Made by a program: the position numbers and the translations under genes. A DNA stretch of 62,724 bases, taken from assembly GCA_018606725.1 (NCBI GenBank), contig JAGYID010000031.1:1-62724 (forward strand). Direction: 5' to 3'. The notes under the pieces are model-generated. The model made no database searches and had not been told where the DNA came from. It saw only the letters and a program-made list of their open reading frames with translations. Shown one piece after another: positions 1 through 62,724 of the stretch. The stretch is from Acidobacteriota bacterium. GTDB taxonomy: Bacteria > Acidobacteriota > Polarisedimenticolia > Gp22-AA2. Within the stretch, counting starts at the first letter, position 1, and every line of letters starts with the position of its first letter.

Positions 1-15
1 CTCGCCGGGGCTCCG

Positions 16-2490
16 TCAGGAGTTGACCGCCTTCTTGTAGCCGCAGCCCTCGTTGTCGCAGAACACCGTCGTGCCGTCCTTCTTGGTGATCTTCTCGAGG
101 ATGTACGGCTTGCCGCAGGATGGGCAGGCTTCGGCGATCGGGCGGTACCAGGTGACGAAGTCGCACTTCGGGTAGTTGTTGCAGCCGAAGAAGACGCGGC
201 CGCGGCGGGAGCGGCGCTCGACGATGCGGCCGCCGCAGCCGTCGCGCGGGCAGTCGAGACCGACCTCTTTCAGCTTGATGTAGCGGCACTCCGGGTAGTT
301 CGAGCAGGCGGTGAACTCGCCGAAGCGGCCGTCCTTGACCGCCAGTTGCTTGCCGCACTGCGGGCATTTCTCGTCGAGCATCTTGTCCGGCTTGCGGGTG
401 ACGGTGATCGCGCCTTCCTTGTCGATGGCGATCTTCTTGGTGTTGCGGCACTTCGGGTAGGCCGAGCACGCGAGGAACGGGCCGAAGCGCCCCTTGCGCA
501 CCACCATCGCCGAGCCGCACTTCTCGCACGAGCCGTGCGCCTCGGGGATGACCGGCGCCTCGGTCGACTTGCCCCCGTTCGGGCCGCCGCCGCCGTTGAC
601 CACCGGCGCCAGCTCCATGGTGTTCTTGCACTCCGGGTAGCCGGAGCAGGCCATGAACCGGCCGTAGCGGCCCCACTTGATGACCATCGGCTTGCCGCAC
701 TTGTCGCACACCTTGTCAGTCGGCTCTTCCTTGGCCTTGATGTTCTCCATGTTGGCCGTGGCGGCCTTCAGGTCCTTGCTGAACTGCTTGTTGAAGCCCT
801 TCAGGGCGGTGACGTAGTCGAGCCGCCCCTCTTCGATTTCGTCGAGCTCCTCCTCCATCCGCGCCGTGTACTTGACGTCGACGATGTCGGCGAAGTGGCC
901 GACGAGCAGGTCGGTGACCGTCATGCCGATCTCGCTGGGCACGAACTTGCCTTCGACCTTCTCGACGTACTCGCGGTTCTGCAGGGTCGACAGGATCGAG
1001 GCGTAGGTCGACGGCCGCCCGATGCCGTTCTCCTCAAGCTCCTTGACCAGTGACGCCTCGGTGAAGCGGGGCGGCGGCTGGGTGAAGTGCTGCTTCGGGT
1101 CGAGCGATTTCAGCGACAGGCGGTCGCCCGCGGCGAGCGGCGGCAGGGCGCGGTTCGCGTCGTCCTCCTCGGCCGCGGCGTCCTTATCGGCCGCCGCGTC
1201 CTTGTCCCGCTTCTCTTTCTCGACCACGTCCTGGTAGACGGCCAGGTAGCCCGCGAACTTCATCGTCGAGCCGGTGGCGCGGAAAATACAGTCGCCGGCG
1301 CGGATGTCGGCGGTGGTGACATCGAACAGCGCCGGCTTCATCTGCGAGGCGACGAAGCGGTTCCAGATCAGGTTGTAGAGCAGGAACTCGTCCTTCTGCA
1401 GGAAGCGCTTAACGTGCTCCGGAGGCACGGCCATCGACGTCGGGCGGATTGCCTCGTGCGCCCCCTGCTCCCCCTTGCCCGTCTTGTAGACGCGCGGCTC
1501 CTCGGGAAGGTGCTCGGGGCCGTGGGTGGCTTTGATGTAGTCGCGCACCTCCTGCATCGCCTCCGGGGCGATGCGGGTCGAGTCGGTCCTCATGTAGGTG
1601 ATCAGACCGACGGTGCCGAGATCGCCGACGTCCATCCCCTCGTACAGGCGCTGCGCCAGGGTCATCGTCTTCTTGACGGTGAATCCCAGCTTGCGCGAGG
1701 CGTCCTGCTGCAGCTTGCTGGTGATGAACGGCGGGACCGGGTGCTTCTTCTTCTCCTTCGACTCGACCGTCTCGACCGTGAAGGTGGCGCTCTTCAGGGA
1801 GCGCACCACGGCGTCGGTCTGCTGCTGGTTCTTGAGGTCGGCCTTCTTGTCCTTGACCTTGAAGAGGCGCGCCTCGAACGGCGGAGGCGCCGCGCCTTCG
1901 AGCAGGGCCGCCAGCGTCCAGTATTCCTCCGGCTTGAACGCCTGGATCTCGCGCTCGCGCTCGACGACCATGCGCAGCGCCACCGACTGCACGCGCCCGG
2001 CCGACAGGCCGCGGCGCACGCGGTCCCAAAGCAGCGGGCTGATCTTGTAGCCGACCAGCCGGTCGAGGATGCGCCGCGCCTGCTGCGCGTCGACCTTGTT
2101 GGAGTCGATCTTCTCCGGGTGCTCGATGCCGTGCTGCACGGCGCGCTTGGTGATCTCGTTGAACGACACGCGGTACAGGTTCTTGTTCGATTTCTTCAGC
2201 ACCTCGGAGAGGTGCCAGCTGATCGCCTCGCCCTCGCGGTCGGGGTCGGGCGCCAGGTAAACCTTGTCGGCGCTGCCGGCGGCCTTCTTCAGCTCGTCGA
2301 TGACCTTCTTGCGGCCCGGCAGGATCTCGTAGGTCGGCTTGAAGTCCTTCTTCTCGTCGACGCCGAGGGTCTTCTTGGGCAGATCGCGGACGTGCCCCAT
2401 CGAGGCCTTCACCGTGAAGTTGCGGCCCAGGAATTTGTTGATCGTCTTCGCCTTGGCCGGCGATTCGACGATGACCAGCGACTTGCCCAA
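16..2490 (-). CDS. topA: DNA topoisomerase I (type IA) with five C-terminal C4 zinc-ribbon modules
   Basis: 824-aa ORF. TOPRIM-like N-terminus (LVIVESPAKAKTI) and type IA core. Five CxxC...C..C ribbons at the C-terminus. TTG start preceded by AGGAG. Confidence 0.95.
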   Translation of the reverse strand: MGKSLVIVESPAKAKTINKFLGRNFTVKASMGHVRDLPKKTLGVDEKKDFKPTYEILPGRKKVIDELKKAAGSADKVYLAPDPDREGEAISWHLSEVLKKSNKNLYRVSFNEITKRAVQHGIEHPEKIDSNKVDAQQARRILDRLVGYKISPLLWDRVRRGLSAGRVQSVALRMVVEREREIQAFKPEEYWTLAALLEGAAPPPFEARLFKVKDKKADLKNQQQTDAVVRSLKSATFTVETVESKEKKKHPVPPFITSKLQQDASRKLGFTVKKTMTLAQRLYEGMDVGDLGTVGLITYMRTDSTRIAPEAMQEVRDYIKATHGPEHLPEEPRVYKTGKGEQGAHEAIRPTSMAVPPEHVKRFLQKDEFLLYNLIWNRFVASQMKPALFDVTTADIRAGDCIFRATGSTMKFAGYLAVYQDVVEKEKRDKDAAADKDAAAEEDDANRALPPLAAGDRLSLKSLDPKQHFTQPPPRFTEASLVKELEENGIGRPSTYASILSTLQNREYVEKVEGKFVPSEIGMTVTDLLVGHFADIVDVKYTARMEEELDEIEEGRLDYVTALKGFNKQFSKDLKAATANMENIKAKEEPTDKVCDKCGKPMVIKWGRYGRFMACSGYPECKNTMELAPVVNGGGGPNGGKSTEAPVIPEAHGSCEKCGSAMVVRKGRFGPFLACSAYPKCRNTKKIAIDKEGAITVTRKPDKMLDEKCPQCGKQLAVKDGRFGEFTACSNYPECRYIKLKEVGLDCPRDGCGGRIVERRSRRGRVFFGCNNYPKCDFVTWYRPIAEACPSCGKPYILEKITKKDGTTVFCDNEGCGYKKAVNS

Positions 2491-2566
2491 GTGACTCTCC
2501 TTCGGCCCGCGCGTCGCTTCGATCGTGCGCGGAGCCCGGTTATCTTTGCTTCAATATAGGCCGCCG

Positions 2567-3646
2567 TCAAGTTTTGCAAGCGGCGGCGATGAATCGGCGC
2601 CCCGGAAGCTGGCGCACCAGTCCGGCGAGCTCGAGGTCCAGAAGCAGCGCCAGCAGCGGCCCCGGGGCCATCCCGGAGGACTGCACCAGCGCATCGATTG
2701 CGATGCCGCGGGTCGCCGGAATGTCGGCGAGCACCCGCCGATGCTCCGGCCCGAGCGCCGTCCCCGGCGCGCCGCCCGGCGCCGCCGGCACTTCCGCCGC
2801 CGTGCCGCCCTCCGGTCCTGCCGGCGCGGCAGCGAACTCGCGCGCCGCCTCGACGACCTGCGGCGCCAGATCCTCCAGAACGTCGGCCGCGCCGCGGCAG
2901 GTCAGGGCGCCGTCGCGCAGCAACGCGTTGGTCCCCTCGGCATTCGGCTCGCCGACCGCCCCGGGCACCGCGTAGACGAGGCGCCCCTCCTGCAGAGCCA
3001 GGTTGGCGGTGATCAGCGAGCCGCTGTCGCGCGCCGCCTCCACCACCACGGTCGCCCATGTCGACCAGGCGATGATCCGGTTGCGCTCCGGGAAATTCCG
3101 CGCCACCGGGCCGAACCCGAGCGGCAGCTCGCTGAGCACCGCGCCGTGCGCCGCGATCGCCTCCGCCAGCTTTCGATGCTCGGCGGGGTAGATCCGATCC
3201 ACTCCGCAGCCCAGCACCGCCAGGGTGCGCCCGCCCGCCTCCAGGGCGCCGCGGTGGGCGGCCGCATCGATCCCCCGCGCCAGCCCGGAGACGACGGTGA
3301 AACCGGCGCCGGCGAGGCCGGCGGCGATGTCCCTGGCCAGCCTCAGGCCGTGCGGCGTGGCCCGCCGCGACCCGACCACCGCCACCGCCAGCGCATCACG
3401 CCGGAGAAGATCGCCACGGGCGTACAGGACCGGCGGCGGGTCCGGCGCGGCGTGCAGCAGGGGCGGGTAGGCCTCATCCTCGATCGTGAGGACGGAGGCG
3501 CCGATGCGGCGGGCGCTCTCGATCTCGGCGTCGGCCGCCGCGACGGCGGCGGCGTCGATCTCCGCCCCGGGCAGGCGCTTTCGCCAGCCCGGCGAGCCGG
3601 CGTGCGTCAGGTTGAGCGCGACCCAGTGCCGGGCCGAACGCGACAA
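2567..3646 (-). CDS. dprA: DNA processing/protecting protein DprA (Smf)
   Basis: 359-aa ORF with the Rossmann-like DprA core (GLARGIDAAAHRGALEAGGRTLAVLGCGVDRIYP). Sits in the conserved dprA-topA arrangement. Confidence 0.9.
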   Translation of the reverse strand: MSRSARHWVALNLTHAGSPGWRKRLPGAEIDAAAVAAADAEIESARRIGASVLTIEDEAYPPLLHAAPDPPPVLYARGDLLRRDALAVAVVGSRRATPHGLRLARDIAAGLAGAGFTVVSGLARGIDAAAHRGALEAGGRTLAVLGCGVDRIYPAEHRKLAEAIAAHGAVLSELPLGFGPVARNFPERNRIIAWSTWATVVVEAARDSGSLITANLALQEGRLVYAVPGAVGEPNAEGTNALLRDGALTCRGAADVLEDLAPQVVEAAREFAAAPAGPEGGTAAEVPAAPGGAPGTALGPEHRRVLADIPATRGIAIDALVQSSGMAPGPLLALLLDLELAGLVRQLPGRRFIAAACKT

Positions 3647-3700
3647 CGGGACCTCACAGCCGACGCGGAAGGTGTAGACCCTAAGCGAGAACCGCCGCGC

Positions 3701-3730
3701 TTGTCAAGCAAGGGGGTCCTGGGATATAAG
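3701..3730 (+). promoter_or_regulatory. candidate sigma70-type promoter for the EPS-like operon
   Basis: TTGTCA (3701-3706), then a 17-18 nt spacer, then ATATAA/TATAAG (3724-3730). Lies in the dprA/TPR-hydrolase divergent spacer. Confidence 0.4.
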
Positions 3731-3890
3731 GCGCGCGGATGCCGCATGGCGATATCCTCCGGACCGGGTTCTTCCAGAAAACACGCTCCCTGAAAGACTT
3801 TTCGCGCGCCGCGGACCGCCGGCGCCGCTCGGCGCCACCGAGCAAGGGCAGCGCAGCGCCGGCCTGTACGCTCTCGCCGGCTGGTGCCGG

Positions 3891-6530
3891 TTGCGCCTCG
3901 GCGAGCTGCGGGAGGCGGAGAACGCCTTCCGCGCCGCCCTCACCGTCGAGCCGGGGGCGCTCGATCCGCGCGTCGGGCTCGGCTACGTCTTGCTGCGGAA
4001 GGGCTCGCCGGCCGCCGCCTCGGACGAGTTCGACGCCGTCCTGAGGCGCGATCCGGACAACGCCGACGCCATCAAGGGGCTCGGTCTGGCGTTGCGCAAC
4101 GAGGCGCGGCTGCCGGAAGCGGCCGAGGCGCTGCGCCGCGCGCTGGCGCTGGCGCCCGGCGACGCCGAGACGAAGCAGATCCTCGAGCAGGTGCTCGGGG
4201 CGCAGGGGGTGACGCGCGAGCGCCGGCCGCGGCCGGCCGTCGACGCGTCGCGGCCGTTGCGCGTGGTGGCGCGCGCCGGCGACGGGCGCCTGGAGATCGC
4301 CGGCCCCTCCGGATTCCGGCCGATCTTCGTCAAGGGCATCAACATGGGCGTGGCGCTGCCGGGGCGCTTCCCCGCCGAGTTTCCCGAGAGGCAGGAAACC
4401 TACGAGGACTGGCTGACCGAAGTCGCGGCGATGGGGGCCAACGTCGTCCGTCTCTATACCCTGCTGCCGCCCGCCTTCTACGCCGCCCTCGAGGCCCACA
4501 ACCGCAAGGATCCGGAGCGGCGGCTGTGGCTGGTGCAGGGAGTCTGGACCGAGCTGCCGCCCGGCGACGATTACGCCGCGGCCGCCTTCGACGACGAGTT
4601 CAAGGCGGAGATCCGGCGGGTCATCGACGCCGTGCACGGCAATCTCGACCAGCCGGCGCGCCCCGGCCACGCGTTCGGCGAGTACCGCGCCGATGTCTCG
4701 TCCGGCACCCTGGCGTGGCTCCTGGGCCGGGAATGGGAGCCGTACTCGGTGCAGCGCTTTGACCGGGCGGGCCGGGCCGCGGGCCGGCCGGCGTTCCGCG
4801 GCGCCTACTTCGAGGCCGCGGCGCAGGCCACGCCGTTCGAGTCGTGGCTGGCCTCGACGCTCGACGCCGCGACCGGCTACGAGACGACGCAGTACCGGCA
4901 GCAGCGCCCGATTGCGTTCGTGAACTGGCCGACCCTCGACCCGCTGACGCATCCCACCGAGGCGACCGTCGAGGAGGAGCTCCGCCTGCGGCGCGAGCGC
5001 GGGACCCCGCCGGCAGAGCCGATCCTCGAATACGACAACGACGCGGTCGGGGTCGACGCGCTGCACATCGTCCCGGGGAAGGAATCGCGCGCCGGACAGT
5101 TCGCCAGCTATCACGCCTATCCTTATTACCCCGATTTCATGAGCCTCGACCCCGGCTACAGCCGGGCGCGCGATGCTGAAGGGCCGTGCAACTACATCGG
5201 CTACCTGCGCGACCTGGTCCGTCACCATGGTTCGCAGCCGGTCCTGATCGGCGAGTTCGGCGTCCCCAGCAGCCGCGGCATCGCCCACCTTCAGAGGGAG
5301 GGGTTCAATCACGGCGGCCACACCGAGACGCGGCAGGGGGAGATCGACGCCCACCTGCTGCGCGATATCCACCAGGCCGGTCTGGCCGGCGGCATCCTGT
5401 TCGCCCTCCTCGACGAATGGTTCAAGCGCAACTGGCTGGTGACCGAGTTCGAGAACCCCGCCGATCGCAACCCGCTCTGGCTCAACGCTCTCGACCCCGA
5501 GCAGAACTACGGGGTGCTGGCGGCCCGGCCGGGCCAGCACGCCTGGAAGGTCCTGATCGACGGCCGATCGGAGGACTGGAACGGCATCCGGACGCTTGTC
5601 GAGAAGCGCAGCGGCGGTCCGGAGGTGCCGCTGGACGACGGTCACGATCCGGCGCGGACGCTGCGGGGGCTGGCGGCGGCCTCGGACGAGGGCTACCTTT
5701 ACCTCCGCCTCGACGTGGAGCGGCTGGACGCGGACGGCGACGGGGCGCCTGACTGGAAAGAGGCCGTCTACGTGATCGGCATCGACACCTACGATGAAAA
5801 GAGGGGCGACCGCCGCCTGCCGGTGAGCGACGGACCGGTGCGCGCCGGCCGGGCCGCCGCGCCGGGCGAGCGGACCGCCTCACCGGCCGGCCTGGAGTTC
5901 TGCGTCATCCTGGACGGGGAGACGACCGCGCGGCTGCTGGTCGACGCCCCCTACGACATCGCCACGCACCGCACCCACCGCCCCTACGGCTCGGTGGCGA
6001 ATGACGACGGTCGCTTCGTCGAAATCAGGCAGACGACCAACCGAGGGCGGTTCGGGCGGGACGGGACCGAGTACCCCGCGCAGGGGTACAGCCTGTCGCC
6101 GCTCCGGCACGGGTCCATCGATCGGCGCGACTCCGACTACAATACGCTCGCCGACTGGCGCGTCGGGCGCGCCGGCGACTTCATCGAAGTCCGACTCGGG
6201 TGGGGCTTGCTGAACGTCACCGATCCGTCGTCGCGCCGCGTCCTGCACGACAATCCCGACGATCTCAGGGCGATCGGCACCGTCGTCACCCCCGGATTCC
6301 GCTTCCTCGCCGCCGCCGTCAGGCCGGCGGGAGCCCCCGGAGGGTCGACGCCGGTGGCCGGGCTGGTGACCGATCGGCTGCCCGCCGGGGACTTGCTCAC
6401 CGCGCGCGACCTGCCGCAGTACTCATGGACCGGCTGGGAGCGCCCGACGTACCGCATCGAGAGGAAGGACGCGTGGACGATTCTCAAGACGGCGTTCGCG
6501 ACGCTGCCGTCCGAACCGGCCGGCGAGTGA
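3891..6530 (+). CDS. TPR-repeat protein fused to a TIM-barrel glycoside-hydrolase-like domain and a C-terminal beta-rich domain (5' end uncertain)
   Basis: 879-aa ORF with strong GC3 coding bias. N-terminal TPR motifs. Hydrolase-like blocks: FVKGINMGV, GANVVRLYTLLPP, FVNWPTLDP and PVLIGEFGVPSS. No signal peptide. A TPR motif continues upstream of the first canonical start. Confidence 0.7.
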   Translation: MRLGELREAENAFRAALTVEPGALDPRVGLGYVLLRKGSPAAASDEFDAVLRRDPDNADAIKGLGLALRNEARLPEAAEALRRALALAPGDAETKQILEQVLGAQGVTRERRPRPAVDASRPLRVVARAGDGRLEIAGPSGFRPIFVKGINMGVALPGRFPAEFPERQETYEDWLTEVAAMGANVVRLYTLLPPAFYAALEAHNRKDPERRLWLVQGVWTELPPGDDYAAAAFDDEFKAEIRRVIDAVHGNLDQPARPGHAFGEYRADVSSGTLAWLLGREWEPYSVQRFDRAGRAAGRPAFRGAYFEAAAQATPFESWLASTLDAATGYETTQYRQQRPIAFVNWPTLDPLTHPTEATVEEELRLRRERGTPPAEPILEYDNDAVGVDALHIVPGKESRAGQFASYHAYPYYPDFMSLDPGYSRARDAEGPCNYIGYLRDLVRHHGSQPVLIGEFGVPSSRGIAHLQREGFNHGGHTETRQGEIDAHLLRDIHQAGLAGGILFALLDEWFKRNWLVTEFENPADRNPLWLNALDPEQNYGVLAARPGQHAWKVLIDGRSEDWNGIRTLVEKRSGGPEVPLDDGHDPARTLRGLAAASDEGYLYLRLDVERLDADGDGAPDWKEAVYVIGIDTYDEKRGDRRLPVSDGPVRAGRAAAPGERTASPAGLEFCVILDGETTARLLVDAPYDIATHRTHRPYGSVANDDGRFVEIRQTTNRGRFGRDGTEYPAQGYSLSPLRHGSIDRRDSDYNTLADWRVGRAGDFIEVRLGWGLLNVTDPSSRRVLHDNPDDLRAIGTVVTPGFRFLAAAVRPAGAPGGSTPVAGLVTDRLPAGDLLTARDLPQYSWTGWERPTYRIERKDAWTILKTAFATLPSEPAGE

Positions 6531-8302
6531 GCGACCTCCGGGCCTCCGGGCTGCTCGGCCTCGCTTCGATCCTGGCGCTGCTGCCGGCGCTGGCCGCTCC
6601 CGCCGCCGGCGCCGGCCGCCAGGAGACCGCCCCGGCCGCCGCCGCGCCGCTCACGACGACCGGCGCGACCGACAACCCCGGGGCGACGCCGGCGTCACCG
6701 ACCTTCGAGGACCTCGTGCGCGACGCCGACGCCGCCTTCCGGCGTGAGGATTACAAGGAGGCGCGCCGCCTGTACGCGGCGGCGGTCGGCCTCCGCCCCG
6801 ACGCCCTGCACCCGAGGCGGCGGCTGGCGCTGTTGCAGTCGTGGGACGGCGATCTCGACGACTCGATCGCCAACTACGAGAAGGCTCTGGCGCTGGCGCC
6901 GGGCGATTTCGATCTGAACCTGGAGCACGCCAAAGTTCTCGCTTGGGACGGCCGCTACCAGGAGTCGATCGCCCGCTACGGGGAACTGCGCTCGTCGCAC
7001 CCCGATGACGCGCGCGTCCTCCTGGGTCTCGGCCAGACGCTCGGCTGGGCCGGGCGCTACGCCGACGGCGACGCGGTGTACCGCGACATGGAGGCGCGGC
7101 AGATCGAGCCGATCCAGGCGCACATCGGCCGGGCGCGCCTGATGGCGTGGCAGGGGAACCTGGACGGGGCGACCGACGCCTACCGCGACGTGATCAAGGC
7201 CGATCCCGGCAACCTCGAGGCCCGCATCGGGCTGGCGCAGGTCAACCACTGGCGGGGCCAGGATCGGCAGGCGCAGGCGCAGATCGACAACATCGTTGTC
7301 GATCATCCCGACAGCCGGGAGGCGAAGCAGGTCCAGCAGGAGATTCACGACGCCCTGCGACCGGTCGCCGGCTTCGAAGGATTCCGCTTCAGCGACAACG
7401 AGTCGAACCGGGTCGACAGCGGCACGCTGTCCTATACCTTCCAGGCCGAGCCGCAGACCTCGATCCGGATCGCCCTGTCGACCTACGACGCTTCGTTCCG
7501 CTGCGACGCCGCGACGTTCTGCAACGAGCCGGGCGACGCGGTGGGCGACGAGCTGTCCGACAGCGCACAGGTCCTGATGGGCGGCCTGACGTCGCGGGTC
7601 ATCGGGCCGATCCTGTTCCATGCCCGCCTGGGGGCGACGCGCGAGACGACCCTGGGCGGGAGCGACCGGACCCTCCTGGTCGGCGGCGGGTTCATCCGCT
7701 GGCAGGTCGGCCCGCGGTTCGGCGTGACCGGCAACGCCTCGCGAGACGCGCTCCTGGACACCGTCGTGCTGATCGACCGCGGCATCCGCGTCGACACCGC
7801 CGACATGCGGCTGGAATATCGCTTCCAGCCGCAGTGGCTGCTGTCCGGATCGGGCGGATTCGGGCTCTACTCGGACGGCAACCGGCGCGTCACCGCCGCG
7901 GCCGGGGTGCAGTGGTCGATCCGTCCGGCACGGCCGCGGATCACCGGCACCTTCAGCGCCAGCTACCGCCGCTTCGACGAGGATTTGGACAACGGCTACT
8001 TCGACCCGCTGCGCTACGACTCCGAGCTCATCGTCCTGGGGCTCGGCGACGAGTATCGACGCGGCCGCTGGTTCTGGCAGGCCGAGGGGACCTTCGGCCG
8101 CCAGGCGTTCTCGACCGGGCCGGGGGCCACCGGCGACGCCGGCGACAATGACCGCGTCCAGGGGATCTATCTTGCCGCCGGAACGAAATTCAGCCCGCGG
8201 GCGTCGCTCGAGGCGTACTACTGGCGCAGCGACTATGCCCTGCAGGTCGCCACCGGCTTCACCTCCACGAAGAGCGGCTTCGTCATGAGGTTCAAGCTGT
8301 GA
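6527..8302 (+). CDS. outer-membrane TPR + beta-barrel export porin (PgaA/YaiO-like architecture)
   Basis: GTG at 6527 overlaps the upstream stop (GTGA). Signal-peptide-like N-terminus (LLGLASILALLPALAAPAAGA). About five TPR motifs with recurrent W.G..., followed by roughly 280 aa of alternating beta-strand pattern. Confidence 0.75.
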   Translation: MSDLRASGLLGLASILALLPALAAPAAGAGRQETAPAAAAPLTTTGATDNPGATPASPTFEDLVRDADAAFRREDYKEARRLYAAAVGLRPDALHPRRRLALLQSWDGDLDDSIANYEKALALAPGDFDLNLEHAKVLAWDGRYQESIARYGELRSSHPDDARVLLGLGQTLGWAGRYADGDAVYRDMEARQIEPIQAHIGRARLMAWQGNLDGATDAYRDVIKADPGNLEARIGLAQVNHWRGQDRQAQAQIDNIVVDHPDSREAKQVQQEIHDALRPVAGFEGFRFSDNESNRVDSGTLSYTFQAEPQTSIRIALSTYDASFRCDAATFCNEPGDAVGDELSDSAQVLMGGLTSRVIGPILFHARLGATRETTLGGSDRTLLVGGGFIRWQVGPRFGVTGNASRDALLDTVVLIDRGIRVDTADMRLEYRFQPQWLLSGSGGFGLYSDGNRRVTAAAGVQWSIRPARPRITGTFSASYRRFDEDLDNGYFDPLRYDSELIVLGLGDEYRRGRWFWQAEGTFGRQAFSTGPGATGDAGDNDRVQGIYLAAGTKFSPRASLEAYYWRSDYALQVATGFTSTKSGFVMRFKL

Positions 8303-8318
8303 CGTTCAAGGGGACGTC

Positions 8319-9581
8319 ATGCGCCAGGCGCTGATCCTGGCCATCCTCTGGTGGTCGGGTGGCGTGCTCGCGGCCCTGACGCTCCTGATCGTCGTCAACA
8401 AGGCGATCCGCGAGATGCGCGGCGCCTTCGATCGAAGGCGGCGGGTCATCCTCGGGCCGCTGGTCGAGCGTTACGTCTCCGAGACCGGGCCGCGATCGAT
8501 CCACGACCACCTGCCGCAGCCGCTGCGGCGCCGCGATCGGCGTCTGGCGGAGGCGATCCTGCTGGAGACCGCCCGGACGGCGGGTGGTGCCATGCGCGAG
8601 CGGATCACCGCCGCTTTCGAATCGCTCGGCTCGGTGCGCGCCGCCATCCGCGCCGCGGGCAGCGGGCGCTGGTGGCGGAGGGCGGAGGCGGCCGAGAGCC
8701 TCGGGCTGATGCGAAGCCGGCTGGCGGTCGACCCGTTGATCCGGTTGATGGACGATCCGGCCGGCGAGGTGCGCTTCCGGGCGGCGCGCGCCCTCGGCAT
8801 GATCCGCGGCGGCACCTCGATCCGGCCGCTGGTGCGCGCCCTCGCGGACCCCAGCCGCTGGTCGGCGATCCGCGTCGCGGAGATCCTGATCGGCGCCGGC
8901 GACGAGGCGGTGGACGAGCTGCTCGCCGCCTGGCCGGAGCTGCCGCCGCCGGCGCGGCTGTCGGCGCTCGAGGTGCTCGGACGAACGCGCAGCCGGAAAG
9001 CGGTGCCCCTGCTGCGCGACAATCTCCGGGACGCCAACGCCGACATCCGCGCCCGCGCGGCGCACGCCCTCGGTCTGGTCGGTGACGCCGGCGCGCTCGA
9101 CGATCTGCTGGCCGCCCTGCGCGACCCGGAGTGGCCGGTGCGGGCGATGGCGGCGAAGGCGCTCGGCCGGCTCGCCGACGGACGCGCCGTGGCGACGTTG
9201 TGCGAGGCGCTCAAGGACCGGCAGTGGTGGGTCCGCGCCAACGCCGGCGAGGCGTTGCGGAACCTGGGACCCGAGGGGCGCGACGCCCTGATCCGGATGC
9301 TCGACGCCGACGACACCTACGCGCGGCACCAGGCGGTCGAGCAGCTCGAGCAGGGGCGGATCCTCGACGGCTACATCGCCGACCTGGTCTCGCCCGAAGC
9401 GGCGCGTCGCGAAGCGGCCCTGCAGTTCGTCCGCAAGATCATCTCGCTCAAGAGGGTCGATCGCCTGACCCAGATGGCGGTCGAGAACACCCAGGAAGGG
9501 GTGCGGCGCGCCCTCGGCGCCATCCTCGGCGGCGCGGCCGGGCCGGTCCGGAGCGGCGGCACCGGCGGAGAAGGCTCGTGA
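8319..9581 (+). CDS. membrane-anchored HEAT-repeat protein
   Basis: 420-aa ORF with an N-terminal TM helix (ALILAILWWSGGVLAALTLLIVV). Multiple PBS-lyase/HEAT-like repeats (D..VR..AA.ALG...). RBS AAGGGGA. Confidence 0.8.
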   Translation: MRQALILAILWWSGGVLAALTLLIVVNKAIREMRGAFDRRRRVILGPLVERYVSETGPRSIHDHLPQPLRRRDRRLAEAILLETARTAGGAMRERITAAFESLGSVRAAIRAAGSGRWWRRAEAAESLGLMRSRLAVDPLIRLMDDPAGEVRFRAARALGMIRGGTSIRPLVRALADPSRWSAIRVAEILIGAGDEAVDELLAAWPELPPPARLSALEVLGRTRSRKAVPLLRDNLRDANADIRARAAHALGLVGDAGALDDLLAALRDPEWPVRAMAAKALGRLADGRAVATLCEALKDRQWWVRANAGEALRNLGPEGRDALIRMLDADDTYARHQAVEQLEQGRILDGYIADLVSPEAARREAALQFVRKIISLKRVDRLTQMAVENTQEGVRRALGAILGGAAGPVRSGGTGGEGS

Positions 9582-11041
9582 TCGACGGCGCGCTCGCCCA
9601 GTCGGTCCTGTCGGCGTTCGTGCTGGCGTTCAACCGCTGGGTCATCTACTACTTCATCCTGCTCAACTCCGTTTACGTGCTGCTGTTCCTGGTGTCGCTC
9701 CGGGAGGTGCTGCGCTTCGTCAGGCGGACCTTCTTCTCCGACTACGAGCAGATCCTGCGCTCCGAAATGACCTGGCCGATCTCGATCGTGGTCCCGGCGT
9801 ACAACGAGGCGCGCACGGTGATCGACACGGTCCGCTCGCTCCTGGCGGTCAATTACGGACAGTTCGAGGTCATCGTGGTCAACGACGGATCGACCGACGA
9901 CACGCTGCACCGGCTGGTCGAGGCGTTCGACCTGAAGCGCACCGACCGGGTCTACCGCCGAACCCTGCCGACCGGCGAGGTGCGCGGCATCTATGCCTCG
10001 CTCGCCACTCCGAACCTGGTCGTGGTCGACAAGGGAAAGATGGGCAAGGCCGACGCCCTCAACTGCGGCATCAACGTGGCGCGCTACCCGCTGTACTGCT
10101 CGGTCGACGCCGACTCGATCATCGAGGACAACGCGCTTCTGCGGGTGGTCAAGCCGTTCATGGAGCATCCCGACGAGATGGTGGCGGTCGGCGGCATCGT
10201 GCGGATCGCCAACGGCTGCGAGGTGCGCGACGGGCGCGTGGCCCGCATCGGCCTGCCGAAGAAGTCGCTGCCGCTGTTCCAGGTGGTCGAGTACCTGCGC
10301 GCCTTCCTGTCGGGCCGCATCGGCTGGTCGAGCCTGCGGTCGCTGCTGATCATCTCCGGGGCCTTCGGGCTGTACCGCAAGTCCGAGGTGATCGCGGTCG
10401 GCGGCTACGACCGCTGGTCGGAGACCGAGGACCTCGAGCTGGTCCTGAAGCTGCACGAGAGGCTGCACCGCGATAAGCGCCGGTACCGCATCGTCTTCGT
10501 CCCCGACCCGGTCTGCTGGACCGAGGTCCCGGCGACCTTCCGGGTGCTGGCGCGGCAGCGCAACCGCTGGCACCGCGGGCTGCTGCAGAGCCTGTGGTTC
10601 CACAAGAAGATGATCTTCAACCCCGGGTACGGCGTCATCGGAACCGTCGGCCTGCCGTACCTCGTGCTGTTCGAGACGCTCGGCCCGTTCATCGAGGTGC
10701 TCGGGTATCTCATGATCGGCCTGGCGGCAATCATGGGATTGCTCAACGTCCCGTACTTCCTCCTGTTCCTGATCTTCGCGATCGTGTTCGGCGTGTTCCT
10801 GTCGGTCGCCGCCGTGCTGCTGGAGGAGCTCTCCTTCCGCCGCTACCCCGGCTGGGAGCACCTGGCGATGCTCGTCCTGATCGGCGTGGTCGAAAACTTC
10901 GGCTACCGCCAGGTCCTCGCGCTGTTCAAGGTGAAGGCGTTCTTCGACTTCCTGCTGCGCCGCCGCGCCTGGGGCCGCATGGAGCGCGAAGGATTCAGAG
11001 CAGCCGCTTTGCCTCTCCCACCAGGTACAGCGACCCGCTGA
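9578..11041 (+). CDS. processive family-2 glycosyltransferase (PgaC/IcaA/NodC-like polysaccharide synthase)
   Basis: GTG at 9578 overlaps the HEAT gene stop (GTGA). N-terminal TM helices. Motifs VVPAYNE, VNDGSTD, DADS, TEDLEL and RQRNRWHRG (QxxRW). C-terminal TM bundle. Confidence 0.85.
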   Translation: MIDGALAQSVLSAFVLAFNRWVIYYFILLNSVYVLLFLVSLREVLRFVRRTFFSDYEQILRSEMTWPISIVVPAYNEARTVIDTVRSLLAVNYGQFEVIVVNDGSTDDTLHRLVEAFDLKRTDRVYRRTLPTGEVRGIYASLATPNLVVVDKGKMGKADALNCGINVARYPLYCSVDADSIIEDNALLRVVKPFMEHPDEMVAVGGIVRIANGCEVRDGRVARIGLPKKSLPLFQVVEYLRAFLSGRIGWSSLRSLLIISGAFGLYRKSEVIAVGGYDRWSETEDLELVLKLHERLHRDKRRYRIVFVPDPVCWTEVPATFRVLARQRNRWHRGLLQSLWFHKKMIFNPGYGVIGTVGLPYLVLFETLGPFIEVLGYLMIGLAAIMGLLNVPYFLLFLIFAIVFGVFLSVAAVLLEELSFRRYPGWEHLAMLVLIGVVENFGYRQVLALFKVKAFFDFLLRRRAWGRMEREGFRAAALPLPPGTATR

Positions 11042-12293
11042 CCACGACCAGCCCGGCCTCGCCGGCGGCGTGGCGGGCGAGCGGCAGCGCCTCGGCGATC
11101 GAGGCGGTGGCGCGCACCTCGCCGCCGCCCGGCAAACCGCGCGCGGCGGCCACCGCCGCGAGCGAAGCGGGCGGCGTGACCCGCGGCAGCGGCAGGCCGG
11201 TCACAAAGACGGCGGCGGCGAAGGGGCAGAGAAGCCCGAGCATCTCGTCGGCCGGCTTGTCCTTCATGACGGCGAAGACGAGCGCGATGCGGCGGCCGCG
11301 CTGGTGGTCGCGCAGGTAATCGGCGAGGACGGCGCAGCCGGACGGGTTGTGGGCGCCGTCGAGCAGGATTTCTGGCCGGCCGGGGACGATCTCCAGCCGG
11401 CCGGGCCAGGCGGCGCGCGCCAGGCCGGCGGTGACCGCGCCCGCGTCCACCCCCTCGAAGCCCAAGCGACGGAGCTGCTCGGCGAGCAGCACCGCGACCA
11501 CGGCGTTGTCGACCTGGTGCGCGCCTCGCAGGGCGAGCGTCAGGTGCGGGTACTCGCCGGCGAGCGGCGTGGTCAGCGCGAACGCCGGTGGATCGGGGAG
11601 GGGCGCCTCGGCGCGGACGCGGCAGTCGGCGATCGGCAGCAGAGGCGCTCCGACGCGCTCCGCCATCGCCTGGATCGCCGCCATCGCCTCCGGCTCCTGA
11701 CGGGCGATGACGGCCGGCACCCCCGGCTTGAGGATGCCGGCCTTCTCGCCGGCGATAGCCGGAAGAGTCGATCCGAGCCAGCGGGTGTGATCCATCGCCA
11801 CCCGCGTGATGGCGCAGGCGAGCGGCGTCACCACGTTGGTGGCGTCGTAGGTTCCCCCCATGCCGACCTCCAGCAGGGCGAGCGGCACGCGCTGCCTTCG
11901 GAAGTGCAGGAACGCCAGGGCCGTCGTCGCCTCGAAGTAGGTCGGGTGGTCGCCCGGCGCGAAGGCCTCGGCCCCGATGGCGGCCCGCACCTCGGCCGTC
12001 AGGGCCGCAACCTCGTCTTCGTCGATCATCCGGTCACCGACGACGATCCGCTCCTCGAAGCGGACGAGGTGGGGCGAGGTGTAGACGCCGGGCCGGAGGC
12101 CGGCCGCCTGCAGGATGGCGGCGAGGAAGGCGGTCGTCGAGCCCTTGCCGTTGGTGCCGGCGACGTGAATCGATCGGAAGGCGCGGTGCGGATCACCGAG
12201 GCGCCGGAGCAGCCGGTCAATCCGGTCGAGCCCCGGCCGGATGCCGAGCGACTCGAGGGAGTCGAGCCAGGCGAGCGCGTCCCGATAATTCAT
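10995..12293 (-). CDS. folC: bifunctional folylpolyglutamate synthase / dihydrofolate synthase
   Basis: Mur-ligase P-loop HVAGTNGKGST, followed by TSPHLVRFEERI. I prefer the ATG at 12293 (MNYRDALAWL) over the TTG at 12347. Confidence 0.85.
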   Translation of the reverse strand: MNYRDALAWLDSLESLGIRPGLDRIDRLLRRLGDPHRAFRSIHVAGTNGKGSTTAFLAAILQAAGLRPGVYTSPHLVRFEERIVVGDRMIDEDEVAALTAEVRAAIGAEAFAPGDHPTYFEATTALAFLHFRRQRVPLALLEVGMGGTYDATNVVTPLACAITRVAMDHTRWLGSTLPAIAGEKAGILKPGVPAVIARQEPEAMAAIQAMAERVGAPLLPIADCRVRAEAPLPDPPAFALTTPLAGEYPHLTLALRGAHQVDNAVVAVLLAEQLRRLGFEGVDAGAVTAGLARAAWPGRLEIVPGRPEILLDGAHNPSGCAVLADYLRDHQRGRRIALVFAVMKDKPADEMLGLLCPFAAAVFVTGLPLPRVTPPASLAAVAAARGLPGGGEVRATASIAEALPLARHAAGEAGLVVVSGSLYLVGEAKRLL

Positions 12294-12343
12294 CCGACGA
12301 CCATGACGGCAGCGACGATGAAGTGGTCGCGGCCCGGCGGCGG

Positions 12344-13717
12344 TCAACCGCCGACGCGGTCCGCGATCTCCTCCAGCGTCCTGCCGTGGGTTTCCTCGCC
12401 AAGCGCCGCGACGGCGACGGCGCCCGCCGCCAGGACGGCGGCGAACATCAGAAACACGACGCTGAAGCCGTCATGGCCCCAGGCGCCGGTGATCTTCCCG
12501 ACCATGATAGGCGCCAGGATGGCGCCGGAGCGGCCAAAGGCGGCCGCCCAGCCGGCGCCGGTGCCGCGCAGCCGCGTCGGGTACAGCTCCGGCGTGTAGC
12601 CGTATGTCACCCCCCAGGCGCCGAGGTTGAAGAACGACACCAGGGCGCCCCACAGGATCAGCTGGGCGTTGGTCGCGGCGTTGCCGAAAAAGTAGCTGGC
12701 GACGGCGCACAGGAGCATGAACGGCACCAGCGTCTTCTTGCGCCCGATCTTCTCGACCAGCCAGGCCGCGACGAAGTATCCGGGGATCTGCGCCAGAGTG
12801 ATGTAAAGCGTGAACGAGAATGATCTGGCCATCGTCAACCCGCGATTACCGAGCAGCGTCGGCAACCAGATGAAAATGCCGTAGTAAGAATAGGCCATCG
12901 CGAACCAGAGCGACCAGAGCATCACCGTCCGGCGCCTCATCCCGGCGGCGAACAGGTCGGCGGGCCTGGCCGGCGGGGCCGGCGGCGTCCCGGGCTCGAG
13001 CGCCGCCGCCCGGCCGGTCTGCGTCGTCGCGGCAGCGTCCCAGGTCGGATCGATCGACGCGACGATCGCCGCCGCCTCGGCCCGGCGGCCTTGCGCCAAC
13101 AAGAAACGCGGCGACTCGGGAAGCGAGCGACGCAGGACCAGGACGTACAGCGCCGGCAGGGCGCCGATCAGAAACGCCCAACGCCATGGGAACGGCACGC
13201 CGCGTCCTTCGGCCCAGCGCGACATCGCGTCGGCGATGATGGCGGCCGCCGCCCAGCCAAGCGCCCAGAACGATTCCAGCAGCACGACCAGCCGCCCGCG
13301 GTAGCGCGCCGGCGCGAACTCGCTCACCAGGGACGCGGCGACCGGCAGCTCGCCCCCCAGCCCAATGCCGACCAGCAGGCGCAGCGCCATCAGCGACGGC
13401 AGGTCCCAGGCGAGGGCGCACAGGCCGGTGGCGATGCTGAACAGGACGAGCGTCGTCTGGAACATCGCCTTGCGGCCGAATCGATCGGCGAGGCTGCCGG
13501 AGAGCGCCCCGCCGATCAGCATGCCGAGCATCGAGGCGCTGCCGGTCCACCCCAGCTGGCCCGGAGTCAGATGCCACTCGACTTTGAGCCGCGCCAGGAC
13601 GAACGACAGGAGGCCGGTATCCATGGCGTCGAACAGCCACCCCAGCCCGCTCAACAGCAGCAGCCGGTAATGGAAGCGCGACAGCTCCAGGCGGTCGAGC
13701 CGTTCGGCGATGGTCAT
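12344..13717 (-). CDS. MFS transporter (12 TM, sugar-porter/SV2-like)
   Basis: 457-aa ORF with MFS signatures GALSGSLADRFGRK and PESPRFL, and 12 hydrophobic segments. Confidence 0.85.
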   Translation of the reverse strand: MTIAERLDRLELSRFHYRLLLLSGLGWLFDAMDTGLLSFVLARLKVEWHLTPGQLGWTGSASMLGMLIGGALSGSLADRFGRKAMFQTTLVLFSIATGLCALAWDLPSLMALRLLVGIGLGGELPVAASLVSEFAPARYRGRLVVLLESFWALGWAAAAIIADAMSRWAEGRGVPFPWRWAFLIGALPALYVLVLRRSLPESPRFLLAQGRRAEAAAIVASIDPTWDAAATTQTGRAAALEPGTPPAPPARPADLFAAGMRRRTVMLWSLWFAMAYSYYGIFIWLPTLLGNRGLTMARSFSFTLYITLAQIPGYFVAAWLVEKIGRKKTLVPFMLLCAVASYFFGNAATNAQLILWGALVSFFNLGAWGVTYGYTPELYPTRLRGTGAGWAAAFGRSGAILAPIMVGKITGAWGHDGFSVVFLMFAAVLAAGAVAVAALGEETHGRTLEEIADRVGG

Positions 13718-13759
13718 GAGCGGGCGGAATCCTCCGCGGGGCTCAGCGCGGCGCGGCGC

Positions 13760-14785
<1,026 letters not shown>

Positions 14786-15152
14786 GACTGGCGCGGGCCT
14801 CCGGGGGGTCGACGTGCCGGCAATGATAGGACACCCCCCGCGGGTCGGTCAAGGGAATCCGACTGTCGGCGGGGCTGTCGACAACCCGCCCCGGCCCGTT
14901 CGGATTCTCGACACGATGGAATAAACCTTGCCATTTCAACATGATAGATGCAGGCAGTGAGCCGGGCGTGTGGGCCCACCTGTCGGGGATCTGGACTGTG
15001 GCTTCTGTCAGGAATGCGTCGAATCTCGTCGACAGCCGCGGAGGAGACCAGGGCGAAATTCGGCAAGCCATCCATTCTCAATAGCTTGACCGAAGCGCCA
15101 GCCTCGCCCGCCGTACCGAAAATGTCATGGCACACCCGTTGCGATTACTGCC

Positions 15153-15246
15153 GGCGTCGGACAACGCCAAACCATCCGCGAGGGTGGGACGGAAAGCCGC
15201 GGGTCTCGAATGCACTCCGAGACAGCCGGGCCGCCTCAGGGACGCC
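15153..15246 (+). promoter_or_regulatory. c-di-GMP-I (GEMM-I) riboswitch-like aptamer
   Basis: - Closing helix GGCGUC/GACGCC.
- P2 hairpin CCAUCC-GCGA-GGGUGG with a GNRA loop.
- Conserved GGGACGGAAAGCC linker.
- P3 hairpin CGGGUCUCG-AAUGCACUC-CGAGAC(AG)CCG.
- The conserved blocks match the V. cholerae Vc2 aptamer as I remember it.
- Located 31 nt upstream of the S8 protease ATG. Confidence 0.7.
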
Positions 15247-15277
15247 GACGCGTTCCGGTGACTCCGCAGGAGGCATC

Positions 15278-17248
15278 ATGCAGGGGCCCGCTGGAACCGT
15301 CACACTTCGAACCCTGTTCCGCCACGCCGGAGTCATCCTTGCCGCCGTCATTCTTATCGCCTTCGCCACGTTGTCGAACGTGGCGGCGGCCGGCAAGGGT
15401 CACCTGGCCCCGGACCTGGTCGAGAAGATCAGGAAAGGCTCGCCGGGCGAGACCGTCAGGCTGATTCTCGCGCCGACCACCGACGCCGACGCCGCGTTCG
15501 TGTACGACAAGGCGAAGGCGCACGGCGGCAACGTCCGCAACGCGTTCAGGACCCTCCGCCTGATCGTCCTCGACATGCCGCTGGGCGAGGTCGAGGCGTT
15601 CAGCCAGGAGACCGGGGTCGATTATCTCAGCCCCGATCGCCCGGTCGGCGCCCTGGCGAGCCACCTCCAGACGACCACCGGCGCCAGCCTGATTTATCCG
15701 ACCAGTAACCTGCTGTCGAGCGGGGTCGGCGTCGACGGCGCCGGAATCGGCGTCGCCGTCATCGACTCTGGCGTCGACCCCGATCACTTCGACCTCCGCA
15801 ACGGCGGCTCGCGTCGCGTCATCGCCTCGTACGACTTCGTCGGGTCCGGCAGCCTCGACGACTCGTACGGACACGGCACGCACGTCGCCGGGATCGTCGC
15901 CGGCAACGGCTATTCGAGCCTGCAGTCCGGCGGCGTCGATTACTCCGGCATCGCGCCGAGGGCCAACATCATCAATCTCAGGGTCCTCGACAGCTACGGC
16001 CACGGCACCATGAGCGGCGTGCTGGCGGCGATCGACTACACCATCGCCAACCGGAACATGTTCAACATCCGGGTCGTGAACCTGTCGCTGTCGGCCCCGC
16101 CGGTCGACTCGTACAAGAACGACCCGCTGTGCCAGGCGGTCGAGAAGGCGACCAAGGCGGGGCTCGTCGTGGTCGTGGCCGCCGGCAACTTCGGGGTCGA
16201 CGCCTACGGCAACAAGCAGTACGGCAGCATCGCCTCGCCGGCCAACTCGCCGGCGGCGATCACCGTCGGCGCCACCAATACGCAGCAGACGAACTATCGC
16301 TCGGACGACACCATCGCGCCGTATTCGTCGCGCGGCCCGACGATGTCGCACACCACCGACCCGGTGACCGGCACGGTCGTCTATGACCGGCTGGCCAAGC
16401 CGGACCTGGTGGCGCCGGGTTTCCGTGTCGTGTCGCTGGAGCGCTACCAGAACTACGTCGTCACCAACCACCCGGCGCTGCATGTCTCGACGTCCTGGAC
16501 CAACAATCGCGGCCTGTACATGAAGATGCACGGCAGCTCGATGTCGGCCGGCGTCGTGTCGGGGGCGGTGGCGCTGATGCTGCAGGCCAACCCGTCGCTG
16601 ACCCCGAACCAGGTCAAGGCTGTCTTGATGTACACGGCCCAGATCATGAACGGGCCGGACCTGTTTGAGCAGGGCGCCGGGCAGATCAACATCGACGGCG
16701 CCGTCCGGCTGGCCAAGCGGCTGCGCCCGGATGCCGGCACCGTCGCGGTCGGGCAGACCCTGGTTGGTTACAGCGGTCTACCGCTGCCGCAGAGCACCAT
16801 CGCCGGCGAGTCGTTGATCTGGGACCAGGGGCTCATCTGGGACAGCGGCTGGCTCTCGGGCCAGGCGCTGCTCACGACCCAGCAACAGGCGTACGCCCAG
16901 TCGATCATCTGGGGCGGCGGTCTTTACGGCGCCGGCGTGACCTACGGCGCCGGGCTGTTCGGCAGCGGCTATGTCGTCTACGGCCGCAACGGCCAATGGT
17001 CCGACATCGCGTGGGACGCCGGCACGCTCCTCACCAGCGGCCTGCTGTACAAGAACGTCACATACGGCTCCGGGCTGATCTGGGACTCCAAGGTCATCTG
17101 CGGCGACTTCTTCGTCGCGGGCCCGAGCAGTCTGATCTGGGGCAACGACTCCGGGCTGGTCTGGGGCAACGACTCCGGCCTCGTCTGGGGTCTCGATTCC
17201 GGGCTGATCTGGGCCTTCGACCAGAGCCTGGTGTGGGGGCTGGAATGA
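15278..17248 (+). CDS. secreted subtilisin-like serine protease (S8) with I9 propeptide and a Trp/Gly-rich repeat C-terminus
   Basis: ATG at 15278 is preceded by GGAGG (15269-15273). Signal anchor present. Catalytic triad blocks VAVIDSGVD, HGTHVAG and GSSMSAG. The C-terminal 150 aa are built from L(I/V)WG.DSG-type units. Confidence 0.88.
   Translation: MQGPAGTVTLRTLFRHAGVILAAVILIAFATLSNVAAAGKGHLAPDLVEKIRKGSPGETVRLILAPTTDADAAFVYDKAKAHGGNVRNAFRTLRLIVLDMPLGEVEAFSQETGVDYLSPDRPVGALASHLQTTTGASLIYPTSNLLSSGVGVDGAGIGVAVIDSGVDPDHFDLRNGGSRRVIASYDFVGSGSLDDSYGHGTHVAGIVAGNGYSSLQSGGVDYSGIAPRANIINLRVLDSYGHGTMSGVLAAIDYTIANRNMFNIRVVNLSLSAPPVDSYKNDPLCQAVEKATKAGLVVVVAAGNFGVDAYGNKQYGSIASPANSPAAITVGATNTQQTNYRSDDTIAPYSSRGPTMSHTTDPVTGTVVYDRLAKPDLVAPGFRVVSLERYQNYVVTNHPALHVSTSWTNNRGLYMKMHGSSMSAGVVSGAVALMLQANPSLTPNQVKAVLMYTAQIMNGPDLFEQGAGQINIDGAVRLAKRLRPDAGTVAVGQTLVGYSGLPLPQSTIAGESLIWDQGLIWDSGWLSGQALLTTQQQAYAQSIIWGGGLYGAGVTYGAGLFGSGYVVYGRNGQWSDIAWDAGTLLTSGLLYKNVTYGSGLIWDSKVICGDFFVAGPSSLIWGNDSGLVWGNDSGLVWGLDSGLIWAFDQSLVWGLE
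17132..17245 (+). repeat. in-frame 24-nt tandem repeat (4.75 copies) encoding L(I/V)WG(N/L)DSG
   Basis: Units start at 17132, 17156, 17180, 17204 and 17228. CTGATCTGGGGCAACGACTCCGGG and CTGGTCTGGGGCAACGACTCCGGC are near identical. Confidence 0.85.
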
Positions 17249-18036
17249 GCGCCGGCGCCCCGGGCACGAACATGGGCTCCAGCATGAATGACACGACGGC
17301 GACCGCGACCAGGAATCCGATGACCTCCATCTACGTCGCGGCAGTCACGGCAACCGGTGCGGCGGTCATCGCCCTCTCGGTGCGGAACCTCCTGGCGGCC
17401 GATCTCGGTCGGACACTCTACGCGTGGGCCGCGATCACCCTGTTGACCGCCTTCGTCGGTGAGCTGTCCCTGAAGCTGCCGGTGCGCGGCTGCCGCCTGT
17501 CGTTCTCCGACGCCTTGATCTTCCTGTCGTTCCTGGTGTTCGGGGTCGATCTGGCGACGATCACCGCGGCGGTCGACGGCTACACCGCCAGCAGCCGTCG
17601 CAAGGGCGGCTGGCACAAGCGCCTGTTCAACACCGCGGCGATGGCGATCGCCATCAACGTGGCGGCGCGGCTGTTCAACTGGCTCCTCCCGGCCCAGGCG
17701 ATGGCCGCCGGCGTCCGCCTGCGGGTCCTCGACCTGGTGGCGCCCCTCCTGTTGATCGCCGCTGCCCAGTATGCGGTCAACACGGCGCTGGTGTCGGTGG
17801 CCGTGGCGCTCGAGAAGGGCATCCCGCTGTCCGATACCTGGCGGCGCACTTTCTCCTGGAACGGCCTCGCCCTGATCAGCGGCGCCGCCGCCGCCGGCAT
17901 CGTCTTCATGGTGGTACGCACCGTCGGCCTCGGCTCGTTCATCGCCATCCTGCCGGTGCCGATCGTCCTGTACCACAGCTACCGGGTCTGGAAGCACCGG
18001 GTGATTGAGAAGAGGGCCCTGGTCCATCGGGGCTGA
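17245..18036 (+). CDS. polytopic inner-membrane protein (about 6-7 TM), possible sensor module
   Basis: ATG at 17245 overlaps the protease stop (ATGA). Hydrophobic segments run throughout. Coding-type GC3. The start choice among several in-frame ATGs is uncertain. Confidence 0.7.
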   Translation: MSAGAPGTNMGSSMNDTTATATRNPMTSIYVAAVTATGAAVIALSVRNLLAADLGRTLYAWAAITLLTAFVGELSLKLPVRGCRLSFSDALIFLSFLVFGVDLATITAAVDGYTASSRRKGGWHKRLFNTAAMAIAINVAARLFNWLLPAQAMAAGVRLRVLDLVAPLLLIAAAQYAVNTALVSVAVALEKGIPLSDTWRRTFSWNGLALISGAAAAGIVFMVVRTVGLGSFIAILPVPIVLYHSYRVWKHRVIEKRALVHRG

Positions 18037-18158
18037 GGAAGGAGGCACGCCCGAGACGAGGCTCCGTGAGCTGACACCACGAGAGCGAATCGACGCCCGG
18101 CCCCGCGCGCGACGCACGGGGCCGTGGCTTTGAGGACGGACGGCGGGCCGGGACGAAC

Positions 18159-20321
18159 ATGCAGAAAGACGAAGCGTACGGCAGGGTCTACATGCTGGCG
18201 GTGGCGGCGGCCGCGGCGGCGCTGGCCGGGGCCTCGGCGGCGGCGGTGTCGCTGCTGCTGGCGAATCAGCCGACCACCATCTCGTCGATCGCCCTGGTCC
18301 CGATCCTCGGCATCGGCTGGGTGATGTATCGCGCCTACAAGCGGCGCGTCGCCGACAGCCTGACCCGCATCGACCAGCTGATGCGCATTCACCTGTCGAC
18401 CATCGAGGCGCTGGCGCTGGCCATCGACGCCAAGGACCCGTACGCGGTCGGGCGCTCCCGTCGCGTCCAGGCGTATGCCCTGGAAATCGCCCGCCTGATG
18501 CGGGTGCCGAAGAAGCAGCTCGAGGCGGTGCGGGCGGCGGCGCTCCTGCACGACATCGGCAAGCTGGCGATCCCGGATCACCTGCTCCACAAGCCGGGCC
18601 GCCTGACCGAGGTGGAGTATCAGAAGGTCAAGGCCCACCCGGCGGTGGCGGCGGAGATCCTGGCCAGCATCGATTTTCCCTACCCGGTCGTCCCGGCCGT
18701 GCGTCACCACCACGAGCGCTGGGACGGGAGCGGTTACCCGGACGGGCTGAAGGGGGAGCAGATTCCGCTCGCCGCCCGCATCCTGTCGGTGGCCGACGTG
18801 TTCGAGGCGCTCACCTCCGACCGCGTCTACCGCAGCCGCATGTCCTACGAGGAGGCGATGAGCCTCGTCGAGGCCTGGTCGGGGGTGCAGTTCGACCCGC
18901 GCGTGGTGCGGACGCTGCGCGAAAATCTGCGGCGCGTCGTCGAGGCGGCGACCCGCCCCTTGGAGGAGAGGCGCGACGGAAACGACGAGAGCGGCGCGCG
19001 GCCGGGCGCGTGGGATGGCTCCAACCCGCTGGGCGACCTGCTGCACGGCGCCGCCATGCTCGGCAACGGCGAGGATCACGGCGGTTTCGGCGACCGCCTG
19101 CACCGCGGCATCGGCGCCCCCGGTGCGCGCGCCCGGGCCACGGGGTCGGCCGGCGCCGGCGACCGGGGCGGAGCCGCGTGGCCGTCGCAGGACGCGCTCG
19201 ACGCCGGTGTCTGGCTGGAGCGTGACCAGGCCGGCGCGGTCATCGGGCGCCGCGCCGCGGTCCTCAGCGACATCTCCTCGGCGCACCGCGAGGTCTACGC
19301 CCTGTACGAGATCGCCCAGATGCTCGGTGCGTCGCTCCGGCTGGCCGAGGTCCTCGAGGTCGTGGTCAACAAGATCGGCCAGCTGGTGCCCTTTCGGACC
19401 TGCGCCATCTACCTCGCCGCCGAGGGCTCCGACGCGCTGACCGCCCGCTTCACGGCGGGCGAGAACGCCGACCTGCTGCGCGGCCGGACCCTGCGCGCCG
19501 GCGAGGGGATCACCGGGTGGGCGGCGGCGCACAAGAACAACCGCTTCTCGTCGTCGGCCGAGGCGGATTTCGCCGGCACGAGCATCGATGCGTCGCAGTA
19601 CTCGACCGCCGCGGCGTTCCCCCTGTGCCACGACAACACCGCTCTCGGGGTCATCACCCTCTACTTCCCGAAGGGGGTCGCCTGTCTCGACGACCACGTC
19701 CGGATGATGGACATCATCGCCAAGCTGTCCGCCGGGGCGGTGTTCAACAGCACCATGTTCGCCGAGACCCAGGAGTCGGCGCTGACCGACGACCTCACCG
19801 GGCTCCCCAACGCCCGCTACCTGCGCCAGGTGTTCGAGCAGGAGAAGATCCGCAGCCAGCAGGCCGGCCAGCCGATGGCGTTGCTGCACATGGATCTCGA
19901 CGACTTCAAGCTGATCAACGACCGGCACGGGCACCACGTCGGCGACCGTTACCTGCGCGAGATCAGCCGGGTGCTGAAGAGCCACCTGCGCGAGCGCGAC
20001 ATCCTGGTGCGCCTGTCGGGGGACGAATTCGCCGCCGTCCTGCCGCTGACCGGCTTCGCGCCGGCGGCGCTCCTGGTCGAGCGGCTGCAGCAGGCGGTCG
20101 ATCTGTTCACCATCCGGCTGGACGAAGGCAAGGTGGCGCGCGCCGGCCTGTCGGTCGGCATCGCCCTCTATCCCCAGGACGGCGAGCTGTTCGAAGATCT
20201 GATGGTGCGCGCCGACTACAACATGTACCAGAACAAGTCGAGCCGGAAGAACGCCCGCGTCGAGCTCCAGCCGAACATCGTCCCCTTCCCGATCAAGAGC
20301 CCCGGCGGCAAGTCCTCCTAG
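18159..20321 (+). CDS. membrane-anchored HD-GYP phosphodiesterase / GAF / GGDEF diguanylate cyclase composite protein
   Basis: Two N-terminal TM helices. HD-GYP motifs LHDIGK and HHERWDGSGYP. A central GAF-like region. A GGDEF domain with SGDEF at the active site and an RERD I-site five residues upstream. Confidence 0.88.
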   Translation: MQKDEAYGRVYMLAVAAAAAALAGASAAAVSLLLANQPTTISSIALVPILGIGWVMYRAYKRRVADSLTRIDQLMRIHLSTIEALALAIDAKDPYAVGRSRRVQAYALEIARLMRVPKKQLEAVRAAALLHDIGKLAIPDHLLHKPGRLTEVEYQKVKAHPAVAAEILASIDFPYPVVPAVRHHHERWDGSGYPDGLKGEQIPLAARILSVADVFEALTSDRVYRSRMSYEEAMSLVEAWSGVQFDPRVVRTLRENLRRVVEAATRPLEERRDGNDESGARPGAWDGSNPLGDLLHGAAMLGNGEDHGGFGDRLHRGIGAPGARARATGSAGAGDRGGAAWPSQDALDAGVWLERDQAGAVIGRRAAVLSDISSAHREVYALYEIAQMLGASLRLAEVLEVVVNKIGQLVPFRTCAIYLAAEGSDALTARFTAGENADLLRGRTLRAGEGITGWAAAHKNNRFSSSAEADFAGTSIDASQYSTAAAFPLCHDNTALGVITLYFPKGVACLDDHVRMMDIIAKLSAGAVFNSTMFAETQESALTDDLTGLPNARYLRQVFEQEKIRSQQAGQPMALLHMDLDDFKLINDRHGHHVGDRYLREISRVLKSHLRERDILVRLSGDEFAAVLPLTGFAPAALLVERLQQAVDLFTIRLDEGKVARAGLSVGIALYPQDGELFEDLMVRADYNMYQNKSSRKNARVELQPNIVPFPIKSPGGKSS

Positions 20322-20366
20322 GGGCCGGTCCGAGTATTCGGCCGGGCCGCGCACACCTAGCGCGGC

Positions 20367-20395
20367 TTGACAGCCGGTCAGCCCCTGCATACTGT
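20367..20395 (+). promoter_or_regulatory. candidate promoter giving a leaderless or near-leaderless phosphatase mRNA
   Basis: TTGACA (20367-20372), 17-nt spacer, TACTGT (20390-20395). The ATG lies 9 nt after the -10 and has no SD. Confidence 0.45.
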
Positions 20396-20404
20396 CCGGC
20401 TCGC

Positions 20405-21766
20405 ATGCCACGGTTAAGCCCGCTCACCACGCTGCAGATCGTTCTGCTGTCGACGCTACCGGTGCTCACCGCCGGTGCGGCGCCCGCCGAGGCAGCGGCC
20501 GACGGAGGCGCCGCGGCGCGGCCGGCGGGTCGCAGCGCCGTGCTGTTCATCGGCGACGGCATGGGGCCGGCCTACGTGACGGCGACGCGGGTGGCGAAGG
20601 GCGGGTCGGCCGGTCGGCTGCACCTCGACGACTTCCCGTACACCGCGCTGGTCCGCACTTGGTCGGCGACCGGCCCGGTCACCGATTCTGCGGCGGCGGC
20701 GACCGCCTATGCCTGCGGGCGGAAGACGGTCAACGGCGTGCTGTGCGAGGACGCCACGGCGGTCTACGGAAAACGGGACGGCGGCAGGCTGGAGTCGATC
20801 GCCCGTTGGGCGAAGCGGCGCGGTCTGCGCGTCGGGCTGGTGACGACGGCGCGCGTCACGCACGCCACCCCGGCCGCCTTTTATGCCGTCGAGGACAACC
20901 GCGATCAGGAGCGGGCGATCGCCCGGGCGGCGATCGATTCGGGGCTCGATTTCATCCTCGGCGGTGGGCGGCGCTTCTTCGCCGCCGAGGCGCCGCGCGT
21001 GGCGACCGACGGCTGGCAGCCGTCCGATCGCGACGACCTGGTCGCAGCGGCACGGACCAGGGGCTGGCGGGTCGTCATGACCGGTGAGGAGCTCAGGAAG
21101 GTGACCGCGCTGTCGCGTCCGGTGCTGGGGCTGTTCGACGCCGACCACCTGCCGTACGAGGCGCCCGCGCCGATCGCGCCCCGCCCGGCGCCGACGCTGC
21201 GCGACATGACCCGCTGGGCGATCTCCGTCCTGCGGCGGTCCGGTCGGCCGTTCTTCCTGATGGTCGAGGGGGGGCGGATCGATCATGCCGGGCACGAGAG
21301 CTGGGCCCGGACGCTGGTCGACGAGACCGCCGCCTTTGACGACGCCATCGGCGAGGCGACGCGCCTGCTCGATCCCAAGTCGACGATGATCCTGGTGACC
21401 GCCGACCACGAGACCGGCGGGCTGGCGATCAACGGCTACCCGGAGGAGAAGGACGGATTGTTCGGCACCGTGCCGTCCGACGAGGGGGCCGCGCCGCACC
21501 CGGTCCTCACCTTCGCGGGCGGCCCCGGAACGAGGGAGGGCCCGCGCGGCGCGCCTTACGGCGCCGACGATCCGCGCCCCACTCTGTTCGTCGACTCGGC
21601 GCACACCGGCGTCGACGTGATCCTGTACGGCTGGGGCGCCGGCGCCTGGCAGGTGCGCGGCACGCTCGACAACACGGCGGTGTACGTTCTCCTGTACGAC
21701 CACCTGTCGGGCCGCGCGTCGAAACGTTCCGAGCTGGCGGGCCCGCGCGCCGCCGCCGGGCGCTGA
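20405..21766 (+). CDS. alkaline phosphatase (PhoA family)
   Basis: Signal peptide. Motifs FIGDGMG, the nucleophile block VTDSAAAATAYACG, and TADHETGG. Confidence 0.88.
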   Translation: MPRLSPLTTLQIVLLSTLPVLTAGAAPAEAAADGGAAARPAGRSAVLFIGDGMGPAYVTATRVAKGGSAGRLHLDDFPYTALVRTWSATGPVTDSAAAATAYACGRKTVNGVLCEDATAVYGKRDGGRLESIARWAKRRGLRVGLVTTARVTHATPAAFYAVEDNRDQERAIARAAIDSGLDFILGGGRRFFAAEAPRVATDGWQPSDRDDLVAAARTRGWRVVMTGEELRKVTALSRPVLGLFDADHLPYEAPAPIAPRPAPTLRDMTRWAISVLRRSGRPFFLMVEGGRIDHAGHESWARTLVDETAAFDDAIGEATRLLDPKSTMILVTADHETGGLAINGYPEEKDGLFGTVPSDEGAAPHPVLTFAGGPGTREGPRGAPYGADDPRPTLFVDSAHTGVDVILYGWGAGAWQVRGTLDNTAVYVLLYDHLSGRASKRSELAGPRAAAGR

Positions 21767-21804
21767 CCGGGAGAGGCGCCGTCATTGGACAATGGCACGG
21801 TGGT

Positions 21805-23328
21805 TCAGCGGAAGGCGCGGGACGCCTCGTCCCACTTCAGGTCCTTGCGACGCTTGCTCCAGAACTGATCGAGCCGCTGCAAGAGCGCCCTGCCTTCCTC
21901 CGAGTCGGGATCGGCCGAGGACGGGTCGCTCTGGCGGGTCAGACCGAGAAACGTCGACAAAGCGTCCATGCGGGCGAGGCGGGCGTCGCCACCGCGCGCC
22001 AGCTCGAGCAGGATCGGCAGCGCCTCGACCTCTCCCAGCCCGGCCAGCGCCTGCGCCATCCGCAGCCGCACCCACTCGTCCTCGTCGGCATTCCTGAGGG
22101 CGTGCCTCAGAGGGGCCACCGCGGCTCGGCTGCCGGAGCGTCCGAGGGCCTGCGCCGCCGCCTCGCGGACGGCCGGCGCCTGGTCGTGCAACGCGTTGAC
22201 GAGATCGGGAAGGATGCGCGGGTCGTTCGTCGCCGCCAGCTGCGCGACGGCGGCGGCGCGCACATTCTCGTGCGTGTCGCCGAGTGCCCGGCGCAGCTCG
22301 TCCACGCCGGAACCGACCTCGTGCTCGGGCGCGGCGCCCGGCACGACCGCGTCGGAGGCGGCGGGGGAGCCGGCCGCGGCGGCTCCGGCGGCGGGCGCGC
22401 CAGAGTCGTCGTGATGACCGGCGGCGGGGCCCGGCCGGAACAGGATCAGCATCCAGCCGGCGAGGACCATCGCCCCCGCCGTCGCGGCGGCGATCGCCAG
22501 GGCGCGCGGCCGGCTGCCCGCCGTGACGATCGCCCGGACGGTGCCGCCCAGAGCCAGCGCCAGCGCGAAGCAGACCATGATCGTCGGCCCCGACGGCCGG
22601 TCGTAGGAGAACAGCAGGCCGATGGCGCTGACGATGGTCGCCATCGCCCAGCCGGTGATCAAACGGCGCTTCAGGTCGTCGAAGAACATCACCGCGAACA
22701 CCGACGGGGCCACCAGGTAGCAGAACACCAGCAGCACCCCGGCGATCTGCACCGACGACGTGATGACGAACCCGAACGACAGGTAGAAGAGGAAATCCCA
22801 CAGCCGCACGCTGAGTCCCTGCGCATACGCCTGCTCCGGCTGCAGCGAAATCAGCAGAAAGTTCCTGCGGAATACGAAGTGGAAGAGTCCGATCAGCGCG
22901 TACAGGAAGGCGGTCTTGCCGATCTGGCCCGGTGTGACCCAGACGATGCTGCCGGCCAGGAGGTCGTGCAGGTGCTCGGCGCCGTGGGGCGAGATGTCGG
23001 CCAGCAGGATGGCGGCGGCCGAGGCGGTGGCGTAGGTCAGTCCGATGATCGCCTCCTGGGGGACGCGCTCGTGCTTGGTCCGGGTCAGGGCGAAGATCAC
23101 CGCCGCCAGGATGGCGAAGGCGAGCGACAGGAAGTAGGCGCCCTCCGAGCGCGGGTCGTAGCCGAGCAGGAACGCCACCGTGGCGCCGAGGGCGGCGATC
23201 TGCGCCAGGGCGATGTCGACGAAGATCACCTTGCGGCTGATGACGTGGATGCCGAGATACACGTGGATGCCGGTCAGCACGAGGCAGGCGAGGAACGGCA
23301 GGAAGAGGACCTGAAGCTGCTGCGTCAC
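21805..23328 (-). CDS. ABC-3 (ZnuB/TroCD-type) metal transporter permease fused to a C-terminal HEAT-repeat domain
   Basis: 507 aa. Residues 1-270 are an ABC-3 permease (about 8 TM), followed by an extra TM and a GHHDD linker. Residues 340-450 carry HEAT-like repeats (NVRAAAVAQL, PAVREAAAQALG, EWVRLRMAQALAG). Confidence 0.85.
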   Translation of the reverse strand: MTQQLQVLFLPFLACLVLTGIHVYLGIHVISRKVIFVDIALAQIAALGATVAFLLGYDPRSEGAYFLSLAFAILAAVIFALTRTKHERVPQEAIIGLTYATASAAAILLADISPHGAEHLHDLLAGSIVWVTPGQIGKTAFLYALIGLFHFVFRRNFLLISLQPEQAYAQGLSVRLWDFLFYLSFGFVITSSVQIAGVLLVFCYLVAPSVFAVMFFDDLKRRLITGWAMATIVSAIGLLFSYDRPSGPTIMVCFALALALGGTVRAIVTAGSRPRALAIAAATAGAMVLAGWMLILFRPGPAAGHHDDSGAPAAGAAAAGSPAASDAVVPGAAPEHEVGSGVDELRRALGDTHENVRAAAVAQLAATNDPRILPDLVNALHDQAPAVREAAAQALGRSGSRAAVAPLRHALRNADEDEWVRLRMAQALAGLGEVEALPILLELARGGDARLARMDALSTFLGLTRQSDPSSADPDSEEGRALLQRLDQFWSKRRKDLKWDEASRAFR

Positions 23329-23332
23329 GGAT

Positions 23333-24490
23333 CTATCCTCCCGATGTCCGGCCCGCCGCGGTCAGCGCCTGGACGATCCGCCCGGTCACCATGTCGAACA
23401 GCTTGAAGTAATCGGTTGCCTCCGGCGCGCCCCCCACTTCGATCGGCAGCGTGACGATGCTCACGCCGGTCCGCTCGGCGAGGGAGTCGGTCGAGCGGTG
23501 CTCGACATACGGCCGGGTGAGGATCGCCTTGACGTCCCCCTGCTTCAGTCGCTCGACCAGCTCCCCGAGGTGCTTGGCCGACGGCTGGATGCCGGGCTTC
23601 GGCTCGACATAGTCGACGACGCGGATGCCGAAGCGGGCCGCGAAGTACGAGTAGTCCTTGTGATAGGTGACCACCGGCTTCCCCCGCGCGGCCTGCATCG
23701 CGCCCAGCCAGCCGCCCAGCCGGGCGCGCAGCGGGGCGCCGGCGACGGTCGTGCCGTCGAGAAACGCATCGAGCGTGCCGGCCTGGGCCTCGCGCGCCAG
23801 CTTGGCGCCGCCGGCGAGATCGACGACCTCCTTCCCGAACAGGGACTCGTACAGGCGGCGCTCGAAGGCGCGCCGGTTGTCATCGTAGAACGCGGCGCCC
23901 GACGGGTCGGCGCGTTTGAGCGCCTCGGCGATGGTGGCGGCGACGGTCACGGCGTTCAACGGGTCGGTCAGGTAGTGCGGATTGCCGTACGGGTGGACGT
24001 CCCCCTCGGTCCGGCTCAGGGTCGAGGGGATCTCGACGACGGCGATGCCGCTCGAGCAGTCGACATAGCCGGCTCCCCCCGGCAGAAGACGGGCCGAGCG
24101 CGCCCCCTGGGTCAGGGGCGGGATCCAGCCGATCTCCAGGTCGAGGCCGTTGATCAGCAGCAGGTCGGCCTTGCGGAGCTTGACGATGTAGCTCGGCTTC
24201 GGGTCGACGAAGTGGGCGTCCTGGGTGCCGGTGGCGATGGTGGTCACCTCGATGCGGTCGCCCCCGATGGCGCCGGCGATCGAGCCGAGGTTCGGAAGCG
24301 CCGCGACGACCTGCACCTTCCCCGGTCCGGCGGCGGCCGCGACCGGCTCTGCAGCCGCGGCGCCGGCGAGCAGGAGCGTCAGGACTGCGGCCGACCAACA
24401 CAGGGCGCGTCGACCGGGGACGCGCGTCGCCTGCGGCCGTGGCATCGTGGTGTAGGACGTCGGTGTTCGTGGTCTCTGAGTGTGTCGCAT
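23333..24490 (-). CDS. ZnuA/TroA-family (cluster A-I) metal-binding periplasmic protein
   Basis: Motifs DAHFVDPKPS, DVHPYGNPHYLTDP, HKDYSYFAARFG and EPKPGIQPSAKHL. The ATG at 24490 is preceded by GAGG. An alternative ATG lies at 24445. Confidence 0.85.
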   Translation of the reverse strand: MRHTQRPRTPTSYTTMPRPQATRVPGRRALCWSAAVLTLLLAGAAAAEPVAAAAGPGKVQVVAALPNLGSIAGAIGGDRIEVTTIATGTQDAHFVDPKPSYIVKLRKADLLLINGLDLEIGWIPPLTQGARSARLLPGGAGYVDCSSGIAVVEIPSTLSRTEGDVHPYGNPHYLTDPLNAVTVAATIAEALKRADPSGAAFYDDNRRAFERRLYESLFGKEVVDLAGGAKLAREAQAGTLDAFLDGTTVAGAPLRARLGGWLGAMQAARGKPVVTYHKDYSYFAARFGIRVVDYVEPKPGIQPSAKHLGELVERLKQGDVKAILTRPYVEHRSTDSLAERTGVSIVTLPIEVGGAPEATDYFKLFDMVTGRIVQALTAAGRTSGG

Positions 24491-24497
24491 GGGAACC

Positions 24498-25892
24498 TCA
24501 ATACTTGTGCGCGCCGTGGGCCCCGATGACCGGGATCCACTCGAAGAAGATCTGGTTGTCGTCGGCATCGCCGTCGAAACGCGCCGCGGCTTCGGGGTTG
24601 CGTCCTGTGTGCTTGAACTGGAAGCGCAGCTCCTGAAACTCGGAGGGCTGGAAGCGAACCACGGCGGAGGCCGCCTGCGTGCGGGCCGTGGCGCTGTCGG
24701 GGAACCCCGACAGGTCGTAGCGGGCCCCGACGCGCCACTGCTTGGCGATCTGCCATTCGGCGTAGGTGTAGCCGCCGCCGCTGCTCACGGTGTCCGGGCG
24801 CAGCGCCGGCGCCGCGGTCAGGACATCGGTGTCGCGGCGGCCGTGCAGGTACTCGGTCTGCCAGAGGAACGACTTGTAGACGTTGAGCTGGAGCGGCTTC
24901 CATTTCCAGGTCACGTCGAGCCCCTGCACGGCCGAGGCGAACTCGTCCCCGGGCTGCAGCCCGGCGCACGGAAGGCCGCAGGCCGCCAGATCGTCGAACG
25001 ATTGCTCCGAGGGCCCGGTGGTGCCGCGCGCGCCGCTCAGACCGAGCTCGACCGTGCTGTTGGCGCCGGTGTTGAGGAACCAGCTCAGGTGGGCGAGATA
25101 CGCCATGTGATGGCCATCGCTGTTGAAGGCCGGCCCCGGCCGCGGGGTACCGGCCTCGACGATGAAGTCGATGTACTGGTCCCAGGGATTGGGGACGAGC
25201 ACGCTCAGACCCAGGCCGTCGCTGGTCAGGCTCTCCTCGCCAAGGAAGTTCACCAGCGCGTCGGGGCGCTCGACGGTGAAGAAAGCGTGGGTGTGGAGCT
25301 GGTTCCACTTGCCGAACGAGCTCTTGAACCGCCCGCCCCGCAGCTGCAGGGAGCCGGGCAGGCTGAGCGAGGTGAGAAAGCCCTCCTCGACCTCCGGCGA
25401 CTCCCCGGCGGGGAACGACAGGAACAGGTCGACCTTGGCGAACGGATCGACCGCCGACTGGAGGGCGATCTCCGCCTCGCTCAGGTCGAACCCGTTCTGG
25501 TCCTCCTGGCGGCTGAGCGAGGTGTTGCCGACGAGCTGCATGACCGCGCTGATCGCCGGGTTCAACAGCCCCTGGCTGCGGGTCGGCGGCGCGGCGGCCG
25601 CCGGCGCCGCCACCGGCTCCGGAGCGGGGGGCGCCACCGGGATGGCGACCGGAGCCGGAGGGGCCGCCGCCGCGCCGGCCGACAGGGCGCGCATCTGGTC
25701 CTGGAGGGTCCGGAGCTGCGCCTTCAGCTCCTCGATCTCCCGGCGCAGCGACTCCACCTCCGAGGCCGGCGCGGCCCCGGCCGTCCCGGCGGGGTCGGCG
25801 ACCTGGTCGCCCGTGGCGCTCTCCTGGGCGCCGGTCGACAGGACCGGCCAGAGGAGACAGGCGACCGGGAGAAGCCATCGAATGAATCTCAT
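24498..25892 (-). CDS. outer-membrane beta-barrel porin with N-terminal coiled coil and Pro/Ala-rich linker
   Basis: The ATG at 25892 is preceded by GAGGGTGAG. Signal peptide MRFIRWLLPVACLLWPVLSTGA. Coiled coil EVESLRREIEELKAQLRTLQDQMRAL. Alternating beta pattern. C-terminus GAHGAHKY with a terminal aromatic residue. Confidence 0.7.
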   Translation of the reverse strand: MRFIRWLLPVACLLWPVLSTGAQESATGDQVADPAGTAGAAPASEVESLRREIEELKAQLRTLQDQMRALSAGAAAAPPAPVAIPVAPPAPEPVAAPAAAAPPTRSQGLLNPAISAVMQLVGNTSLSRQEDQNGFDLSEAEIALQSAVDPFAKVDLFLSFPAGESPEVEEGFLTSLSLPGSLQLRGGRFKSSFGKWNQLHTHAFFTVERPDALVNFLGEESLTSDGLGLSVLVPNPWDQYIDFIVEAGTPRPGPAFNSDGHHMAYLAHLSWFLNTGANSTVELGLSGARGTTGPSEQSFDDLAACGLPCAGLQPGDEFASAVQGLDVTWKWKPLQLNVYKSFLWQTEYLHGRRDTDVLTAAPALRPDTVSSGGGYTYAEWQIAKQWRVGARYDLSGFPDSATARTQAASAVVRFQPSEFQELRFQFKHTGRNPEAAARFDGDADDNQIFFEWIPVIGAHGAHKY

Positions 25893-26007
25893 CTCACCCT
25901 CATGCGGGGGCTGCATTCTTGAGCCAGCCGTTGAAGTGCCCGGATCCGTCGCCTTGGGAGGCCGGGGCCGGACATGGTCTCGGGAAACCGGAAAGGGAAG
26001 CCGACGA

Positions 26008-27084
26008 CTAGGCGACGACGGGGGGAGCGCGCAGGAGATTGAAGCGGCGGGCATCGGCGGTGAGGGGGCGATCGGCGCGCGGGCCGGCGAGAAGCGCCGG
26101 CAGGCCCGCCGGCGCCGCCATCGTCTCGAGACGATGCGCGATCAGCGGCGCATGCAGAGCCTTGCAGGTGGCGCAGTCGCGTTGGGCATCGCCGTGAGGC
26201 GACGCGCTGTGCAGCAGAGACAGGCCGAAGAGCGCCAGGAGGAACACGGCGCACCACGAATGCTGGCCGGGTTCCCGGGGTCCGCCGGCGATCGGGGCGA
26301 TCGGCACGACGTAGGGCGCGCCGGTACCGGGATCGATCTCGACGCGCGCCTCGGTATCGTACACCGAACGCAGCAGATCGGCGTTGAGGACGGCGACCGG
26401 CACGCCGTCGGCCGCCAGGCGGCCGGCCCGCAGCACGATGAGGCGCGAGCCGTAGCGCGCCGCCAGATTGAGGTCATGCGAGGTGGTGACCACGGTCAGG
26501 CGCCGGTCGCGATTGAGGCGGCGCAGGATGTCGTAGATCTGCAGCCGGTGCTTCAGGTCGAGAAAGGCGGTCGGCTCGTCGAGCAGCAACAGCCGCGGCT
26601 GCTGTGCCAGGGCTCTGGCGATGAGGGCCCGCTGCCGCTCGCCGCTCGACAGCTCGCGCAGGCGCTTGTCCTGGTGATCGGCCAGGTCGACGTCACTGAG
26701 CGCCGCCCGCGCGGCGGCAAAATCGGCCGGGCCCTCCAGCCCGAACAGCCCGAGGTGCGGCGCGCGCCCCATCAGGACCACCTCGAGGACGCTGAAATCG
26801 AATAACAGGCTGGATTCCGGCAGCACGACTGCGACCAGCCGGGCCCGCTGGCGCGGGCGCAGCGACAGGACCGGCTGCCCGGCCATCACGACGTCGCCCC
26901 CCTCGGGCGCGAGGATTCCGGAAAGCAGCCGCAGCAGGGTTGTCTTCCCGGAGCCGTTCGGGCCGAGAACCGAGACGAACTCCCCCTCATTGATTCCGAT
27001 GGAGAAGTCGTCAAACAGCGGCGGCGCATCGGGATAGCGGAAGCGCACGGCGCGCGCCGCCAGGATCGGAGCAGCCTCACTCAA
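26008..27084 (-). CDS. FepC/BtuD-type ABC ATPase with a roughly 95-aa C-terminal extension (TM helix + His/Cys motif)
   Basis: Walker A GPNGSGKTT, signature LSSGERQR, Walker B LLLLDEPT and HDLNLAARY. Residues 277-291 form a hydrophobic helix, followed by HSASPHGDAQRDCATCKALH. Confidence 0.88.
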   Translation of the reverse strand: MSEAAPILAARAVRFRYPDAPPLFDDFSIGINEGEFVSVLGPNGSGKTTLLRLLSGILAPEGGDVVMAGQPVLSLRPRQRARLVAVVLPESSLLFDFSVLEVVLMGRAPHLGLFGLEGPADFAAARAALSDVDLADHQDKRLRELSSGERQRALIARALAQQPRLLLLDEPTAFLDLKHRLQIYDILRRLNRDRRLTVVTTSHDLNLAARYGSRLIVLRAGRLAADGVPVAVLNADLLRSVYDTEARVEIDPGTGAPYVVPIAPIAGGPREPGQHSWCAVFLLALFGLSLLHSASPHGDAQRDCATCKALHAPLIAHRLETMAAPAGLPALLAGPRADRPLTADARRFNLLRAPPVVA

Positions 27085-28141
27085 AGTAGGAGCTCCCCCG
27101 CTGCGCCCGGTACAGCCACAGGAAGAACGGTCCGCCGCACAACGCCGTGATGACCCCGACCGGCAGCTCGGTGGGCGCCATGATGGTGCGGGCCAGCGTG
27201 TCGGCCGCCATCAGGAAGATGGCGCCGCACAGGGCGGCGGATGGGACCAGCAGCCGGTGGTCGGGGCCGAACAGCAGGCGCGCGGCGTGCGGGACGATCA
27301 GGCCGACGAAGCCGATCGGTCCGGTGACCGCGACGACCGCGGCGGTCAGGAAGGACGCCAGCCCGATCCACAGCAGCCGCGACCGCTCGACACCGAGGCC
27401 GAGCGAGCGGGCCACGTCCTCTCCGGCGCTCAGGAGGTTGAGCTCGCGCCCGGCCAGCGCCAGGAGTGCGATGCCAGCGCCCAGCGTGGCCGCCAGCGGT
27501 CCGAGCAGGCCCCAGGTCTCGATCGGCACCGTCCCGACCAGCCACAACCGCACGCCGTGCAGCCGGCCGGTCTCGACGATCGTCTGGATGAACAGGATGA
27601 GCGACAGGTTGATGGTGTTGGTGATGACGCCGATCAGGAGCATCGGGTACGAGGCGATCCTGCCGCGCACGCTCGACAGGACGAAAATGAACGCGATGGT
27701 GAGAAGCGCGCCCGCGAAGGCCGAGGCCTCGCGCACCGGCAGGAACGGCAGCGCCGCCGGCAGACCGGCGATGGTCGCGAGGAAGGCGCCGAGCGCGGCA
27801 CCGCCGGAGACCCCCAGGATGTAAGGGTCGGCCAGGGGGTTGCGCAGGATCGCCTGGAAGACCGCGCCCGCCGCGCCGAGCGCCGCCCCCGCCAACCCGG
27901 CCAGCGCGACGCGCGGCAGGCGGACGCGGAACACCAGGTCCGCGGCCAGCGAGGCGTCGGGCACCGGGACCCCCCCCGGCGGACTATTCCCGGGCGTCGC
28001 GCCGCGCAGCGCGTCGAGCACGGTGACGCCGCTGCTGCCGATGCTGACGCAGACCGCGGCGCAGGCGATCATCAGCATGCCCAGCAGCCCGAGCACGGCG
28101 GCCAGCCGCCGGACGGTCAGGGGCGGGGAGCGGCGCGACAT
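27077..28141 (-). CDS. FecCD/BtuC-family ABC permease (iron-chelate/cobalamin type)
   Basis: 354 aa with about 10 TM. Typical FecCD blocks: RNPLADPYILGVSGGAALGA and PVGVITALCGGPFFLWL. Overlaps the ATPase start by 8 nt. Confidence 0.9.
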   Translation of the reverse strand: MSRRSPPLTVRRLAAVLGLLGMLMIACAAVCVSIGSSGVTVLDALRGATPGNSPPGGVPVPDASLAADLVFRVRLPRVALAGLAGAALGAAGAVFQAILRNPLADPYILGVSGGAALGAFLATIAGLPAALPFLPVREASAFAGALLTIAFIFVLSSVRGRIASYPMLLIGVITNTINLSLILFIQTIVETGRLHGVRLWLVGTVPIETWGLLGPLAATLGAGIALLALAGRELNLLSAGEDVARSLGLGVERSRLLWIGLASFLTAAVVAVTGPIGFVGLIVPHAARLLFGPDHRLLVPSAALCGAIFLMAADTLARTIMAPTELPVGVITALCGGPFFLWLYRAQRGSSYFE

Positions 28142-28150
28142 GGCGCCATC

Positions 28151-29161
28151 CTATGTCAGGACGTGCCGCTCCAGCACCGGGTAGATGACGTCGTAGCGGG
28201 GGTCCGCGAGCAGGGTCCGGCGGATCGACTCGATCGTGCGCGGCACGTAGTCGAGGTAGGCGCGCAGTCCGCGCTCGGTCGCCATGTAGCCGAAGGTCCC
28301 CAGGTCCTTGAGGTTGCGCTGCAGGGACATCAGATCAAGATCGCGGCGGAACTCCTCGAGGCCGGCCCCGAGGCGGCGGCAGAGGTAGCGAATCATCTCC
28401 TCGACCAGCGATTCCTCGAGGTCGAGCGACGAGTCGCGCAGCAGCGAGGCGGCATCGTAGGTGTACGGCCCCATCCGGGCATCCTGGAAATCGATCAGCC
28501 TCAGACGCCGACTTCCTGCCCTTCCGCTACCGGTGACCATCAAGTTGCGCGATTGGAAGTCGCGGTGGCAGTAAACCCGTGGCAGCCGGTGGCACCGCTC
28601 GGCGAGGAAATCGTAAAACGATCGGAGCTGCCGCTCATCGCCTGGGGAAGGGCGCCGGCCGCGCCAGCCGGTCACGAAATGCCGGTGGAAATGGTCCAGC
28701 TCGAACCGGAAGCGCTCCTGGTCGAGCGCATGGTTGGCGGCGAAGTCGTCCTGCCGCAGCGCTTCGGCCCCCCGGCGATGCAGCAACACGATGACGTCGC
28801 ACGCCTGCCGGTAGAGGCGAGCCGTTTCCGGCCGGGAGGCAGGATCGGAGCCGTCAACGCCGCCCCCGACGAGAACGCGCTGCAGGGTTGTATCGCCCAG
28901 ATCCTCCATCAGAACGGAGCCGGAGGCGTCGTCCGAGGCCAGGATGCGGGGCACCGGGGCCCCGATCAGGGTCAGGATGCGGTGGTTGCTGTACAGAGGT
29001 GAGGAGGGGTGAAGCGGCTCCGGGTGGCTCACCAGTACGGCGCGACGCCGCCCGCTGCTGACGCGATAAAACCTTCTGGTCGAAGCGTCTCCGGCGATTT
29101 CCGTGACGCGACAGGGGGTCTTGAAGTACGAGCGCAGGAACGGGCGGATCCGGGAGATCAA
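28151..29161 (-). CDS. aminoglycoside-phosphotransferase-fold kinase (AmgK-like anomeric sugar kinase candidate)
   Basis: APH-fold blocks DASTRRFYRV, HRDFQSRNLMV and IDFQDARMGP. I chose the TTG at 29161, which overlaps the upstream stop (TTGA). The longer ORF to 29359 would overlap the upstream gene by 200 nt. Confidence 0.72.
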   Translation of the reverse strand: MISRIRPFLRSYFKTPCRVTEIAGDASTRRFYRVSSGRRRAVLVSHPEPLHPSSPLYSNHRILTLIGAPVPRILASDDASGSVLMEDLGDTTLQRVLVGGGVDGSDPASRPETARLYRQACDVIVLLHRRGAEALRQDDFAANHALDQERFRFELDHFHRHFVTGWRGRRPSPGDERQLRSFYDFLAERCHRLPRVYCHRDFQSRNLMVTGSGRAGSRRLRLIDFQDARMGPYTYDAASLLRDSSLDLEESLVEEMIRYLCRRLGAGLEEFRRDLDLMSLQRNLKDLGTFGYMATERGLRAYLDYVPRTIESIRRTLLADPRYDVIYPVLERHVLT

Positions 29162-30255
29162 AGAGACGTCATCCAGCAGGAACCGAGGCGCTCCAGACGA
29201 TCCTTCGGGCCGTGATAATCCTGGGCCCTGAGGAATATCTTGTTGGAAAGACTGACGTTCGCCGGGACGAAAACCCCGGACGTCACGATGCATTCCGACA
29301 GACTGCTGCCGTCTCCGATCCTGGCGCCATCCCAGACGATCGTCGAGCGGAGCGAGCACCCTTTGCCGATGGTTGCCTGTTTGCCGACGACGACCCCGGC
29401 CTGAAAGGACGCCTTATCGCCGATAGTCGCTCCGCGGCCAATCACGACCGGCGGCTCGATCACCGGGTGCCGAGGCAGGGAGACCCGATCGAGATAAACC
29501 CCGTCCGACGATCGGAGCGCAGCGAGGGAAGGGTCCTTCCCCTCACGCAACAACGCCAGCGATCCTTCGAGGTAAAGGGCCGGATTCCCCAACTCGCGCC
29601 AGAACCCTGTGTGCACGAACGCCCTGATCGCCCCTCCAGCTGTGAGAAGACCAGGGTAGATCACCCGATTGATCTCGCTCTTCCCTTGAGGGGGAATCTT
29701 GTCGAACAGCTCCGGTTCAATTATGTGGATGCCGGAGAAGTTGTATCGGGAGGCGCGAGGGTCGGGATCGCCCTGGGGATTTCCCGCGATTCTCGTTATC
29801 CGATCATTGTCATTGACCTCGACCACCCCATAATCAACCCCTGCACGTGGTGGTATGAGGACCATGGTCGCGATCGCCCGAGTCTCACGATGTTTCTTGA
29901 TCGCCGCCACCAAGTCGCAGTCGCTGATACTGTCGCTGTTGACCATCAGGAAGGTCCCGGAGTCCCGTATGTATGGCTCTGCCTTCTTGAGACCACCAGC
30001 GGTGCCGAGGATGACGGGTTCCTCGGAGTAATGGACCTTCAAGCCGTGACGACTGCCGTCACCGACGATGCCGCGGATCGACTCCGGTTGATAGTGCAGG
30101 TTGATCACCACCTCGCTCACACCGTGTCGTTTGAGATGGTCAAGGGTGAAGGCGATGATCGATCGATGCAGGAGCGGCAGGGTTGGCTTCGCCCGCCCTT
30201 CGGTGAGCGGTCGCATCCGCTCGCCAAGACCGGCAGCCAGGACCATGGCCTTCAT
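29158..30255 (-). CDS. sugar-1-phosphate nucleotidyltransferase with C-terminal left-handed beta-helix domain (MurU/GlmU-like family)
   Basis: N-terminal LAAGLGERMRPLT...KP signature and GTAGGL block. Hexapeptide-repeat C-terminal third. Confidence 0.85.
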   Translation of the reverse strand: MKAMVLAAGLGERMRPLTEGRAKPTLPLLHRSIIAFTLDHLKRHGVSEVVINLHYQPESIRGIVGDGSRHGLKVHYSEEPVILGTAGGLKKAEPYIRDSGTFLMVNSDSISDCDLVAAIKKHRETRAIATMVLIPPRAGVDYGVVEVNDNDRITRIAGNPQGDPDPRASRYNFSGIHIIEPELFDKIPPQGKSEINRVIYPGLLTAGGAIRAFVHTGFWRELGNPALYLEGSLALLREGKDPSLAALRSSDGVYLDRVSLPRHPVIEPPVVIGRGATIGDKASFQAGVVVGKQATIGKGCSLRSTIVWDGARIGDGSSLSECIVTSGVFVPANVSLSNKIFLRAQDYHGPKDRLERLGSCWMTSL

Positions 30256-30266
30256 TTGTTATGTGA

Positions 30267-30277
30267 TAATGCCATTA
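30267..30277. promoter_or_regulatory. AT-rich perfect palindrome TAATG-C-CATTA (candidate Fur-family operator)
   Basis: An 11-bp palindrome inside the only markedly low-GC spacer of this region. It lies 11 nt upstream of the nucleotidyltransferase ATG, which lacks an SD. Confidence 0.25.
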
Positions 30278-30384
30278 GTCGGCGGGGCGACATCGGCGGA
30301 AAGGGCCGATAAATCTGGCTGTGGAAAATATGACCATGAGAAATTCCCATGGGCGGAGGGGGTATTTTCATGGGATAAGACCAA

Positions 30385-30404
30385 GTTTTCCGCGAGCGAA
30401 AAAC
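30385..30404 (-). terminator. stem-loop downstream of the CYTH gene (weak terminator candidate)
   Basis: Minus strand reads GUUUUUCG-CUCG-CGGAAAAC (8 bp including one GU). It sits 36 nt after the stop and is followed by a U-containing but imperfect tract. Confidence 0.3.
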
Positions 30405-30439
30405 CTCCGTCAATAGCCAACAATTGTCGCTGACCCTGA

Positions 30440-31012
30440 TCATGCTGCATCGAAGAGCATGTCTTTCAAGGGCAGCCCGCGTGCTTTGAGATATTCCTGG
30501 TGCAGCGCGAAGTAGCTTTTCACGATGTAGTCCGATGCTTTATACCCAAGACGGGTCGCCGCATCATCGATGAGCGGCTTCGGTCCTTCGAGCTCGAAGT
30601 AGGTTCCGATCGGAGTCTCGTCGATGGTGACGATCAGGCCGGCGAGGTCGTAGACCGTCCGATATTTCTGATAGCGAAACAGCGGCCGCATGCCGAGCTT
30701 GAGGAGGATGGCGGCGGTCATCTCGCCGGCCTCGACGCCCGTTGCTCCGAGCGGCACTTCCATCTCCTCCCGCACCTTCACGCCATTCTCGACCCGCGAC
30801 CCTTCCTTGTAGGTCAGGGTCGATCCGCGTCCCTGGAGCCTGACCCGCAGCATGGCACCGCGCGTCTTGAGCGAGAAATCCGGGAAATCGTACAGCTGAT
30901 TGTCCTCGAGCTCACGCGGGTGGACGAGGTGCGCCCCGAGACCGATCGTCGCCGCCACCGGATCGGTCCCTTCCTCGATGCGCAGCTTGATCTCGACCTC
31001 AGTCTTCTTCAT
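30440..31012 (-). CDS. CYTH-domain protein (class IV adenylate cyclase / triphosphatase family)
   Basis: ExExK motif near the N-terminus (EVEIKLRI) and the CYTH beta-barrel pattern. I prefer the ATG at 31012, which has GGAG 6 nt upstream. Confidence 0.8.
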   Translation of the reverse strand: MKKTEVEIKLRIEEGTDPVAATIGLGAHLVHPRELEDNQLYDFPDFSLKTRGAMLRVRLQGRGSTLTYKEGSRVENGVKVREEMEVPLGATGVEAGEMTAAILLKLGMRPLFRYQKYRTVYDLAGLIVTIDETPIGTYFELEGPKPLIDDAATRLGYKASDYIVKSYFALHQEYLKARGLPLKDMLFDAA

Positions 31013-31079
31013 CGTCATCTCCGCCGTACGGTACCACAACCCAACGTATGCGGACGGGCGCCGCGGTCAACCCGAAACG

Positions 31080-31108
31080 TTGACAGCGCCGCCGGCCGGT
31101 AGTAGGTT
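31080..31108 (+). promoter_or_regulatory. candidate promoter of the small Cys-rich gene
   Basis: TTGACA (31080-31085), 17-nt spacer, TAGGTT (31103-31108). Confidence 0.4.
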
Positions 31109-31135
31109 CGCCGCCGCAAGCCGGCGGGCGGGGTC

Positions 31136-31405
31136 ATGGGCAAGACTACCAAAGCCACACTGGTGTTCCTGGTGCTGTTCATCGGCGTCGTGGTGTACCT
31201 GAGCATGACGATCGCCGATCACGAGTGCCGCATCTGCCTGACCTACCACGGGCGGACCGAGTGCCGCACCGCCGCGTCCGGCACCGAGAAGACGGCGATC
31301 CAGAGCGCCACGACCAGCGCCTGCGGCACGCTGGCGGGCGGCATGACCGAGACGATCGAGTGCGAGAACACCCCGCCCGACTCGGTCAGCTGCCGGGATC
31401 ACTAG
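31136..31405 (+). CDS. small (89 aa) membrane-anchored or secreted six-cysteine protein of unknown function
   Basis: N-terminal hydrophobic helix (ATLVFLVLFIGVVVYL). Six Cys including a CRIC pair. Strong GC3 codon bias typical of the real genes here. Confidence 0.6.
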   Translation: MGKTTKATLVFLVLFIGVVVYLSMTIADHECRICLTYHGRTECRTAASGTEKTAIQSATTSACGTLAGGMTETIECENTPPDSVSCRDH

Positions 31406-31451
31406 CCCGGATTTCTCACCGGGGTTCGTCGCGAGACTGCGCAGATGGCCG

Positions 31452-32462
31452 TCATGACGGGCACCCGCAGCGGCGAGGACCCGAAACGTATTCGACATAC
31501 GCCGTCGAGCGCGGGTCGACGACGGTGCGATTGCGGCCGGCTTCCTTGGCGCGGTAGAGGGCGGCATCGGCGGCCTGGATGAGGTGTTCGGGGGTCTCGA
31601 TGAGGGGGTTCATCGGCGTGGTGGCGACACCGGCGCAGGCGGTGATCTGGATCGGGGCGAGCGTGCCGGCGCCGGAGAACTGGTGGGTCTGGGTGGCGCG
31701 CCGGATCCGCTCGGCCAGGCGCTGGCCGTGGACGGCGGACGTCTGGGGCAGCAGGATGGCGAACTCCTCGCCGCCGTAACGGGAGCAGATGTCGGTCTCG
31801 CGCGCCGAGCGGGTCATGATGGCGCCGAAATCCTTCAACACCTGGTCGCCGGCGAGGTGACCGTAGCGGTCGTTGACCAGCTTGAAGTGGTCGATGTCGA
31901 GCATCACCAGGGTCAGGTGGTTGTTGTAGCGCCGGGCCCGCTTGAACTCGTCGCGCAGCTTCTCCATGAAAGAGCGGTAGTTGGTGAGGCCGGTCTTCTC
32001 GTCGACCTGGATGAGCTGCGCCATCTTCTCGTTGGTGCGGCGCAGCTCCTCGTTGGTCCGCTCGAGCTCGCGGAACACTTCGCGCTTCTTGAGCATGGTG
32101 CGGACGCGCGTGTCGACGTCCTCGAACACGAACGGCTTGGTGATCAGGTCGTCGGCGGGGGTATCGTCCAGGATGGCGTTGCGGCGGGTATCGTCGCGGC
32201 CGGTGAGGACGATGATCGGCACGGCGGAGAAACGGTCCTCCTTCTTCAGCTCACGCGCCACCGACAGCCCGTCGACCTCCGGCATGATCTTGTCGACCAG
32301 GATCAGGTCGGGGGGGTCCCGGCGCGCCAGCTCGAGGAGCTCCCGGCCGCCGCGCGCGCAGCGCACGTAGTACTCCTTCGACGACAGCCATTCGCGCAGC
32401 AGGCCGAGGTTGTCCTCGAGGTCGTCGGCGATCAGGATCTTGTAGTGCTGGTTGCCGGGCAT
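31452..32462 (-). CDS. response regulator with GGDEF output (PleD/WspR-like diguanylate cyclase)
   Basis: REC domain with an acidic pocket and phospho-acceptor (LILVDKIMPEVDG). A coiled linker. GGDEF domain with a GGEEF active site and RETD I-site. Confidence 0.9.
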   Translation of the reverse strand: MPGNQHYKILIADDLEDNLGLLREWLSSKEYYVRCARGGRELLELARRDPPDLILVDKIMPEVDGLSVARELKKEDRFSAVPIIVLTGRDDTRRNAILDDTPADDLITKPFVFEDVDTRVRTMLKKREVFRELERTNEELRRTNEKMAQLIQVDEKTGLTNYRSFMEKLRDEFKRARRYNNHLTLVMLDIDHFKLVNDRYGHLAGDQVLKDFGAIMTRSARETDICSRYGGEEFAILLPQTSAVHGQRLAERIRRATQTHQFSGAGTLAPIQITACAGVATTPMNPLIETPEHLIQAADAALYRAKEAGRNRTVVDPRSTAYVEYVSGPRRCGCPS

Positions 32463-32522
32463 TTCGAACCGCCATCCCGGCCGTCCACCCTGCCCGGCCG
32501 GGCATCGCCTGCCGTGACCACT

Positions 32523-33749
32523 CTAGTCCATCTGCTTCCTCAGGAACGTCGGCACATCCAGTTCATCTTGGAGGGAGGCGTAGCCGGCGCTGTGCGGCGC
32601 GTCGCCGCGCGCCGCCGCGGGGCCGCCGGGGGCGCGGCGCAGGAACGCCGGCTGGTCGAGATCGCGCGCGGGGCGCGCCGGGAAGGCGGCCGGCTCGGCC
32701 GGCTGCGACCGCGCCCCGGCCGCGCGCGGCGATGCCGACTTCGCCTCGGCCTCCCTGTGGTTGAAGCCGGTGGCGATGACGGTGATCTTGATCCCGTCGG
32801 TCATCGTCTTGTCGATGACCGTGCCGAAGATGATGTTGGCCTCCGGGTCGGCGGTGCGCTGCACCAGGCTCGAGGCCTCGGCGACCTCGTGCAGGGTCAT
32901 GTCGTGGCCGCCGGTGATGTTGATCAGGATGCCGCGCGCCCCCTCGATGGTGGCGTCCTCCAGGAGCGGCGAGGAGATCGCCTTCTGCGCCGCCTCCACG
33001 GCGCGCTGCGGGCCCGAGGCGATCCCGGTCCCCATCAGCGCCATCCCCATGCCGCTCATGATGGTCTTGACGTCGGCGAAGTCGAGATTGATCTCACCGG
33101 GGATGGTGATCAGGTCGGAGATCCCCTGCACCGCCTGGCGCAGCACGTCGTCGGCGTACAGGAAGGCGGCGCCGAGCGGCATCGCCTTGTCCACCGAGTT
33201 GAGGAGCTTCTCGTTCGGGATGCAGATGACGGTGTCGACCGACTCCTGCAGTTCCCGGAGACCGACGTCGGCCTGCTCGTGGCGCCGCTTCCCCTCGAAG
33301 CCGAACGGCTTGGTCACCACCGCCACCACGAGCGCGCCCAGCTCGGAGGCCAGGCTGGCGATGATCGGCACCGCGCCGGTGCCGGTGCCGCCGCCCAGCC
33401 CGGCGGTGATGAACACCATGTCGGCCCCCTGCAGCGCCTCGATGATCTTCTCCGAGTCCTCGAGGGCCGCCTGGCGGCCGACCTCCGGGTTGCTGCCGGC
33501 GCCGAGCCCCTTGGTCAGCTTGGCGCCGATCTGGATCTTCAGGGAGGCGCGCGAGTTCTTCAGAGCCTGCGTGTCGGTGTTGGCGGCCATGAACTCCACC
33601 CCCTGCAGGTTGGTGGAGATCATCCGGTTGACCGCGTTGCCGCCGCCGCCCCCCACGCCGATGACCTTGATGTTGGCCCCGACTGCCTTGGTCTCGTCGA
33701 ACGAGATCCGGGGGACGCCTTTCGGCTCTCTATCATCCATCAGAATCAT
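32523..33749 (-). CDS. ftsZ: cell division GTPase FtsZ
   Basis: Tubulin signature GGGTGTGA plus NTDTQAL. C-terminal conserved peptide DVPTFLRKQ. Confidence 0.97.
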
Positions 33750-33759
33750 GCTGCCTCCT

Positions 33760-34995
33760 TTAGAAGAGTTCTCCGAACCAGGTCCGCACCGCGTCGCTGA
33801 CGCGGAAGAACAACGACGGGTAGGCGGGGCGCACGGGCGGCCTGGCCCGCTGCCGCGCCCCGTACAGGGCCAGCCCGACGACCGTGCTGTGCGCCGGCGT
33901 CGACACCGAGTCCGCCAGCCCGCCGAGGTCGATGGGCGCCGCGCGCCGCACCGGCACGTCGAGCGCGTCCTCGGCGATTTCCTGGATCCCCTCGAGCATC
34001 GCGCCGCCGCCGGTCAGCACCACCCCGGCGTGGATGGAGCGGTCGAAGGCGCTGCGCGCCAGCTCCTCGGCAATCAGCGAGAAGATCTCCTCGACGCGCG
34101 GCTGGATGATCTCGCTGAGGATCTGGCGCGACAGCAGGCGCGCCTTGCGCCCGCCGACGCTTGGCACCTCGATGGTCTCCTCGTCATCGACCAGGCTCGC
34201 CAGCGCACAGCCGTGCTTCTTCTTGATCCGCTCGGCCTCGGGGATCGGCGTGCGCAACCCGACGGCGATGTCGTTGGTGACGTGCTCGCCGCCGGTCGGC
34301 AGCACCGCCAGGTGGCGGATGGCGCCGCGCTCGAACACCACCAGGTCGGTGGTGCCGCCGCCGATGTCGATCAGGGCGGTGCCCATCTCCTTCTCGTCGG
34401 CCGACAGGACGGCGTCGGCGGCGGCGAGCTGCTCGAGCACCATCGCCTCGACCTCGACGCCGGCGCGGTTGACGCTGTTGACCAGGTTCTGGGCGGCGCT
34501 CACCGAGGCGGTGACGATGTGGACATTGGCCTGCAGCTTGGCGCCGGTCATGCCGACCGGATCGTGGATGCCGTCCTGGTCGTCGACCATGTATTCCTGC
34601 GGCAGGACGTGGAAGATCTCGCGATCGGGCGGGATGTTGACGGCGCGCGCCGCCGACAGCACCCGCTGCACGTCCTCGCGGCTGACCTCGTGATCGCGGC
34701 CGGAGACCGCCACCACGCCGCGGCTGTTGAGGCCGCGCACGTGCGGTCCGGCGACCCCGACCCAGGCCTTCTCGACCGCCGCGCCGGCCATCAGCTCGGC
34801 CTCCTCGATCGCCTGCTTGATCGACGCCACGCAGGCGTCGAGGTTGACGACCACCCCCTTGCGCATGCCGCGCGACGGCGCCGACCCGCAGCCGACGACG
34901 TCGATCGCACCGCCCTCCCGCGGCTCGGCGATCAGGACGCATACTTTGGTCGTGCCGATGTCCAGACCCACAACGTGAGTACTCAGTCGTGCCAT
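33760..34995 (-). CDS. ftsA: cell division protein FtsA
   Basis: Actin-fold motifs [10 protein letters not shown] and [11 protein letters not shown] at 34995 with GGAGAG 8 nt upstream. Confidence 0.95.
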
Positions 34996-35027
34996 CGTCG
35001 GGCTCTCCGCCGGCGCGCGGCGCCTCC

Positions 35028-35882
35028 TCAATTCTCCCGAGTCACCGCCGGCCGGAACGCAATGCGATCGCGGAACCGCAGATCGACGTATTCCCCGTCC
35101 CCGAAATCCGTCGCCAGGTAGTCGCGCATCGTCAGGTAGCGATCCAGATTGTTGCCGAAATCGGTCGGATGCAGGCGGACGACTGTCCCGCCGTCGTTCA
35201 TGCGCAGCTCGATCCGGTCGTCACGCGACAGATCGATCTCCGAGATCTCCGCGCTCAGTCCCGGGTGCGACGCCTCGAGCCACTCCAGGAGGCGCACGCC
35301 CCGCTCGACCTGCCGACGCTGACGGTCGGCGTCGCGATCGACCAGCCCGACGAAGATCGGGAAGGAAAACCGCGGCCCGGTGTCGCCGTATGGGTCGATC
35401 GCCACGCCCTCCTCGTCGACCAGCCAGACCCGATCGCGGATCAACGCCAGGCCGCGCGGCCGGCGCTCCTCGATGGCGCAGAACAGACCGTCGGGCAGGA
35501 CGCGCCGCACGATCGCCCGCTTGACCCAGCGCTTGGCTTCCAGGTCCCGCCCGGCGCGGCCCAGGTCGAGGCGGAAGATGTTGGTGCCGGCGTAGCGCGC
35601 CACGACCCGGCGCAGCTCCGGCTCGGGAGCGTAGCGCAGCGTCGAGAAGCCGATCCGGCGCAGCCGGAAGCGGGCCGCATGGGTGGCGTAGTGCCGCGCG
35701 AAGTAGGCGCCTCCGCCTACGGCCGATGCGATCGCCAGGAGCGCCGCCGCGATCAGCCGCCGGCGCACCACGCCGCGGCGGCGATTGCGGAAGGCGCGGT
35801 GCTCCTGGCCGCGGCGCAGGATCCGGAGCGGCTCATCGAGCCCGTCGTGCATGTCCGGCCGCTCGACGCGCCTCATCTCCAC
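35028..35882 (-). CDS. ftsQ: cell division protein FtsQ (POTRA)
   Basis: Single TM after a basic N-terminus, followed by POTRA/FtsQ-type beta domains. Sits between murB and ftsA. Confidence 0.85.
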   Translation of the reverse strand: MEMRRVERPDMHDGLDEPLRILRRGQEHRAFRNRRRGVVRRRLIAAALLAIASAVGGGAYFARHYATHAARFRLRRIGFSTLRYAPEPELRRVVARYAGTNIFRLDLGRAGRDLEAKRWVKRAIVRRVLPDGLFCAIEERRPRGLALIRDRVWLVDEEGVAIDPYGDTGPRFSFPIFVGLVDRDADRQRRQVERGVRLLEWLEASHPGLSAEISEIDLSRDDRIELRMNDGGTVVRLHPTDFGNNLDRYLTMRDYLATDFGDGEYVDLRFRDRIAFRPAVTREN

Positions 35883-36793
35883 CGGATCACCTCTTCCTCG
35901 AGCCGGACCCCGGTCTTCCTGAAGACCTCGTCGCGGACCTGGTCGATGAGCGCCGCGACGTCATCGGCGCTCGCATCGCCGCGATTGATGATGAAATTGG
36001 CGTGCACCTCCGACACCGACGCGCCGCCGACGGCGCGCTGCTTCAGGCCGCAGGCGTCGATCAGCCGGCCGGCGTGATCGCCGGGCGGGTTCTTGAAGAT
36101 GCAGCCGGCGTTGCGCGCCCCGGCGGGCTGGGTGCGGACGCGGTGGCCATGGTATTCGCGCAGGCGATCCTTGATCCGCCCCGGGTCGTCGGGCGTCAGG
36201 CGCAGCGTCGCCGCCGCGACGAAGCGGTCGCCGACGCCCGGGCTCGACCGGTACGCGAAGGTGGAGCGGTCGGGGCGCAGTTCTTCGACCCGGCCGTCGC
36301 ACCCGACCAGCGTCAGACCGGCGACCGCCTGGCCGAACGCCCCCTCGTGCCAGCCGGCGTTCATCCGCACGCAGCCGCCGACGCTGCCGGGGATCCCCTC
36401 GGCGAATTCGAGACCGGAGAGACCGGCGGCGGCGAGGCGCTTGACCAGCTTGGGCACGGAGTACCCGGCGCCGACGCGCGCCGCGGCGCCCTCGATGACC
36501 GGCTCGGCGTCGAACCCCTCCGACGACACGACGACGAACGACGGCCCGGCGTCGGCCACCAGCAGATTCGAGCCGGCGCCCAGGAACTCGAACGGCACGG
36601 CGGCGGCGGTGAAGCGGCCGAGGACGACGGCGAGCTCCTGCGCGTCGTCCGGCGCGACGAGGAGGCGCGCCGGACCGCCGATCCCGAGGTAGGTCCGCTC
36701 GCGCAGCGGCACGTCGCGCAGCACGCGCAGCCGGCTGGCGCGGAGAATGGCCTCCGCCTCGTCGATCCACGAACGCCCGGCCGCTAACAGCAT
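35873..36793 (-). CDS. murB: UDP-N-acetylenolpyruvoylglucosamine reductase
   Basis: FAD-binding block LGAGSNLLV, plus the C-terminal GGASVSEVHANFIIN block. Confidence 0.93.
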   Translation of the reverse strand: MLLAAGRSWIDEAEAILRASRLRVLRDVPLRERTYLGIGGPARLLVAPDDAQELAVVLGRFTAAAVPFEFLGAGSNLLVADAGPSFVVVSSEGFDAEPVIEGAAARVGAGYSVPKLVKRLAAAGLSGLEFAEGIPGSVGGCVRMNAGWHEGAFGQAVAGLTLVGCDGRVEELRPDRSTFAYRSSPGVGDRFVAAATLRLTPDDPGRIKDRLREYHGHRVRTQPAGARNAGCIFKNPPGDHAGRLIDACGLKQRAVGGASVSEVHANFIINRGDASADDVAALIDQVRDEVFRKTGVRLEEEVIRWR

Positions 36794-36824
36794 CGTCCGC
36801 CCGGCTCCGCCGCCACCGTTCTCC

Positions 36825-38201
36825 TCATCCCTTCAGCCGCTTCAGGAACTCGTCGCCGGCCCGGTAAACGCTGCCGGCCCCGAGGGTGATGATCATGTCG
36901 CCCTCCCGGGCCCTCTCGAGAAGCCAGGCGGGGACGTCGTTGAGATCCTTGATCAGCGTCGTGTCCTTGTGGCCGTGCTCCTCGATGGCGCGCGTCATGG
37001 CTTCGCAGGTCACCCCCGGGATCGGCGTCTCGCCGGCGGGGTAGATGTCGGTGACCGCCAGCACGTCGGCGTCGTAGAAGGCGCGCGCGAACTCGGTGAG
37101 CAGCGCCTGCACCCGCGAATAGCGATGCGGCTGGAATACCACCACGGTGCGCCGTCCCCAGCCCTTCTTGGCGGCGGCCAGGGTCGCCTGGATCTCCACC
37201 GGGTGATGACCGTAGTCGTCGATGACCATGATGCCGCGCGCTTCGCCCTTGAGCTGGAAGCGGCGATCGGCGCCGTGAAAGCGGGCCAGCTCGGCGGCGA
37301 CGGTGGCGTACGGGATTTCCAGATCGAGACCGACGGAGATGGCGGCGAGGGCATTGGCGACGCTGTGGCGCCCCGGCACCGACAGGGTGACCCGCCCGAG
37401 CTTTCTCCCCTGGAGCAGGACGTCGAAGGCGGCGCGGAATTCCTTGAGCTCGACGGCGGATGCCGACAGGTCGGCCTGCGCCGAGAAGCCGTAGGTCACG
37501 ACCCGGCGCGTCAGGCGCGGCAGGATCTGCTGGATGCGCGGCTCGTCCAGACAGACGATGCCGACGCCGTAGAACGGCACCTGGTTGAGGAAGTCCGCGA
37601 AGGCGTCCTGCAGCCGCTCGATGGTGCCGTAGTGATCGAGGTGCTCGGGGTCGATGTTGGTGACCACGGCGATGGTCGGGGTCAGCCGCAGGAACGAGCC
37701 GTCGCTCTCGTCCGCCTCCGCGACCAGCAGATCGCCGCCCCCCAGCTTGGCGTTGCCGCCGAGCACCCCGAGGCGCCCGCCGATGATGATCGTCGGATCG
37801 AGCCCGGCCCCGGACAGGACCTGCGCCACCATCGAGGTGGTGGTCGTCTTGCCGTGCGAGCCGGCGATGGCGATGCCGTACTTGATGCGCATCAGCTCGG
37901 CGAGCATCTCGGCCCGCGGGATCACCGGGATCTGCCGGCGACGCGCCTCGAGCACCTCGGGGTTGTCGGGGCGGACGGCCGACGAGACGACGACCACGTC
38001 GCAGTCGCCGACGTTCTCCGGCCGGTGACCGCGCGCCACCCGGCCGCCGAGCGACCGCAGCCGCTGCACGGTGGCGCCCTCCTCGAGGTCCGAGCCGGTG
38101 ACCTCGTAGCCGAGGTTGATCAGCACCTCGGCGATGCCGCTCATGCCGATCCCGCCGATGCCGACGAAGTGGATGCGCCGGGTCTTGCGCAGCATCACCA
38201 T
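36825..38201 (-). CDS. murC: UDP-N-acetylmuramate--L-alanine ligase
   Basis: [14 protein letters not shown] and [10 protein letters not shown] Mur-ligase motifs. Confidence 0.95.
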
Positions 38202-39274
38202 GCGCAGAGCTCCTCGACCATGTCGGCGATCCGGGCGGCGGCCTCCGGGCGGGCCAGCGCCGTCGCGGCCCGCTCCATCCCCAGGAGTCCCTCCCGGTCG
38301 TCGCGCAGCGCCAGGATGGTCTTCGCCATGCTCTCCCCGGTCAGGTCCGCTTCCTCGAGCACGATCGCGGCCCCGGCCTCCGCCATCTTGCGGGCGTTCC
38401 AGCGCTGGTGGTCGTGCGCGGCGCGCGGCAGCGGCACCAGGATCGAGGCCTTGCCGCAGGCGGCGATCTCCGACACGCTCGAAGCGCCGGCCCGGGCGAT
38501 CACCAGGTCGGCCTGATCATAGGCCTCGCGGATGGCGGTGATGTAAGGCAGCACGGTCGCCTCGAAACCCGCCGCTGCGTAAGCCGCCATCACCCGGGCC
38601 AGGTCGGCCGTGCCCGTGCCGTGCGTGAAACGCAGGCCCAGGCGCTGCTCCTGCATGCGCGGCAGCGCCTGGACGATGGCATTGTTGAGCGGTCGCGCCC
38701 CCTGGCTGCCGCCGAAGATCAGGACGCCGAACGCGTCGGCGCGCGCCTTGCGGCGCGCGCCGGCGAACTCGGCGCGGATCGGATTGCCGGTCACTTCACC
38801 CCGCCCCCTGAAATATTGCCGCGTCTCCTCGAACGAGATCGCCACCCGCCGGACCCATGGCGCCAGCAGACGGTTGGTCAGCCCCGGGTAATAGTTCTGC
38901 TCGTGGATCAGCGTCGGCACCCGCAGCAGGACCGCCGCCATCACCATCGGACCCGACGCATAGCCGCCGACGCCGATCACCGCCTTCGGCCGCAGCCGCA
39001 GCAGGGCCCGGATCGCCTGCAGCAGCCCGTGCGTGGCCCGGAAACCGCCCCGCAGGCGCGCCCCGATCGACTTGCCGACGATGCCGCCGCTCCGGATCGG
39101 CAGCTGGTTGAGCCCGTGCCGACCCAGGATGTCCGCCTCCAGCGGCGTCCCGGAGCAGGCGAAGTCGATCGCCAGCCCCGGCCGTCGCCGCCGCAGCTCT
39201 TCGGCGACCGCGATGCCGGGGTAGAGATGCCCGCCGGTCCCCCCGCCGGCGATGATGATCCGCTCGATCGCCAG
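38195..39274 (-). CDS. murG: UDP-GlcNAc:lipid I GlcNAc transferase MurG (apparent CTG start)
   Basis: The reading frame is open from the stop at 39278-39280. The essential N-terminal G-loop [15 protein letters not shown] lies upstream of the first canonical start (GTG 38980). GGAGG lies 8 nt before the CTG at 39274. Confidence 0.9.
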
Positions 39275-39313
39275 ATCTCACTCCTCCGCCACGCGTCCGC
39301 TCCCCTTCGCCTT

Positions 39314-40405
39314 CTACGATCCGTGCTGCGAGATGTTCAGCAGCACCCCCAGCGCGCACAAGTTCACCACCAGGCTCGACCCGCCGTAGCTGAGAAACGG
39401 CAGGGGGATCCCCTTGGTCGGCACCAGGCCCACGGTCACCGCGACGTTGATCGCCGCCTGCAGCACCAGCCAGAGGGTGATGCCGAAGCCCAGGTAGGCG
39501 CCGCCCCGGTCCGGTGCGTTGGCCGCCGCCACCATGCCGCGCCAGAAGAGGATTCCGAAGGCCACGATGACCGCCGCCGCGCCGATGAATCCGAGCTCCT
39601 CCGCGATGACCGAAAAGATGAAGTCGGTGTGCGGCTCCGGCAGGAAAAACAGCTTCTGGCGGCTCTCGCCGAGGCTGGTCCCGGGGATGCCGCCGCTGGC
39701 CACCGCCAGGATCGACTGGCGGACCTGGAAATTGGCCCCGAGCGGATCCTCGTCCGGATTGAGGAACGCCAGGACCCGGCGCATCCGGTACGGCGCCTGC
39801 AGGATCATCACCGCCAGGCCCAGGGCGCAGGCGCCTCCCGACATCAGAAGATATCGCCAGCGAAGCCCGGCGACGAACAGCAGAGCCACCGTCATCAAGA
39901 TGTAGAGCGTCGCCGTCCCGAGATCGGGCTGCAGATAGACCAGCAGCACCAGCTGCCCGACCACCGCGGCGCACGGCACCAGGGTGCCGGCGAGGTCGTT
40001 GACCTTGTCCTCTTTCCGGGCCAGGAACGAGGCGAGGAACAGCACCAGGGCCAGCTTGGCGATCTCCGACGGCTGGATCTGGATCGGCCCGGCGACGATC
40101 CAGCGGTGCACGGAGTGGGTCCGATCGGCGATCAGGACGGCGACCAGGAGCGTGACGCTGGCGAGCAGGCCGAACGCGACGACGGGGCGCTTCAGCAGCC
40201 GGCGGTAGTCGACGTGCATGGCGGTCGCCATGCCCGCCAGCCCGACGACGGCGGCCAGGAGCTGCTTGAGCAGGAAACGCGACGGGCTCCCGAAGCGCTC
40301 CATGGCGATCACCGCCGAGGCGGAGTAGATCATCACCAGCCCGAACAAGGTCAGGCCCACGCCCACCGCGAACAATGTCTTGTCGAATGCCAGCTTGCGC
40401 GCCAT
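39314..40405 (-). CDS. ftsW: SEDS-family peptidoglycan glycosyltransferase FtsW
   Basis: 10-TM SEDS pattern with PEPHTDFIFSVI and LPFLSYGGSS blocks. Confidence 0.93.
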   Translation of the reverse strand: MARKLAFDKTLFAVGVGLTLFGLVMIYSASAVIAMERFGSPSRFLLKQLLAAVVGLAGMATAMHVDYRRLLKRPVVAFGLLASVTLLVAVLIADRTHSVHRWIVAGPIQIQPSEIAKLALVLFLASFLARKEDKVNDLAGTLVPCAAVVGQLVLLVYLQPDLGTATLYILMTVALLFVAGLRWRYLLMSGGACALGLAVMILQAPYRMRRVLAFLNPDEDPLGANFQVRQSILAVASGGIPGTSLGESRQKLFFLPEPHTDFIFSVIAEELGFIGAAAVIVAFGILFWRGMVAAANAPDRGGAYLGFGITLWLVLQAAINVAVTVGLVPTKGIPLPFLSYGGSSLVVNLCALGVLLNISQHGS

Positions 40406-40438
40406 TCCCGATCTCCGTCTCCCTTCGCCGCGGCCCGC

Positions 40439-41830
40439 TCAGGCGGGCAGGGCATTCACCAGCCGCCGGAAATCCTCGCCGCGCGCCTCGAAACCGGTGT
40501 ACTGGTCGAACGAGGCGCAGGCGGGCGCCAGCAGCACGACGCCTCCGGCCGGGGCGACCTGACGCGCCGCCTCGACCGCCTCCTGCATGGTCACCACCCT
40601 GGTGGTCGGCGCGATCGGCCCGACCTGCGTGGCGATCGCGTCGCGCGCCGCCCCCATCAGGATCAGATGGACGACGCGCTCGCGGATGAGCGGCCGGAGC
40701 TCGCCGAAATCCCCCCCCTTGTCCTTGCCCCCCAGGATCAGCACGACCCGGCCGGGGAAGCTCAGGAGCGACTTGACCGTCGCCCCGACGTTGGTCGCCT
40801 TGGAGTCGTTGAACCAGGCGACGCCGCCCAGCTCGCGCACCTTCTCGAGGCGGTGCGGCAGGCCGCGGAAGGCGGCGAGGCCCTTCTCGGCCTTCGGCAG
40901 CGGCACGCCGCACAGATCGGCGATCAGCAGCGAGGTCATGACGTTCTCGAGGTTGTGCGTCCCGAACAGCGGCACGGCCGACAGCGGAATGGCGCGGATC
41001 TCGCGGCCCTGGCGGCGCACCGCGATGGCGTCGCCCTTCAGGCAGGCCCCCTCCGGCAGGTCGAGCGCCCGGCTGAATGGATGGAGGCGCGACTTGAGCG
41101 CCGCGGCCATCGCCCACGCCTCCGGGTCGTCGCGGTTGACGATGGCGTGGTCCGCCGCCCCCTGGTTCATGAAGATGCGGCTCTTGGCCCGGTAATAGTC
41201 GAGCGGCGCGGCGTAGCGGTCCTGGTGGTCCGGGGTGAGGTTCAGGAGCGCCGCGATCCACGGTCGCAGCGTCTGGATCCCCTCGAGCTGGAACGACGAC
41301 AGCTCGACGACGTAGTAATGGTCGGGCGCGTCGCGCGCGATGAAGTCGGTCAGCGGCGTGCCGATGTTGCCGCAGGCGGCCGCCTTCAGGCCGGCGTGCG
41401 CAAGGAGATACGCGGCCAGGGCCGTGGTCGTGCTCTTGCCGTTCGTCCCGGTGATGCCGATCACGATCCCCTTCAGGAACCACGAGGCGAGCTCCACCTC
41501 GGCGACGATCCGGATCCCCTTGCGACGCGCCTCCTCGAGCGGCGCGATGCCCATCGGCACACCCGGGCTGACCGCGATCAAATCGGCTCCGATGAAAGTC
41601 CCGGGACGATGCCCGCCGAGCTCCAGGACGGCCCCCTCGCGTCCCAATCCCTCGACGTCCGGGCCGAGGGCCACCGCCGGCTGAGCGTCGGTCATGACCA
41701 CCGAGGCGCCGCGCGACAGCAGGAAGCGCGCCAGCGACTGACCGCTCCGGCCGGCCCCGACCACGACGACGCGCGCGCCCGCCAGCTTCGGAGGGTTGGC
41801 GCGGGCATGCTCGAATGTCGACATCATCAC
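40439..41830 (-). CDS. murD: UDP-N-acetylmuramoylalanine--D-glutamate ligase
   Basis: GAGRSG Rossmann N-terminus, GITGTNGKSTT P-loop and dcw cluster position. Confidence 0.95.
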   Translation of the reverse strand: MMMSTFEHARANPPKLAGARVVVVGAGRSGQSLARFLLSRGASVVMTDAQPAVALGPDVEGLGREGAVLELGGHRPGTFIGADLIAVSPGVPMGIAPLEEARRKGIRIVAEVELASWFLKGIVIGITGTNGKSTTTALAAYLLAHAGLKAAACGNIGTPLTDFIARDAPDHYYVVELSSFQLEGIQTLRPWIAALLNLTPDHQDRYAAPLDYYRAKSRIFMNQGAADHAIVNRDDPEAWAMAAALKSRLHPFSRALDLPEGACLKGDAIAVRRQGREIRAIPLSAVPLFGTHNLENVMTSLLIADLCGVPLPKAEKGLAAFRGLPHRLEKVRELGGVAWFNDSKATNVGATVKSLLSFPGRVVLILGGKDKGGDFGELRPLIRERVVHLILMGAARDAIATQVGPIAPTTRVVTMQEAVEAARQVAPAGGVVLLAPACASFDQYTGFEARGEDFRRLVNALPA

Positions 41831-41840
41831 CGGACCGCTC

Positions 41841-42926
41841 TCAGCGCAGCTTGAGCGTCGACAGCCCCATGAGCGAGAAGATCAGCGCCACGATCCAGAA
41901 GCGGATCACCACCTTCTGCTCGGGCCAGCCCGACAATTCGAAATGATGGTGGATCGGCGCCATCCGGAAGATCCGCTTGCCGCGCAGCCGGAAACTGCCG
42001 ACCTGCAGGATCACCGAGGCCGCCTCGATCACGAACAGGCCGCCGACGAACACCAGCAGGATCTCCTGCTTGATCGTCAGCGCCACCGTGCCCAGCGCTC
42101 CGCCGAGGGCCATCGAGCCGACGTCCCCCATGAACACCTGGGCCGGGTTGCAGTTGAACCACAGGAAGCCGAGCGAGGCGCCGACCAGCGCCCCGCAGAT
42201 GACCGCCAGCTCGCCGCTGCCGCGGACGAACGGCACATCGAGGTAGCCCGCCACCTTGGCGTGGCCGGCGATGTAGGCGAGGATGGCGTAGGTGCCGCAG
42301 GCGATCAGCGAGCAACCGATCGCCAGCCCGTCCAGGCCGTCGGTCAGGTTGACGGCGTTCGCCGACCCGACCACGACCAGCATCACCCACAGCACGTAGA
42401 ACGTTCCCAGGAACGGCGTCCAGTGTTTGAAGAACGGAAAGCTGAGCAGCGTCGAGAACCGCCCGTGGCTCGCCAGCCACAGCAGGACCAGCCCGATGGC
42501 GAACGCCAGCGTCCACTGCGCGACGAGCTTTTGGCGGGCGGTCAGCCCGAGGGACCTCTTTCTCGCGATCTTGAAGTAGTCATCGGTGAAGCCGATGACG
42601 CCGTGGAGGAGCATGGACGAGAGGACGATCCACACGAACGGATTCGTGAGGTCGGCCCAGAGGAGGGAGGGGAGCGCCACCGCGATCAGGATCAGGAGCC
42701 CCCCCATGGTGGGTGTGCCCTTCTTGGTCTGGTGAGATTGAGGTCCCTCGGGTCTGATTTGCTGCCCAATCTGAATCTCCCGCAGCCGCCGGATGAGACC
42801 GGGGCCGAGGGCCAGGCTGATGAGAAGCGCCGTCAGGGTGGCGAGCGCCGCCCGGAAGGTGATGTAGCGAAAGACGTTGAGGACTTTGACCGACTCATGC
42901 AGGGGGAAGAGGAGGTGATACAGCAT
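41841..42926 (-). CDS. mraY: phospho-N-acetylmuramoyl-pentapeptide transferase
   Basis: Motifs KKGTPTMGGLLIL, NAVNLTDGLDGLA and HHHFE. Confidence 0.96.
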   Translation of the reverse strand: MLYHLLFPLHESVKVLNVFRYITFRAALATLTALLISLALGPGLIRRLREIQIGQQIRPEGPQSHQTKKGTPTMGGLLILIAVALPSLLWADLTNPFVWIVLSSMLLHGVIGFTDDYFKIARKRSLGLTARQKLVAQWTLAFAIGLVLLWLASHGRFSTLLSFPFFKHWTPFLGTFYVLWVMLVVVGSANAVNLTDGLDGLAIGCSLIACGTYAILAYIAGHAKVAGYLDVPFVRGSGELAVICGALVGASLGFLWFNCNPAQVFMGDVGSMALGGALGTVALTIKQEILLVFVGGLFVIEAASVILQVGSFRLRGKRIFRMAPIHHHFELSGWPEQKVVIRFWIVALIFSLMGLSTLKLR

Positions 42927-44395
42927 CAGCGCCCCCCGCCGGCGCTCTGGCCGGCGGCGTGTCCGCCGCCTTGGTGGGCGTCGAGCACCGCCTGGACGAC
43001 TTTCTCCATCTTCATGCCGCGCGAGCCTTTGACCAGCAGGAGATCGCCCGGGCGCGCCTGGGCGGCGACGAACGGCGCGGCCGCGCCTGAGTCGGGGAAG
43101 TGGTGCGTGCCGGAAAGCCCCTTGCGCCGCGCCGTCTCGGCGGCGGCGGCCGCGAGCGTCCCGACGGCGATGAACAGGTCGAGCCCGGCGGCGGCCGCCT
43201 GCTCGCCCAGACGGGCGTGGGCCCGCTTGCCGTACGGCCCGAGCTCGAGCATGTCGCCGGCCACGAGGATCCGCCGCTGCGCCGTGGCGCCGCGCAGCAT
43301 GTCGATGGCCCGCTCCATCGCCGCCGGGTTGCTGTTGTAGGAATCGTCGAGGAGCAGCACACCGTCCGGCAGGCGTTGCAGCGTGCCGCGCATCGCCACC
43401 GGGCGGACGCTCTCGAGACCGCGCCGGATCGTCTCGGCCCGCAGCCCGAGCGCGAACCCGACCGCGGCGGCCGCCAGGGCATTGTCGATGTTGTGCCGGC
43501 CCGGCAGCTCCAGATGGATGGCGGCGCGGTCGTCATCGTGGCGCAGGACGAAGCGCGAGCCGACCGGGTCGAGGAGCTCGATCGCCTCGGCCCGCACCGC
43601 GGCGCTCTTCGAAGTCACGCCGTACGCGAGCGACGGACCCTTGAAGGCGCGCCCGAGCCGGGTCGTCAGCCGGTCGTCGGCGTTGTACACGGCGACGGCG
43701 TCCCGGCGCAGGCCGCGGAACAGCTCGCCCTTGGCCCGGGCGATGTCCTCGAGGCTCTTGAAGTGCTCGAGATGGACGCGCAGGACGTTGAGGATGACAC
43801 CGACGTCGGGGTCGGCGATCTCCGCCAGGCGGGCGATCTCGCCGTGGTAGCTCATCCCCATCTCCAGCACCGCGGCTTCGTGCGCGGGTTCGAGGCGCAG
43901 CAACTGGAGCGGCAGCCCCCAGGTATTGTTCAGGTTCCCCTCCGACTTCAGAGTGCGGTAGCGCTGCTCCAGCACGGCGGCGGTCAGCTCCTTGGCGGTC
44001 GTCTTGCCGGCACTGCCGGTGATGCCGATCACCTTGAGCGGCTGCCGGCGGCGGACATGCGCGCCCAACTCTTGAAGACCGGCGGTCGTGTCCTTGACCC
44101 GCAACAGCAACGGGGCCCCGGGGAAGCGCCCGGGCGGCCGCGCCACCACGGCCGCCGCGGCCCCCTTGCGGAAGGCCTCGGCGACGAAGTCGTGCCCGTC
44201 GAGCCGCGGCCCGACGATGGCGAAGAACAGCGCGCCCTCGCCCACCGTCCGCGAGTCGATCGAGTACGAGTCGACTTCATGCAACGCCCCTCCCTCGGGC
44301 GGCTTCGGCCCGGTGATCAGCTCGCCCCGCACCGCCGCGGCGATCTCCTTGAGGCTCAGCCTGGCCAAAGTGATGCCTCCCGCCGCCCGGCCCAT
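42926..44395 (-). CDS. murF: UDP-N-acetylmuramoyl-tripeptide--D-alanyl-D-alanine ligase
   Basis: GITGSAGKTTAKE P-loop and Mur-ligase middle and C-terminal domains. Its stop overlaps the mraY start (TGATG). Confidence 0.93.
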   Translation of the reverse strand: MGRAAGGITLARLSLKEIAAAVRGELITGPKPPEGGALHEVDSYSIDSRTVGEGALFFAIVGPRLDGHDFVAEAFRKGAAAAVVARPPGRFPGAPLLLRVKDTTAGLQELGAHVRRRQPLKVIGITGSAGKTTAKELTAAVLEQRYRTLKSEGNLNNTWGLPLQLLRLEPAHEAAVLEMGMSYHGEIARLAEIADPDVGVILNVLRVHLEHFKSLEDIARAKGELFRGLRRDAVAVYNADDRLTTRLGRAFKGPSLAYGVTSKSAAVRAEAIELLDPVGSRFVLRHDDDRAAIHLELPGRHNIDNALAAAAVGFALGLRAETIRRGLESVRPVAMRGTLQRLPDGVLLLDDSYNSNPAAMERAIDMLRGATAQRRILVAGDMLELGPYGKRAHARLGEQAAAAGLDLFIAVGTLAAAAAETARRKGLSGTHHFPDSGAAAPFVAAQARPGDLLLVKGSRGMKMEKVVQAVLDAHQGGGHAAGQSAGGGR

Positions 44396-44410
44396 GACCC
44401 GGACAGGCTC

Positions 44411-45952
44411 CTAACGCGCCGCCCGGTGATGACGTCCGCGCGCCGCGGCGCGCAGGACGTCGCGCGCCGCCTCGCGGTCGTCGAACGGCACGGTCCGGTC
44501 GCGCAGGATCTGGTACGTCTCGTGCCCCTTGCCGGCGATCACCACGCAGTCGCCGTCGGCCGCGAGCGCCATCGCCCGCCGGATCGCCTCCTTGCGATCG
44601 GCGATGACCAGACAGCGGGCGGGGTCGACCTCCTGCCCGGGGGCCACGCCGAGCGCGTCGCGCACGCCGGGGAGGATCTCCCGGATGATCGCCTCGGGGT
44701 CCTCGCTGCGGGGATTGTCGGACGTCACGATCACCAGATCGCTGCCGCGCGCCGCGGCGTATCCCATCTTGGGTCGCTTGGCCCGGTCGCGATCGCCGCC
44801 GCAGCCGAACACCGTCAGGATCCGGCGCGGCTTCAGATCGCGCACCGCGGCGAGCAGGTTCGCGAGCGCATCGTCGGTATGGGCGTAGTCGACCAGCACC
44901 GTGAATGGCTGGCCGGCCTCGACCCGCTCGAATCGGCCGACCACACCCGGCACCGCCTGCAGGCCGGCGACGATGGCCCGCCCCGGCAGACCGAGCGCCA
45001 GCGTCGCGGCCGCGGCGGCCGTCAGGTTCAGGGCGTTGGGCCGACCCAAGAGCGGCGAATCGATCCGAAGGCGGGCCGCCGCGGTGCCGGGGCCGCCGAC
45101 GCCGGCAGCAATTTCGAGCTCGCAGGCCGTGCCCCGGGTCGAGGTCTGCATCGACGCCAGGCGGACATCGGCGCCGGGCGCCGCCCCCCAGGTGACCACC
45201 CGGGCCGAGGTCGCGGCCCGCAGGCGCGTCGCGGCGGCATCGTCGGCGTTCAGGATTGCCACGCCGTCGCCCGGGAGGGAGGCGAACAGCATCGCCTTGG
45301 CCTCCAGGTAGGCCTCCATCGTGACGTGGAAGTCGAGATGGTCCTGGGTCAGGTTGGTGAACACCGCGGCCCGGAAGCGCAAGCCGGCGACCCGTCGCAG
45401 CGCCAGGGAGTGCGACGACACCTCCATGGCGCACGACCGCGCGCCGGAGGTGGCGAAGCGGTCGAGCAGGCGGTAGAGGTCGAGCGATTCGGGCGTCGTC
45501 CGGTCGGCCTTCATCTCCTCGCGCTGGTCGCGGTACAGGACGGTGCCGATGAGGCACGGCTTCATGCCCGCCTCGCGCAGCACCGACTCGATCAGGAAGC
45601 AGGTCGTGGTCTTGCCGTTGGTGCCGGTCACGCCGACCATCAGGAGGTTTTCGTCGGGGCGGCCGTAATAGTTGCGCGCCGCCAGGGCCAGACCGAGCCG
45701 ATCGTCCTCCACCTGCGCCCAGGCCACCGTGGCGCGCGGCCGCGGCGGGCGGGCCGACAGCACGGCGGAGGCGCCCCGGCCGATCGCCTGGTCGACGAAA
45801 TCGTTGCCGTCGCGTTTCGTGCCGCGCAGGGCCGCGAACAGGTCGCCGGGCTCGACCCGGCCGGAGTCGTAGGACAGGCCGCGGACGCCGGTCGCCGGGT
45901 CGCCGGTCAACCGCACATTCGGGATGTCTGCCAGCACCTGCCAGAGTTGCAT
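44411..45952 (-). CDS. murE: UDP-N-acetylmuramoyl-L-alanyl-D-glutamate--2,6-diaminopimelate ligase
   Basis: GVTGTNGKTTT P-loop and DNPR motif (SDNPRSEDP). Confidence 0.95.
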   Translation of the reverse strand: MQLWQVLADIPNVRLTGDPATGVRGLSYDSGRVEPGDLFAALRGTKRDGNDFVDQAIGRGASAVLSARPPRPRATVAWAQVEDDRLGLALAARNYYGRPDENLLMVGVTGTNGKTTTCFLIESVLREAGMKPCLIGTVLYRDQREEMKADRTTPESLDLYRLLDRFATSGARSCAMEVSSHSLALRRVAGLRFRAAVFTNLTQDHLDFHVTMEAYLEAKAMLFASLPGDGVAILNADDAAATRLRAATSARVVTWGAAPGADVRLASMQTSTRGTACELEIAAGVGGPGTAAARLRIDSPLLGRPNALNLTAAAAATLALGLPGRAIVAGLQAVPGVVGRFERVEAGQPFTVLVDYAHTDDALANLLAAVRDLKPRRILTVFGCGGDRDRAKRPKMGYAAARGSDLVIVTSDNPRSEDPEAIIREILPGVRDALGVAPGQEVDPARCLVIADRKEAIRRAMALAADGDCVVIAGKGHETYQILRDRTVPFDDREAARDVLRAAARGRHHRAAR

Positions 45953-45984
45953 GCCGCTCTCCGTCGCTTCGATCGACGACCGCT

Positions 45985-48126
45985 TCAGTAGACGACCAGG
46001 CAGGCCGCACCGGGGGCAATCTCGGACCCCCCGGGCGGCTCCTGTCGCGTGACGTGCGGCCCGCCGACCTGGTTGCGACAGGTCAGCCTGGCCGCCGCGA
46101 GCGCCTCGCTCGCCTGTCGCATGCTCAGTCCGGTGAGCTCCGGCATCGTGGCCCGACCCGCCGCCGGCGCCAGGCGCACCGGCGACCCGGCAAGCGAAGC
46201 CCGCAGCACCTCGGCCTCCCGTCCGGCGCCGGCGCCGCGGCGCACCGCGGACACCGCGGTCGGCGGCGTGGCCGGGCGCCGATCGCGGGCAGGCGCGATC
46301 GCGCCCTGGAAGCCGCGCTCCGCCACGACGGCACGATCAAACACCAGCGGTCCCTGCCGGTCGGGTTGCACACCGAGGTACTGCAACGCCGGCAGCGCGA
46401 CGCGCGCGAACACCGGCGCGGCGATGTCGCCGCCGTGGAACTTCGGGCCCTTCGGCTCGTCGATCATGACGACGATCGCCAGGGCCGGCGCGTCCGCCGG
46501 CACGAACCCGGCGAACCAGGACACGTACTTGCCGCGCGCGTACCGGCCGGTGCCGTCGATCTTCTGCGCCGTTCCGGTCTTGCCGCCGACGCTGTAGCCG
46601 GGGAGGGCGGCGGCCTTGGCGGTCCCGTCGACGGTCACCGACTGCAGCGTCTTGCGCAGGACCCGGGCCGTGGCGGCGGAGATCACGCGGCGCGCGTCGT
46701 CCGGGCCCCGCGGGCGCGGCGCCCGGCGGCCGTCGGGGGCGATGGTCGCCTGCACGACGTGCGGCCGGACCCAGACGCCATCGTTGGCCAGGGCGGCCAG
46801 CATGGACGCCAGCTGCATCGGCGTCGTGCCGATCTCCTGCCCCATCGACAGCGACGCCTGCGACAGCCCCGACCACTGCGGCAGGTCGCGCAGCAGGCCG
46901 GTGCTCTCGCCCGGCAGATCGATGCCGGTCTTGCTGCCGAAGCCGAAGCCGCGGATGGTCGCGATGAACTCATCCGGGCGCAATCGCCGGCCGATCTTGA
47001 TGGCGCCGACGTTGCTGGACTTGGCGAGGATGTCGGTGAACGTCAGGTTGCCGTACGACAGGCGATCCTCCTTGTAGAGATGGTTGGCGATTTGAATCGA
47101 GCCGTTCTCGCACCAGATCACCTCGTTCGGGTGCACGCGTCCGCGGTCGAGCGCCGCCGCCGCAGTCACCACCTTGAAGGTCGAGCCCGGCTCGTAGTAG
47201 TCGGTGACCGCCCGATCGCGGCGCGCCGCATCGGCGGCGGCGGCATAGTTGTTCGGGTCGAAGGTCGGGCGGCTCGCCAGCGCCAGCACCTCGCCCGTCT
47301 GCGGCCGCAGGACGACGACGGTCGCCCCGTCGGCGCCGGTCTCCTGCATGGCGGTGTCGAGCTCGCGCTCGGCGGCGTACTGGATTATCTCGTCGATCGT
47401 CAGCGCCAGGCCGTCGCCGACGATCGGGTCGACGCGCGAGCGATCGAAGACCCGCCCGCCCCGCCCGTCGCGCAGCGCCAGGATGCGCCCGGGCGTTCCC
47501 TGAATGGCCTTGTCGTACAGGAATTCCAGCCCATCGAGCCCCTGGTTGTCGACGCCGCAGGCGCCCAGCACGTGCGCCGCGAGCGCGCGTTTCGGGTAAT
47601 AGCGCCGGCTCTCGCGCACGAAGCCGATCCCGTCGAGATGCAGCGCCTCCACCTTGCGGCGCAGCTCGGGGGTGATCTTGCGCTTCAGCCAGGCGAAATG
47701 ACGGTCGCCCTGCAGCCGCTCGCGCAGCTCGGCGGCGCGCATCCCGAGGATCGGCTCGAGCCGGCGGGCCACGGCGCCCGCGTCGTCGATGGCGGTGGGC
47801 TGGGCGAACAGCGAGTCGACATCGAGGCTGACCGCCAGCTCCTTGCCGTTGCGATCGACGATGGCGCCGCGCAGCGGATCGAGCGTGATCGTCTGTTCCT
47901 GCTGCGAGCGGGCCTGCTCCAGGAGTTCCGACGCCTTGAAAATCTGCAGCCAGGCGCAGCGTGCCACCAGCGCCATGAGGCCGACCGCGACCGACAGCGC
48001 CAGCAGGACGACGCGCGCCCGGCGGGCGGCCGTGGTCGGAACCGGGTCGCGGTCCTTCCAGTGCGGCCGGCGGCGCGCCGCCCGCCCGCCGGCGGCCGCG
48101 TCGAAGCCGCGGCGCCTCGTCGTCAT
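45985..48126 (-). CDS. ftsI: class B penicillin-binding protein FtsI/PBP3 with a C-terminal PASTA domain
   Basis: TM anchor and dimerisation domain. Transpeptidase motifs STFK, SSN and KTGT. The last 55 aa match the PASTA pattern (MPELTGLSMRQASEALAAARL...VTRQEPPGGSEIAPG). Confidence 0.92.
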   Translation of the reverse strand: MTTRRRGFDAAAGGRAARRRPHWKDRDPVPTTAARRARVVLLALSVAVGLMALVARCAWLQIFKASELLEQARSQQEQTITLDPLRGAIVDRNGKELAVSLDVDSLFAQPTAIDDAGAVARRLEPILGMRAAELRERLQGDRHFAWLKRKITPELRRKVEALHLDGIGFVRESRRYYPKRALAAHVLGACGVDNQGLDGLEFLYDKAIQGTPGRILALRDGRGGRVFDRSRVDPIVGDGLALTIDEIIQYAAERELDTAMQETGADGATVVVLRPQTGEVLALASRPTFDPNNYAAAADAARRDRAVTDYYEPGSTFKVVTAAAALDRGRVHPNEVIWCENGSIQIANHLYKEDRLSYGNLTFTDILAKSSNVGAIKIGRRLRPDEFIATIRGFGFGSKTGIDLPGESTGLLRDLPQWSGLSQASLSMGQEIGTTPMQLASMLAALANDGVWVRPHVVQATIAPDGRRAPRPRGPDDARRVISAATARVLRKTLQSVTVDGTAKAAALPGYSVGGKTGTAQKIDGTGRYARGKYVSWFAGFVPADAPALAIVVMIDEPKGPKFHGGDIAAPVFARVALPALQYLGVQPDRQGPLVFDRAVVAERGFQGAIAPARDRRPATPPTAVSAVRRGAGAGREAEVLRASLAGSPVRLAPAAGRATMPELTGLSMRQASEALAAARLTCRNQVGGPHVTRQEPPGGSEIAPGAACLVVY

Positions 48127-48635
48127 CGGCGATCCTCCCCGGTCCCGGGTCCCGCCAGCGGCGGGATGCCGCCCGCCACGCCGGCCAGCGCCAGGGGAGC
48201 CGCCGCGCCCGCGGGCGCGTCATCCGGTTCCCCGGCCCCGCGTCCCCCCGGCGCGCCCCGCCGCGCCTGGGCGCCGATCTCGTCGATGCGGCCGTCGATG
48301 ACCCGCACCCGGCGGACGTTCTCGGGCGCCGGGTCGCCGAGACCGAGCTGCTTGCGCGCCACCTTCTCGATCCGATCGGGGGCGAGGAGATAGGAGCGCT
48401 CGAGGGCGAGCTGTTTCTGGCGTTCCGTCTCCGCCTGGCGTGCCTTCTGCAGCGATTCGACCTCGTACGACACGCGGATGAAGTCGACGCGCTGCCAGAC
48501 GTACGCCAGGAGCGGCGCGACGATCACCGCGCCGTAGATCACGAAGCGGCGCAACTCGCGGGCGCGGGCGCGGTCTCTCTCGCGCACCAGGCGGGCGTTC
48601 ATCTGGATTCCGGTTCTGGCCGATCGTCGGTTCAT
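48123..48635 (-). CDS. ftsL: cell division protein FtsL
   Basis: Small bitopic protein with a TM segment (FVIYGAVIVAPLLAYVW) followed by a coiled coil. Sits between rsmH and ftsI with ATGA overlaps on both sides. Confidence 0.75.
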   Translation of the reverse strand: MNRRSARTGIQMNARLVRERDRARARELRRFVIYGAVIVAPLLAYVWQRVDFIRVSYEVESLQKARQAETERQKQLALERSYLLAPDRIEKVARKQLGLGDPAPENVRRVRVIDGRIDEIGAQARRGAPGGRGAGEPDDAPAGAAAPLALAGVAGGIPPLAGPGTGEDRR

Positions 48636-49588
48636 GGGGTCTCCAGCCGTTCGGCGACGCGCAGCCGGGCGCTCCGGCTGCGGGGATTGAAGCGAACCTC
48701 CTGCGGTCCCGGCCGGACCGGCTTCCTGGTCACCAGGCGCACCACGTCCGGACGGCCGCAGCCGCAGACCGGCAGGCGGGGCGGACAGGCGCAGCGGGCG
48801 GCGAGGGCGCGGAAGGCGTTCTTGACGATCCGATCCTCGAGCGAATGGAAGGCGATGACCGCGATCCGGCCGCGCGGCTGCAACCGGGTGGCGACATCGT
48901 CGAGCAGGCGGTCCAGCCCGCTCAGCTCGTCATTGACGGCGATGCGCAGGGCCTGGAACACGCGGGTGGCGGGATGGATCCGCCGCGGGCCGCGGACGGG
49001 CGTCGCCTCCTCGATGATCTCCGCCAGCCGGCGCGTGGTCGGGATCGGGCCCCGCGCCCGGGCCCGCGCGATGGCCGCGGCGAGGCGCCGCGCCTGCCGC
49101 TCTTCGCCATAGCGGGCGAACAGCTCCGCGAGCGCCTCCCGCGGGAGACCGTTGACGAGGTCGGCGGCGGTTCTCGGCTGGGTGCGGTCCATCCTCATGT
49201 CCAGGGGCCCGTCGGCCATGAAGGAGAAGCCGCGCGCCGGGTCGTCGAGCTGCAGGGAGGAGAGACCGAGATCGAGAAGGATGCCCGCCGGCCGCTCGCC
49301 GCCGAGCGCATCGAGGATCCCCGGGAGGCTGCGAAAGTCGGCACGTTGAAGGATTGCCCGCTCGCCGAACGGCGCCAGGCGCGCCCGCGCCCGCTCCAGC
49401 GCGTCGGCGTCGCGATCGAGCCCGAGCAGGAGCCCGCCGGGCGCAGTGGCGCGGAGGATCGCCTCGGCGTGCCCGCCGGCGCCGAGCGTGCCGTCGACCC
49501 AGAGCCCGCCGGGGCGGCAGGCGAGCAACTCGAGGGTCTCGTCAAGGAGAACGGACTGGTGGAATCCCCCCGCCGTCGCGTCGTGGAT
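48632..49588 (-). CDS. rsmH: 16S rRNA (cytosine1402-N4)-methyltransferase RsmH/MraW (apparent ATC start)
   Basis: The conserved N-terminal HQSVLLDETLELL block lies upstream of the first canonical start (TTG 49528). The frame is open back to an ATC at 49588, which has GGAGG 8 nt upstream. SAM motif DGTLGAGGH. Confidence 0.88.
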   Translation of the reverse strand: MHDATAGGFHQSVLLDETLELLACRPGGLWVDGTLGAGGHAEAILRATAPGGLLLGLDRDADALERARARLAPFGERAILQRADFRSLPGILDALGGERPAGILLDLGLSSLQLDDPARGFSFMADGPLDMRMDRTQPRTAADLVNGLPREALAELFARYGEERQARRLAAAIARARARGPIPTTRRLAEIIEEATPVRGPRRIHPATRVFQALRIAVNDELSGLDRLLDDVATRLQPRGRIAVIAFHSLEDRIVKNAFRALAARCACPPRLPVCGCGRPDVVRLVTRKPVRPGPQEVRFNPRSRSARLRVAERLETP

Positions 49589-49601
49589 CGCACGGCCCTC
49601 C

Positions 49602-50042
49602 TCAGATGCCGAGCGAAGCGAGGATCTGCTGATCCCCCTCCGTCACCGGCCCTGTCTTCAGGATCGACTCGAACTTGTCCCGGTTCCAGATGTCGAGCCA
49701 GTTCTGGTTGCCCAGGACCGCCACCTCGCCGACGGCGCCGCTCCGTTCGCGCAGCAGCGGGTGAATCAGGATCCGCCCCTGGTCGTCCATCGCGGCTTCC
49801 TGGCCGTAGTAGTTGATGTGGTTGAGGAAGCGCGTGATGGTGGGATTCATCGACGGGAGGGCGCTGAGCTTCTTCTCGATGCCGACCCACACGGGCATCG
49901 GATAGACGCGCACGTTGTCACCGCTGATGGAGGTGACGAAGCACTCGCGCCCGAATTTCTCTTCGATGTAGCGCCGGAACTGGGTGGGGATCTTCAGTCG
50001 ACCCTTGCTGTCGACTTTCGCCGGTGCGTTTCCTCTGAGCAT
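49602..50042 (-). CDS. mraZ: transcriptional regulator MraZ
   Basis: Two SpoVT/AbrB-like halves containing DSKGRLKIP and DDQGRILIH. I prefer the ATG at 50042 (MLRGN...). Confidence 0.93.
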   Translation of the reverse strand: MLRGNAPAKVDSKGRLKIPTQFRRYIEEKFGRECFVTSISGDNVRVYPMPVWVGIEKKLSALPSMNPTITRFLNHINYYGQEAAMDDQGRILIHPLLRERSGAVGEVAVLGNQNWLDIWNRDKFESILKTGPVTEGDQQILASLGI

Positions 50043-50135
50043 TCGCTCCTCGGCGAGGCGCGCCAATGGAAAACATCGGTCGCGTCCGATCCCAGCGGTT
50101 CAGTCGGTTGGTCCGGTCGAAGGCTTTTCAGGTTC

Positions 50136-50165
50136 AGTGGACCACTTCGGTCCACTTCGCTCCAC
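50136..50165 (-). promoter_or_regulatory. three 10-bp-phased direct repeats GTGGAGCGAA / GTGGACCGAA / GTGGTCCACT (candidate MraZ operator)
   Basis: Contiguous repeats on the minus strand immediately downstream of the -10 element. MraZ is known to bind a series of GTGG-type direct repeats at the dcw promoter. Confidence 0.6.
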
Positions 50166-50173
50166 CGCCGCGA

Positions 50174-50202
50174 AATATAGAGAGGCACCGATGGGATGTC
50201 AA
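50174..50202 (-). promoter_or_regulatory. dcw cluster promoter (Pmra-like)
   Basis: Minus strand carries TTGACA (50202-50197), a 17-nt spacer and TATATT (50179-50174). Lies about 130 nt upstream of the mraZ ATG. Confidence 0.6.
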
Positions 50203-50344
50203 GCAAAAAGTGTAGTGTCTCGAATCAGATAGGCGGTGGAGGCTGCCTCAACAACATGTCGTGAGCGGAGCTTCACGACCCCCAACATGCTGTGGGAAAT
50301 TCATCCCGGAGCATCAAACCGTGTGATAGGATGCCGGCGCGTTC

Positions 50345-50911
50345 ATGGTCCGCCGCCCGATCGTTCACGCGATCGCTCTCATCCTGGTGCTCACGGGCGC
50401 CTCGGTCCTGTGCGCGCCGGGGGCATCGGCGGCGGTCCAGCCCGGCGATCTGACCTTCTCGATCGGCTTCGGTGAGGCGGGCACCCCGAACGACAACTCC
50501 TACTCGTCGTCCGAGACGCTCAACATCGCGGTCCAGTTCCACAAGACCAAGTCCTCGTCCTTCCGCGGCAGCGCCGGCTTCATGATCCTCGACGGCCGCG
50601 AGGAAATTTCGCCTGCGGCCGGGACGCGCGATGCCGACATCCTGTTCGTGGACGGCAACTACATCTACACCTTCCCGTTCGCCGTCGTCCGGCCCTACCT
50701 GACGGCCGGCATCGGGTTGTACAGCGTCCGGCTGATCGACAACCTCGACACCCCGCAGAGCCTCGAGTTCGGGGCGAACTGGGGGATCGGGCTCGGGATT
50801 CAGCTCAGCAAGAATTTCGAGTGCGGTGGCGAGATCCTGTACAGCTACATCACCGGCGAGGTCAGCAGCCCGGTCCGGACCATCACCGTCGGGATCAGCC
50901 TGCACTTTTGA
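50345..50911 (+). CDS. small outer-membrane beta-barrel protein (8-stranded OmpW/OmpA-barrel-like)
   Basis: Signal peptide (AIALILVLTGASVLCAPGASA). Alternating hydrophobic beta pattern. C-terminal ...VGISLHF. Confidence 0.75.
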   Translation: MVRRPIVHAIALILVLTGASVLCAPGASAAVQPGDLTFSIGFGEAGTPNDNSYSSSETLNIAVQFHKTKSSSFRGSAGFMILDGREEISPAAGTRDADILFVDGNYIYTFPFAVVRPYLTAGIGLYSVRLIDNLDTPQSLEFGANWGIGLGIQLSKNFECGGEILYSYITGEVSSPVRTITVGISLHF

Positions 50912-50949
50912 TTGCCCGATCCCGCCCCTCGCCGTAGACTTACCGGCTG

Positions 50950-53256
50950 ATGACCCAGCCACGACGACGCTCCGCCCGGGCCAACGCGCTGCTGCTCGGG
51001 ATCACCGCGCTGGTGTCCCTGGTGATGCCGCCGGCCGTCGCCGCCGGCGCGGCGGCCGATGCGCGAGCGACCTCCGGGCCCGCGAGCATCGACCCGGCGC
51101 TCCGGCGCGCCGTCGAGGCGGCGCGCCGCGGCGCTCCATTGCCGCCGATCGCGCCCGCCGATCGCGCCGCACGCGACCCCGGGCTGCGCGTCAAGGCCGG
51201 GCTCGTCGACGGTGCGTCGTGGAGCCGGCTGCGGCCGGCGCTCCAGGATCTCGGCATCGAATTGCGGGGCAGGGTCGGCTCGATCGCCGCGCTGCGCGTG
51301 CCGGCGAGTGCTTTCGATCAGCTCGCGGCGCTTCCGGGCGTGCGCTGGATCCGTGCGGCGCGAACCTACCATCTCACGAATGACGTCAGCACCGGCGCCG
51401 CCTACGATGCGTCGGACGCCGCCAATTCGACCTTCGGCACGAAGGGCGCCGGCGTCATCGTGGCGATCATCGACACCGGCATCAACTGGCGGGACAACGA
51501 CTTCCGGAACCCGGACGGGACCACCCGCATGCTGGGCATCTGGGATCAGACGATCGTCGATCCGTTGCACGGACCACCAGCCGGATTCTCGTTCGGAGCC
51601 TTCTACAGCAGGGCGGACATCAACGCGGGGATCGCCGGCATACAGACCATCCTGACCGGCGACGGGCACGGGCACGGCTCGCACGTGGCCGGCACCGCCG
51701 CCGGCAACGGCCGCACCACCGGTCTGGGGATCGCCGCCGGCACCTTCGCCGGCGTCGCCCCGGAGGCCGATCTCCTGGTGGTACGGGTGTTCGACGATCA
51801 GGGCAGCTACTGCCTCGACTGCGATCTGACGGCGGCGATGCAGTTCATCCGACAGACCGCGGCGGCGGCGGGCAAGCCGTGGGTCGCCAACATGAGCCTG
51901 GGCACCGATCTCGGCTCCCACGACGGCACCGACCCGGACGAGCTGACCATCGATCAGTTCGCCGGCCCGGGGCGGAGCGGCGCGCAGGTGGCGGTGGCGG
52001 CCGGCAACTCGAACACCCGCGCCATGCACTGGTCCGGATCGATCGCCACGCCGGGGACCGTCCTGACCACCCAGTTCAACCCGACCCACAACACGCTCTC
52101 CGGCGCCGAGAACGAGTTTCTGTGGATGGATCTCTGGTACGACGGCGGCGACAGCGCGACCGTCGAGATCGTCACGCCGGGCGGCACCGTGGTGAGCGCC
52201 GCGCTCGGGGCCGATTCCGGCATCCGCTGCACCGCCGACGGCGCCGTCCAGATCGACGCCACCAACGTGCTCGACCCGTTGAACGGCGCCAACGAGGTGT
52301 TCATCCAGCTCTGGGACAGCAGCGCCTGCAGTCCCGTCGTCGGGCCGCGGGCGGGAACCTGGACGCTGCGCGTGCGGGCGGTGAGCGCCGGGTCGGCGGG
52401 CCCGCACGTCTTCGACGTCTGGAACGAGGCCGATCTCAACGGCGTCGCCTTCGTCACCTTCAGCCCGGCGACCGCCGGCCTGACCGCCGGCATCCCCGGG
52501 ACGACGCGCTACGGCCTGACCGCCGGCTCGTACGTCAGCAAGTGCCAGTGGGTGAACTCGGGCGGCACCGTTTCGAGCGGTTGCGCGACGTCGACGGTCG
52601 GCGGCATCGTCGCCTCGTCGGGGGCGGGTCCGACCCGCGACGGCCGCATCAAGCCCGACGTCGCCGCGCCGGGGCAGTTCATCGGCTCCACCTACACCGG
52701 CCTCATCCGCTCGACGGGGAACCCGCTGCAGCTCGAACGCGACGGGCAGCACGGCAACATCAGCGGCACCAGCATGGCGACCCCGCACCTCACCGGCACC
52801 GCGGCCCTGCTGCTGGCCCTGAAGCCGGGTCTCCTCGGCACCGACATCAAGGCGGCGATGCAGGCATCGGCGCGCGCCGACAGCTTCACGGGTACTGTGC
52901 CGAACAACCGCTTCGGCGCCGGCAAGCTGCGCACGCTCGAGGCCGCCTACCAGGCCGCATCGTTGGTGATCGACCTCGCCGCCACCTCGTCCGGCGGCTT
53001 CACCGGTGCCGACAATCCGCTGATGGACGGCTACGACGTGTACCGCGGCACCATCCCCGGGATCGCGCCGGGCAACGACGGCTCCTGCTTTCTCACCGGC
53101 GTGCCGTCGCCGTCCTTTTCCGATCCGCAGTCCCCCGCCGCCGGCCAGGCGTTCTTCTACCTGGTCGCGGGCGCCAACCGCGGACTCGGCATCAGGGGGA
53201 TCCTCGGCACCGACAGCGCCGGCCGCCTCCGCGTGCCGGCGGTTCCCTGCCCGTAG
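50950..53256 (+). CDS. secreted subtilisin-like serine peptidase (S8)
   Basis: Signal peptide. Catalytic triad blocks VAIIDTGIN, HGHGSHVAG and GTSMATPHLTG. Extra C-terminal module of about 75 aa. Confidence 0.88.
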   Translation: MTQPRRRSARANALLLGITALVSLVMPPAVAAGAAADARATSGPASIDPALRRAVEAARRGAPLPPIAPADRAARDPGLRVKAGLVDGASWSRLRPALQDLGIELRGRVGSIAALRVPASAFDQLAALPGVRWIRAARTYHLTNDVSTGAAYDASDAANSTFGTKGAGVIVAIIDTGINWRDNDFRNPDGTTRMLGIWDQTIVDPLHGPPAGFSFGAFYSRADINAGIAGIQTILTGDGHGHGSHVAGTAAGNGRTTGLGIAAGTFAGVAPEADLLVVRVFDDQGSYCLDCDLTAAMQFIRQTAAAAGKPWVANMSLGTDLGSHDGTDPDELTIDQFAGPGRSGAQVAVAAGNSNTRAMHWSGSIATPGTVLTTQFNPTHNTLSGAENEFLWMDLWYDGGDSATVEIVTPGGTVVSAALGADSGIRCTADGAVQIDATNVLDPLNGANEVFIQLWDSSACSPVVGPRAGTWTLRVRAVSAGSAGPHVFDVWNEADLNGVAFVTFSPATAGLTAGIPGTTRYGLTAGSYVSKCQWVNSGGTVSSGCATSTVGGIVASSGAGPTRDGRIKPDVAAPGQFIGSTYTGLIRSTGNPLQLERDGQHGNISGTSMATPHLTGTAALLLALKPGLLGTDIKAAMQASARADSFTGTVPNNRFGAGKLRTLEAAYQAASLVIDLAATSSGGFTGADNPLMDGYDVYRGTIPGIAPGNDGSCFLTGVPSPSFSDPQSPAAGQAFFYLVAGANRGLGIRGILGTDSAGRLRVPAVPCP

Positions 53257-53327
53257 CGACCCCCGACCCCGCGGTCCTCGTGTAGCATGTCGGCATCGTC
53301 GGTGTGTGCCGACCTCGATGAGGCGTC

Positions 53328-54803
53328 ATGACGAGTGAACCCCAGAGCGCGCATCCCGGGGATCGGGCCGCGCTGCTGCGCGTCCTCGGGCTGTGGGACT
53401 CGACCCTCCTGGTCATTGGTTTCGTCCTCGGATCGGCGGTCTTCATGGTGACCGGCGGCCCGGAAGGGGTCGCCCGCCTCGTCCCGTCGCCCGGCTGGCT
53501 CCTCGCCGCCTGGATCGTCGGCGGCATCTTCTCGTTCGCGGGCGCTCTTGTTTTCGCCGAGCTCGGCGCAGCGCTGCCGCACGCCGGCGGTCAATATGTC
53601 TTCATCCGCGAGGCGTACGGCGACTTCACCGGCTTTCTGTACGGCTGGACCCTGTTCGCGGTCATCCATACCGGCACCCTCGCCGCGCTCGCCGCCGGCT
53701 ACGCCGAGTACTTCGGGTCCTTCGTGCCGGCCCTCGGGAACGGCGTGGTCGTCGCGACGCTGCCGCTTCCCGGCGGAACGGTGGCGATCTCCGCCGGCCA
53801 GCTCAACGCCGTCTTCGTCATCGTCCTCCTGTCGGTCATCAACTACTTCGGCGTCAAGGAGGGAAGCGTCTTCCAGGGGATCATCACGGTCATCAAGATC
53901 GCCTCGTTCGCCGGCTTCGCGATCCTCGGGGTCGTCATCGGGCGCGGCGCCCTGGCCCACTTCGTACCGCTGTTTGCGACGGCCGGCGGCGGTGCGGGCG
54001 CGGAGGCAGCGCTGTCCGGCGCCGCCAATGCGACGACCGGCGCGCCGGCCGTGACGATTGGCGGTTTCATCCTGGCGATGGTGGCGATGCTGTGGGCCTA
54101 CGAGGGCTGGAACAACATCACCTTCACCGCCGGCGAGATCAGGGATCCGCAGCGCAATCTGCCGCTGTCGCTGATCCTCGGCATGACGGCGATCACGTTC
54201 ATCTACGTGGTCATGAACCTCCTGTACCTGTACGCCATGCCGATCGGCGACATGATCGCCACACCGCGCATCGGCGAGGCGGCCGCCGGCGTCCTGTTCG
54301 GGCCGCTCGGCGCGCGGCTGATGGCGCTGGCGGTGCTCGTCTCGGTGTTCGGCTGCATCTCGGCGACGATCATCTCCGGCCCGCGGGTGTTCTACGCCAT
54401 GGCGAAGGACGACCTGTTCTTCCGCCGCATCGCCGACGTCCACCCGCGCTTCCACACCCCGTCGAAGGCGATCTTCTGGCAATGCGTCTGGTCGGCCGTC
54501 CTCTGCCTGTCGGGGCGCTACGATCAGCTCTACACGTTCGTCATCTTCGCGGCCGTGCTGTTCTATGCGCTCGCCGGCGCGTCGGTGATCATCCTGCGCC
54601 GCCGCCACCCGGAATGGCCGCGCCCCTATCGCACCTGGGGCTATCCGTGGACGCCGCTGGTCTACGTCGCCCTGTGCGTCATCGTGCTCGGCAAGACGCT
54701 GGTGGACAAGCCGGTCGAATCGGGCTGGGGCCTGGCGATCCTGTTCAGCGGCGTGCCGGCATACCTGTACTGGAAGCGGCGGAAAGGCAGGGTCAGCCTA
54801 TGA
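53328..54803 (+). CDS. APC-superfamily amino acid permease
   Basis: 491 aa with 12 TM. Carries the block GGQYVFIREAYG, typical of APC/LAT-type transporters. Confidence 0.9.
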   Translation: MTSEPQSAHPGDRAALLRVLGLWDSTLLVIGFVLGSAVFMVTGGPEGVARLVPSPGWLLAAWIVGGIFSFAGALVFAELGAALPHAGGQYVFIREAYGDFTGFLYGWTLFAVIHTGTLAALAAGYAEYFGSFVPALGNGVVVATLPLPGGTVAISAGQLNAVFVIVLLSVINYFGVKEGSVFQGIITVIKIASFAGFAILGVVIGRGALAHFVPLFATAGGGAGAEAALSGAANATTGAPAVTIGGFILAMVAMLWAYEGWNNITFTAGEIRDPQRNLPLSLILGMTAITFIYVVMNLLYLYAMPIGDMIATPRIGEAAAGVLFGPLGARLMALAVLVSVFGCISATIISGPRVFYAMAKDDLFFRRIADVHPRFHTPSKAIFWQCVWSAVLCLSGRYDQLYTFVIFAAVLFYALAGASVIILRRRHPEWPRPYRTWGYPWTPLVYVALCVIVLGKTLVDKPVESGWGLAILFSGVPAYLYWKRRKGRVSL

Positions 54804-57103
54804 AATGGAGTAAGCGTGGAATTTACCTCGCGGCCGGGGCCGTCCTGCTCGCGGCGGGGGTCGTTCTCCTCGCGGCGGCCGTCGCGGGGGCGACCGTCGT
54901 GGGAGCGGCCAGGCCGGGAGCCCAGCCGGACCGCGGCATCCACGGCTTTCACCGCGACTCGCTGGCGCGGCAACGGAAGCTGGAGGCGTTGCTGCAGAAG
55001 CTGCCGGACGCGAAGCGGATCGAAGAGCACGCCCGCGTCATGACCGAGGACCCGCATGTCGCGGGCACGCCGGAGAACGACGCGGTGGCGCGCTACATCC
55101 GCGACCGGTTCAAGGAGGCCGGCCTGGAGACGGAGATGAAGACCTACTCCGTCTACCTGGGGTTCGTGAACGCGGCGCTGCTGGAACAGGTCGAGCCGGT
55201 GCGCGCCATCCTGACCCGCCCCGAAGAGGGAGCGCCCGACGACAAGGACGGCGCCGACCCGCGCGCGCTGCTCAACTGGAACGGCTACTCGCCATCGTGC
55301 GATCTGACGCGTGAGGTGGTGTACGTCAACTACGCCAACCCGGAGGACTTCGCGCGACTCGAGGCCCTCGGGATCAGCGTCAAGGATCGGCTGCTGCTGG
55401 CGCGCTACTTCCACGGCTATCGCGGCGGGAAGGCGGAGGCGGCGGAGACGCGCGGCGCCGCCGGCATCATCTTCTACAGCGACCCGGCCGACGACGGCTT
55501 CGCGCGCGGCGACGTCTATCCCGACGGGCCGTGGGGCCCCGAGAGCCACTTCCAGCGCGGCGCGGTGGCCTACGACTACCTGGTCCCGGGCGATCCGCTG
55601 ACGCCAGGCTGGGCGTCGCTGCCGGAGGCGCGCCGCATCCGCCCGGAGGAGTCACGCATCCTGCCGCGGATCCCGTCGCTGCCGATCGCCTGGCGCGACG
55701 CGCTGGTGATCTTGAAGAGTCTCAAGGGGCCGGTCGTGCCGCGCGGCTGGCAGGGCGGGCTCCCCGTCACCTATCACCTCGGGCCGGGGCCATCCCGCGT
55801 CCACATGAAGATCGATGCGAGCTTCGGCAACCGCACCATCACCGACGTCATCGGCGTCCTGCGCGGCACCGACGAGCCGGAGAAGAAGATCATCCTGGGC
55901 AATCATCACGACGCATGGGTGTACGGCGCCGCCGACCCGATCAGCGGCACCGCGACGATGCTGGAGCTGGCGCGAGTCGCCGGGGCGCTCGCGAAGCAGG
56001 GATTCCGGCCGCGCCGCACGCTGGTGTTCGGCAACTGGGACGCGGAGGAATGGACCCTGACCGGATCGACCGAATGGGGCGAGGAGCTCGCCGGCGATCT
56101 GGCGCAGAACGGGGTCGCCTGCCTTAACGTCGACGGGTCGGCGGACGGGAGCGCCTTTCAGGGGTCGGCGGTGCCGAGCCTGCGCCGGCTGATCTCCGAG
56201 GTCCTGCGCGACGTGCGCGACCCGAGGACCGGCCGCGATCTCTACAGCGTGACGGCGGAGAACGCCCGCGCCGCCGCCGAGGAGCGGATGCCGTACTTCG
56301 CGCCGGCGGAGGAAGAAGCGGAGGACGGGATGGCGCCCGGCCGGGCGGTCGTCGAGTACGACATCCTCGGCAGCGGCTCGGACTACACCGTCTTCTTCAA
56401 CCACCTCGGCGTGCCGTCGCTCGACGCCGCCTTCGAGGGGCCGTACGGCGTCTACCATTCCATCCTCGACAATTACTACTGGATGTCGCACTTCGGCGAC
56501 CCCGGCTTCGTCTATCACACGGCGATGGTGCCGGTGTGGGGGATGCTCGCCTACCGGCTGGCGAACGCCGACCTGCTGCCGTTCGAGGAAACGGCCTACC
56601 CGAGGGAAGTCGCCGGCTATCTGGACGGGCTCGAGCGCCAGGCGAAGCGTTCGCGGCCGGCGTCGCGGACCGGCAGCGGGCGCGCCGCGGCCGGCGCTCC
56701 GAACCCGGCCGCGCTTCCGGACCTGACCGACCTGCGCGCCGCGCTGGCGCAGTGGGGGAAGATCGCCGCCGATCTCGATGACGGCGTCGAGACGGCCCTC
56801 GCCGGCGGCCGGCCGGGCCGGGAAACCCTCGCGGCGGTCAACGACTCGCTGATGCAGGCCGAACGCGACCTGCTCGATGCGGCCGGCATCCCGGGCCGGC
56901 CGTGGTTCCGTCACGTGATCTACGCGCCGCTGCCGAGCTACGCCGCCGAGACCCTGCCGGGCCTGCGCGAAGCGGTCCTCGACGGCGATGCCGCCCGCGC
57001 CCGCGACCAGGCCGACCTGCTGGCGACGGCGATCCGCTCGCGCGCCGCGACCCTGCACCGCGCGGCGCGGACGCTGATGATGGACGGGGCGGCGGAGCGC
57101 TAG
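54800..57103 (+). CDS. M28-family peptidase of the glutamate carboxypeptidase II / transferrin-receptor-like type (PA + M28 + dimerisation domains)
   Basis: The ATG at 54800 overlaps the permease stop (ATGA). N-terminal TM anchor. The block GNHHDAWVYGAADPISGTATMLELAR closely parallels the GCPII zinc-site block. Confidence 0.9.
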   Translation: MKWSKRGIYLAAGAVLLAAGVVLLAAAVAGATVVGAARPGAQPDRGIHGFHRDSLARQRKLEALLQKLPDAKRIEEHARVMTEDPHVAGTPENDAVARYIRDRFKEAGLETEMKTYSVYLGFVNAALLEQVEPVRAILTRPEEGAPDDKDGADPRALLNWNGYSPSCDLTREVVYVNYANPEDFARLEALGISVKDRLLLARYFHGYRGGKAEAAETRGAAGIIFYSDPADDGFARGDVYPDGPWGPESHFQRGAVAYDYLVPGDPLTPGWASLPEARRIRPEESRILPRIPSLPIAWRDALVILKSLKGPVVPRGWQGGLPVTYHLGPGPSRVHMKIDASFGNRTITDVIGVLRGTDEPEKKIILGNHHDAWVYGAADPISGTATMLELARVAGALAKQGFRPRRTLVFGNWDAEEWTLTGSTEWGEELAGDLAQNGVACLNVDGSADGSAFQGSAVPSLRRLISEVLRDVRDPRTGRDLYSVTAENARAAAEERMPYFAPAEEEAEDGMAPGRAVVEYDILGSGSDYTVFFNHLGVPSLDAAFEGPYGVYHSILDNYYWMSHFGDPGFVYHTAMVPVWGMLAYRLANADLLPFEETAYPREVAGYLDGLERQAKRSRPASRTGSGRAAAGAPNPAALPDLTDLRAALAQWGKIAADLDDGVETALAGGRPGRETLAAVNDSLMQAERDLLDAAGIPGRPWFRHVIYAPLPSYAAETLPGLREAVLDGDAARARDQADLLATAIRSRAATLHRAARTLMMDGAAER

Positions 57104-57123
57104 GGGCCGGTCCGGTTTCCCCG

Positions 57124-59100
57124 CTAGATCGCTGGCGGCGGGGCGACAGGCAGCAGCGTGACCGCTCGCGATTCCTCTTCGCTCACCGAGGACAGAGCCT
57201 TGCGGAGGGCCGGGTATTCCGCGACCGGCACCTCGCGCTTGCTGACGCTCACGAGGCGCTTCACGACCAGGACGTTCCGTCCGTTCTGAGTCGTCGTCTC
57301 GTAGGAGGTCGAGACCGTCACCCCGCCGCCCTCGACCGTGCCGCCGGCGGGAATTTTCTTCAAAGTTCTCCCCGGTGGCAGCGCGAGGTGGATCTCCGAT
57401 TCTTCATTCCACAGGTAATCGAAGAACACCGGGTGGAGACGGACGGGGTAGGCGACGATGCGGGCGAAATCCTGGAAGCGCACGAGATGCGGCGAAAGCA
57501 CCTCGACGTTCCCGGCCTGGGTGATCGCGTGCAGTGACGAGAAACCGATCGCGATGTGCAGCGGATCATCCGGCTTCGCGGGACGGGTGATCTCGTAGGC
57601 CGTCATGATCGCGCCGGGTGAAATCGTGGCGACGTAGCGCTCGAGGGCGTCCTCGACTTCGGAAGGCTTCTTTCCTCCCACGTAGGCATCGAGCTCCGAA
57701 CGGCTCTGGCCATATCGGTCGATCAGCAACCTCCCCTCGATCGTGCCGGCATCATTGACCGCGGCGATGACCGACCAGCGGATCCGGTTGCGCGCCGGCG
57801 GGTAGATCGGCGTGGTGACCATCTCGCCGGTGCCGTCCTCCTTCACGACGAGGACATTGGCGCCCTGATCGACCCAGGGAAGATCGCCGAACGCGGTCGT
57901 CTTCCAGGTCGGATCCATGAACAGATAGCCATCCTCCACGGGAACCGCCAGGATTTCGTGATTCCCTCTCAGACTCGGGAAATCGGCGTCCTTCACCCCC
58001 TCGTCACGGGTAAGGATGGTGACCGGATAGCCGCGCAGACCGACCGCCTTGAGCATCGCGATCGTCAGAGTTGCCTTGTCCTTGCAGTCGCCGTACCGGT
58101 TCTTGAAGACCGCCCCGTTGTGGTGCGGCTCGAAACCGCCGATGCCAATTTCGATGGCCACGTAGTTGATATTCTTCTGGACGAACTCGAAGATGCGCCG
58201 GGTCATCTCCATCGGGTCGGTCAGGCCGGCGGTCAGTTCCTTCGCCATGGCGGCGACATCGGGGTCCGGCTGGATCTTGTCGCGCACCAGCGCCCACTCC
58301 CATTGCGAGATGCTGTTCCAGGAGGTCGCATCGATCCGGAGCGCGTCCCACATGAGCTCCTTCGGGAAGAGCTGCACGCGCGGAACGAGGTCGCTCTCGG
58401 GCGGCATGGATCGCTCCTGCTTCAGCGCCGGCTGATCGCGCATCCGCCACTCCTGGACGACCATGCCCTTCTCTTCGTGTCTGGCGTACTCGGGAGAGCC
58501 CCGCACCGAAGTTCGGATGCCGAACGATGCGGGCGCCTTCAGAATCAGCGCCCGGGCCCGCACCGGGAGCTGCTCCTGGAAGGCGATCTCGTCGGGGAGA
58601 TAGACGAGATTCGAGAACTCCTGCTCGGAGCTGAACTCGAGGATGGCTCCCGGGACCGCTCCCGGGAAGCTCACGTCGCGGTAACGACTGTCGGCATAGA
58701 GTTCGAAATCCGCGACCGCCGCGCCGTCGTAGATCTGCTGTCTCTTGACTTCCGTCCGCTTCCCCGACGGCGCGATGATCGCCGCGCGAAGGTCGCGGAT
58801 CGGACAGCAGGGCCAGTAGTAAAGCGTGCCGTGTCCGGACCGCTCGATCTTCTCGATCCCGGCCTTGGTGAGGACCTTCGCCCGCCAGACGCGGCGCACG
58901 CGGGCCTCGGTGGAGGAGGCGATCTCGATGGTGAGCGTGTCGTCCAGGATGACGGCGTCTTCACCCGCCTCGATGTCCACCGATGCGCCGGCCGGGGCCG
59001 GCTGGGCCTGTTCGGCTGCGGACGGCCCGGAGGCCCCGCCGAAGAGCGCGAGAAAGGACAGTAACGTGAGGGCCGCGCGCGGTGCGTAGCGCCGGTTCAC
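57124..59100 (-). CDS. DUF3857 + transglutaminase-like cysteine peptidase-fold protein (intact Cys-His-Asp)
   Basis: GTG start with AGGAGG 8 nt upstream. Signal peptide. Core motifs YGDCKDKA, NHEILAV and FMDPT. Confidence 0.85.
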   Translation of the reverse strand: MNRRYAPRAALTLLSFLALFGGASGPSAAEQAQPAPAGASVDIEAGEDAVILDDTLTIEIASSTEARVRRVWRAKVLTKAGIEKIERSGHGTLYYWPCCPIRDLRAAIIAPSGKRTEVKRQQIYDGAAVADFELYADSRYRDVSFPGAVPGAILEFSSEQEFSNLVYLPDEIAFQEQLPVRARALILKAPASFGIRTSVRGSPEYARHEEKGMVVQEWRMRDQPALKQERSMPPESDLVPRVQLFPKELMWDALRIDATSWNSISQWEWALVRDKIQPDPDVAAMAKELTAGLTDPMEMTRRIFEFVQKNINYVAIEIGIGGFEPHHNGAVFKNRYGDCKDKATLTIAMLKAVGLRGYPVTILTRDEGVKDADFPSLRGNHEILAVPVEDGYLFMDPTWKTTAFGDLPWVDQGANVLVVKEDGTGEMVTTPIYPPARNRIRWSVIAAVNDAGTIEGRLLIDRYGQSRSELDAYVGGKKPSEVEDALERYVATISPGAIMTAYEITRPAKPDDPLHIAIGFSSLHAITQAGNVEVLSPHLVRFQDFARIVAYPVRLHPVFFDYLWNEESEIHLALPPGRTLKKIPAGGTVEGGGVTVSTSYETTTQNGRNVLVVKRLVSVSKREVPVAEYPALRKALSSVSEEESRAVTLLPVAPPPAI

Positions 59101-59132
59101 GGTCTCGCCCTCCTTTGACTCGAACGGATGAA

Positions 59133-59160
59133 TTGACAGGATCGCGTCGCGCGGTAGAAT
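59133..59160 (+). promoter_or_regulatory. candidate sigma70 promoter of the second DUF3857 gene
   Basis: TTGACA (59133-59138), 16-nt spacer, TAGAAT (59155-59160). SD GGGGGAG lies upstream of the GTG/ATG at 59210/59213. Confidence 0.55.
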
Positions 59161-59209
59161 ACCAGCAATTCTGTGCCCGGAATAGACTCACTTCGACGGG
59201 GGAGAATTC

Positions 59210-61249
59210 GTGATGACGCGACCACGCGGGTCCCGGACCCTTCTGATCCTCTACCTCGGGTTGATCGTCCTGCCGGCGGTCCAGCTCGGCATGTCACCAA
59301 TCGTGGCGGCGGGCGACAAGGGGCCGGCCGCCGCGTGGTCGGACGGCTGGCCGGAAATCACCGCGCCGGAGCGGGCCCTGAAGCGCGTCGAGCAGGACCC
59401 CGACGCCGACGCCGTGGTCCTGATCAATCAGCGGGACGGGAAGATCCTCAAAGAGGCCGACGATATCGTCAATGTCCTGCACTACCACGTCCGGATGAAA
59501 ATCCTGACCGAGCGCGGCAAGGAGTACGCCAAGATCGAGATCCCGGCCTGGAAATCCTCGCGCGTCAGCGGCGTTGAAGCGCGCACCATCAAGGCGGACG
59601 GGACGGTCATGCCGCTGGCGGCCGATCAGATTTTCGAGAAGGTCGTCCTGCAGGTCGGCAGCTACAGAGAGACGGCATGGGCATTCAGTTTCCCGGCCGT
59701 CGAGCCGGGAGCGATCGTCGAATACCGCTACCAGCGCAACACCCACGCCCTCATCTACATCGATCCCTTCTACTTCGCCGGGCCCGAGTTCACCTTGCGG
59801 GCGCGCATGACCCAGGGGATCCCGTCCGACATGGGGTACACGCTCCTGTGCGATCTCTGTCCACCCGGCCAGGCCCCGCAGATCACCGACTGGAGGGAGG
59901 GGAAGAACAAGGGGAAGATGTACGTGCACGAGGTGCATGACCTCCCCGGCTACCGCTACGAACGGATGATGCCTCCGCCTCGCGATGCCTCACCGCGCCT
60001 CGAAATGGTGCTCGCCGAGTGGAAGGGGCGCGCCAGCTGGGCGCTCGGCCGGCAGGACCACTTCTTCGTCGACTGGGCCTCGGTGGCGCTGTACGCGTCC
60101 GCGTACTATCAGGAGGCCATCAAGAAGGGGGTGGGGGATCTGAAGCCGGTCGTCGCGGGCTGGCTGCAGGGCGTCTCCGACCCACAGGAGAAGGTCAAGA
60201 TCATCTACCGCCACGTCCAGCGCGACTTCCGGTACATTCCGTTCTCGAGCGTCTACGGCTCCACCCGCGCGATCGAAGACATGCTCAAGGAGAAGATCGC
60301 CGACAACGAGGACAAGGCGATCCTGCTGATCGCGGCGCTCAAGAGCATCGGCGTCGAGGCGCTGCCGGCCATCGTCTCGGGCAAGAACGGCGGCTCGCTG
60401 AACCCGAAGTACTTCAGCATGTCGCAATTCACGCACACCGTCGTCGCGATACCGCAGCCGGCCGGCGGCTACCAGTGGATCGACCCAACCGTCAGCTACG
60501 TTCCCTTCGGCTTCATGCCATGGAAGGACTCCGGGGCGGAAGCGCTCCTCCTGAAGGGGAACCAGGGCGAGATGGTGACGCTGCCGGTCAAGAACGAGCT
60601 CAACGCGAGCCGCTACCGCGAGGAGGCACGCCCCCGCCCCGACGGCAAGGCCGATGTGACCCTCGATGCGGAGTTCCTCGGCGAGGACGCCGACGATCTC
60701 CGGGAGGAGCTGGTACCCGCCGCCGAATCGGCCCGCAAAGCCTGGCTGCAGGAGTGGCTCGACGACAGGGTCGACGGGGCGGCGCTGCAGTCGTACTCGA
60801 TCGAGAACCTCGAGGATTCCGACAAGTCGCTGCGCCTGAAGTTGACGTTCGAGGCCCCGGGCCTGGTCACGAACGCGGAGGATACGCGGCTGGTGCGCAG
60901 CTGTATCCTGACCTGCGTGCAGAGAAACCCGATCTCGAAAGCGCCGCGGCAGTACCCGTTCTACATCGACGACGGCTGGAACGAGGAGGAGACGGTGGTG
61001 ATCGACGCCCCGGAAGGGATGCAGCCGGCCAGCGCGGGCACGCCGTACAAGGCGCAGTCGCCGGTCGGGACGTTCAGCCTGATGTGCTCGGCGCAGGGTG
61101 ACGGGGCGACCCGCTGCTCCCGGCAGTTCATCGCCCGGCGGAACCGTTGGGGCGCCGACCAGCAGGCGGCGATTCGCACCATGTTCGACCGGGTCATCGA
61201 AGCCGATCGCTCGGTGGTGGCGTTCCAGGCGGGCGCCGGGGAGAACTAG
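59210..61249 (+). CDS. DUF3857 + transglutaminase-like-fold protein lacking the catalytic Cys (Cys to Asn)
   Basis: Same architecture as the divergent neighbour. IADNEDKA aligns to YGDCKDKA, with the Asn codon at 60305-60307. The His (FTHTVVAI) and Asp (WIDPT) positions are retained. Confidence 0.8.
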   Translation: MMTRPRGSRTLLILYLGLIVLPAVQLGMSPIVAAGDKGPAAAWSDGWPEITAPERALKRVEQDPDADAVVLINQRDGKILKEADDIVNVLHYHVRMKILTERGKEYAKIEIPAWKSSRVSGVEARTIKADGTVMPLAADQIFEKVVLQVGSYRETAWAFSFPAVEPGAIVEYRYQRNTHALIYIDPFYFAGPEFTLRARMTQGIPSDMGYTLLCDLCPPGQAPQITDWREGKNKGKMYVHEVHDLPGYRYERMMPPPRDASPRLEMVLAEWKGRASWALGRQDHFFVDWASVALYASAYYQEAIKKGVGDLKPVVAGWLQGVSDPQEKVKIIYRHVQRDFRYIPFSSVYGSTRAIEDMLKEKIADNEDKAILLIAALKSIGVEALPAIVSGKNGGSLNPKYFSMSQFTHTVVAIPQPAGGYQWIDPTVSYVPFGFMPWKDSGAEALLLKGNQGEMVTLPVKNELNASRYREEARPRPDGKADVTLDAEFLGEDADDLREELVPAAESARKAWLQEWLDDRVDGAALQSYSIENLEDSDKSLRLKLTFEAPGLVTNAEDTRLVRSCILTCVQRNPISKAPRQYPFYIDDGWNEEETVVIDAPEGMQPASAGTPYKAQSPVGTFSLMCSAQGDGATRCSRQFIARRNRWGADQQAAIRTMFDRVIEADRSVVAFQAGAGEN

Positions 61250-61277
61250 GCGCCCGCCGGAGTCCCGGACCGGCTTT

Positions 61278-62588
61278 CTAGCGCAGCGATTCCTCGACCC
61301 GCGTCAAGGCGCGGTCGAGGCGGGCGAGCAGGTCGTCGAGCTCGGTGATGGTGATGGTGAACGGCGGGGCGATGATGAAGTGGTCGCCATCCCGGCCCTC
61401 GCGGGTGCCGGAGCCGGGGTAGATCAGCAGGCCCTCGCCGAGACAGGCCTCGAAGAGTTTCCGGTTCAGCTTGAGTCCCGGCGGGAATGGCTCGCGCGTC
61501 TTGCGATCCCGCACCAGCTCGACGCCCCACATCATGCCGGCGCCGCGCACCTCGCCGACGATTCGGTGGCGGCGGAGCTTCCCGAGCTTCTCCCCCAGGA
61601 TCTTGCCGATGCGCGCGGCGCGGCGGATCAGCTTGTGGTCGTCGAGGTACTTCAGGACGGCGTTGCCGACAGCCGCCGCCAGCGGCTGGGCGCTGTAGGT
61701 GAAGCCGTGCTCGAAATAGCCGTGGCCGTCGCGCAACGCGTCGGCGATGAAGCCGCGGGCGATCACCGCCCCGAGCGGGGCGTAGCCGCCCGACAGCCCT
61801 TTGGCGGCGACGATGATGTCCGGCACGACGCCGTGATGATCGATGGCGAAGTTCCTGCCGGTGCGCCCGACCCCGGTCATCACCTCGTCGGCGATCAGCA
61901 GCACGTTGTGCCGCGTGCAGATCTCGCGGGCCCGTTTCCAGTAGCCGTCGACGGCCGGCACCGCGCCCAGCGTCGCGCCGACGATCGGCTCGGCGATGAA
62001 GGCGGCGACCGTCTCCGGCCCCTCCTGGTGGATGGTCGCCTCGAGCTCCTCGATGCAGGCGATGTCGCACGACGGGTACTTCAATCCGAACGGGCAGCGG
62101 TAGCAGTAACACGGCGCGATGTGCGGCTGGGCGGCGAACAGCGGGCCGTACAGGGCGCGGCGAGCCACGTTGCCGGTGAGAGCCAAAGCCCCCATGGTGC
62201 TGCCGTGGTACGACTGCCAGCGCGCGATGATCTTGTGCTTGCCGGGGCTGCCGCTGTCGACGTGGTACTGACGGGCCAGCTTGACGGCGGTCTCGATCGC
62301 CTCGCTGCCGCCCGACACCAGATAGACGCGGCCGGTCTTCTTCATGTCGCCGGGGGCAAGCGCGGCGATGCGCGACGTCAGCTCCATCGTCTCGCGGGTG
62401 ATGAACTGCGACGAGTGGGCGAAAGCCAGCCGCTCCGCCTGGGCGGACATGACCTTGGCGACCTCGCGCACACCGTGGCCGATCGAGCAGACCACCGCGC
62501 CGCCGCAGCCGTCGAGGTACTTCTTGCCGCTGCTGTCGGTGATCCAGATCCCCTCCGCCTTGACGGCGACGGGGTAGACGGTCTTCAA
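61278..62588 (-). CDS. class-III (omega) pyridoxal-phosphate aminotransferase; 5' end probably lies beyond 62588
   Basis: SGGSEAIETAVKLAR, DEVMTGVGRTG and AKGLSGGYAPLG (PLP lysine) blocks. The frame stays open to the window edge, and EHLFPRNL continues the family N-terminus upstream of the TTG at 62588. Confidence 0.88.
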   Translation of the reverse strand: MKTVYPVAVKAEGIWITDSSGKKYLDGCGGAVVCSIGHGVREVAKVMSAQAERLAFAHSSQFITRETMELTSRIAALAPGDMKKTGRVYLVSGGSEAIETAVKLARQYHVDSGSPGKHKIIARWQSYHGSTMGALALTGNVARRALYGPLFAAQPHIAPCYCYRCPFGLKYPSCDIACIEELEATIHQEGPETVAAFIAEPIVGATLGAVPAVDGYWKRAREICTRHNVLLIADEVMTGVGRTGRNFAIDHHGVVPDIIVAAKGLSGGYAPLGAVIARGFIADALRDGHGYFEHGFTYSAQPLAAAVGNAVLKYLDDHKLIRRAARIGKILGEKLGKLRRHRIVGEVRGAGMMWGVELVRDRKTREPFPPGLKLNRKLFEACLGEGLLIYPGSGTREGRDGDHFIIAPPFTITITELDDLLARLDRALTRVEESLR

Positions 62589-62724
62589 GTTGCGGGGGAA
62601 CAGGTGCTCGGAGCCGGGGACCGGCTCGGCGCCGGTCGCCGGCGACCGGGTCGCGGACTTCGGCGACGCGGCGGGGGCCCGGCCCGCGGCGCCCGCGCGC
62701 GGCGACGCGCCGGCGCGTCCCGGC

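Follow-up and report, generated by a model that had tools for sequence, protein, structure and literature searches.

The window, the whole 62,724-nt stretch of DNA that was analysed, contains a four-gene operon distantly related to pgaABCD. PgaB and PgaD are lacking; their places are taken by a clan GH-A-like hydrolase and a single-pass membrane HEAT protein. The operon belongs to a widespread family in which the synthase is encoded beside a membrane-anchored HEAT protein, and for which no characterised member was found. Family libraries and the full-text literature revealed no orthology to a characterised system, and a full-text literature search found no published description of a HEAT-partnered synthase system. 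The window probably holds a copy of a synthase-dependent exopolysaccharide system, distantly related to Pga, which operates by the mechanism proposed below.

The four genes are consecutive on the + strand (Table 1). The ORF list, together with domain and motif searches, confirmed the gene order, domains and motifs given in a preliminary description of this DNA. It also confirmed the GTGA overlaps of stop and start codons, between genes 1 and 2 (6527-6530) and between genes 3 and 4 (9578-9581). Chance ORFs are excluded, because each protein has hundreds to thousands of homologs (3085 were found for gene 1 and 936 for gene 3). That description had also proposed a Pga-like, synthase-dependent export operon; this is supported by a GT2 nearest to PgaC/IcaA and by a PgaA-type porin. 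CE4, PgaD, BcsB, PilZ, GIL and MshEN, already thought to be missing, were likewise absent from proteins 1-4 in domain-family and sequence searches.

Table 1. Features of the operon and its upstream region (L008, locus of the closest relative; P0122, its gene 1 protein).
Feature	Position	Strand	Evidence
Promoter-like TTGTCA-N18-TATAAG	3701..3730	+	Read from sequence; conserved in L008
Gene 1 original 5' remnant, ATG + 25 codons (MPHGDILRTGFFQKTRSLKDFSRAA)	3739..3813	+	tblastn with P0122 residues 1-25; L008 alignment
Deletion junction, 139 bp missing relative to L008	3814..3830	+	DNA alignment with L008; tblastn
Gene 1 main ORF: TPR, clan GH-A-like (beta/alpha)8 domain, C-terminal beta-sandwich domains	3831..6530	+	Pfam, AlphaFold2, Foldseek
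GREWEP motif, candidate acid/base = first Glu	4725..4742	+	E171 and E173 invariant in 30 homologs
IGEFGVP motif, candidate nucleophile = Glu E345	5247..5267	+	E345 invariant in aligned homologs
Gene 2: signal peptide, TPR, C-terminal PgaA-type beta-barrel porin	6527..8302	+	HMMs, hydrophobic N-terminus, ortholog barrel
Gene 3: N-terminal TM helix (residues 3-27), basic stretch, HEAT/HEAT_PBS solenoid	8319..9581	+	HEAT_2, TM prediction
Gene 4: PgaC/IcaA-like processive family-2 glycosyltransferase	9578..11041	+	Pfam GT2 families, TIGR03937, motifs
Gene 4 motifs	9881-9901, 10103-10117, 10421-10438, 10556-10570	+	Motif mapping

Gene 4 encodes a GT2 with the motifs NDGSTDD, DAD, TED and QRNRW, and TM helices flank its GT domain. 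The nearest HMM is TIGR03937 (PgaC_IcaA), at 123 bits against a cut-off of 422. The protein is 27% identical to E. coli PgaC, relative to which it has two family-specific insertions. Its structural model is of moderate confidence (pLDDT 73) and best matches Chlorella virus hyaluronan synthase (TM-score 0.55-0.57 over ~475 columns), followed by BcsA and chitin synthase. All three have, as gene 4 does, TM helices on either side of a GT-A domain with D, DxD, TED and QxxRW motifs. The hyaluronan synthase superposes on the model at full length, but identity to solved synthases is only 13-17%; gene 4 differs from these by two family-specific insertions, and from BcsA in having no PilZ domain. We propose that gene 4 is both the synthase and the inner-membrane translocation channel. 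As an inner-membrane processive GT2, it would polymerise a beta-linked glycan from a nucleotide sugar (its nearest relatives use UDP-GlcNAc) and thread the polymer through its own channel.

HEAT_2 matches gene 3 at E 1.3e-35, and a single TM helix is predicted; the pattern of TM helix and basic stretch is conserved across phyla. The HEAT solenoid is predicted to be cytoplasmic, so that a single helix would anchor the protein in the inner membrane, with its solenoid facing the cytoplasm. A scan of species genomes anchored on the hydrolase gave matches in at least 597 of them, from several phyla, including cultured Geothrix paludis, and the neighbourhoods of the best 80 loci were examined. GT2 was present in 33 of these, and the HEAT gene was directly upstream on the same strand in 33/33. 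It was also directly upstream of GT2 in all of the loci obtained by looking up homologs of the HEAT protein. Adjacency in 33/33 loci across phyla rules out chance. The suggestion that the HEAT protein is a partner of the synthase, made in the preliminary description, thus has strong comparative support. It may be an obligate partner, in the position of PgaD or IcaD in the Pga and Ica systems. Module order differs among lineages within the best 80 loci. Polarisedimenticolia loci have the hydrolase, porin, optional receiver, HEAT and GT2 genes adjoining divergent dprA-topA; many Gemmatimonadales have the hydrolase-porin pair, with HEAT-GT2 not found within 10 kb.

Most relatives have a fifth operon gene, which encodes a CheY-like receiver and is found between the porin and HEAT genes. 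It immediately precedes HEAT in about 21 of the 33 GT2-bearing loci, in several phyla, and nearby in 4 more. It is absent from this window, L006, L008 and eight other GT2-bearing loci, and receiver coupling is therefore not universal. Interaction of a HEAT protein with a single-domain response regulator is described in Myxococcus xanthus, for Cpc7 and CheY7 respectively (PMC11514114, citing Darnell et al. 2014). As far as that account goes, this stand-alone receiver and HEAT-repeat protein are encoded together, and the pair is a precedent for a phospho-receiver with a HEAT solenoid as its output partner. The likeness to gene 3 is one of repeat type; unlike gene 3, Cpc7 as described there is soluble, and it belongs to a chemosensory cluster controlling development, with no link to a glycosyltransferase in that account. 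In relatives with a receiver, the HEAT solenoid is likely to be the docking site of the phospho-receiver and would in turn switch the synthase. Two-component signalling would then do what c-di-GMP receptors do in Pga, Bcs, Alg, Pel and Nfr. Our inference is that the HEAT protein acts as a co-subunit of the synthase and relays a phospho-receiver signal.

The presence of a receiver gene in most relatives suggests phosphorelay control rather than control by c-di-GMP. c-di-GMP governs most known synthase-dependent systems, and the HEAT protein could instead be a receptor for a second messenger such as c-di-GMP, in line with the preliminary description, and no docking platform for a phospho-receiver. 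The missing receiver gene in the window and its closest relatives fits such a role. So does an HD-GYP/GAF/GGDEF gene found a few genes downstream, here and in L003 and L005; the gene is syntenic, but five genes separate it from the operon. The GEMM-I-like element noticed earlier is indeed a c-di-GMP-I-GGC riboswitch (15157-15239). It is 4 kb downstream of the operon and precedes a subtilase (protease) gene; it controls another gene and not the operon. Domain searches found no PilZ, GIL, MshEN or degenerate GGDEF/EAL in proteins 1-4, and we know of no HEAT_PBS solenoid that binds c-di-GMP. With the receiver directly 5' of HEAT at so many loci in several phyla, a second-messenger receptor is unlikely.

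Gene 2 matches many TPR families and has a signal peptide; its N-terminus is hydrophobic. The score with TIGR03939 (PgaA) is 61.6 bits, where the cut-off is 366. The barrel domain of the window's own protein has no match in Pfam, and the barrel is supported indirectly: that of the L007 ortholog matches PF21197 (Pfam PgaA_barrel) at E 2.5e-5. Residues 636-718 of E. coli PgaA align with a family profile, and the motifs FSDxNxR and YFDP are common to both. Judged by these matches, the porin is PgaA-type, and it would carry the chain across the periplasm and the outer membrane.

In gene 1, Pfam matches only the N-terminal TPR repeats, and no GH family was matched in Pfam or NCBIfam. The AlphaFold2 model (pLDDT 86.6, pTM 0.89) has a (beta/alpha)8 core, which Foldseek matches to clan GH-A enzymes: GH157, GH5 and GH2 at E 2e-10 to 1e-5. 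Identity to any solved enzyme is only 10-12%. In the model, GREWEP sits after barrel strand 4 (model strand 163-168) and E345 is at the end of barrel strand 7 (model strand 341-346). Clan GH-A architecture suggests catalytic roles for the first Glu of GREWEP and the Glu of IGEFGVP; the acid/base motif is R-E, as opposed to the usual N-E of the clan. Gene 1 may thus encode a TPR-containing, clan GH-A-like retaining hydrolase which trims or clears polymer in the periplasm, a role parallel to those of BcsZ, the PgaB C-terminal domain and the PelA hydrolase. BcsZ (GH8), the PgaB C-terminal domain (GH153), PelA (GH166) and PslG (GH39) are likewise operon-encoded secreted glycosidases, with a supposed role in trimming or clearing the growing polymer. 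PslG, too, belongs to clan GH-A and has an added beta-sandwich. Gene 1 differs from all of these in its N-terminal TPR fusion, its R-E motif and its nearest folds. Since these folds include beta-glucanases, the product could be conceived as a cell-associated or periplasmic glycan (a capsule-like layer or osmoregulated glucan) and not a released biofilm exopolysaccharide. This is improbable, because the hydrolase gene has a dedicated TPR porin of the outer membrane in tight linkage; such a porin is a hallmark of outer-membrane export in Pga, Bcs, Pel and Alg.

The 5' end of gene 1 requires correction. The ORF tool, and with it the preliminary description, placed the start at a TTG (3891-6530), and the main reading frame is open from 3831. 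Comparison with the closest relative, L008 (P0122, 969 aa, 86% identical), identifies the orthologous ATG as 3739. P0122 residues 1-25 match the remnant in a frame other than that of the main ORF (tblastn). The missing 139 bp, between ~3813 and 3831, encodes residues 26-77, which form the hydrophobic signal-peptide core and the first TPR helix. Because 139 is not divisible by three, the deletion is frameshifting; the ORF from the ATG (3739-4044) does not share the frame of the large ORF and ends at a stop at 4044. The TTG at 3891 is not a genuine start, because this frameshifting deletion lies upstream of it. In the assembly, the 5' end of gene 1 is disrupted and the signal-peptide core is gone: the gene has neither the signal peptide present in its relatives nor an in-frame canonical start before 3891. 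The promoter-like element ends 8 nt before the orthologous ATG, and the gene 1 transcript is possibly leaderless. The element may act as a promoter; a consensus scan did not accept it, since its -10 hexamer ends in G.

A real deletion would mean that this copy of the operon has no periplasmic hydrolase, or a mislocalised one. No stop codon interrupts the 880 codons of the ORF that remains, and its dN/dS relative to L008 is 0.19; purifying selection of this kind, like that on genes 2-4, means that the deletion could be an assembly artefact. The hydrolase would then be intact and secreted, and the four-gene operon fully functional. The source is evidently a metagenome assembly, and the relatives are all MAGs or metagenome contigs. 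Similar short stretches (CCGCG..GCCCTGC) flank the missing segment in L008 and could mislead an assembler, but they could just as well cause a true slippage deletion, and the window sequence itself bears no mark of misassembly. We regard an assembly or sequencing artefact as quite possible, while leaning towards a real deletion.

Among known systems, NfrAB-YbcH of E. coli is a recently recognised type, a c-di-GMP-controlled synthase required for phage N4 infection. Its compact operon, too, encodes a GT2 together with an outer-membrane TPR protein. Gene 4 matches NfrB only at E 0.04 (BLAST) and has no MshEN domain; there is no YbcH homolog in the operon, and the porin matches NfrA in TPR repeats only.

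The closest comparison is with pgaABCD, found in E. coli and other Gram-negatives. It likewise has an inner-membrane PgaC-like GT2, a PgaA-type TPR/beta-barrel porin and a periplasmic polymer-cleaving enzyme, and it is likewise a small operon with translational coupling and a membrane accessory protein encoded beside the synthase. The best HMM for the GT2, PgaA among the best for the porin, the identity to E. coli PgaC and the PgaA_barrel signal in a gene 2 ortholog could all be read as signs of a merely divergent pga, with poly-beta-1,6-GlcNAc (PNAG) as its product and the HEAT protein as an incidental neighbour. There is little to recommend this, since both equivalog HMMs fall far under their cut-offs, PgaD is missing, the GT2 carries insertions relative to PgaC and HEAT-GT2 adjacency holds without exception across phyla. 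A distant relative of Pga is the better description. Unlike pgaABCD, most relatives of the operon carry a receiver gene, and nothing in them points to control by c-di-GMP. A clan GH-A-like enzyme with its own TPR, whose GH157/GH5/GH2-like fold is unlike PgaB, replaces the CE4 deacetylase and GH153 domain, and a TM-anchored HEAT solenoid of ~400 aa stands in place of PgaD.

The operon consists of four forward-strand genes. Pfam and NCBIfam searches uphold the domain calls of the preliminary description for all four, and both GTGA stop/start overlaps it reported are in the sequence, at 6527-6530 and 9578-9581. Gene 3 starts 16 nt past the stop of gene 2, with an AAGGGG box before it. The finding is real and was largely well read; what did not stand is the start and integrity of gene 1, an annotation error, and a receiver gene found in relatives was overlooked. 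The divergent topA-dprA pair forms the upstream boundary, and this junction is kept in most Polarisedimenticolia loci examined (L003, L006, L007 and L008). A convergent FolC-like gene forms the downstream boundary. The G+C content of the window is about 70%, and a consensus promoter/terminator scan gave nothing useful within the operon. A promoter-like TTGTCA-N18-TATAAG ends 8 nt 5' of the orthologous gene 1 ATG and is kept in L008, a related locus; its position suggests that the transcript may be leaderless or nearly so.

Coordinates of the operon, its surroundings and compared features (window positions unless a related locus is named)
Feature	Position	Strand	Remarks
topA	16-2490	-	divergent; upstream boundary of operon
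dprA	2567-3646	-	divergent; upstream boundary of operon
TTGTCA-N18-TATAAG	3701-3730	+	promoter-like
Gene 1 (ORF as called by ORF tool)	3891-6530	+	TPR + hydrolase
Gene 2	6527-8302	+	TPR porin
Gene 3	8319-9581	+	TM-HEAT, 420 aa
Gene 4	9578-11041	+	GT2
c-di-GMP-I-GGC riboswitch (RF03167)	15157-15239	+	65.3 bits; gathering score 59
Subtilase S8 gene	15299-17248	+	directly 3' of riboswitch
HD-GYP (HD_5), GAF, GGDEF multidomain protein	18159-20321	+	
ABC-3 permease with HEAT domain	21805-23328	-	Znu/Mnt-type
Multi-domain phosphorelay gene beside HEAT	L019 7008-9002	-	
Multi-domain phosphorelay gene beside HEAT	L030 16438-18735	-	
Multi-domain phosphorelay gene beside HEAT	L013 12472-13296	+	
Long HEAT partner beside GT2	L029 5674-9180	-	~1150-1250 aa
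Long HEAT partner beside GT2	L035 15365-18871	-	~1150-1250 aa
Isolated GH-porin pair	L026 9350-13793		Gemmatimonadales

Gene 4 matches GT2 families; its best specific model is PgaC_IcaA (TIGR03937), at 123.1 bits against an equivalog cut-off of at least 422. The motifs read earlier are at the expected places: NDGSTDD (residue 102), DAD (177-179), TED (283-285) and QRNRW (327-331). The D, DxD, TED and Q(R/Q)xRW signatures of processive GT2 synthases are all present and are kept across the family. Hydrophobic segments lie on either side of the catalytic domain (residues 10-45 and 362-480). Gene 4 shares 27% of its residues with E. coli PgaC across 270 aa, relative to which it has two insertions (9926-9997 and 10208-10249; residues ~117-140 and ~211-224) that are kept in the HEAT-associated GT2 family. 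For the structural model (pLDDT 73) the best match is hyaluronan synthase of Chlorella virus at full length (TM-score 0.55-0.57); BcsA and chitin synthase come next. On these matches gene 4 is a membrane-embedded processive synthase. Its nearest relatives use UDP-GlcNAc. An EN.GYRQ motif is kept near the C-terminus of the HEAT-associated family. The C-terminal tail was considered as a HEAT-docking motif and rejected, as a comparable RxRW...DRG tail occurs in E. coli PgaC.

Gene 3 encodes a HEAT protein (HEAT_2, E 1e-35) with one TM helix, residues 3-27, followed by KAIREMRGAFDRRRR, which by the positive-inside rule places the HEAT domain in the cytoplasm. The single helix and the basic stretch are kept in all phyla. 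Homologs are mostly from MAGs of Candidatus Polarisedimenticolia (Acidobacteriota). At L029 and L035, loci from two Acidobacteriota MAGs, the HEAT partner beside the GT2 is far longer, with a TM helix and then dozens of HEAT repeats; neither locus has a receiver gene. The window also encodes a second membrane protein bearing a cytoplasmic HEAT module, an ABC-3 permease with a fused C-terminal HEAT_2/HEAT_PBS domain.

The operon belongs to a large family, widespread in understudied phyla. A scan with the hydrolase alignment, using one genome per species, gives at least 597 carriers. The matches listed include Holophagae (among them the cultured Geothrix paludis), many Gemmatimonadota, Nitrospirota, Desulfobacterota, Eisenbacteria, Vulcanimicrobiota, and one cyanobacterium. 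Locus content was determined by a single-round profile search of the best 80 of the at least 597 hydrolase loci; iterative searching was unstable for HEAT and receiver genes. Among these 80, the GH and porin genes are adjacent almost everywhere, and 33 contain a GT2 gene. A same-strand HEAT gene lies directly 5' of the GT2 in the window, as had been pointed out earlier, and in all 33. The HEAT gene usually abuts or overlaps the GT2. A receiver-containing gene is directly upstream of HEAT in about 21 of the 33, and nearby in four more.

In Polarisedimenticolia contigs the gene order is GH, porin, optional receiver, HEAT and GT2, with dprA-topA adjoining. A stand-alone CheY-like receiver of ~127 aa, with an acidic pocket, Ser/Thr and Lys, is found between porin and HEAT in L001, L003 and L007; a receiver gene is also present in L009, L012, L016, L024, L033 and others. 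There is none in L006, L008 or the window, where genes 2 and 3 are just 16 nt apart. In Gemmatimonadota and Vulcanimicrobiota a multi-domain protein (Hpt-REC-REC or REC-Hpt-REC-degenerate GGDEF-REC) is encoded 5' of HEAT, in place of the stand-alone CheY-like receiver. Module order differs between lineages, which argues for selection on linkage. Many Gemmatimonadales loci, L026 among them, carry the GH-porin pair as a unit by itself, surrounded by unrelated genes (NadE, Nramp, DtxR-type repressor, NUDIX) and lacking HEAT-GT2 within 10 kb. GH-porin on the one hand and receiver-HEAT-GT2 on the other therefore behave like modules that can come apart.

The N-terminus of gene 2 resembles a signal peptide, and the protein matches many TPR families. 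Against PgaA (TIGR03939) it scores 61.6 bits, in the TPR region only, with a cut-off of 366. No Pfam model matches the barrel of the window copy. The ortholog in L007 reaches 24 bits against PgaA_barrel (PF21197; gathering score 27, E 2.5e-5), and a profile of the C-terminal domain of the family aligns with E. coli PgaA 636-718, FSDxNxR and YFDP motifs being common to both. With hhalign, alignment of the family to E. coli PgaA is confined to the TPR stretch, and a PDB sequence search returned only TPR proteins. Most orthologs end in the C-terminal aromatic residue typical of outer-membrane barrels.

Gene 1 begins with TPR repeats, followed by ~770 residues which match no named CAZy/Pfam GH family in Pfam or NCBIfam. 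A PDB sequence search with gene 1 likewise returned TPR proteins only. An AlphaFold2 model of residues 111-879, built from 30 homologs (pLDDT 86.6, pTM 0.89), has the (beta/alpha)8 barrel of clan GH-A. Foldseek matches it with probability 1.00 to GH157, GH5 and GH2 structures, including a GH157 endo-beta-1,3-glucanase (E 2e-10), a GH5 mannosidase and GH2 glucuronidases, at only 10-12% identity. Beta-glucans, mannans and glucuronides are the substrates of these nearest folds. In clan GH-A, one catalytic Glu follows strand 4, usually in an N-E motif, and the nucleophile Glu follows strand 7. Gene 1 homologs have an invariant E171 (REWEP) after strand 4 (model strand 163-168) and an invariant E345 (AEFGVP) at the end of strand 7 (model strand 341-346). 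Placed by model strands, these residues (281 and 455 of the 879-aa ORF) fall at the putative acid/base and nucleophile positions and are a candidate catalytic pair; Arg replaces the Asn usual before the acid/base. By fold and conservation, gene 1 probably encodes a retaining beta-glycosidase of no assigned class, with beta-sandwich domains at its C-terminus. The family, present in at least 597 species genomes and without a CAZy-type assignment, could define a new GH family.

The start of gene 1 was originally placed at TTG 3891. This is not tenable: the TPR motif continues straight across it, and the frame is open back to 3729, a stretch in which neither ATG, GTG nor TTG occurs and a signal peptide is lacking. 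Relatives span 890-970 aa, with a signal peptide at the N-terminus. The closest, P0122 (encoded at L008), has 969 aa and is 86% identical. Its residues 1-25 correspond to window 3739-3813 in one frame, and its residues from 78 onward match the window from 3831 in another. In DNA alignment with L008, 139 bp are absent from the window. The missing segment codes for the hydrophobic core of the signal peptide and for the first helix of the TPR region. Since 139 does not divide by three, the orthologous ATG at 3739 now opens a 101-codon out-of-frame ORF (3739-4044), and the hydrolase as assembled has no export signal. The deletion is either very recent or an assembly artefact, because the rest of the ORF is uninterrupted and its dN/dS against L008 (0.19) is like that of genes 2-4 (0.19-0.35). 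No record of the window's own gene 1 product was found, and the 41-nt deletion junction has no exact match in metagenome_contigs. Gene 1 of the window ought not to carry the annotation of an intact secreted enzyme.

The most likely working scheme is as follows. The GT2 would polymerise and translocate a beta-linked glycan, and the PgaA-type TPR porin would export it. The TPR-GH enzyme may act on the glycan in the periplasm, trimming or clearing it as BcsZ, PelA and the C-terminal domain of PgaB do in their own systems. The HEAT protein would be the inner-membrane partner of the synthase and, in most lineages, could serve as a docking site for the phosphorylated receiver; two-component signalling would thereby gate the synthesis of the polymer. 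The copy in the window has neither the receiver nor the hydrolase signal peptide. There is a precedent for receiver-HEAT docking: a passage in PMC11514114, citing Darnell et al. 2014, describes Cpc7, a HEAT protein of M. xanthus, as interacting with the single-domain response regulator CheY7. We put forward tentatively, as a reading rather more apt to fail than to hold, that the TM-HEAT protein is an obligate co-subunit passing the phosphorylation state of the CheY-like receiver directly to the processive synthase. Such two-component, post-translational gating would stand in for c-di-GMP receptors in Acidobacteriota, Gemmatimonadota, Nitrospirota and further phyla, in a machine that also has a GH of a family not classified before.

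Control by c-di-GMP had been raised in the preliminary description from other genes in the window. A c-di-GMP-type riboswitch is indeed present, as its GEMM-I-like element implied, but this sole riboswitch precedes a subtilase gene and gives no support for a link to the operon. The maximal ORF there (14948-17248) overlaps the aptamer, so the real start of the S8 protease is downstream of it. The HD-GYP/GAF/GGDEF gene is five genes off. The order accD, S8 protease, small membrane protein and HD-GYP/GAF/GGDEF gene is the same in L003 and L005.

Functionally the operon is a synthase-dependent machine of the Pga, Bcs or Pel type, and Pga is its closest relative in evolution. It does not qualify as a Pga system, since it has no PgaB and no PgaD, and the PgaC and PgaA equivalog HMMs score far below their cut-offs. 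PgaB combines a CE4 deacetylase with GH153, whereas the fold of gene 1 is GH157/GH5/GH2-like. As first noted, there is no CE4 in the four proteins (Pfam, NCBIfam); there is no GH153 either, and BLAST against PgaB gives nothing below E 4. PgaD is a small two-TM partner which binds c-di-GMP jointly with PgaC; no such ORF is found, and the TM-HEAT gene precedes the synthase. Bcs membership was rejected: TIGR03030 gives 37.6 bits against a cut-off of 699, the four proteins contain no PilZ domain and no BcsB, again as first described, and BcsC matches are weak and TPR-limited. Nfr membership was also rejected (BLAST E 0.04 for NfrB and >2 for gene 2 against NfrA, no YbcH match, no MshEN), and by sequence gene 4 appears unrelated to NfrB.

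A search of the full-text literature found no description of a HEAT + GT2 or receiver + GT2 polysaccharide system, and a 2020 survey of biofilm operons (PMC7112194) makes no mention of a HEAT + GT2 system. The HEAT-GT2 family is common in Acidobacteriota and Gemmatimonadota. Both phyla abound in soils and sediments, and next to nothing is known of their matrix polymers. Interest is higher for the family than for the possibly damaged copy in the window, and at least one cultured carrier, Geothrix paludis SG195 (locus L033), makes the HEAT-synthase idea testable. To our knowledge, every well-studied exopolysaccharide system of the synthase-dependent kind (cellulose, PNAG, alginate, Pel, Nfr) is turned on through c-di-GMP receptors. 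A synthase that works with a membrane-bound HEAT solenoid, in most cases alongside a phospho-receiver, would represent another logic of control and a synthase co-subunit of a new type.

Follow-up and report, generated by a model that had tools for sequence, protein, structure and literature searches.

An S8 (subtilisin-family) protease gene in a 62 724-nucleotide stretch of Acidobacteriota DNA, the whole of which is here called the window, is preceded by an RNA that we judge from its sequence to be a genuine, canonical class I c-di-GMP aptamer (GEMM-I). We consider it likely that this RNA is part of a canonical GEMM-I riboswitch leading a sigma-54-dependent S8 protease operon, and we lean, at about even odds, towards an OFF switch. 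The aptamer is ordinary in kind, adding one more case to a well-known RNA class, and the locus is of modest interest for a misleading variant label, a recurrent coupling to sigma-54 promoters and a conserved cluster of protease, MASE9-like and HD-GYP/GGDEF genes. It also provides a well-supported predicted c-di-GMP effector for the Acidobacteriota, a phylum of soil bacteria in which c-di-GMP has hardly been studied by experiment. The features of the locus are listed in Table 1.

Table 1. Features of the protease leader and its surroundings in the window, with the competing hairpins of three orthologous leaders.
Feature	Position	Strand	Basis or remark
Divergent accD (acetyl-CoA carboxylase carboxyltransferase beta)	13760–14785	−	Pfam Carboxyl_trans, Zn_ribbon_ACC
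Sigma-54 −24/−12 promoter, TGGCACACCCGTTGC (TGGCAC-N5-TTGC)	15128–15142	+	GG 15129–15130, GC 15141–15142
P1 5′ strand (element a), GGCGUCGG	15153–15160	+	Extreme 5′ end of the predicted transcript
J1/2 (ACAAC), then G15166 (= Vc2 G20, ligand contact)	15161–15166	+	cmscan alignment, model position 10
P2 hairpin	15167–15192	+	cmscan structure line
CAAACCAUCC-GCGA-GGGUGGGACGGAAAGCC	15168–15198	+	
AAA linker, A15193 = Vc2 A47 equivalent	15193–15195	+	
P3 hairpin	15196–15232	+	cmscan alignment
CGGGUCUCG-AAUGCACUC-CGAGAC(AG)CCG hairpin	15200–15228	+	
G15233, C15234 (= Vc2 C92) and P1 3′ strand (C15235, U15236, 4-nt bulge, GACGCC 15241–15246)	15233–15246	+	
Alternative hairpin (elements b, c), GGGACGC-CGAC-GCGUUCC, 7 bp	15239–15256	+	Linker MFE
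Shine-Dalgarno (SD) AGGAGG 15268–15273, spacer, ATG 15278–15280	15268–15280	+	
S8 (subtilisin-family) peptidase, 656 aa	15278–17248	+	Pfam Peptidase_S8, 8.4e-52
MASE9-like membrane protein, 263 aa	17245–18036	+	Pfam MASE9 1.3e-05, 25.7 bits vs cut-off 24.3
HD-GYP (HD_5)/GAF/GGDEF protein, 720 aa	18159–20321	+	HD_5 1.2e-46, GGDEF 2.5e-40, plus GAF
L003 hairpin			5′ arm CAACGGGAUGGC, 3′ arm GCCGUUCCGUUG
L011 hairpin			5′ arm CUGCGGGA, 3′ arm UCCCGCAG
L010 hairpin			5′ arm CAGCUGGGCGG, 3′ arm CCGUCCCGCUG

Detection and family assignment of the aptamer

When the entire 62.7-kb window was compared with 4227 Rfam families using cmscan at gathering thresholds, a single match was obtained, at 15157–15239 of the forward strand, with 65.3 bits, an E-value of 3.6e-13 and the full length of the model. 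The top model was RF03167 (c-di-GMP-I-GGC, threshold 59) of clan CL00126, the c-di-GMP-I clan, and a second model of the same clan also exceeded its own gathering threshold with a lower score than RF03167. Judging by the aptamers of two orthologous loci (L010 and L011), for which RF01051 scored best (54.6 bits, threshold 35) and was the sole model of the clan to pass, this second model would be RF01051, and the RF01051 score of the window aptamer would lie between 35 and 65.3 bits. An earlier sequence-only reading of this DNA had proposed that the S8 protease gene is led by a GEMM-I (c-di-GMP-I) aptamer and had named the RF01051 gathering score and an RF01786 control as checks. The clan match together with the Peptidase_S8 domain confirmed that proposal, with RF01051 bracketed above its gathering score as just described, and RF01786 (c-di-GMP-II) gave no match in the window at gathering threshold in the scan with all Rfam families.

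Taken at face value, the top model would place the window aptamer in the c-di-GMP-I-GGC class, with a ligand specificity other than c-di-GMP, and RF03167 was indeed best not only here, at 65.3 bits, but also for most of the orthologous aptamers. The "GGC" of the variant name is said to refer to positions 20/47/92. However, according to the cmscan consensus lines, the conserved cores of the two models differ at one position only, the Vc2 A47 equivalent, where RF03167 has G (GACGCGAAgCc; GGGACGCGAAgCc) and RF01051 has A (GACGCAAAgCc), and the core of the window is GGGACGGAAAGCC (GACGGAAAGCC), with A15193 where the RF03167 consensus has G. The same A was found in 11 of 11 orthologous aptamers. 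The RF03167 score furthermore depended on the sequences surrounding the core, dropping to 52.9 bits and thereby under the threshold of 59 once the P1 flanks were trimmed, with RF03167 still the best model. The L010 and L011 aptamers that scored highest with RF01051 have cores almost identical to that of the window and differ in their P1 flanks, and the same G/A core was labelled RF01051, RF03167 or RF03168 in unrelated metagenome contigs, according to the flanks. A conserved neighbouring GGDEF/HD-GYP gene likewise argues against a ligand other than c-di-GMP. Because the G that defines the variant is missing, we concluded from these sequence comparisons that the RF03167 label on the window aptamer is a scoring effect, and we regard membership of the c-di-GMP-I-GGC class as very improbable. 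For annotation this carries a warning, as the RF03167 and RF03168 models outscore RF01051 on canonical binding-site nucleotides, so that a best-hit label alone would falsely imply an orphan ligand.

One metagenome contig (L103, 1172–1252, reverse strand) was seen to carry a canonical GCCAAACC...GGGACGGAAAGCC core, with G at position 20 and A at position 47, labelled RF03168 "c-di-GMP-I-UAU" at 70.2 bits. We also considered a c-AMP-GMP riboswitch (GEMM-Ib) and rejected it, since that class needs an A at position 20 (PMC7288161; PMC9481103) and the window has G15166.

Structure of the aptamer and its ligand pocket

The three linked elements described in the sequence-only reading, the closing helix among them, were all present where it had placed them, within an accD/protease spacer that it had given as 490 bp and that measures 492 bp (14786–15277). 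GGCGUC at 15153–15158 and GACGCC at 15241–15246 form a perfect 6-bp helix, to which the pairing of G15160/G15159 with C15235/U15236 adds, and P1 covaries across clades (GCGUC/GACGC, GUUG/CAAC, GUCG/CGAC and GCAG/CUGC). The second register that had been pointed out for the P1 5′ strand, GCGUCGG 15154–15160 with CCGACGC 15245–15251, is real, but was judged the less likely of the two, as C15246 is replaced in L005 by an A that makes an internal mismatch in this register and only a terminal one in the first.

P2 comprises the flipped closing pairs C15167:G15192 and C15168:G15191, an AAA bulge and a 6-bp stem (15172–15177/15182–15187) capped by a GCGA tetraloop of the GYRA type at 15178–15181. P3 has a bulged G15199, a bulge of A15224-G15225, a distal stem formed by 15203–15208 and 15218–15223, and a 9-nt loop at 15209–15217. 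The 11-nt tetraloop receptor (CUAA/UAUGG) is absent from P3, and the notion that a GYRA tetraloop goes without the receptor proved to be a published rule, as such loops are almost never accompanied by it (Weinberg 2007, PMC1950547). The description of P3 as a plain helix thus held with regard to the receptor and failed with regard to the small internal loop conserved in the class (G15199/A15224-G15225).

With regard to the pocket, the residues G15166, A15193 and C15234 are canonical in the cmscan alignment, corresponding to Vc2 G20, A47 and C92, whose roles as ligand contacts we took from the literature (PMC4744006). The predicted partners of the universally conserved interhelical Watson–Crick pair between the two hairpins (PMC4744006), C15190 within GAC and G15225 within the AG bulge, are both found at consensus positions. 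The pair next to the pocket, G21:C46 in Vc2, is flipped to C15167:G15192 in a compensatory manner, which differs from both the RF03167 and the RF01051 consensus. Positions 21 and 46 have been named among the ligand-proximal nucleotides (review PMC7288161), and the flipped C:G pair beside the pocket may tune affinity.

One resemblance did not survive the comparison with orthologous leaders. The block AAUGCACUCC in the P3 loop, which the sequence-only reading had likened to Vc2, arises from 8 nt, CGAAUGCA, inserted in the window alone and missing from the two closest orthologous leaders (L004 and L005), and its likeness to Vc2 is therefore coincidental. The minimum free energy (MFE) fold of 15140–15300 missed the aptamer and was not unusual (z = −1.1), which we held to be uninformative for a GC-rich RNA.

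Gene neighbourhood and orthologous loci

The protease has a signal-peptide-like segment at its N-terminus, and a look-up of the exact protein gave no match. The start of the MASE9-like gene overlaps the protease stop codon (ATGA), and a gap of 122 nt separates it from the gene for the HD-GYP/GAF/GGDEF protein, which by its domains is a predicted c-di-GMP turnover enzyme. The arrangement is best explained by an operon of the protease and MASE9-like genes, with the HD-GYP/GAF/GGDEF gene as the conserved next gene. The three genes could together make up a self-contained c-di-GMP feedback circuit. The divergent accD gene is outside the switch and is given as context only.

Some further observations were made on these genes. 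The C-terminal third of the protease (residues ~470–656, window 16700–17248) is without a Pfam match, and its C-terminus has Trp-rich repeats of eight residues (DSGL[IV]WG...) with a 24-nt period, in 3.4 copies at 17132–17213; this Trp-rich region may serve for surface binding or anchoring. Within the 122-nt gap, window positions 18090–18135 hold a GC-rich hairpin, CGGCCCCG...CGGGGCCG, followed by UGGCUUUG, which may be a terminator or attenuator splitting two transcription units. A sigma-70-like promoter (TTGACC, 18 nt, TATCAT) lies at 14823–14852 of the reverse strand, placed to drive accD and conserved in L004 and L005.

The closest genome relatives were Acidobacteriota metagenome-assembled genomes (MAGs). 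Wherever the available DNA reached far enough upstream, the aptamer stood before the S8 orthologue, which was the case in 12 of 12 leaders and for protein identities as low as 54%, and 11 orthologous aptamers were collected from L001–L007 and L009–L011, two paralogues in L006 included. The gene order in the orthologous loci fetched was accD on the reverse strand, a spacer of ~500 bp, the S8 protease gene, a gene for ~240 aa and the HD-GYP/GAF/GGDEF gene. The L006 paralogues belong to a tandem duplication (4880–11078) of the sigma-54 promoter, aptamer, S8 protease gene and ~240-aa gene, with aptamers at 4880 and 8226. No aptamer was found, even at E-values up to 10, in L012 (4645–7059), which has 49% protease identity and the accD/S8/HD-GYP-GGDEF synteny. 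The small MASE9-like gene is also missing from L012, and aptamer and MASE9-like gene may have been acquired, or lost, jointly. L013, at 42% identity and in another context, gave no aptamer match at gathering scores.

A sigma-54 promoter upstream of the aptamer

The TGGCAC-N5-TTGC element upstream of the aptamer is the one exact match to this motif in the window, where 0.06 would be expected by chance, and a sigma-54 element with identical spacing was found upstream of the aptamer in 13 of 13 S8 leaders. Given the usual distance of 12 nt from a sigma-54 element, transcription is predicted to start at ~15154, taken as the base with which the 5′ strand of P1 begins, and the distance from the predicted start to the G20 equivalent is 10–17 nt in all leaders. 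The aptamer would thereby make up the first ~90 nt of the predicted 5′ UTR (15154–15277). Such a conserved promoter ahead of the aptamer suggests layered control, exerted at transcription initiation and in the leader RNA.

A six-frame translation of the window contained neither the GAFTGA nor the Walker A motif of enhancer-binding proteins, and candidate upstream activator sites were not conserved beyond the closest clade. The TCGACA repeats at 14877–14913 were considered as an activator site and set aside, being conserved in the closest clade only. They lie ~250 bp ahead of the sigma-54 promoter, in a block (window 14860–14915) whose conservation extends to L004 and L005 and not to more distant leaders. 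This block holds the repeats TGTCGACAA and TCTCGACAC and the inverted repeat GAATCCGA/TCGGATTC, and could be an activator site or a regulatory site of accD.

When metagenomes were scanned for aptamers with the flipped pair, this natural subtype was met on at least 120 contigs (L014–L133). Among the matches listed, 26 of 124 flipped-pair aptamers outside S8 leaders (21%) had a sigma-54 motif scoring at least 9/10 within 70 nt upstream, against 0.56% of 70-nt windows drawn at random from these contigs. Several of these upstream motifs recur, for example TGGCATTGAAATTGC, so that the independent cases among the matches listed are fewer than 26. The genes downstream of the listed metagenome aptamers are diverse and include PEP-CTERM, PilZ, GGDEF and sigma-54 activator genes. 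A full-text search of the literature, judged by title and abstract, returned no paper about a coupling of sigma-54 with class I aptamers. We tentatively put forward, as a possibility that we hold to be rather less than probable, that a sigma-54 promoter with a class I aptamer is a recurrent two-input module, in which the signal of an activator is combined with the c-di-GMP level and transcription starts at P1.

Tandem arrays of aptamers were noticed on three metagenome contigs, all on the reverse strand. L054 (558–1014) has three complete c-di-GMP-I copies and a fourth pattern match ending at the contig edge, L103 (1073–1359) has three copies at gathering score and a fourth pattern match, and L105 (3809–4124) has three c-di-GMP-I aptamers. 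A survey from 2022 described doublets and 12 triplets of aptamers, with quadruplets unmentioned (PMC9481103).

Expression platform and direction of the switch

The alternative hairpin at 15239–15256 shares 15241–15245 with the P1 3′ strand, and the two structures are mutually exclusive because both use these nucleotides. An equivalent hairpin, beginning at most 5 nt from the C92 equivalent and with a 5′ arm overlapping the P1 3′ strand, was found in 11 of 13 leaders, with arm sequences that vary by clade and Z-scores down to −5.4; the competing hairpin of the window itself was no more stable than shuffled sequences (z = −0.8). The changes seen in L005 preserve the hairpin, with a neutral C to A change in the loop and a U15254 to C change that turns a G·U pair into G–C, and P1 is missing from the unconstrained MFE structure of nearly all leaders. 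On the combined grounds of the conserved hairpin, the covariation in P1, the L005 changes and the near-absence of P1 from the MFE structures, a competition between P1 and the hairpin at 15239–15256 appears well supported as a model. The conserved hairpin competing with the P1 3′ strand, together with the lack of any terminator-like site in 14700–15400, suggests that control is probably translational, in agreement with the switch type proposed in the sequence-only reading.

The SD motif GGAGG at 15269–15273 was confirmed, and GGAGGCNNCAUG in the SD region is conserved in the orthologous leaders. The SD is 34 nt past C15234 and 11 nt past the switching hairpin. The 3′ arm of the hairpin is pyrimidine-rich in all leaders and its 5′ arm is SD-like. 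Unusual SD sequences are matched by 5-nt complements in the 3′ arm, as in UCUCC/GGAGA of L006b, GUCUC/GAGAC of L009 and CCGUC/GACGG of L006a. The released strand was no more complementary to the SD than controls were, with −7.8 kcal/mol for a leader's own SD, −8.3 kcal/mol across loci and −7.6 kcal/mol for shuffled sequences. Two-state folding was performed by segments and on the full leader, in the latter case with the aptamer constrained and three different 3′ ends; the difference in SD accessibility between the free and the aptamer-constrained state varied in sign with the locus and the chosen 3′ end, and these models were not used for calling the direction. The view that an ON or OFF direction cannot be read from the sequence was thereby upheld, the folding models being inconsistent. 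A local CUCC/GGAG hairpin at 15262–15272 was rejected as an element of the platform, as a deletion in L005 leaves its loop too short.

If the same aptamer were instead an ON switch, the P1 3′ region or its neighbours would sequester the ribosome-binding site in the unbound state and ligand-stabilized P1 would free the SD. Such switches are known within class I, Vc1/gbpA being one example (PMC4744006), and candidate pairings exist in the window: GCCUC 15233–15237 with GAGGC 15270–15274, as already noted in the sequence-only reading, GACGCC with GGAGGCAUC, and 15250–15258 with codons 5–8. Some model settings also made the SD more open when bound, from 0.01 to 0.63 at AUG+25 in the window and in the same direction in L009, L011, L006b and L007. 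The GCCUC/GAGGC pairing is, however, broken without compensation in L004 and L005 by a U15236 to A change, L005 no longer has the pairing with the coding region, and the ON design, needing three strands, leaves the conserved partner hairpin upstream of the SD unexplained. We hold an ON switch to be possible but doubtful. Still less probable, and in our judgement unlikely, is an output other than translation, with P1 at the extreme 5′ end governing either mRNA decay through 5′-end protection or Rho-dependent termination. The start at the first P1 base in all leaders, with 10–17 nt to the G20 equivalent, the lack of a consistent SD change in the thermodynamic models and the absence of an intrinsic terminator would all agree with such an output, but that start site is itself predicted, the SD sits only 11 nt beyond the switching hairpin, and the leader following the aptamer, at ~40 nt, offers little room for Rho to load.

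The OFF design that we favour would operate as follows. Transcription would need sigma-54 and an enhancer-binding activator, starting at the first base of P1. Binding of c-di-GMP would lock P1 (15153–15160 with 15235–15246) and prevent formation of the competing hairpin, whereupon the released GCGUUCC strand (15250–15256) would pair with the GGAGGC ribosome-binding site and lower translation. This direction, with a four-strand layout like that of thiM, is the weakest step of the reading, and we put its chances at about even.

Comparison with known systems

The P1, P3 and tetraloop features of the window aptamer resemble the RF03167 seed, but the G that defines RF03167 at the A47 position is absent and the aptamer should not be classed there. 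With Vc2 and RF01051 it shares the three-helix junction, the GNRA tetraloop on the first hairpin, the AAA linker, the equivalents of G20, A47 and C92, the interhelical C–G partners and the position in a 5′ UTR, and the association with secreted, membrane and c-di-GMP-turnover genes is that of the RF01051 class. It differs from Vc2 and RF01051 in having a flipped C:G in place of G21:C46, a GYRA loop without the receptor, a short and interrupted P1 that begins at the predicted +1, an Acidobacteriota host and a predicted transcript from a sigma-54 promoter.

The translational OFF design of thiM is built on four strands. As in that type of platform (P1, anti-anti-SD, anti-SD and SD), the P1 3′ strand of the window has a conserved alternative partner that is pyrimidine-rich and located upstream of the SD; unlike in thiM, the pairing of anti-SD with SD in the window is without statistical support.

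Class I c-di-GMP switches of Clostridioides difficile mostly use terminators. [quoted passage not shown] The two systems have in common that a secreted protease is led by a class I c-di-GMP riboswitch, with an M34 zinc metalloprotease in a Firmicute host there and an S8 serine protease here, and with unrelated expression platforms, the direction in the window being only putative. The window would thereby link c-di-GMP to a secreted subtilase, just as c-di-GMP controls a protease in C. difficile.

Follow-up and report, generated by a model that had tools for sequence, protein, structure and literature searches.

Organization of the locus

The locus lies in a window of 62,724 nucleotides (the whole stretch of DNA that was analysed) from a soil-type Acidobacterium, the closest genome being that of a Candidatus Polarisedimenticolia MAG; the window's own proteins, looked up by exact sequence, matched no record. 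On the forward strand, an aptamer is followed by genes for an S8 protease and a membrane protein, a 122-nt spacer (18037-18158) and a gene for an HD-GYP-GAF-GGDEF enzyme (Table 1). The original prediction of a riboswitch-like leader ahead of three same-strand genes, with the first two overlapping at an ATGA (17245-17248) and the third set off by the spacer, was borne out on each of these points. Beyond the enzyme gene, an 83-nt gap containing a TTGACA-17-TACTGT sequence leads to an alkaline phosphatase gene. This neighbour, which also lies 3' of the enzyme gene in the related loci L084, L090, L093, L001 and L096, is outside the unit and probably has its own promoter.

Table 1. Positions of the features of the locus within the window.
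Feature	Position	Strand	Basis or remark
Sigma-54 (RpoN) promoter, TGGCACACCCGTTGCG (predicted)	15128..15143	+	exact TGGCAC-N5-TTGC match
GEMM-I-clan cyclic-dinucleotide aptamer	15157..15239	+	cmscan RF03167, 65.3 bits, E 3.6e-13
Hairpin H1 (GGGACGC-CGAC-GCGTTCC), putative expression platform	15239..15256	+	conserved in all relatives
Shine-Dalgarno AGGAGG (15268-15273) and S8 ATG (15278-15280)	15268..15280	+	read from sequence; element conserved in aligned relatives
Secreted or anchored subtilase, Peptidase_S8, 656 aa	15278..17248	+	PF00082, E 8e-52, residues 155-469
Stand-alone MASE9 integral-membrane sensor domain, 263 aa	17245..18036	+	PF20972, 25.7 bits against a cut-off of 24.3
3'-UTR motif TGAGCTGACAC	18067..18077	+	identical or near-identical after the MASE9 stop in 10 loci
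GC-rich hairpin (GCC-GGCCCCG ... CGGGGCC-GGC), then only UUU	18095..18131	+	homologous to terminators of relatives
2TM-HD-GYP-GAF-GGDEF enzyme, 720 aa	18159..20321	+	Pfam HD_5, GAF, GGDEF
HD-GYP domain (aa 87-249)	18417..18905	+	HD_5, E 1e-46
GAF domain (aa 394-528)	19338..19742	+	Pfam
GGDEF domain (aa 541-698)	19779..20252	+	Pfam; SGDEF and RERD I-site
Alkaline phosphatase gene	20405..21766	+	PF00245, E 1e-80; conserved downstream neighbour

The PF00082 match of the protease spans the full profile, the motifs of the catalytic triad (VIDSG, HGTHVAG and GSSMS; D/H/S) are present, and a single hydrophobic transmembrane or signal segment occupies residues 19-37 at the N-terminus. The C-terminal region is unannotated and ends in SGL[IV]WGxD tandem repeats. 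A mechanically called open reading frame of 766 aa starting at 14948 was rejected as the S8 gene, as it overruns the aptamer; the start is the ATG behind AGGAGG.

The leader carries a GEMM-I-clan riboswitch

RF03167, the c-di-GMP-I-GGC variant model of the GEMM-I clan (CL00126), has a gathering score of 59, and the 13 aptamers of related loci scored 59.3-67.1 bits with it; at the window aptamer, a further lower-scoring match from the same clan was masked by the clan filter. The aptamer has a GCGA tetraloop hairpin plus a P2 stem. Across 11 sequences, 93.5% of cells conformed to the consensus pairing, compared with 32-54% in slid controls, and covariation was limited to P1. Judged by its covariance-model score and its pairing, the leader is a genuine GEMM-I-clan riboswitch. 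Fold, clan and GNRA tetraloop hairpin are those of c-di-GMP-I riboswitches such as Vc2 of Vibrio cholerae, as is the location, the 5' UTR of a gene encoding a secreted or surface factor; unlike in those riboswitches, the G21-C46 pair is flipped to C-G in all members and the best score falls on the GGC-variant model.

That variant, which is said to go back to Weinberg and colleagues in 2017 and for which we know of no established ligand, is presumably named for a G at the position equivalent to A47. The window P2 (GGGUCU...AGACAGCCGGG.UGCC) closely resembles the consensus of this top-scoring model, whereas model column 37 is A, not G, in 14/14 aptamers, and because the name-giving position holds A these RNAs are not the GGC variant by the naming criterion. 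The GEMM-I identity proposed at the outset is therefore retained at the level of the clan, with the qualification that the GGC-variant model scores highest in Rfam, though the diagnostic base is canonical. Columns 10, 37 and 75, which we take to be G20, A47 and C92 of Vc2, read G, A and C with an asterisk for posterior probability in the printed alignments and are invariant in all aptamers; the corresponding predicted contact positions in the window are G 15166, A 15193 and C 15234.

Since these contact bases are the canonical G, A and C, we infer that the aptamer binds c-di-GMP. A different ligand, such as 3'3'-cGAMP or another dinucleotide, would leave the feedback loop merely apparent, and several observations point that way: the top Rfam model is the variant and not the parent family, the flipped C-G pair adjoins the binding site in all members, and the closest solved HD-GYP protein by sequence is the cGAMP-specific phosphodiesterase V-cGAP3 (5z7c, E 2.9e-45). 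We nevertheless regard this alternative as unlikely, given that the diagnostic variant position is A and not G at high posterior probability, that the other two contacts match c-di-GMP binders in being G and C, and that every Rfam search returned lower-scoring same-clan matches, as many as there were aptamers, the family of these matches being hidden. GEMM-Ib RNAs selective for cGAMP, reportedly the subject of work by Kellenberger and by Nelson in 2015, are said to carry A at the first contact position.

A predicted sigma-54 promoter and a conserved hairpin flank the aptamer

The TGGCAC-N5-TTGC pattern has one exact match only in the 62.7-kb window (15128-15142), ahead of the leader, and its GG-N10-GC signature occurs at a constant distance 5' of 14/14 aptamers; similar sigma-54-like motifs lie 5' of S8 genes in Blastocatellia. 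The riboswitch leader is thus predicted to be driven by a sigma-54 promoter, with a transcription start predicted at ~15154, 3 nt before the aptamer, on account of the textbook -24/-12 spacing. No enhancer-binding protein motif (GAFTGA or Walker-type bEBP) was found in any frame of the window, and the sigma-54 activator may be encoded elsewhere.

The 5' arm of hairpin H1 overlaps the 3' strand of a long P1, in which GGCGUC (15153-15158) pairs with GACGCC (15241-15246), and H1 (CAACGGGA...TCCCGTTG), including this P1 strand, is conserved in every lineage. Two conventional roles for the hairpin were rejected. As an intrinsic terminator it lacks a U tract and did not appear in the terminator scan, while these genomes use U-rich terminators elsewhere; as for occlusion of the Shine-Dalgarno sequence, thermodynamic modelling of nine homologues gave essentially equal unpaired probabilities for the free and the aptamer-enforced leader. 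RNAalifold on the leader returned a weak GCC/GGC contact only, and MFE z-scores were not significant. An alternative single long P1 in the window (GCGUCGG/CCGACGC) was also discarded, as the substitutions in L096 do not support it. The sigma-54 promoter and the non-terminator hairpin platform further distinguish this leader from c-di-GMP-I riboswitches.

Promoter, aptamer, protease and MASE9 form a conserved core

The order aptamer, S8 gene, membrane gene is repeated in 13 independent related loci with 55-88% protein identity, which hold 12 distinct leaders and, together with the window, gave 14 aptamers for examination. In the window and the 13 related leaders the aptamer is always immediately 5' of the S8 gene; overlap and adjacency of S8 and MASE9 genes were observed at every locus, including two found without bias via MASE9 orthologues, and promoter, aptamer, S8 and MASE9 stay together in all 13 relatives. 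The synteny search suggested by the original prediction recovered this order, whereas the enzyme gene was not a constant part of it. The aptamer-S8-MASE9 arrangement is, by this recurrence, conserved and not accidental; the four-part core of promoter, aptamer, S8 and MASE9 is conserved across a clade within the Acidobacteriota; and, as far as comparative sequence analysis can tell, the riboswitch-controlled protease/MASE9 operon is real. Blastocatellia loci have an S8 gene followed by a fused MASE9-HD-GYP-GAF-GGDEF gene; no aptamer was found 5' of these S8 genes, whose leaders, for L016 at any rate, are not long enough. The hydrophobic C-terminal repeats of the subtilase vary by lineage, reading SGLVWGxD here and GITLSE, GFVLGS or GIMIAS in Blastocatellia.

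What had been described as a membrane module is indeed a membrane protein gene, and specifically that of a stand-alone MASE9 sensor. Its match to PF20972 is a marginal pass; fused MASE9-HD-GYP proteins align with residues 30-243 through their N-terminal membrane domain (E 1e-22), and BLASTP comparisons with the N-terminal domains of fused homologues ranged from E 1e-22 to 3e-11. The protein has no second domain, that is, it is not fused to an output domain, and the 13 cluster representatives closest to it range from 229 to 288 aa, the stand-alone orthologues forming their own clade. Through the ATGA overlap, MASE9 is translationally coupled to S8.

The arrangement had initially not been recognized as described, which holds only in part: MASE9-HD-GYP-GAF-GGDEF has been published as a single-protein architecture by Galperin and Chou (bioRxiv 10.1101/2021.11.05.467447). 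Domains and their order are equal to those found here, and the Blastocatellia homologues are exactly the fused form. In the present locus, by contrast, MASE9 is a separate gene behind a riboswitch and the enzyme keeps a two-helix remnant only; that paper says nothing of the conserved association with an S8 protease gene. The occurrence of the fused form in relatives and in the literature, together with the different frames of the two open reading frames, could be taken to mean that a single MASE9-HD-GYP-GAF-GGDEF gene was split by a frameshift or an assembly error. The comparative data refute such an artefact, to which we assign almost no probability because the split is conserved (in at least 10 independent loci, with spacers of 2 to 550 nt) and both parts are complete: the stand-alone protein spans the whole of MASE9, the enzyme has two transmembrane helices of its own, both map onto one common segment of the fused proteins, and the stand-alone orthologues form a separate clade. 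The two helices at the N-terminus of the enzyme correspond to the last two of a MASE9 domain; direct similarity between the C-terminus of MASE9 and the N-terminus of the enzyme is weak (E 0.31), and alignment to a common segment of the fused proteins is the sole basis for the idea of a partial duplication.

The enzyme gene is variably attached to the core

The spacer ahead of the enzyme gene contains the motif TGAGCTGACAC, its sole match in the window, which is kept in 10 loci whose MASE9 proteins share just 36-47% identity with that of the window. The GC-rich hairpin that follows is the positional homologue, with a covarying stem, of canonical T5-T6 terminators in L084, L090, L093 and L100, but ends in three U residues instead of T5-T6 and was not flagged by a strict terminator scan; it looks like a degenerate terminator or an attenuator. 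With a hairpin and a weak U tract in the spacer, co-transcription of the enzyme gene would therefore depend on read-through. Neither a sigma-54 nor a sigma-70 motif for the enzyme gene was detected in or before the window spacer or in the closest relatives L096, L097 and L099, and Rfam searches of the spacers at E up to 1 found no second riboswitch or known RNA.

Coupling differs among the relatives. The enzyme gene follows MASE9 tightly in L001 (2-nt gap) and L081 (~13 nt), has a canonical terminator and a sigma-54 promoter of its own, TGGCA(C/T)GGGCGTTGCG, between it and MASE9 in L082, L084, L090 and L093, and was not found downstream of MASE9 in the ~1.6-5 kb of sequence in L085, L087, L091 and L092; because of these last two groups of four, the riboswitch needs no enzyme in cis. 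Of the single three-gene unit first envisaged, the common strand and the conserved order stand, whereas the conserved regulon consists of S8 and MASE9. The same two groups favour two transcription units, with the riboswitch controlling S8 and MASE9 only and the enzyme transcribed separately, their adjacency reflecting shared function or a shared regulon; the homologous hairpin retained in the window spacer is stable (18095-18128) and could still terminate transcription. We consider this reading rather unlikely, if a serious competitor, in view of the negative search for enzyme-gene promoter motifs in the window and its closest relatives, the distance of just 27 nt from the end of the hairpin U run (18131) to the ATG (18159), the decay of the U tract to UUU in the window lineage, and the short gaps in L001 and L081. 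In this locus the enzyme could plausibly be autoregulated through read-through and, since a c-di-GMP enzyme lies just downstream, a self-regulating loop is plausible but loosely wired.

The enzyme may act mainly as a phosphodiesterase

The last gene had been assigned both a c-di-GMP-degrading and a c-di-GMP-synthesizing domain, and the motifs of both are present, with the reservation that the A-site is non-canonical across the family. The HD-GYP motifs HDIGK and HHERWDGSGYP are intact, and PDB sequence matches comprise HD-GYP phosphodiesterases and diguanylate cyclases, the HD-GYP domain aligning over its catalytic core with 5z7c and 4mcw. In the GGDEF domain, SGDEF replaces GGDEF, DxDxFKxxND is intact, and an RERD I-site (RxxD) lies five residues upstream (RERD-x5-SGDEF). 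Given invariant HD-GYP motifs and an A-site that is non-canonical (SGDEF/AGDEF) family-wide, the enzyme may be mainly a phosphodiesterase.

A stricter version, to which we give even chances, is that the protein is a phosphodiesterase and not a dual enzyme, its SGDEF domain binding GTP or, through RxxD, c-di-GMP allosterically; it refines our preferred explanation and is compatible with it. All 12 homologues keep the HD-GYP motifs unchanged, whereas the A-site varies: it reads SGDEF throughout the window clade and AGDEF in L009, L011 and L016, it is unrecognizable or lost in L002, L018 and L022, and the L021 protein is without a GGDEF domain; RxxD is kept in the window clade. The intact metal/substrate motif DxDxFKxxND argues for cyclase activity, as do reports of active cyclases with SGDEF and AGDEF, namely ECA3270 of Pectobacterium and VCA0965 of Vibrio.

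Discussion

Taken as a whole, we somewhat favour the reading of a sigma-54-dependent operon with a c-di-GMP-type riboswitch leader that expresses S8 and MASE9, and the enzyme via read-through. Binding of c-di-GMP would stabilize P1 at the cost of hairpin H1, and this shift would alter expression of S8 and MASE9. The enzyme gene, presumably without a promoter of its own here, would be expressed by read-through of the weakened terminator hairpin, so that the enzyme level would track the riboswitch at reduced gain. The enzyme would act chiefly as a c-di-GMP phosphodiesterase, its SGDEF/I-site domain either working as a weak cyclase or sensing nucleotide allosterically, and the free MASE9 protein would supply the enzyme with membrane input in trans. 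Sequence does not reveal the sign of the loop: an ON switch would yield homeostasis and an OFF switch bistability.

The usual targets of c-di-GMP riboswitches are outputs such as secreted factors, adhesion and motility, and enzymes of the signal itself are rarely among them; here, in contrast to known c-di-GMP-I riboswitches, an S8 subtilase and a MASE9 sensor appear to be controlled, and the gene downstream encodes a c-di-GMP enzyme. In function, the c-di-GMP riboswitch that governs the ZmpI protease of C. difficile comes closest, and control of an extracellular protease by c-di-GMP has precedent as reported in a later article (Peltier 2015, cited in PMC6366702).

Protease and MASE9 might even constitute a self-sensing pair, an idea that we regard as speculative and improbable: the C-terminal repeats of the protease, once released or inserted, would be the intramembrane ligand of MASE9, MASE9 (fused, or in trans via the shared two-helix hairpin) would set c-di-GMP, and the riboswitch would tune protease and MASE9, not the enzyme. 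If so, the riboswitch would close the loop via the abundance of both signal (the protease) and receptor (MASE9).

The locus stacks a predicted sigma-54 promoter on a riboswitch and identifies a pair-flipped subgroup of GEMM-I, and the uncharacterized MASE9 sensor is given a conserved partner gene, which encodes a subtilase whose C-terminal repeats are unusual. Among the relatives, one riboswitch/protease/sensor core occurs with an enzyme that is fused, coupled, attenuated, separately promoted or absent, a natural series that would allow tests of how second-messenger feedback is wired and rewired.

An aptamer of canonical contact bases behind a sigma-54 promoter

The original prediction of a riboswitch leader ahead of three genes was borne out by a cmscan search of the whole 62.7-kb window, which returned one riboswitch; it matches RF03167 above the gathering score of 59 bits, the clan filter having concealed a lower-scoring match to another CL00126 family. 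The binding-site stretch reads GGC...GACGCGAAGCC in the RF03167 model consensus and GCC...GACGGAAAGCC in 14 of 14 aptamers. At the column after which the GGC variant is named, which we take to be A47 of the Vibrio cholerae reference aptamer Vc2, the base is A, the presumed equivalents of G20 and C92 are G and C (all with high posterior probability), and the adjoining G21-C46 pair is flipped to C-G. The Vc2 numbering is reportedly that of Smith 2009; for the GGC variant, reportedly described in Weinberg 2017, we know of no ligand. The present aptamers resemble the GGC seed sequences in stem P2, whereas the A at the name-giving column sets them apart; with G, A and C at the contact positions, the aptamer is, judged by these bases, a canonical 'GAC' c-di-GMP-type with a flipped closing pair, and c-di-GMP is quite probably its ligand. 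The structure pairs in 93.5% of cells, where slid controls reach 32-54%. Covariation occurs in stem P1 only, and the core does not vary.

The GG-N10-GC signature of the upstream sigma-54 promoter lies at a constant distance 5' of all 14 aptamers. By textbook -24/-12 spacing, transcription is predicted to start at about 15154, three bases 5' of the aptamer and close to 15153, where the feature had originally been placed. Blastocatellia S8 genes carry TGGCA(C/T)-N5-TTG(C/T) motifs upstream and yet lack the aptamer there; sigma-54 dependence therefore seems to be the older. No enhancer-binding protein motif was found in the window. An inverted repeat between the divergent accD promoter and the sigma-54 promoter might serve as an operator or an enhancer.

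The hairpin that follows the aptamer (H1) begins inside the P1 3' strand in every lineage, so that P1 and H1 are mutually exclusive. H1 is followed by no U tract, although terminators elsewhere in these genomes are U-rich, and modelling of nine homologues gave unchanged Shine-Dalgarno accessibility with and without the enforced aptamer; a switch, of either possible sign, is thus visible.

Features of the locus and lengths of the MASE9-enzyme junction
Feature	Position or length	Strand	Remark
accD promoter, divergent	14852-14823	-	TTGACC/TATCAT
Imperfect inverted repeat	14876-14913		TGTCGACAACCCG / CGGATTCTCGACA; kept in L096 and L097
Sigma-54 promoter	15128-15142		TGGCAC-N5-TTGC; sole exact match in window
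Aptamer	15157-15239	+	RF03167 c-di-GMP-I-GGC, clan CL00126, 65.3 bits, E 3.6e-13
Hairpin H1	15239-15256	+	CAACGGGA...TCCCGTTG in most relatives
Ribosome-binding site of S8 gene	15268-15273		AGGAGG
Start codon of S8 gene	15278		ATG, four bases past AGGAGG
S8 C-terminal repeats	16800-17245		residues ~510-656; SGL[IV]WGxD, 5-9 W-motifs in window clade
S8-MASE9 overlap	17245-17248		ATGA
MASE9-enzyme spacer	18037-18158		122 nt
3' UTR motif	18067-18077		TG(A)GCTGAC(A/G)C
Spacer hairpin	18095-18128		covarying stem, only UUU after
Gap after enzyme gene	20322-20404		83 nt; GC hairpin, TTGACA-17-TACTGT
Alkaline phosphatase gene	20405-21766		conserved, always after enzyme gene
Second sigma-54 motif	47001-47015	+	TGGCGCCGACGTTGC, near-consensus, 1 mismatch
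MASE9 stop to enzyme start, L001	2 nt
Same, L081	about 13 nt
Same, L097	72 nt
Same, window / L096	122-124 nt
Same, L099	261 nt
Same, L082 / L084 / L090 / L093	about 400-550 nt

A protease and a free MASE9 domain

The first gene encodes a Peptidase_S8 (Pfam, E 8e-52); the mechanical ORF 14948-17248 was rejected as it overruns the aptamer. MASE9-adjacent S8 proteases end in short hydrophobic, lineage-dependent tandem repeats (GITLSE, GFVLGS or GIMIAS in the Blastocatellia loci L016, L017, L018 and L021), a region covered by no Pfam or NCBIfam family. The second product matches MASE9 (PF20972; 25.7 bits, cut-off 24.3), and its residues 30-243 align with residues 21-231 of a fused Blastocatellia protein (L016; E 1e-22); on sequence grounds it is a complete MASE9 domain. 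MASE9-HD-GYP-GAF-GGDEF is a described single-protein architecture (Galperin and Chou, bioRxiv 10.1101/2021.11.05.467447), in which MASE9 is fused, whereas it is free in the window clade. Four Blastocatellia loci (L016, L017, L018, L021) have an S8 gene followed directly by the fused protein, that of L021 being without a recognisable GGDEF domain and the L017 contig stopping inside the HD-GYP region. The two N-terminal helices of the window-clade enzyme align to the last two of the fused domain; compared directly, MASE9 and this segment showed weak similarity. A broken gene as the origin of the split is ruled out, since the best 13 representatives of a MASE9 search of 1.8 billion proteins all measure 229-288 aa and thus form a clade of free domains, not an accident.

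The arrangement recurred in three independent searches and is therefore more than chance. Used as query against genomes, the enzyme turned up the S8, MASE9, HD-GYP-GAF-GGDEF order at 64% identity in a Candidatus Polarisedimenticolia MAG (L001), whose contig ends before the leader. In metagenomes, 14 loci with 55-62% identity to the protease came to light. All ten that have enough sequence 5' of S8 show an aptamer matching the RF03167 model (59-64 bits) immediately before that gene (L094 has two), and MASE9 follows in 12 of the 12 reaching past the S8 stop. A protein search with MASE9 yielded the closer relatives L096 (88%) and L097 (83%), with aptamers of 67.1 and 65.1 bits and the window's whole neighbourhood (GT2, folC-like, MFS, accD / aptamer, S8, MASE9, enzyme, alkaline phosphatase). 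The more distant MASE9 orthologues P0016 and P0012 are likewise immediately preceded by an S8 gene whose product ends in the same repeats. Because the gap before it holds a GC hairpin and a promoter-like sequence, the alkaline phosphatase gene is suggested to be a separate unit. Elsewhere, L013 carries two convergent Acido-Lenti-1 RNA copies (2821-2867, minus strand, and 2972-3017, plus strand; 48 and 45.5 bits) just 3' of a Pyrinomonadaceae MASE9-HD-GYP gene, and the Blastocatellia locus L015 a tRNA-Sec gene (11499-11592).

The GEMM-I riboswitch, the S8 protease, MASE9 and HD-GYP-GAF-GGDEF are known parts. Passages of one review (PMC6366702) give precedent for an extracellular protease under c-di-GMP control and call c-di-GMP enzymes under riboswitch control rare. 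We found no earlier description of a riboswitch stacked on a sigma-54 promoter, the pairing of S8 with MASE9 that two acidobacterial classes conserve, MASE9 freed under riboswitch control, or the flipped-pair aptamer subgroup.

The enzyme and its variable junction

The third gene encodes HD_5/HD (aa 87-249), GAF (394-528) and GGDEF (541-698) domains (Pfam), and the predicted HD-GYP and I-site-bearing SGDEF motifs were all found (HHERWDGSGYP, HDIGK, RERD-ILVRL-SGDEF). Among 12 homologues the HD-GYP motifs do not vary, with the cGAMP phosphodiesterase V-cGAP3 as nearest solved HD-GYP by sequence and PmGH next. The A-site is SGDEF in the window clade, AGDEF in three Blastocatellia proteins and lost in others; the RxxD I-site and DxDxFKxxND are intact in the window. 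Most economically, the enzyme would be a phosphodiesterase whose GGDEF domain is allosteric or has weak activity.

The ATGA overlap and the 122-nt spacer were both verified; in the relatives the aptamer-S8-MASE9 core of the proposed synteny recurred, but the enzyme junction varied, and no enzyme gene lay within 1.6-5 kb downstream of MASE9 in L085, L087, L091 and L092. In the four loci with the longest gaps, MASE9 is followed by a canonical terminator (GGCCGGTCCCG...CGGGACCGGCC and a run of 4-6 T), and a sigma-54 motif, TGGCA(C/T)GGGCGTTGCG, precedes the enzyme gene (L082 4738, L084 9054, L090 9053, L093 5394). This motif resembles the pre-riboswitch one; the same activator may serve both units there even if they are transcriptionally separate. 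The module of sigma-54 motif, aptamer, S8, MASE9 and terminator is tandemly duplicated in L081 (1262-7240) and L094 (2406-8566), the second L081 copy being followed by the HD-GYP-GAF-GGDEF gene. An invariant 3' UTR motif also lies past the MASE9 stop in L081, L084, L090, L093 and L096-L101. Its conservation exceeds that of the proteins on either side, and in most relatives a small hairpin (GCAGGCGAcCCCTGC) comes next, ahead of the terminator. The motif has no Rfam match and might belong to an sRNA derived from the 3' UTR or be bound by a protein.

The window's spacer hairpin is homologous to the relatives' terminator, and neither a sigma-54 nor a sigma-70 motif was found for the window's enzyme gene, which would be expressed by attenuated read-through. 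We read the conserved riboswitch regulon as S8 and MASE9, and the autoregulatory link from riboswitch to enzyme as a putative, lineage-specific one.
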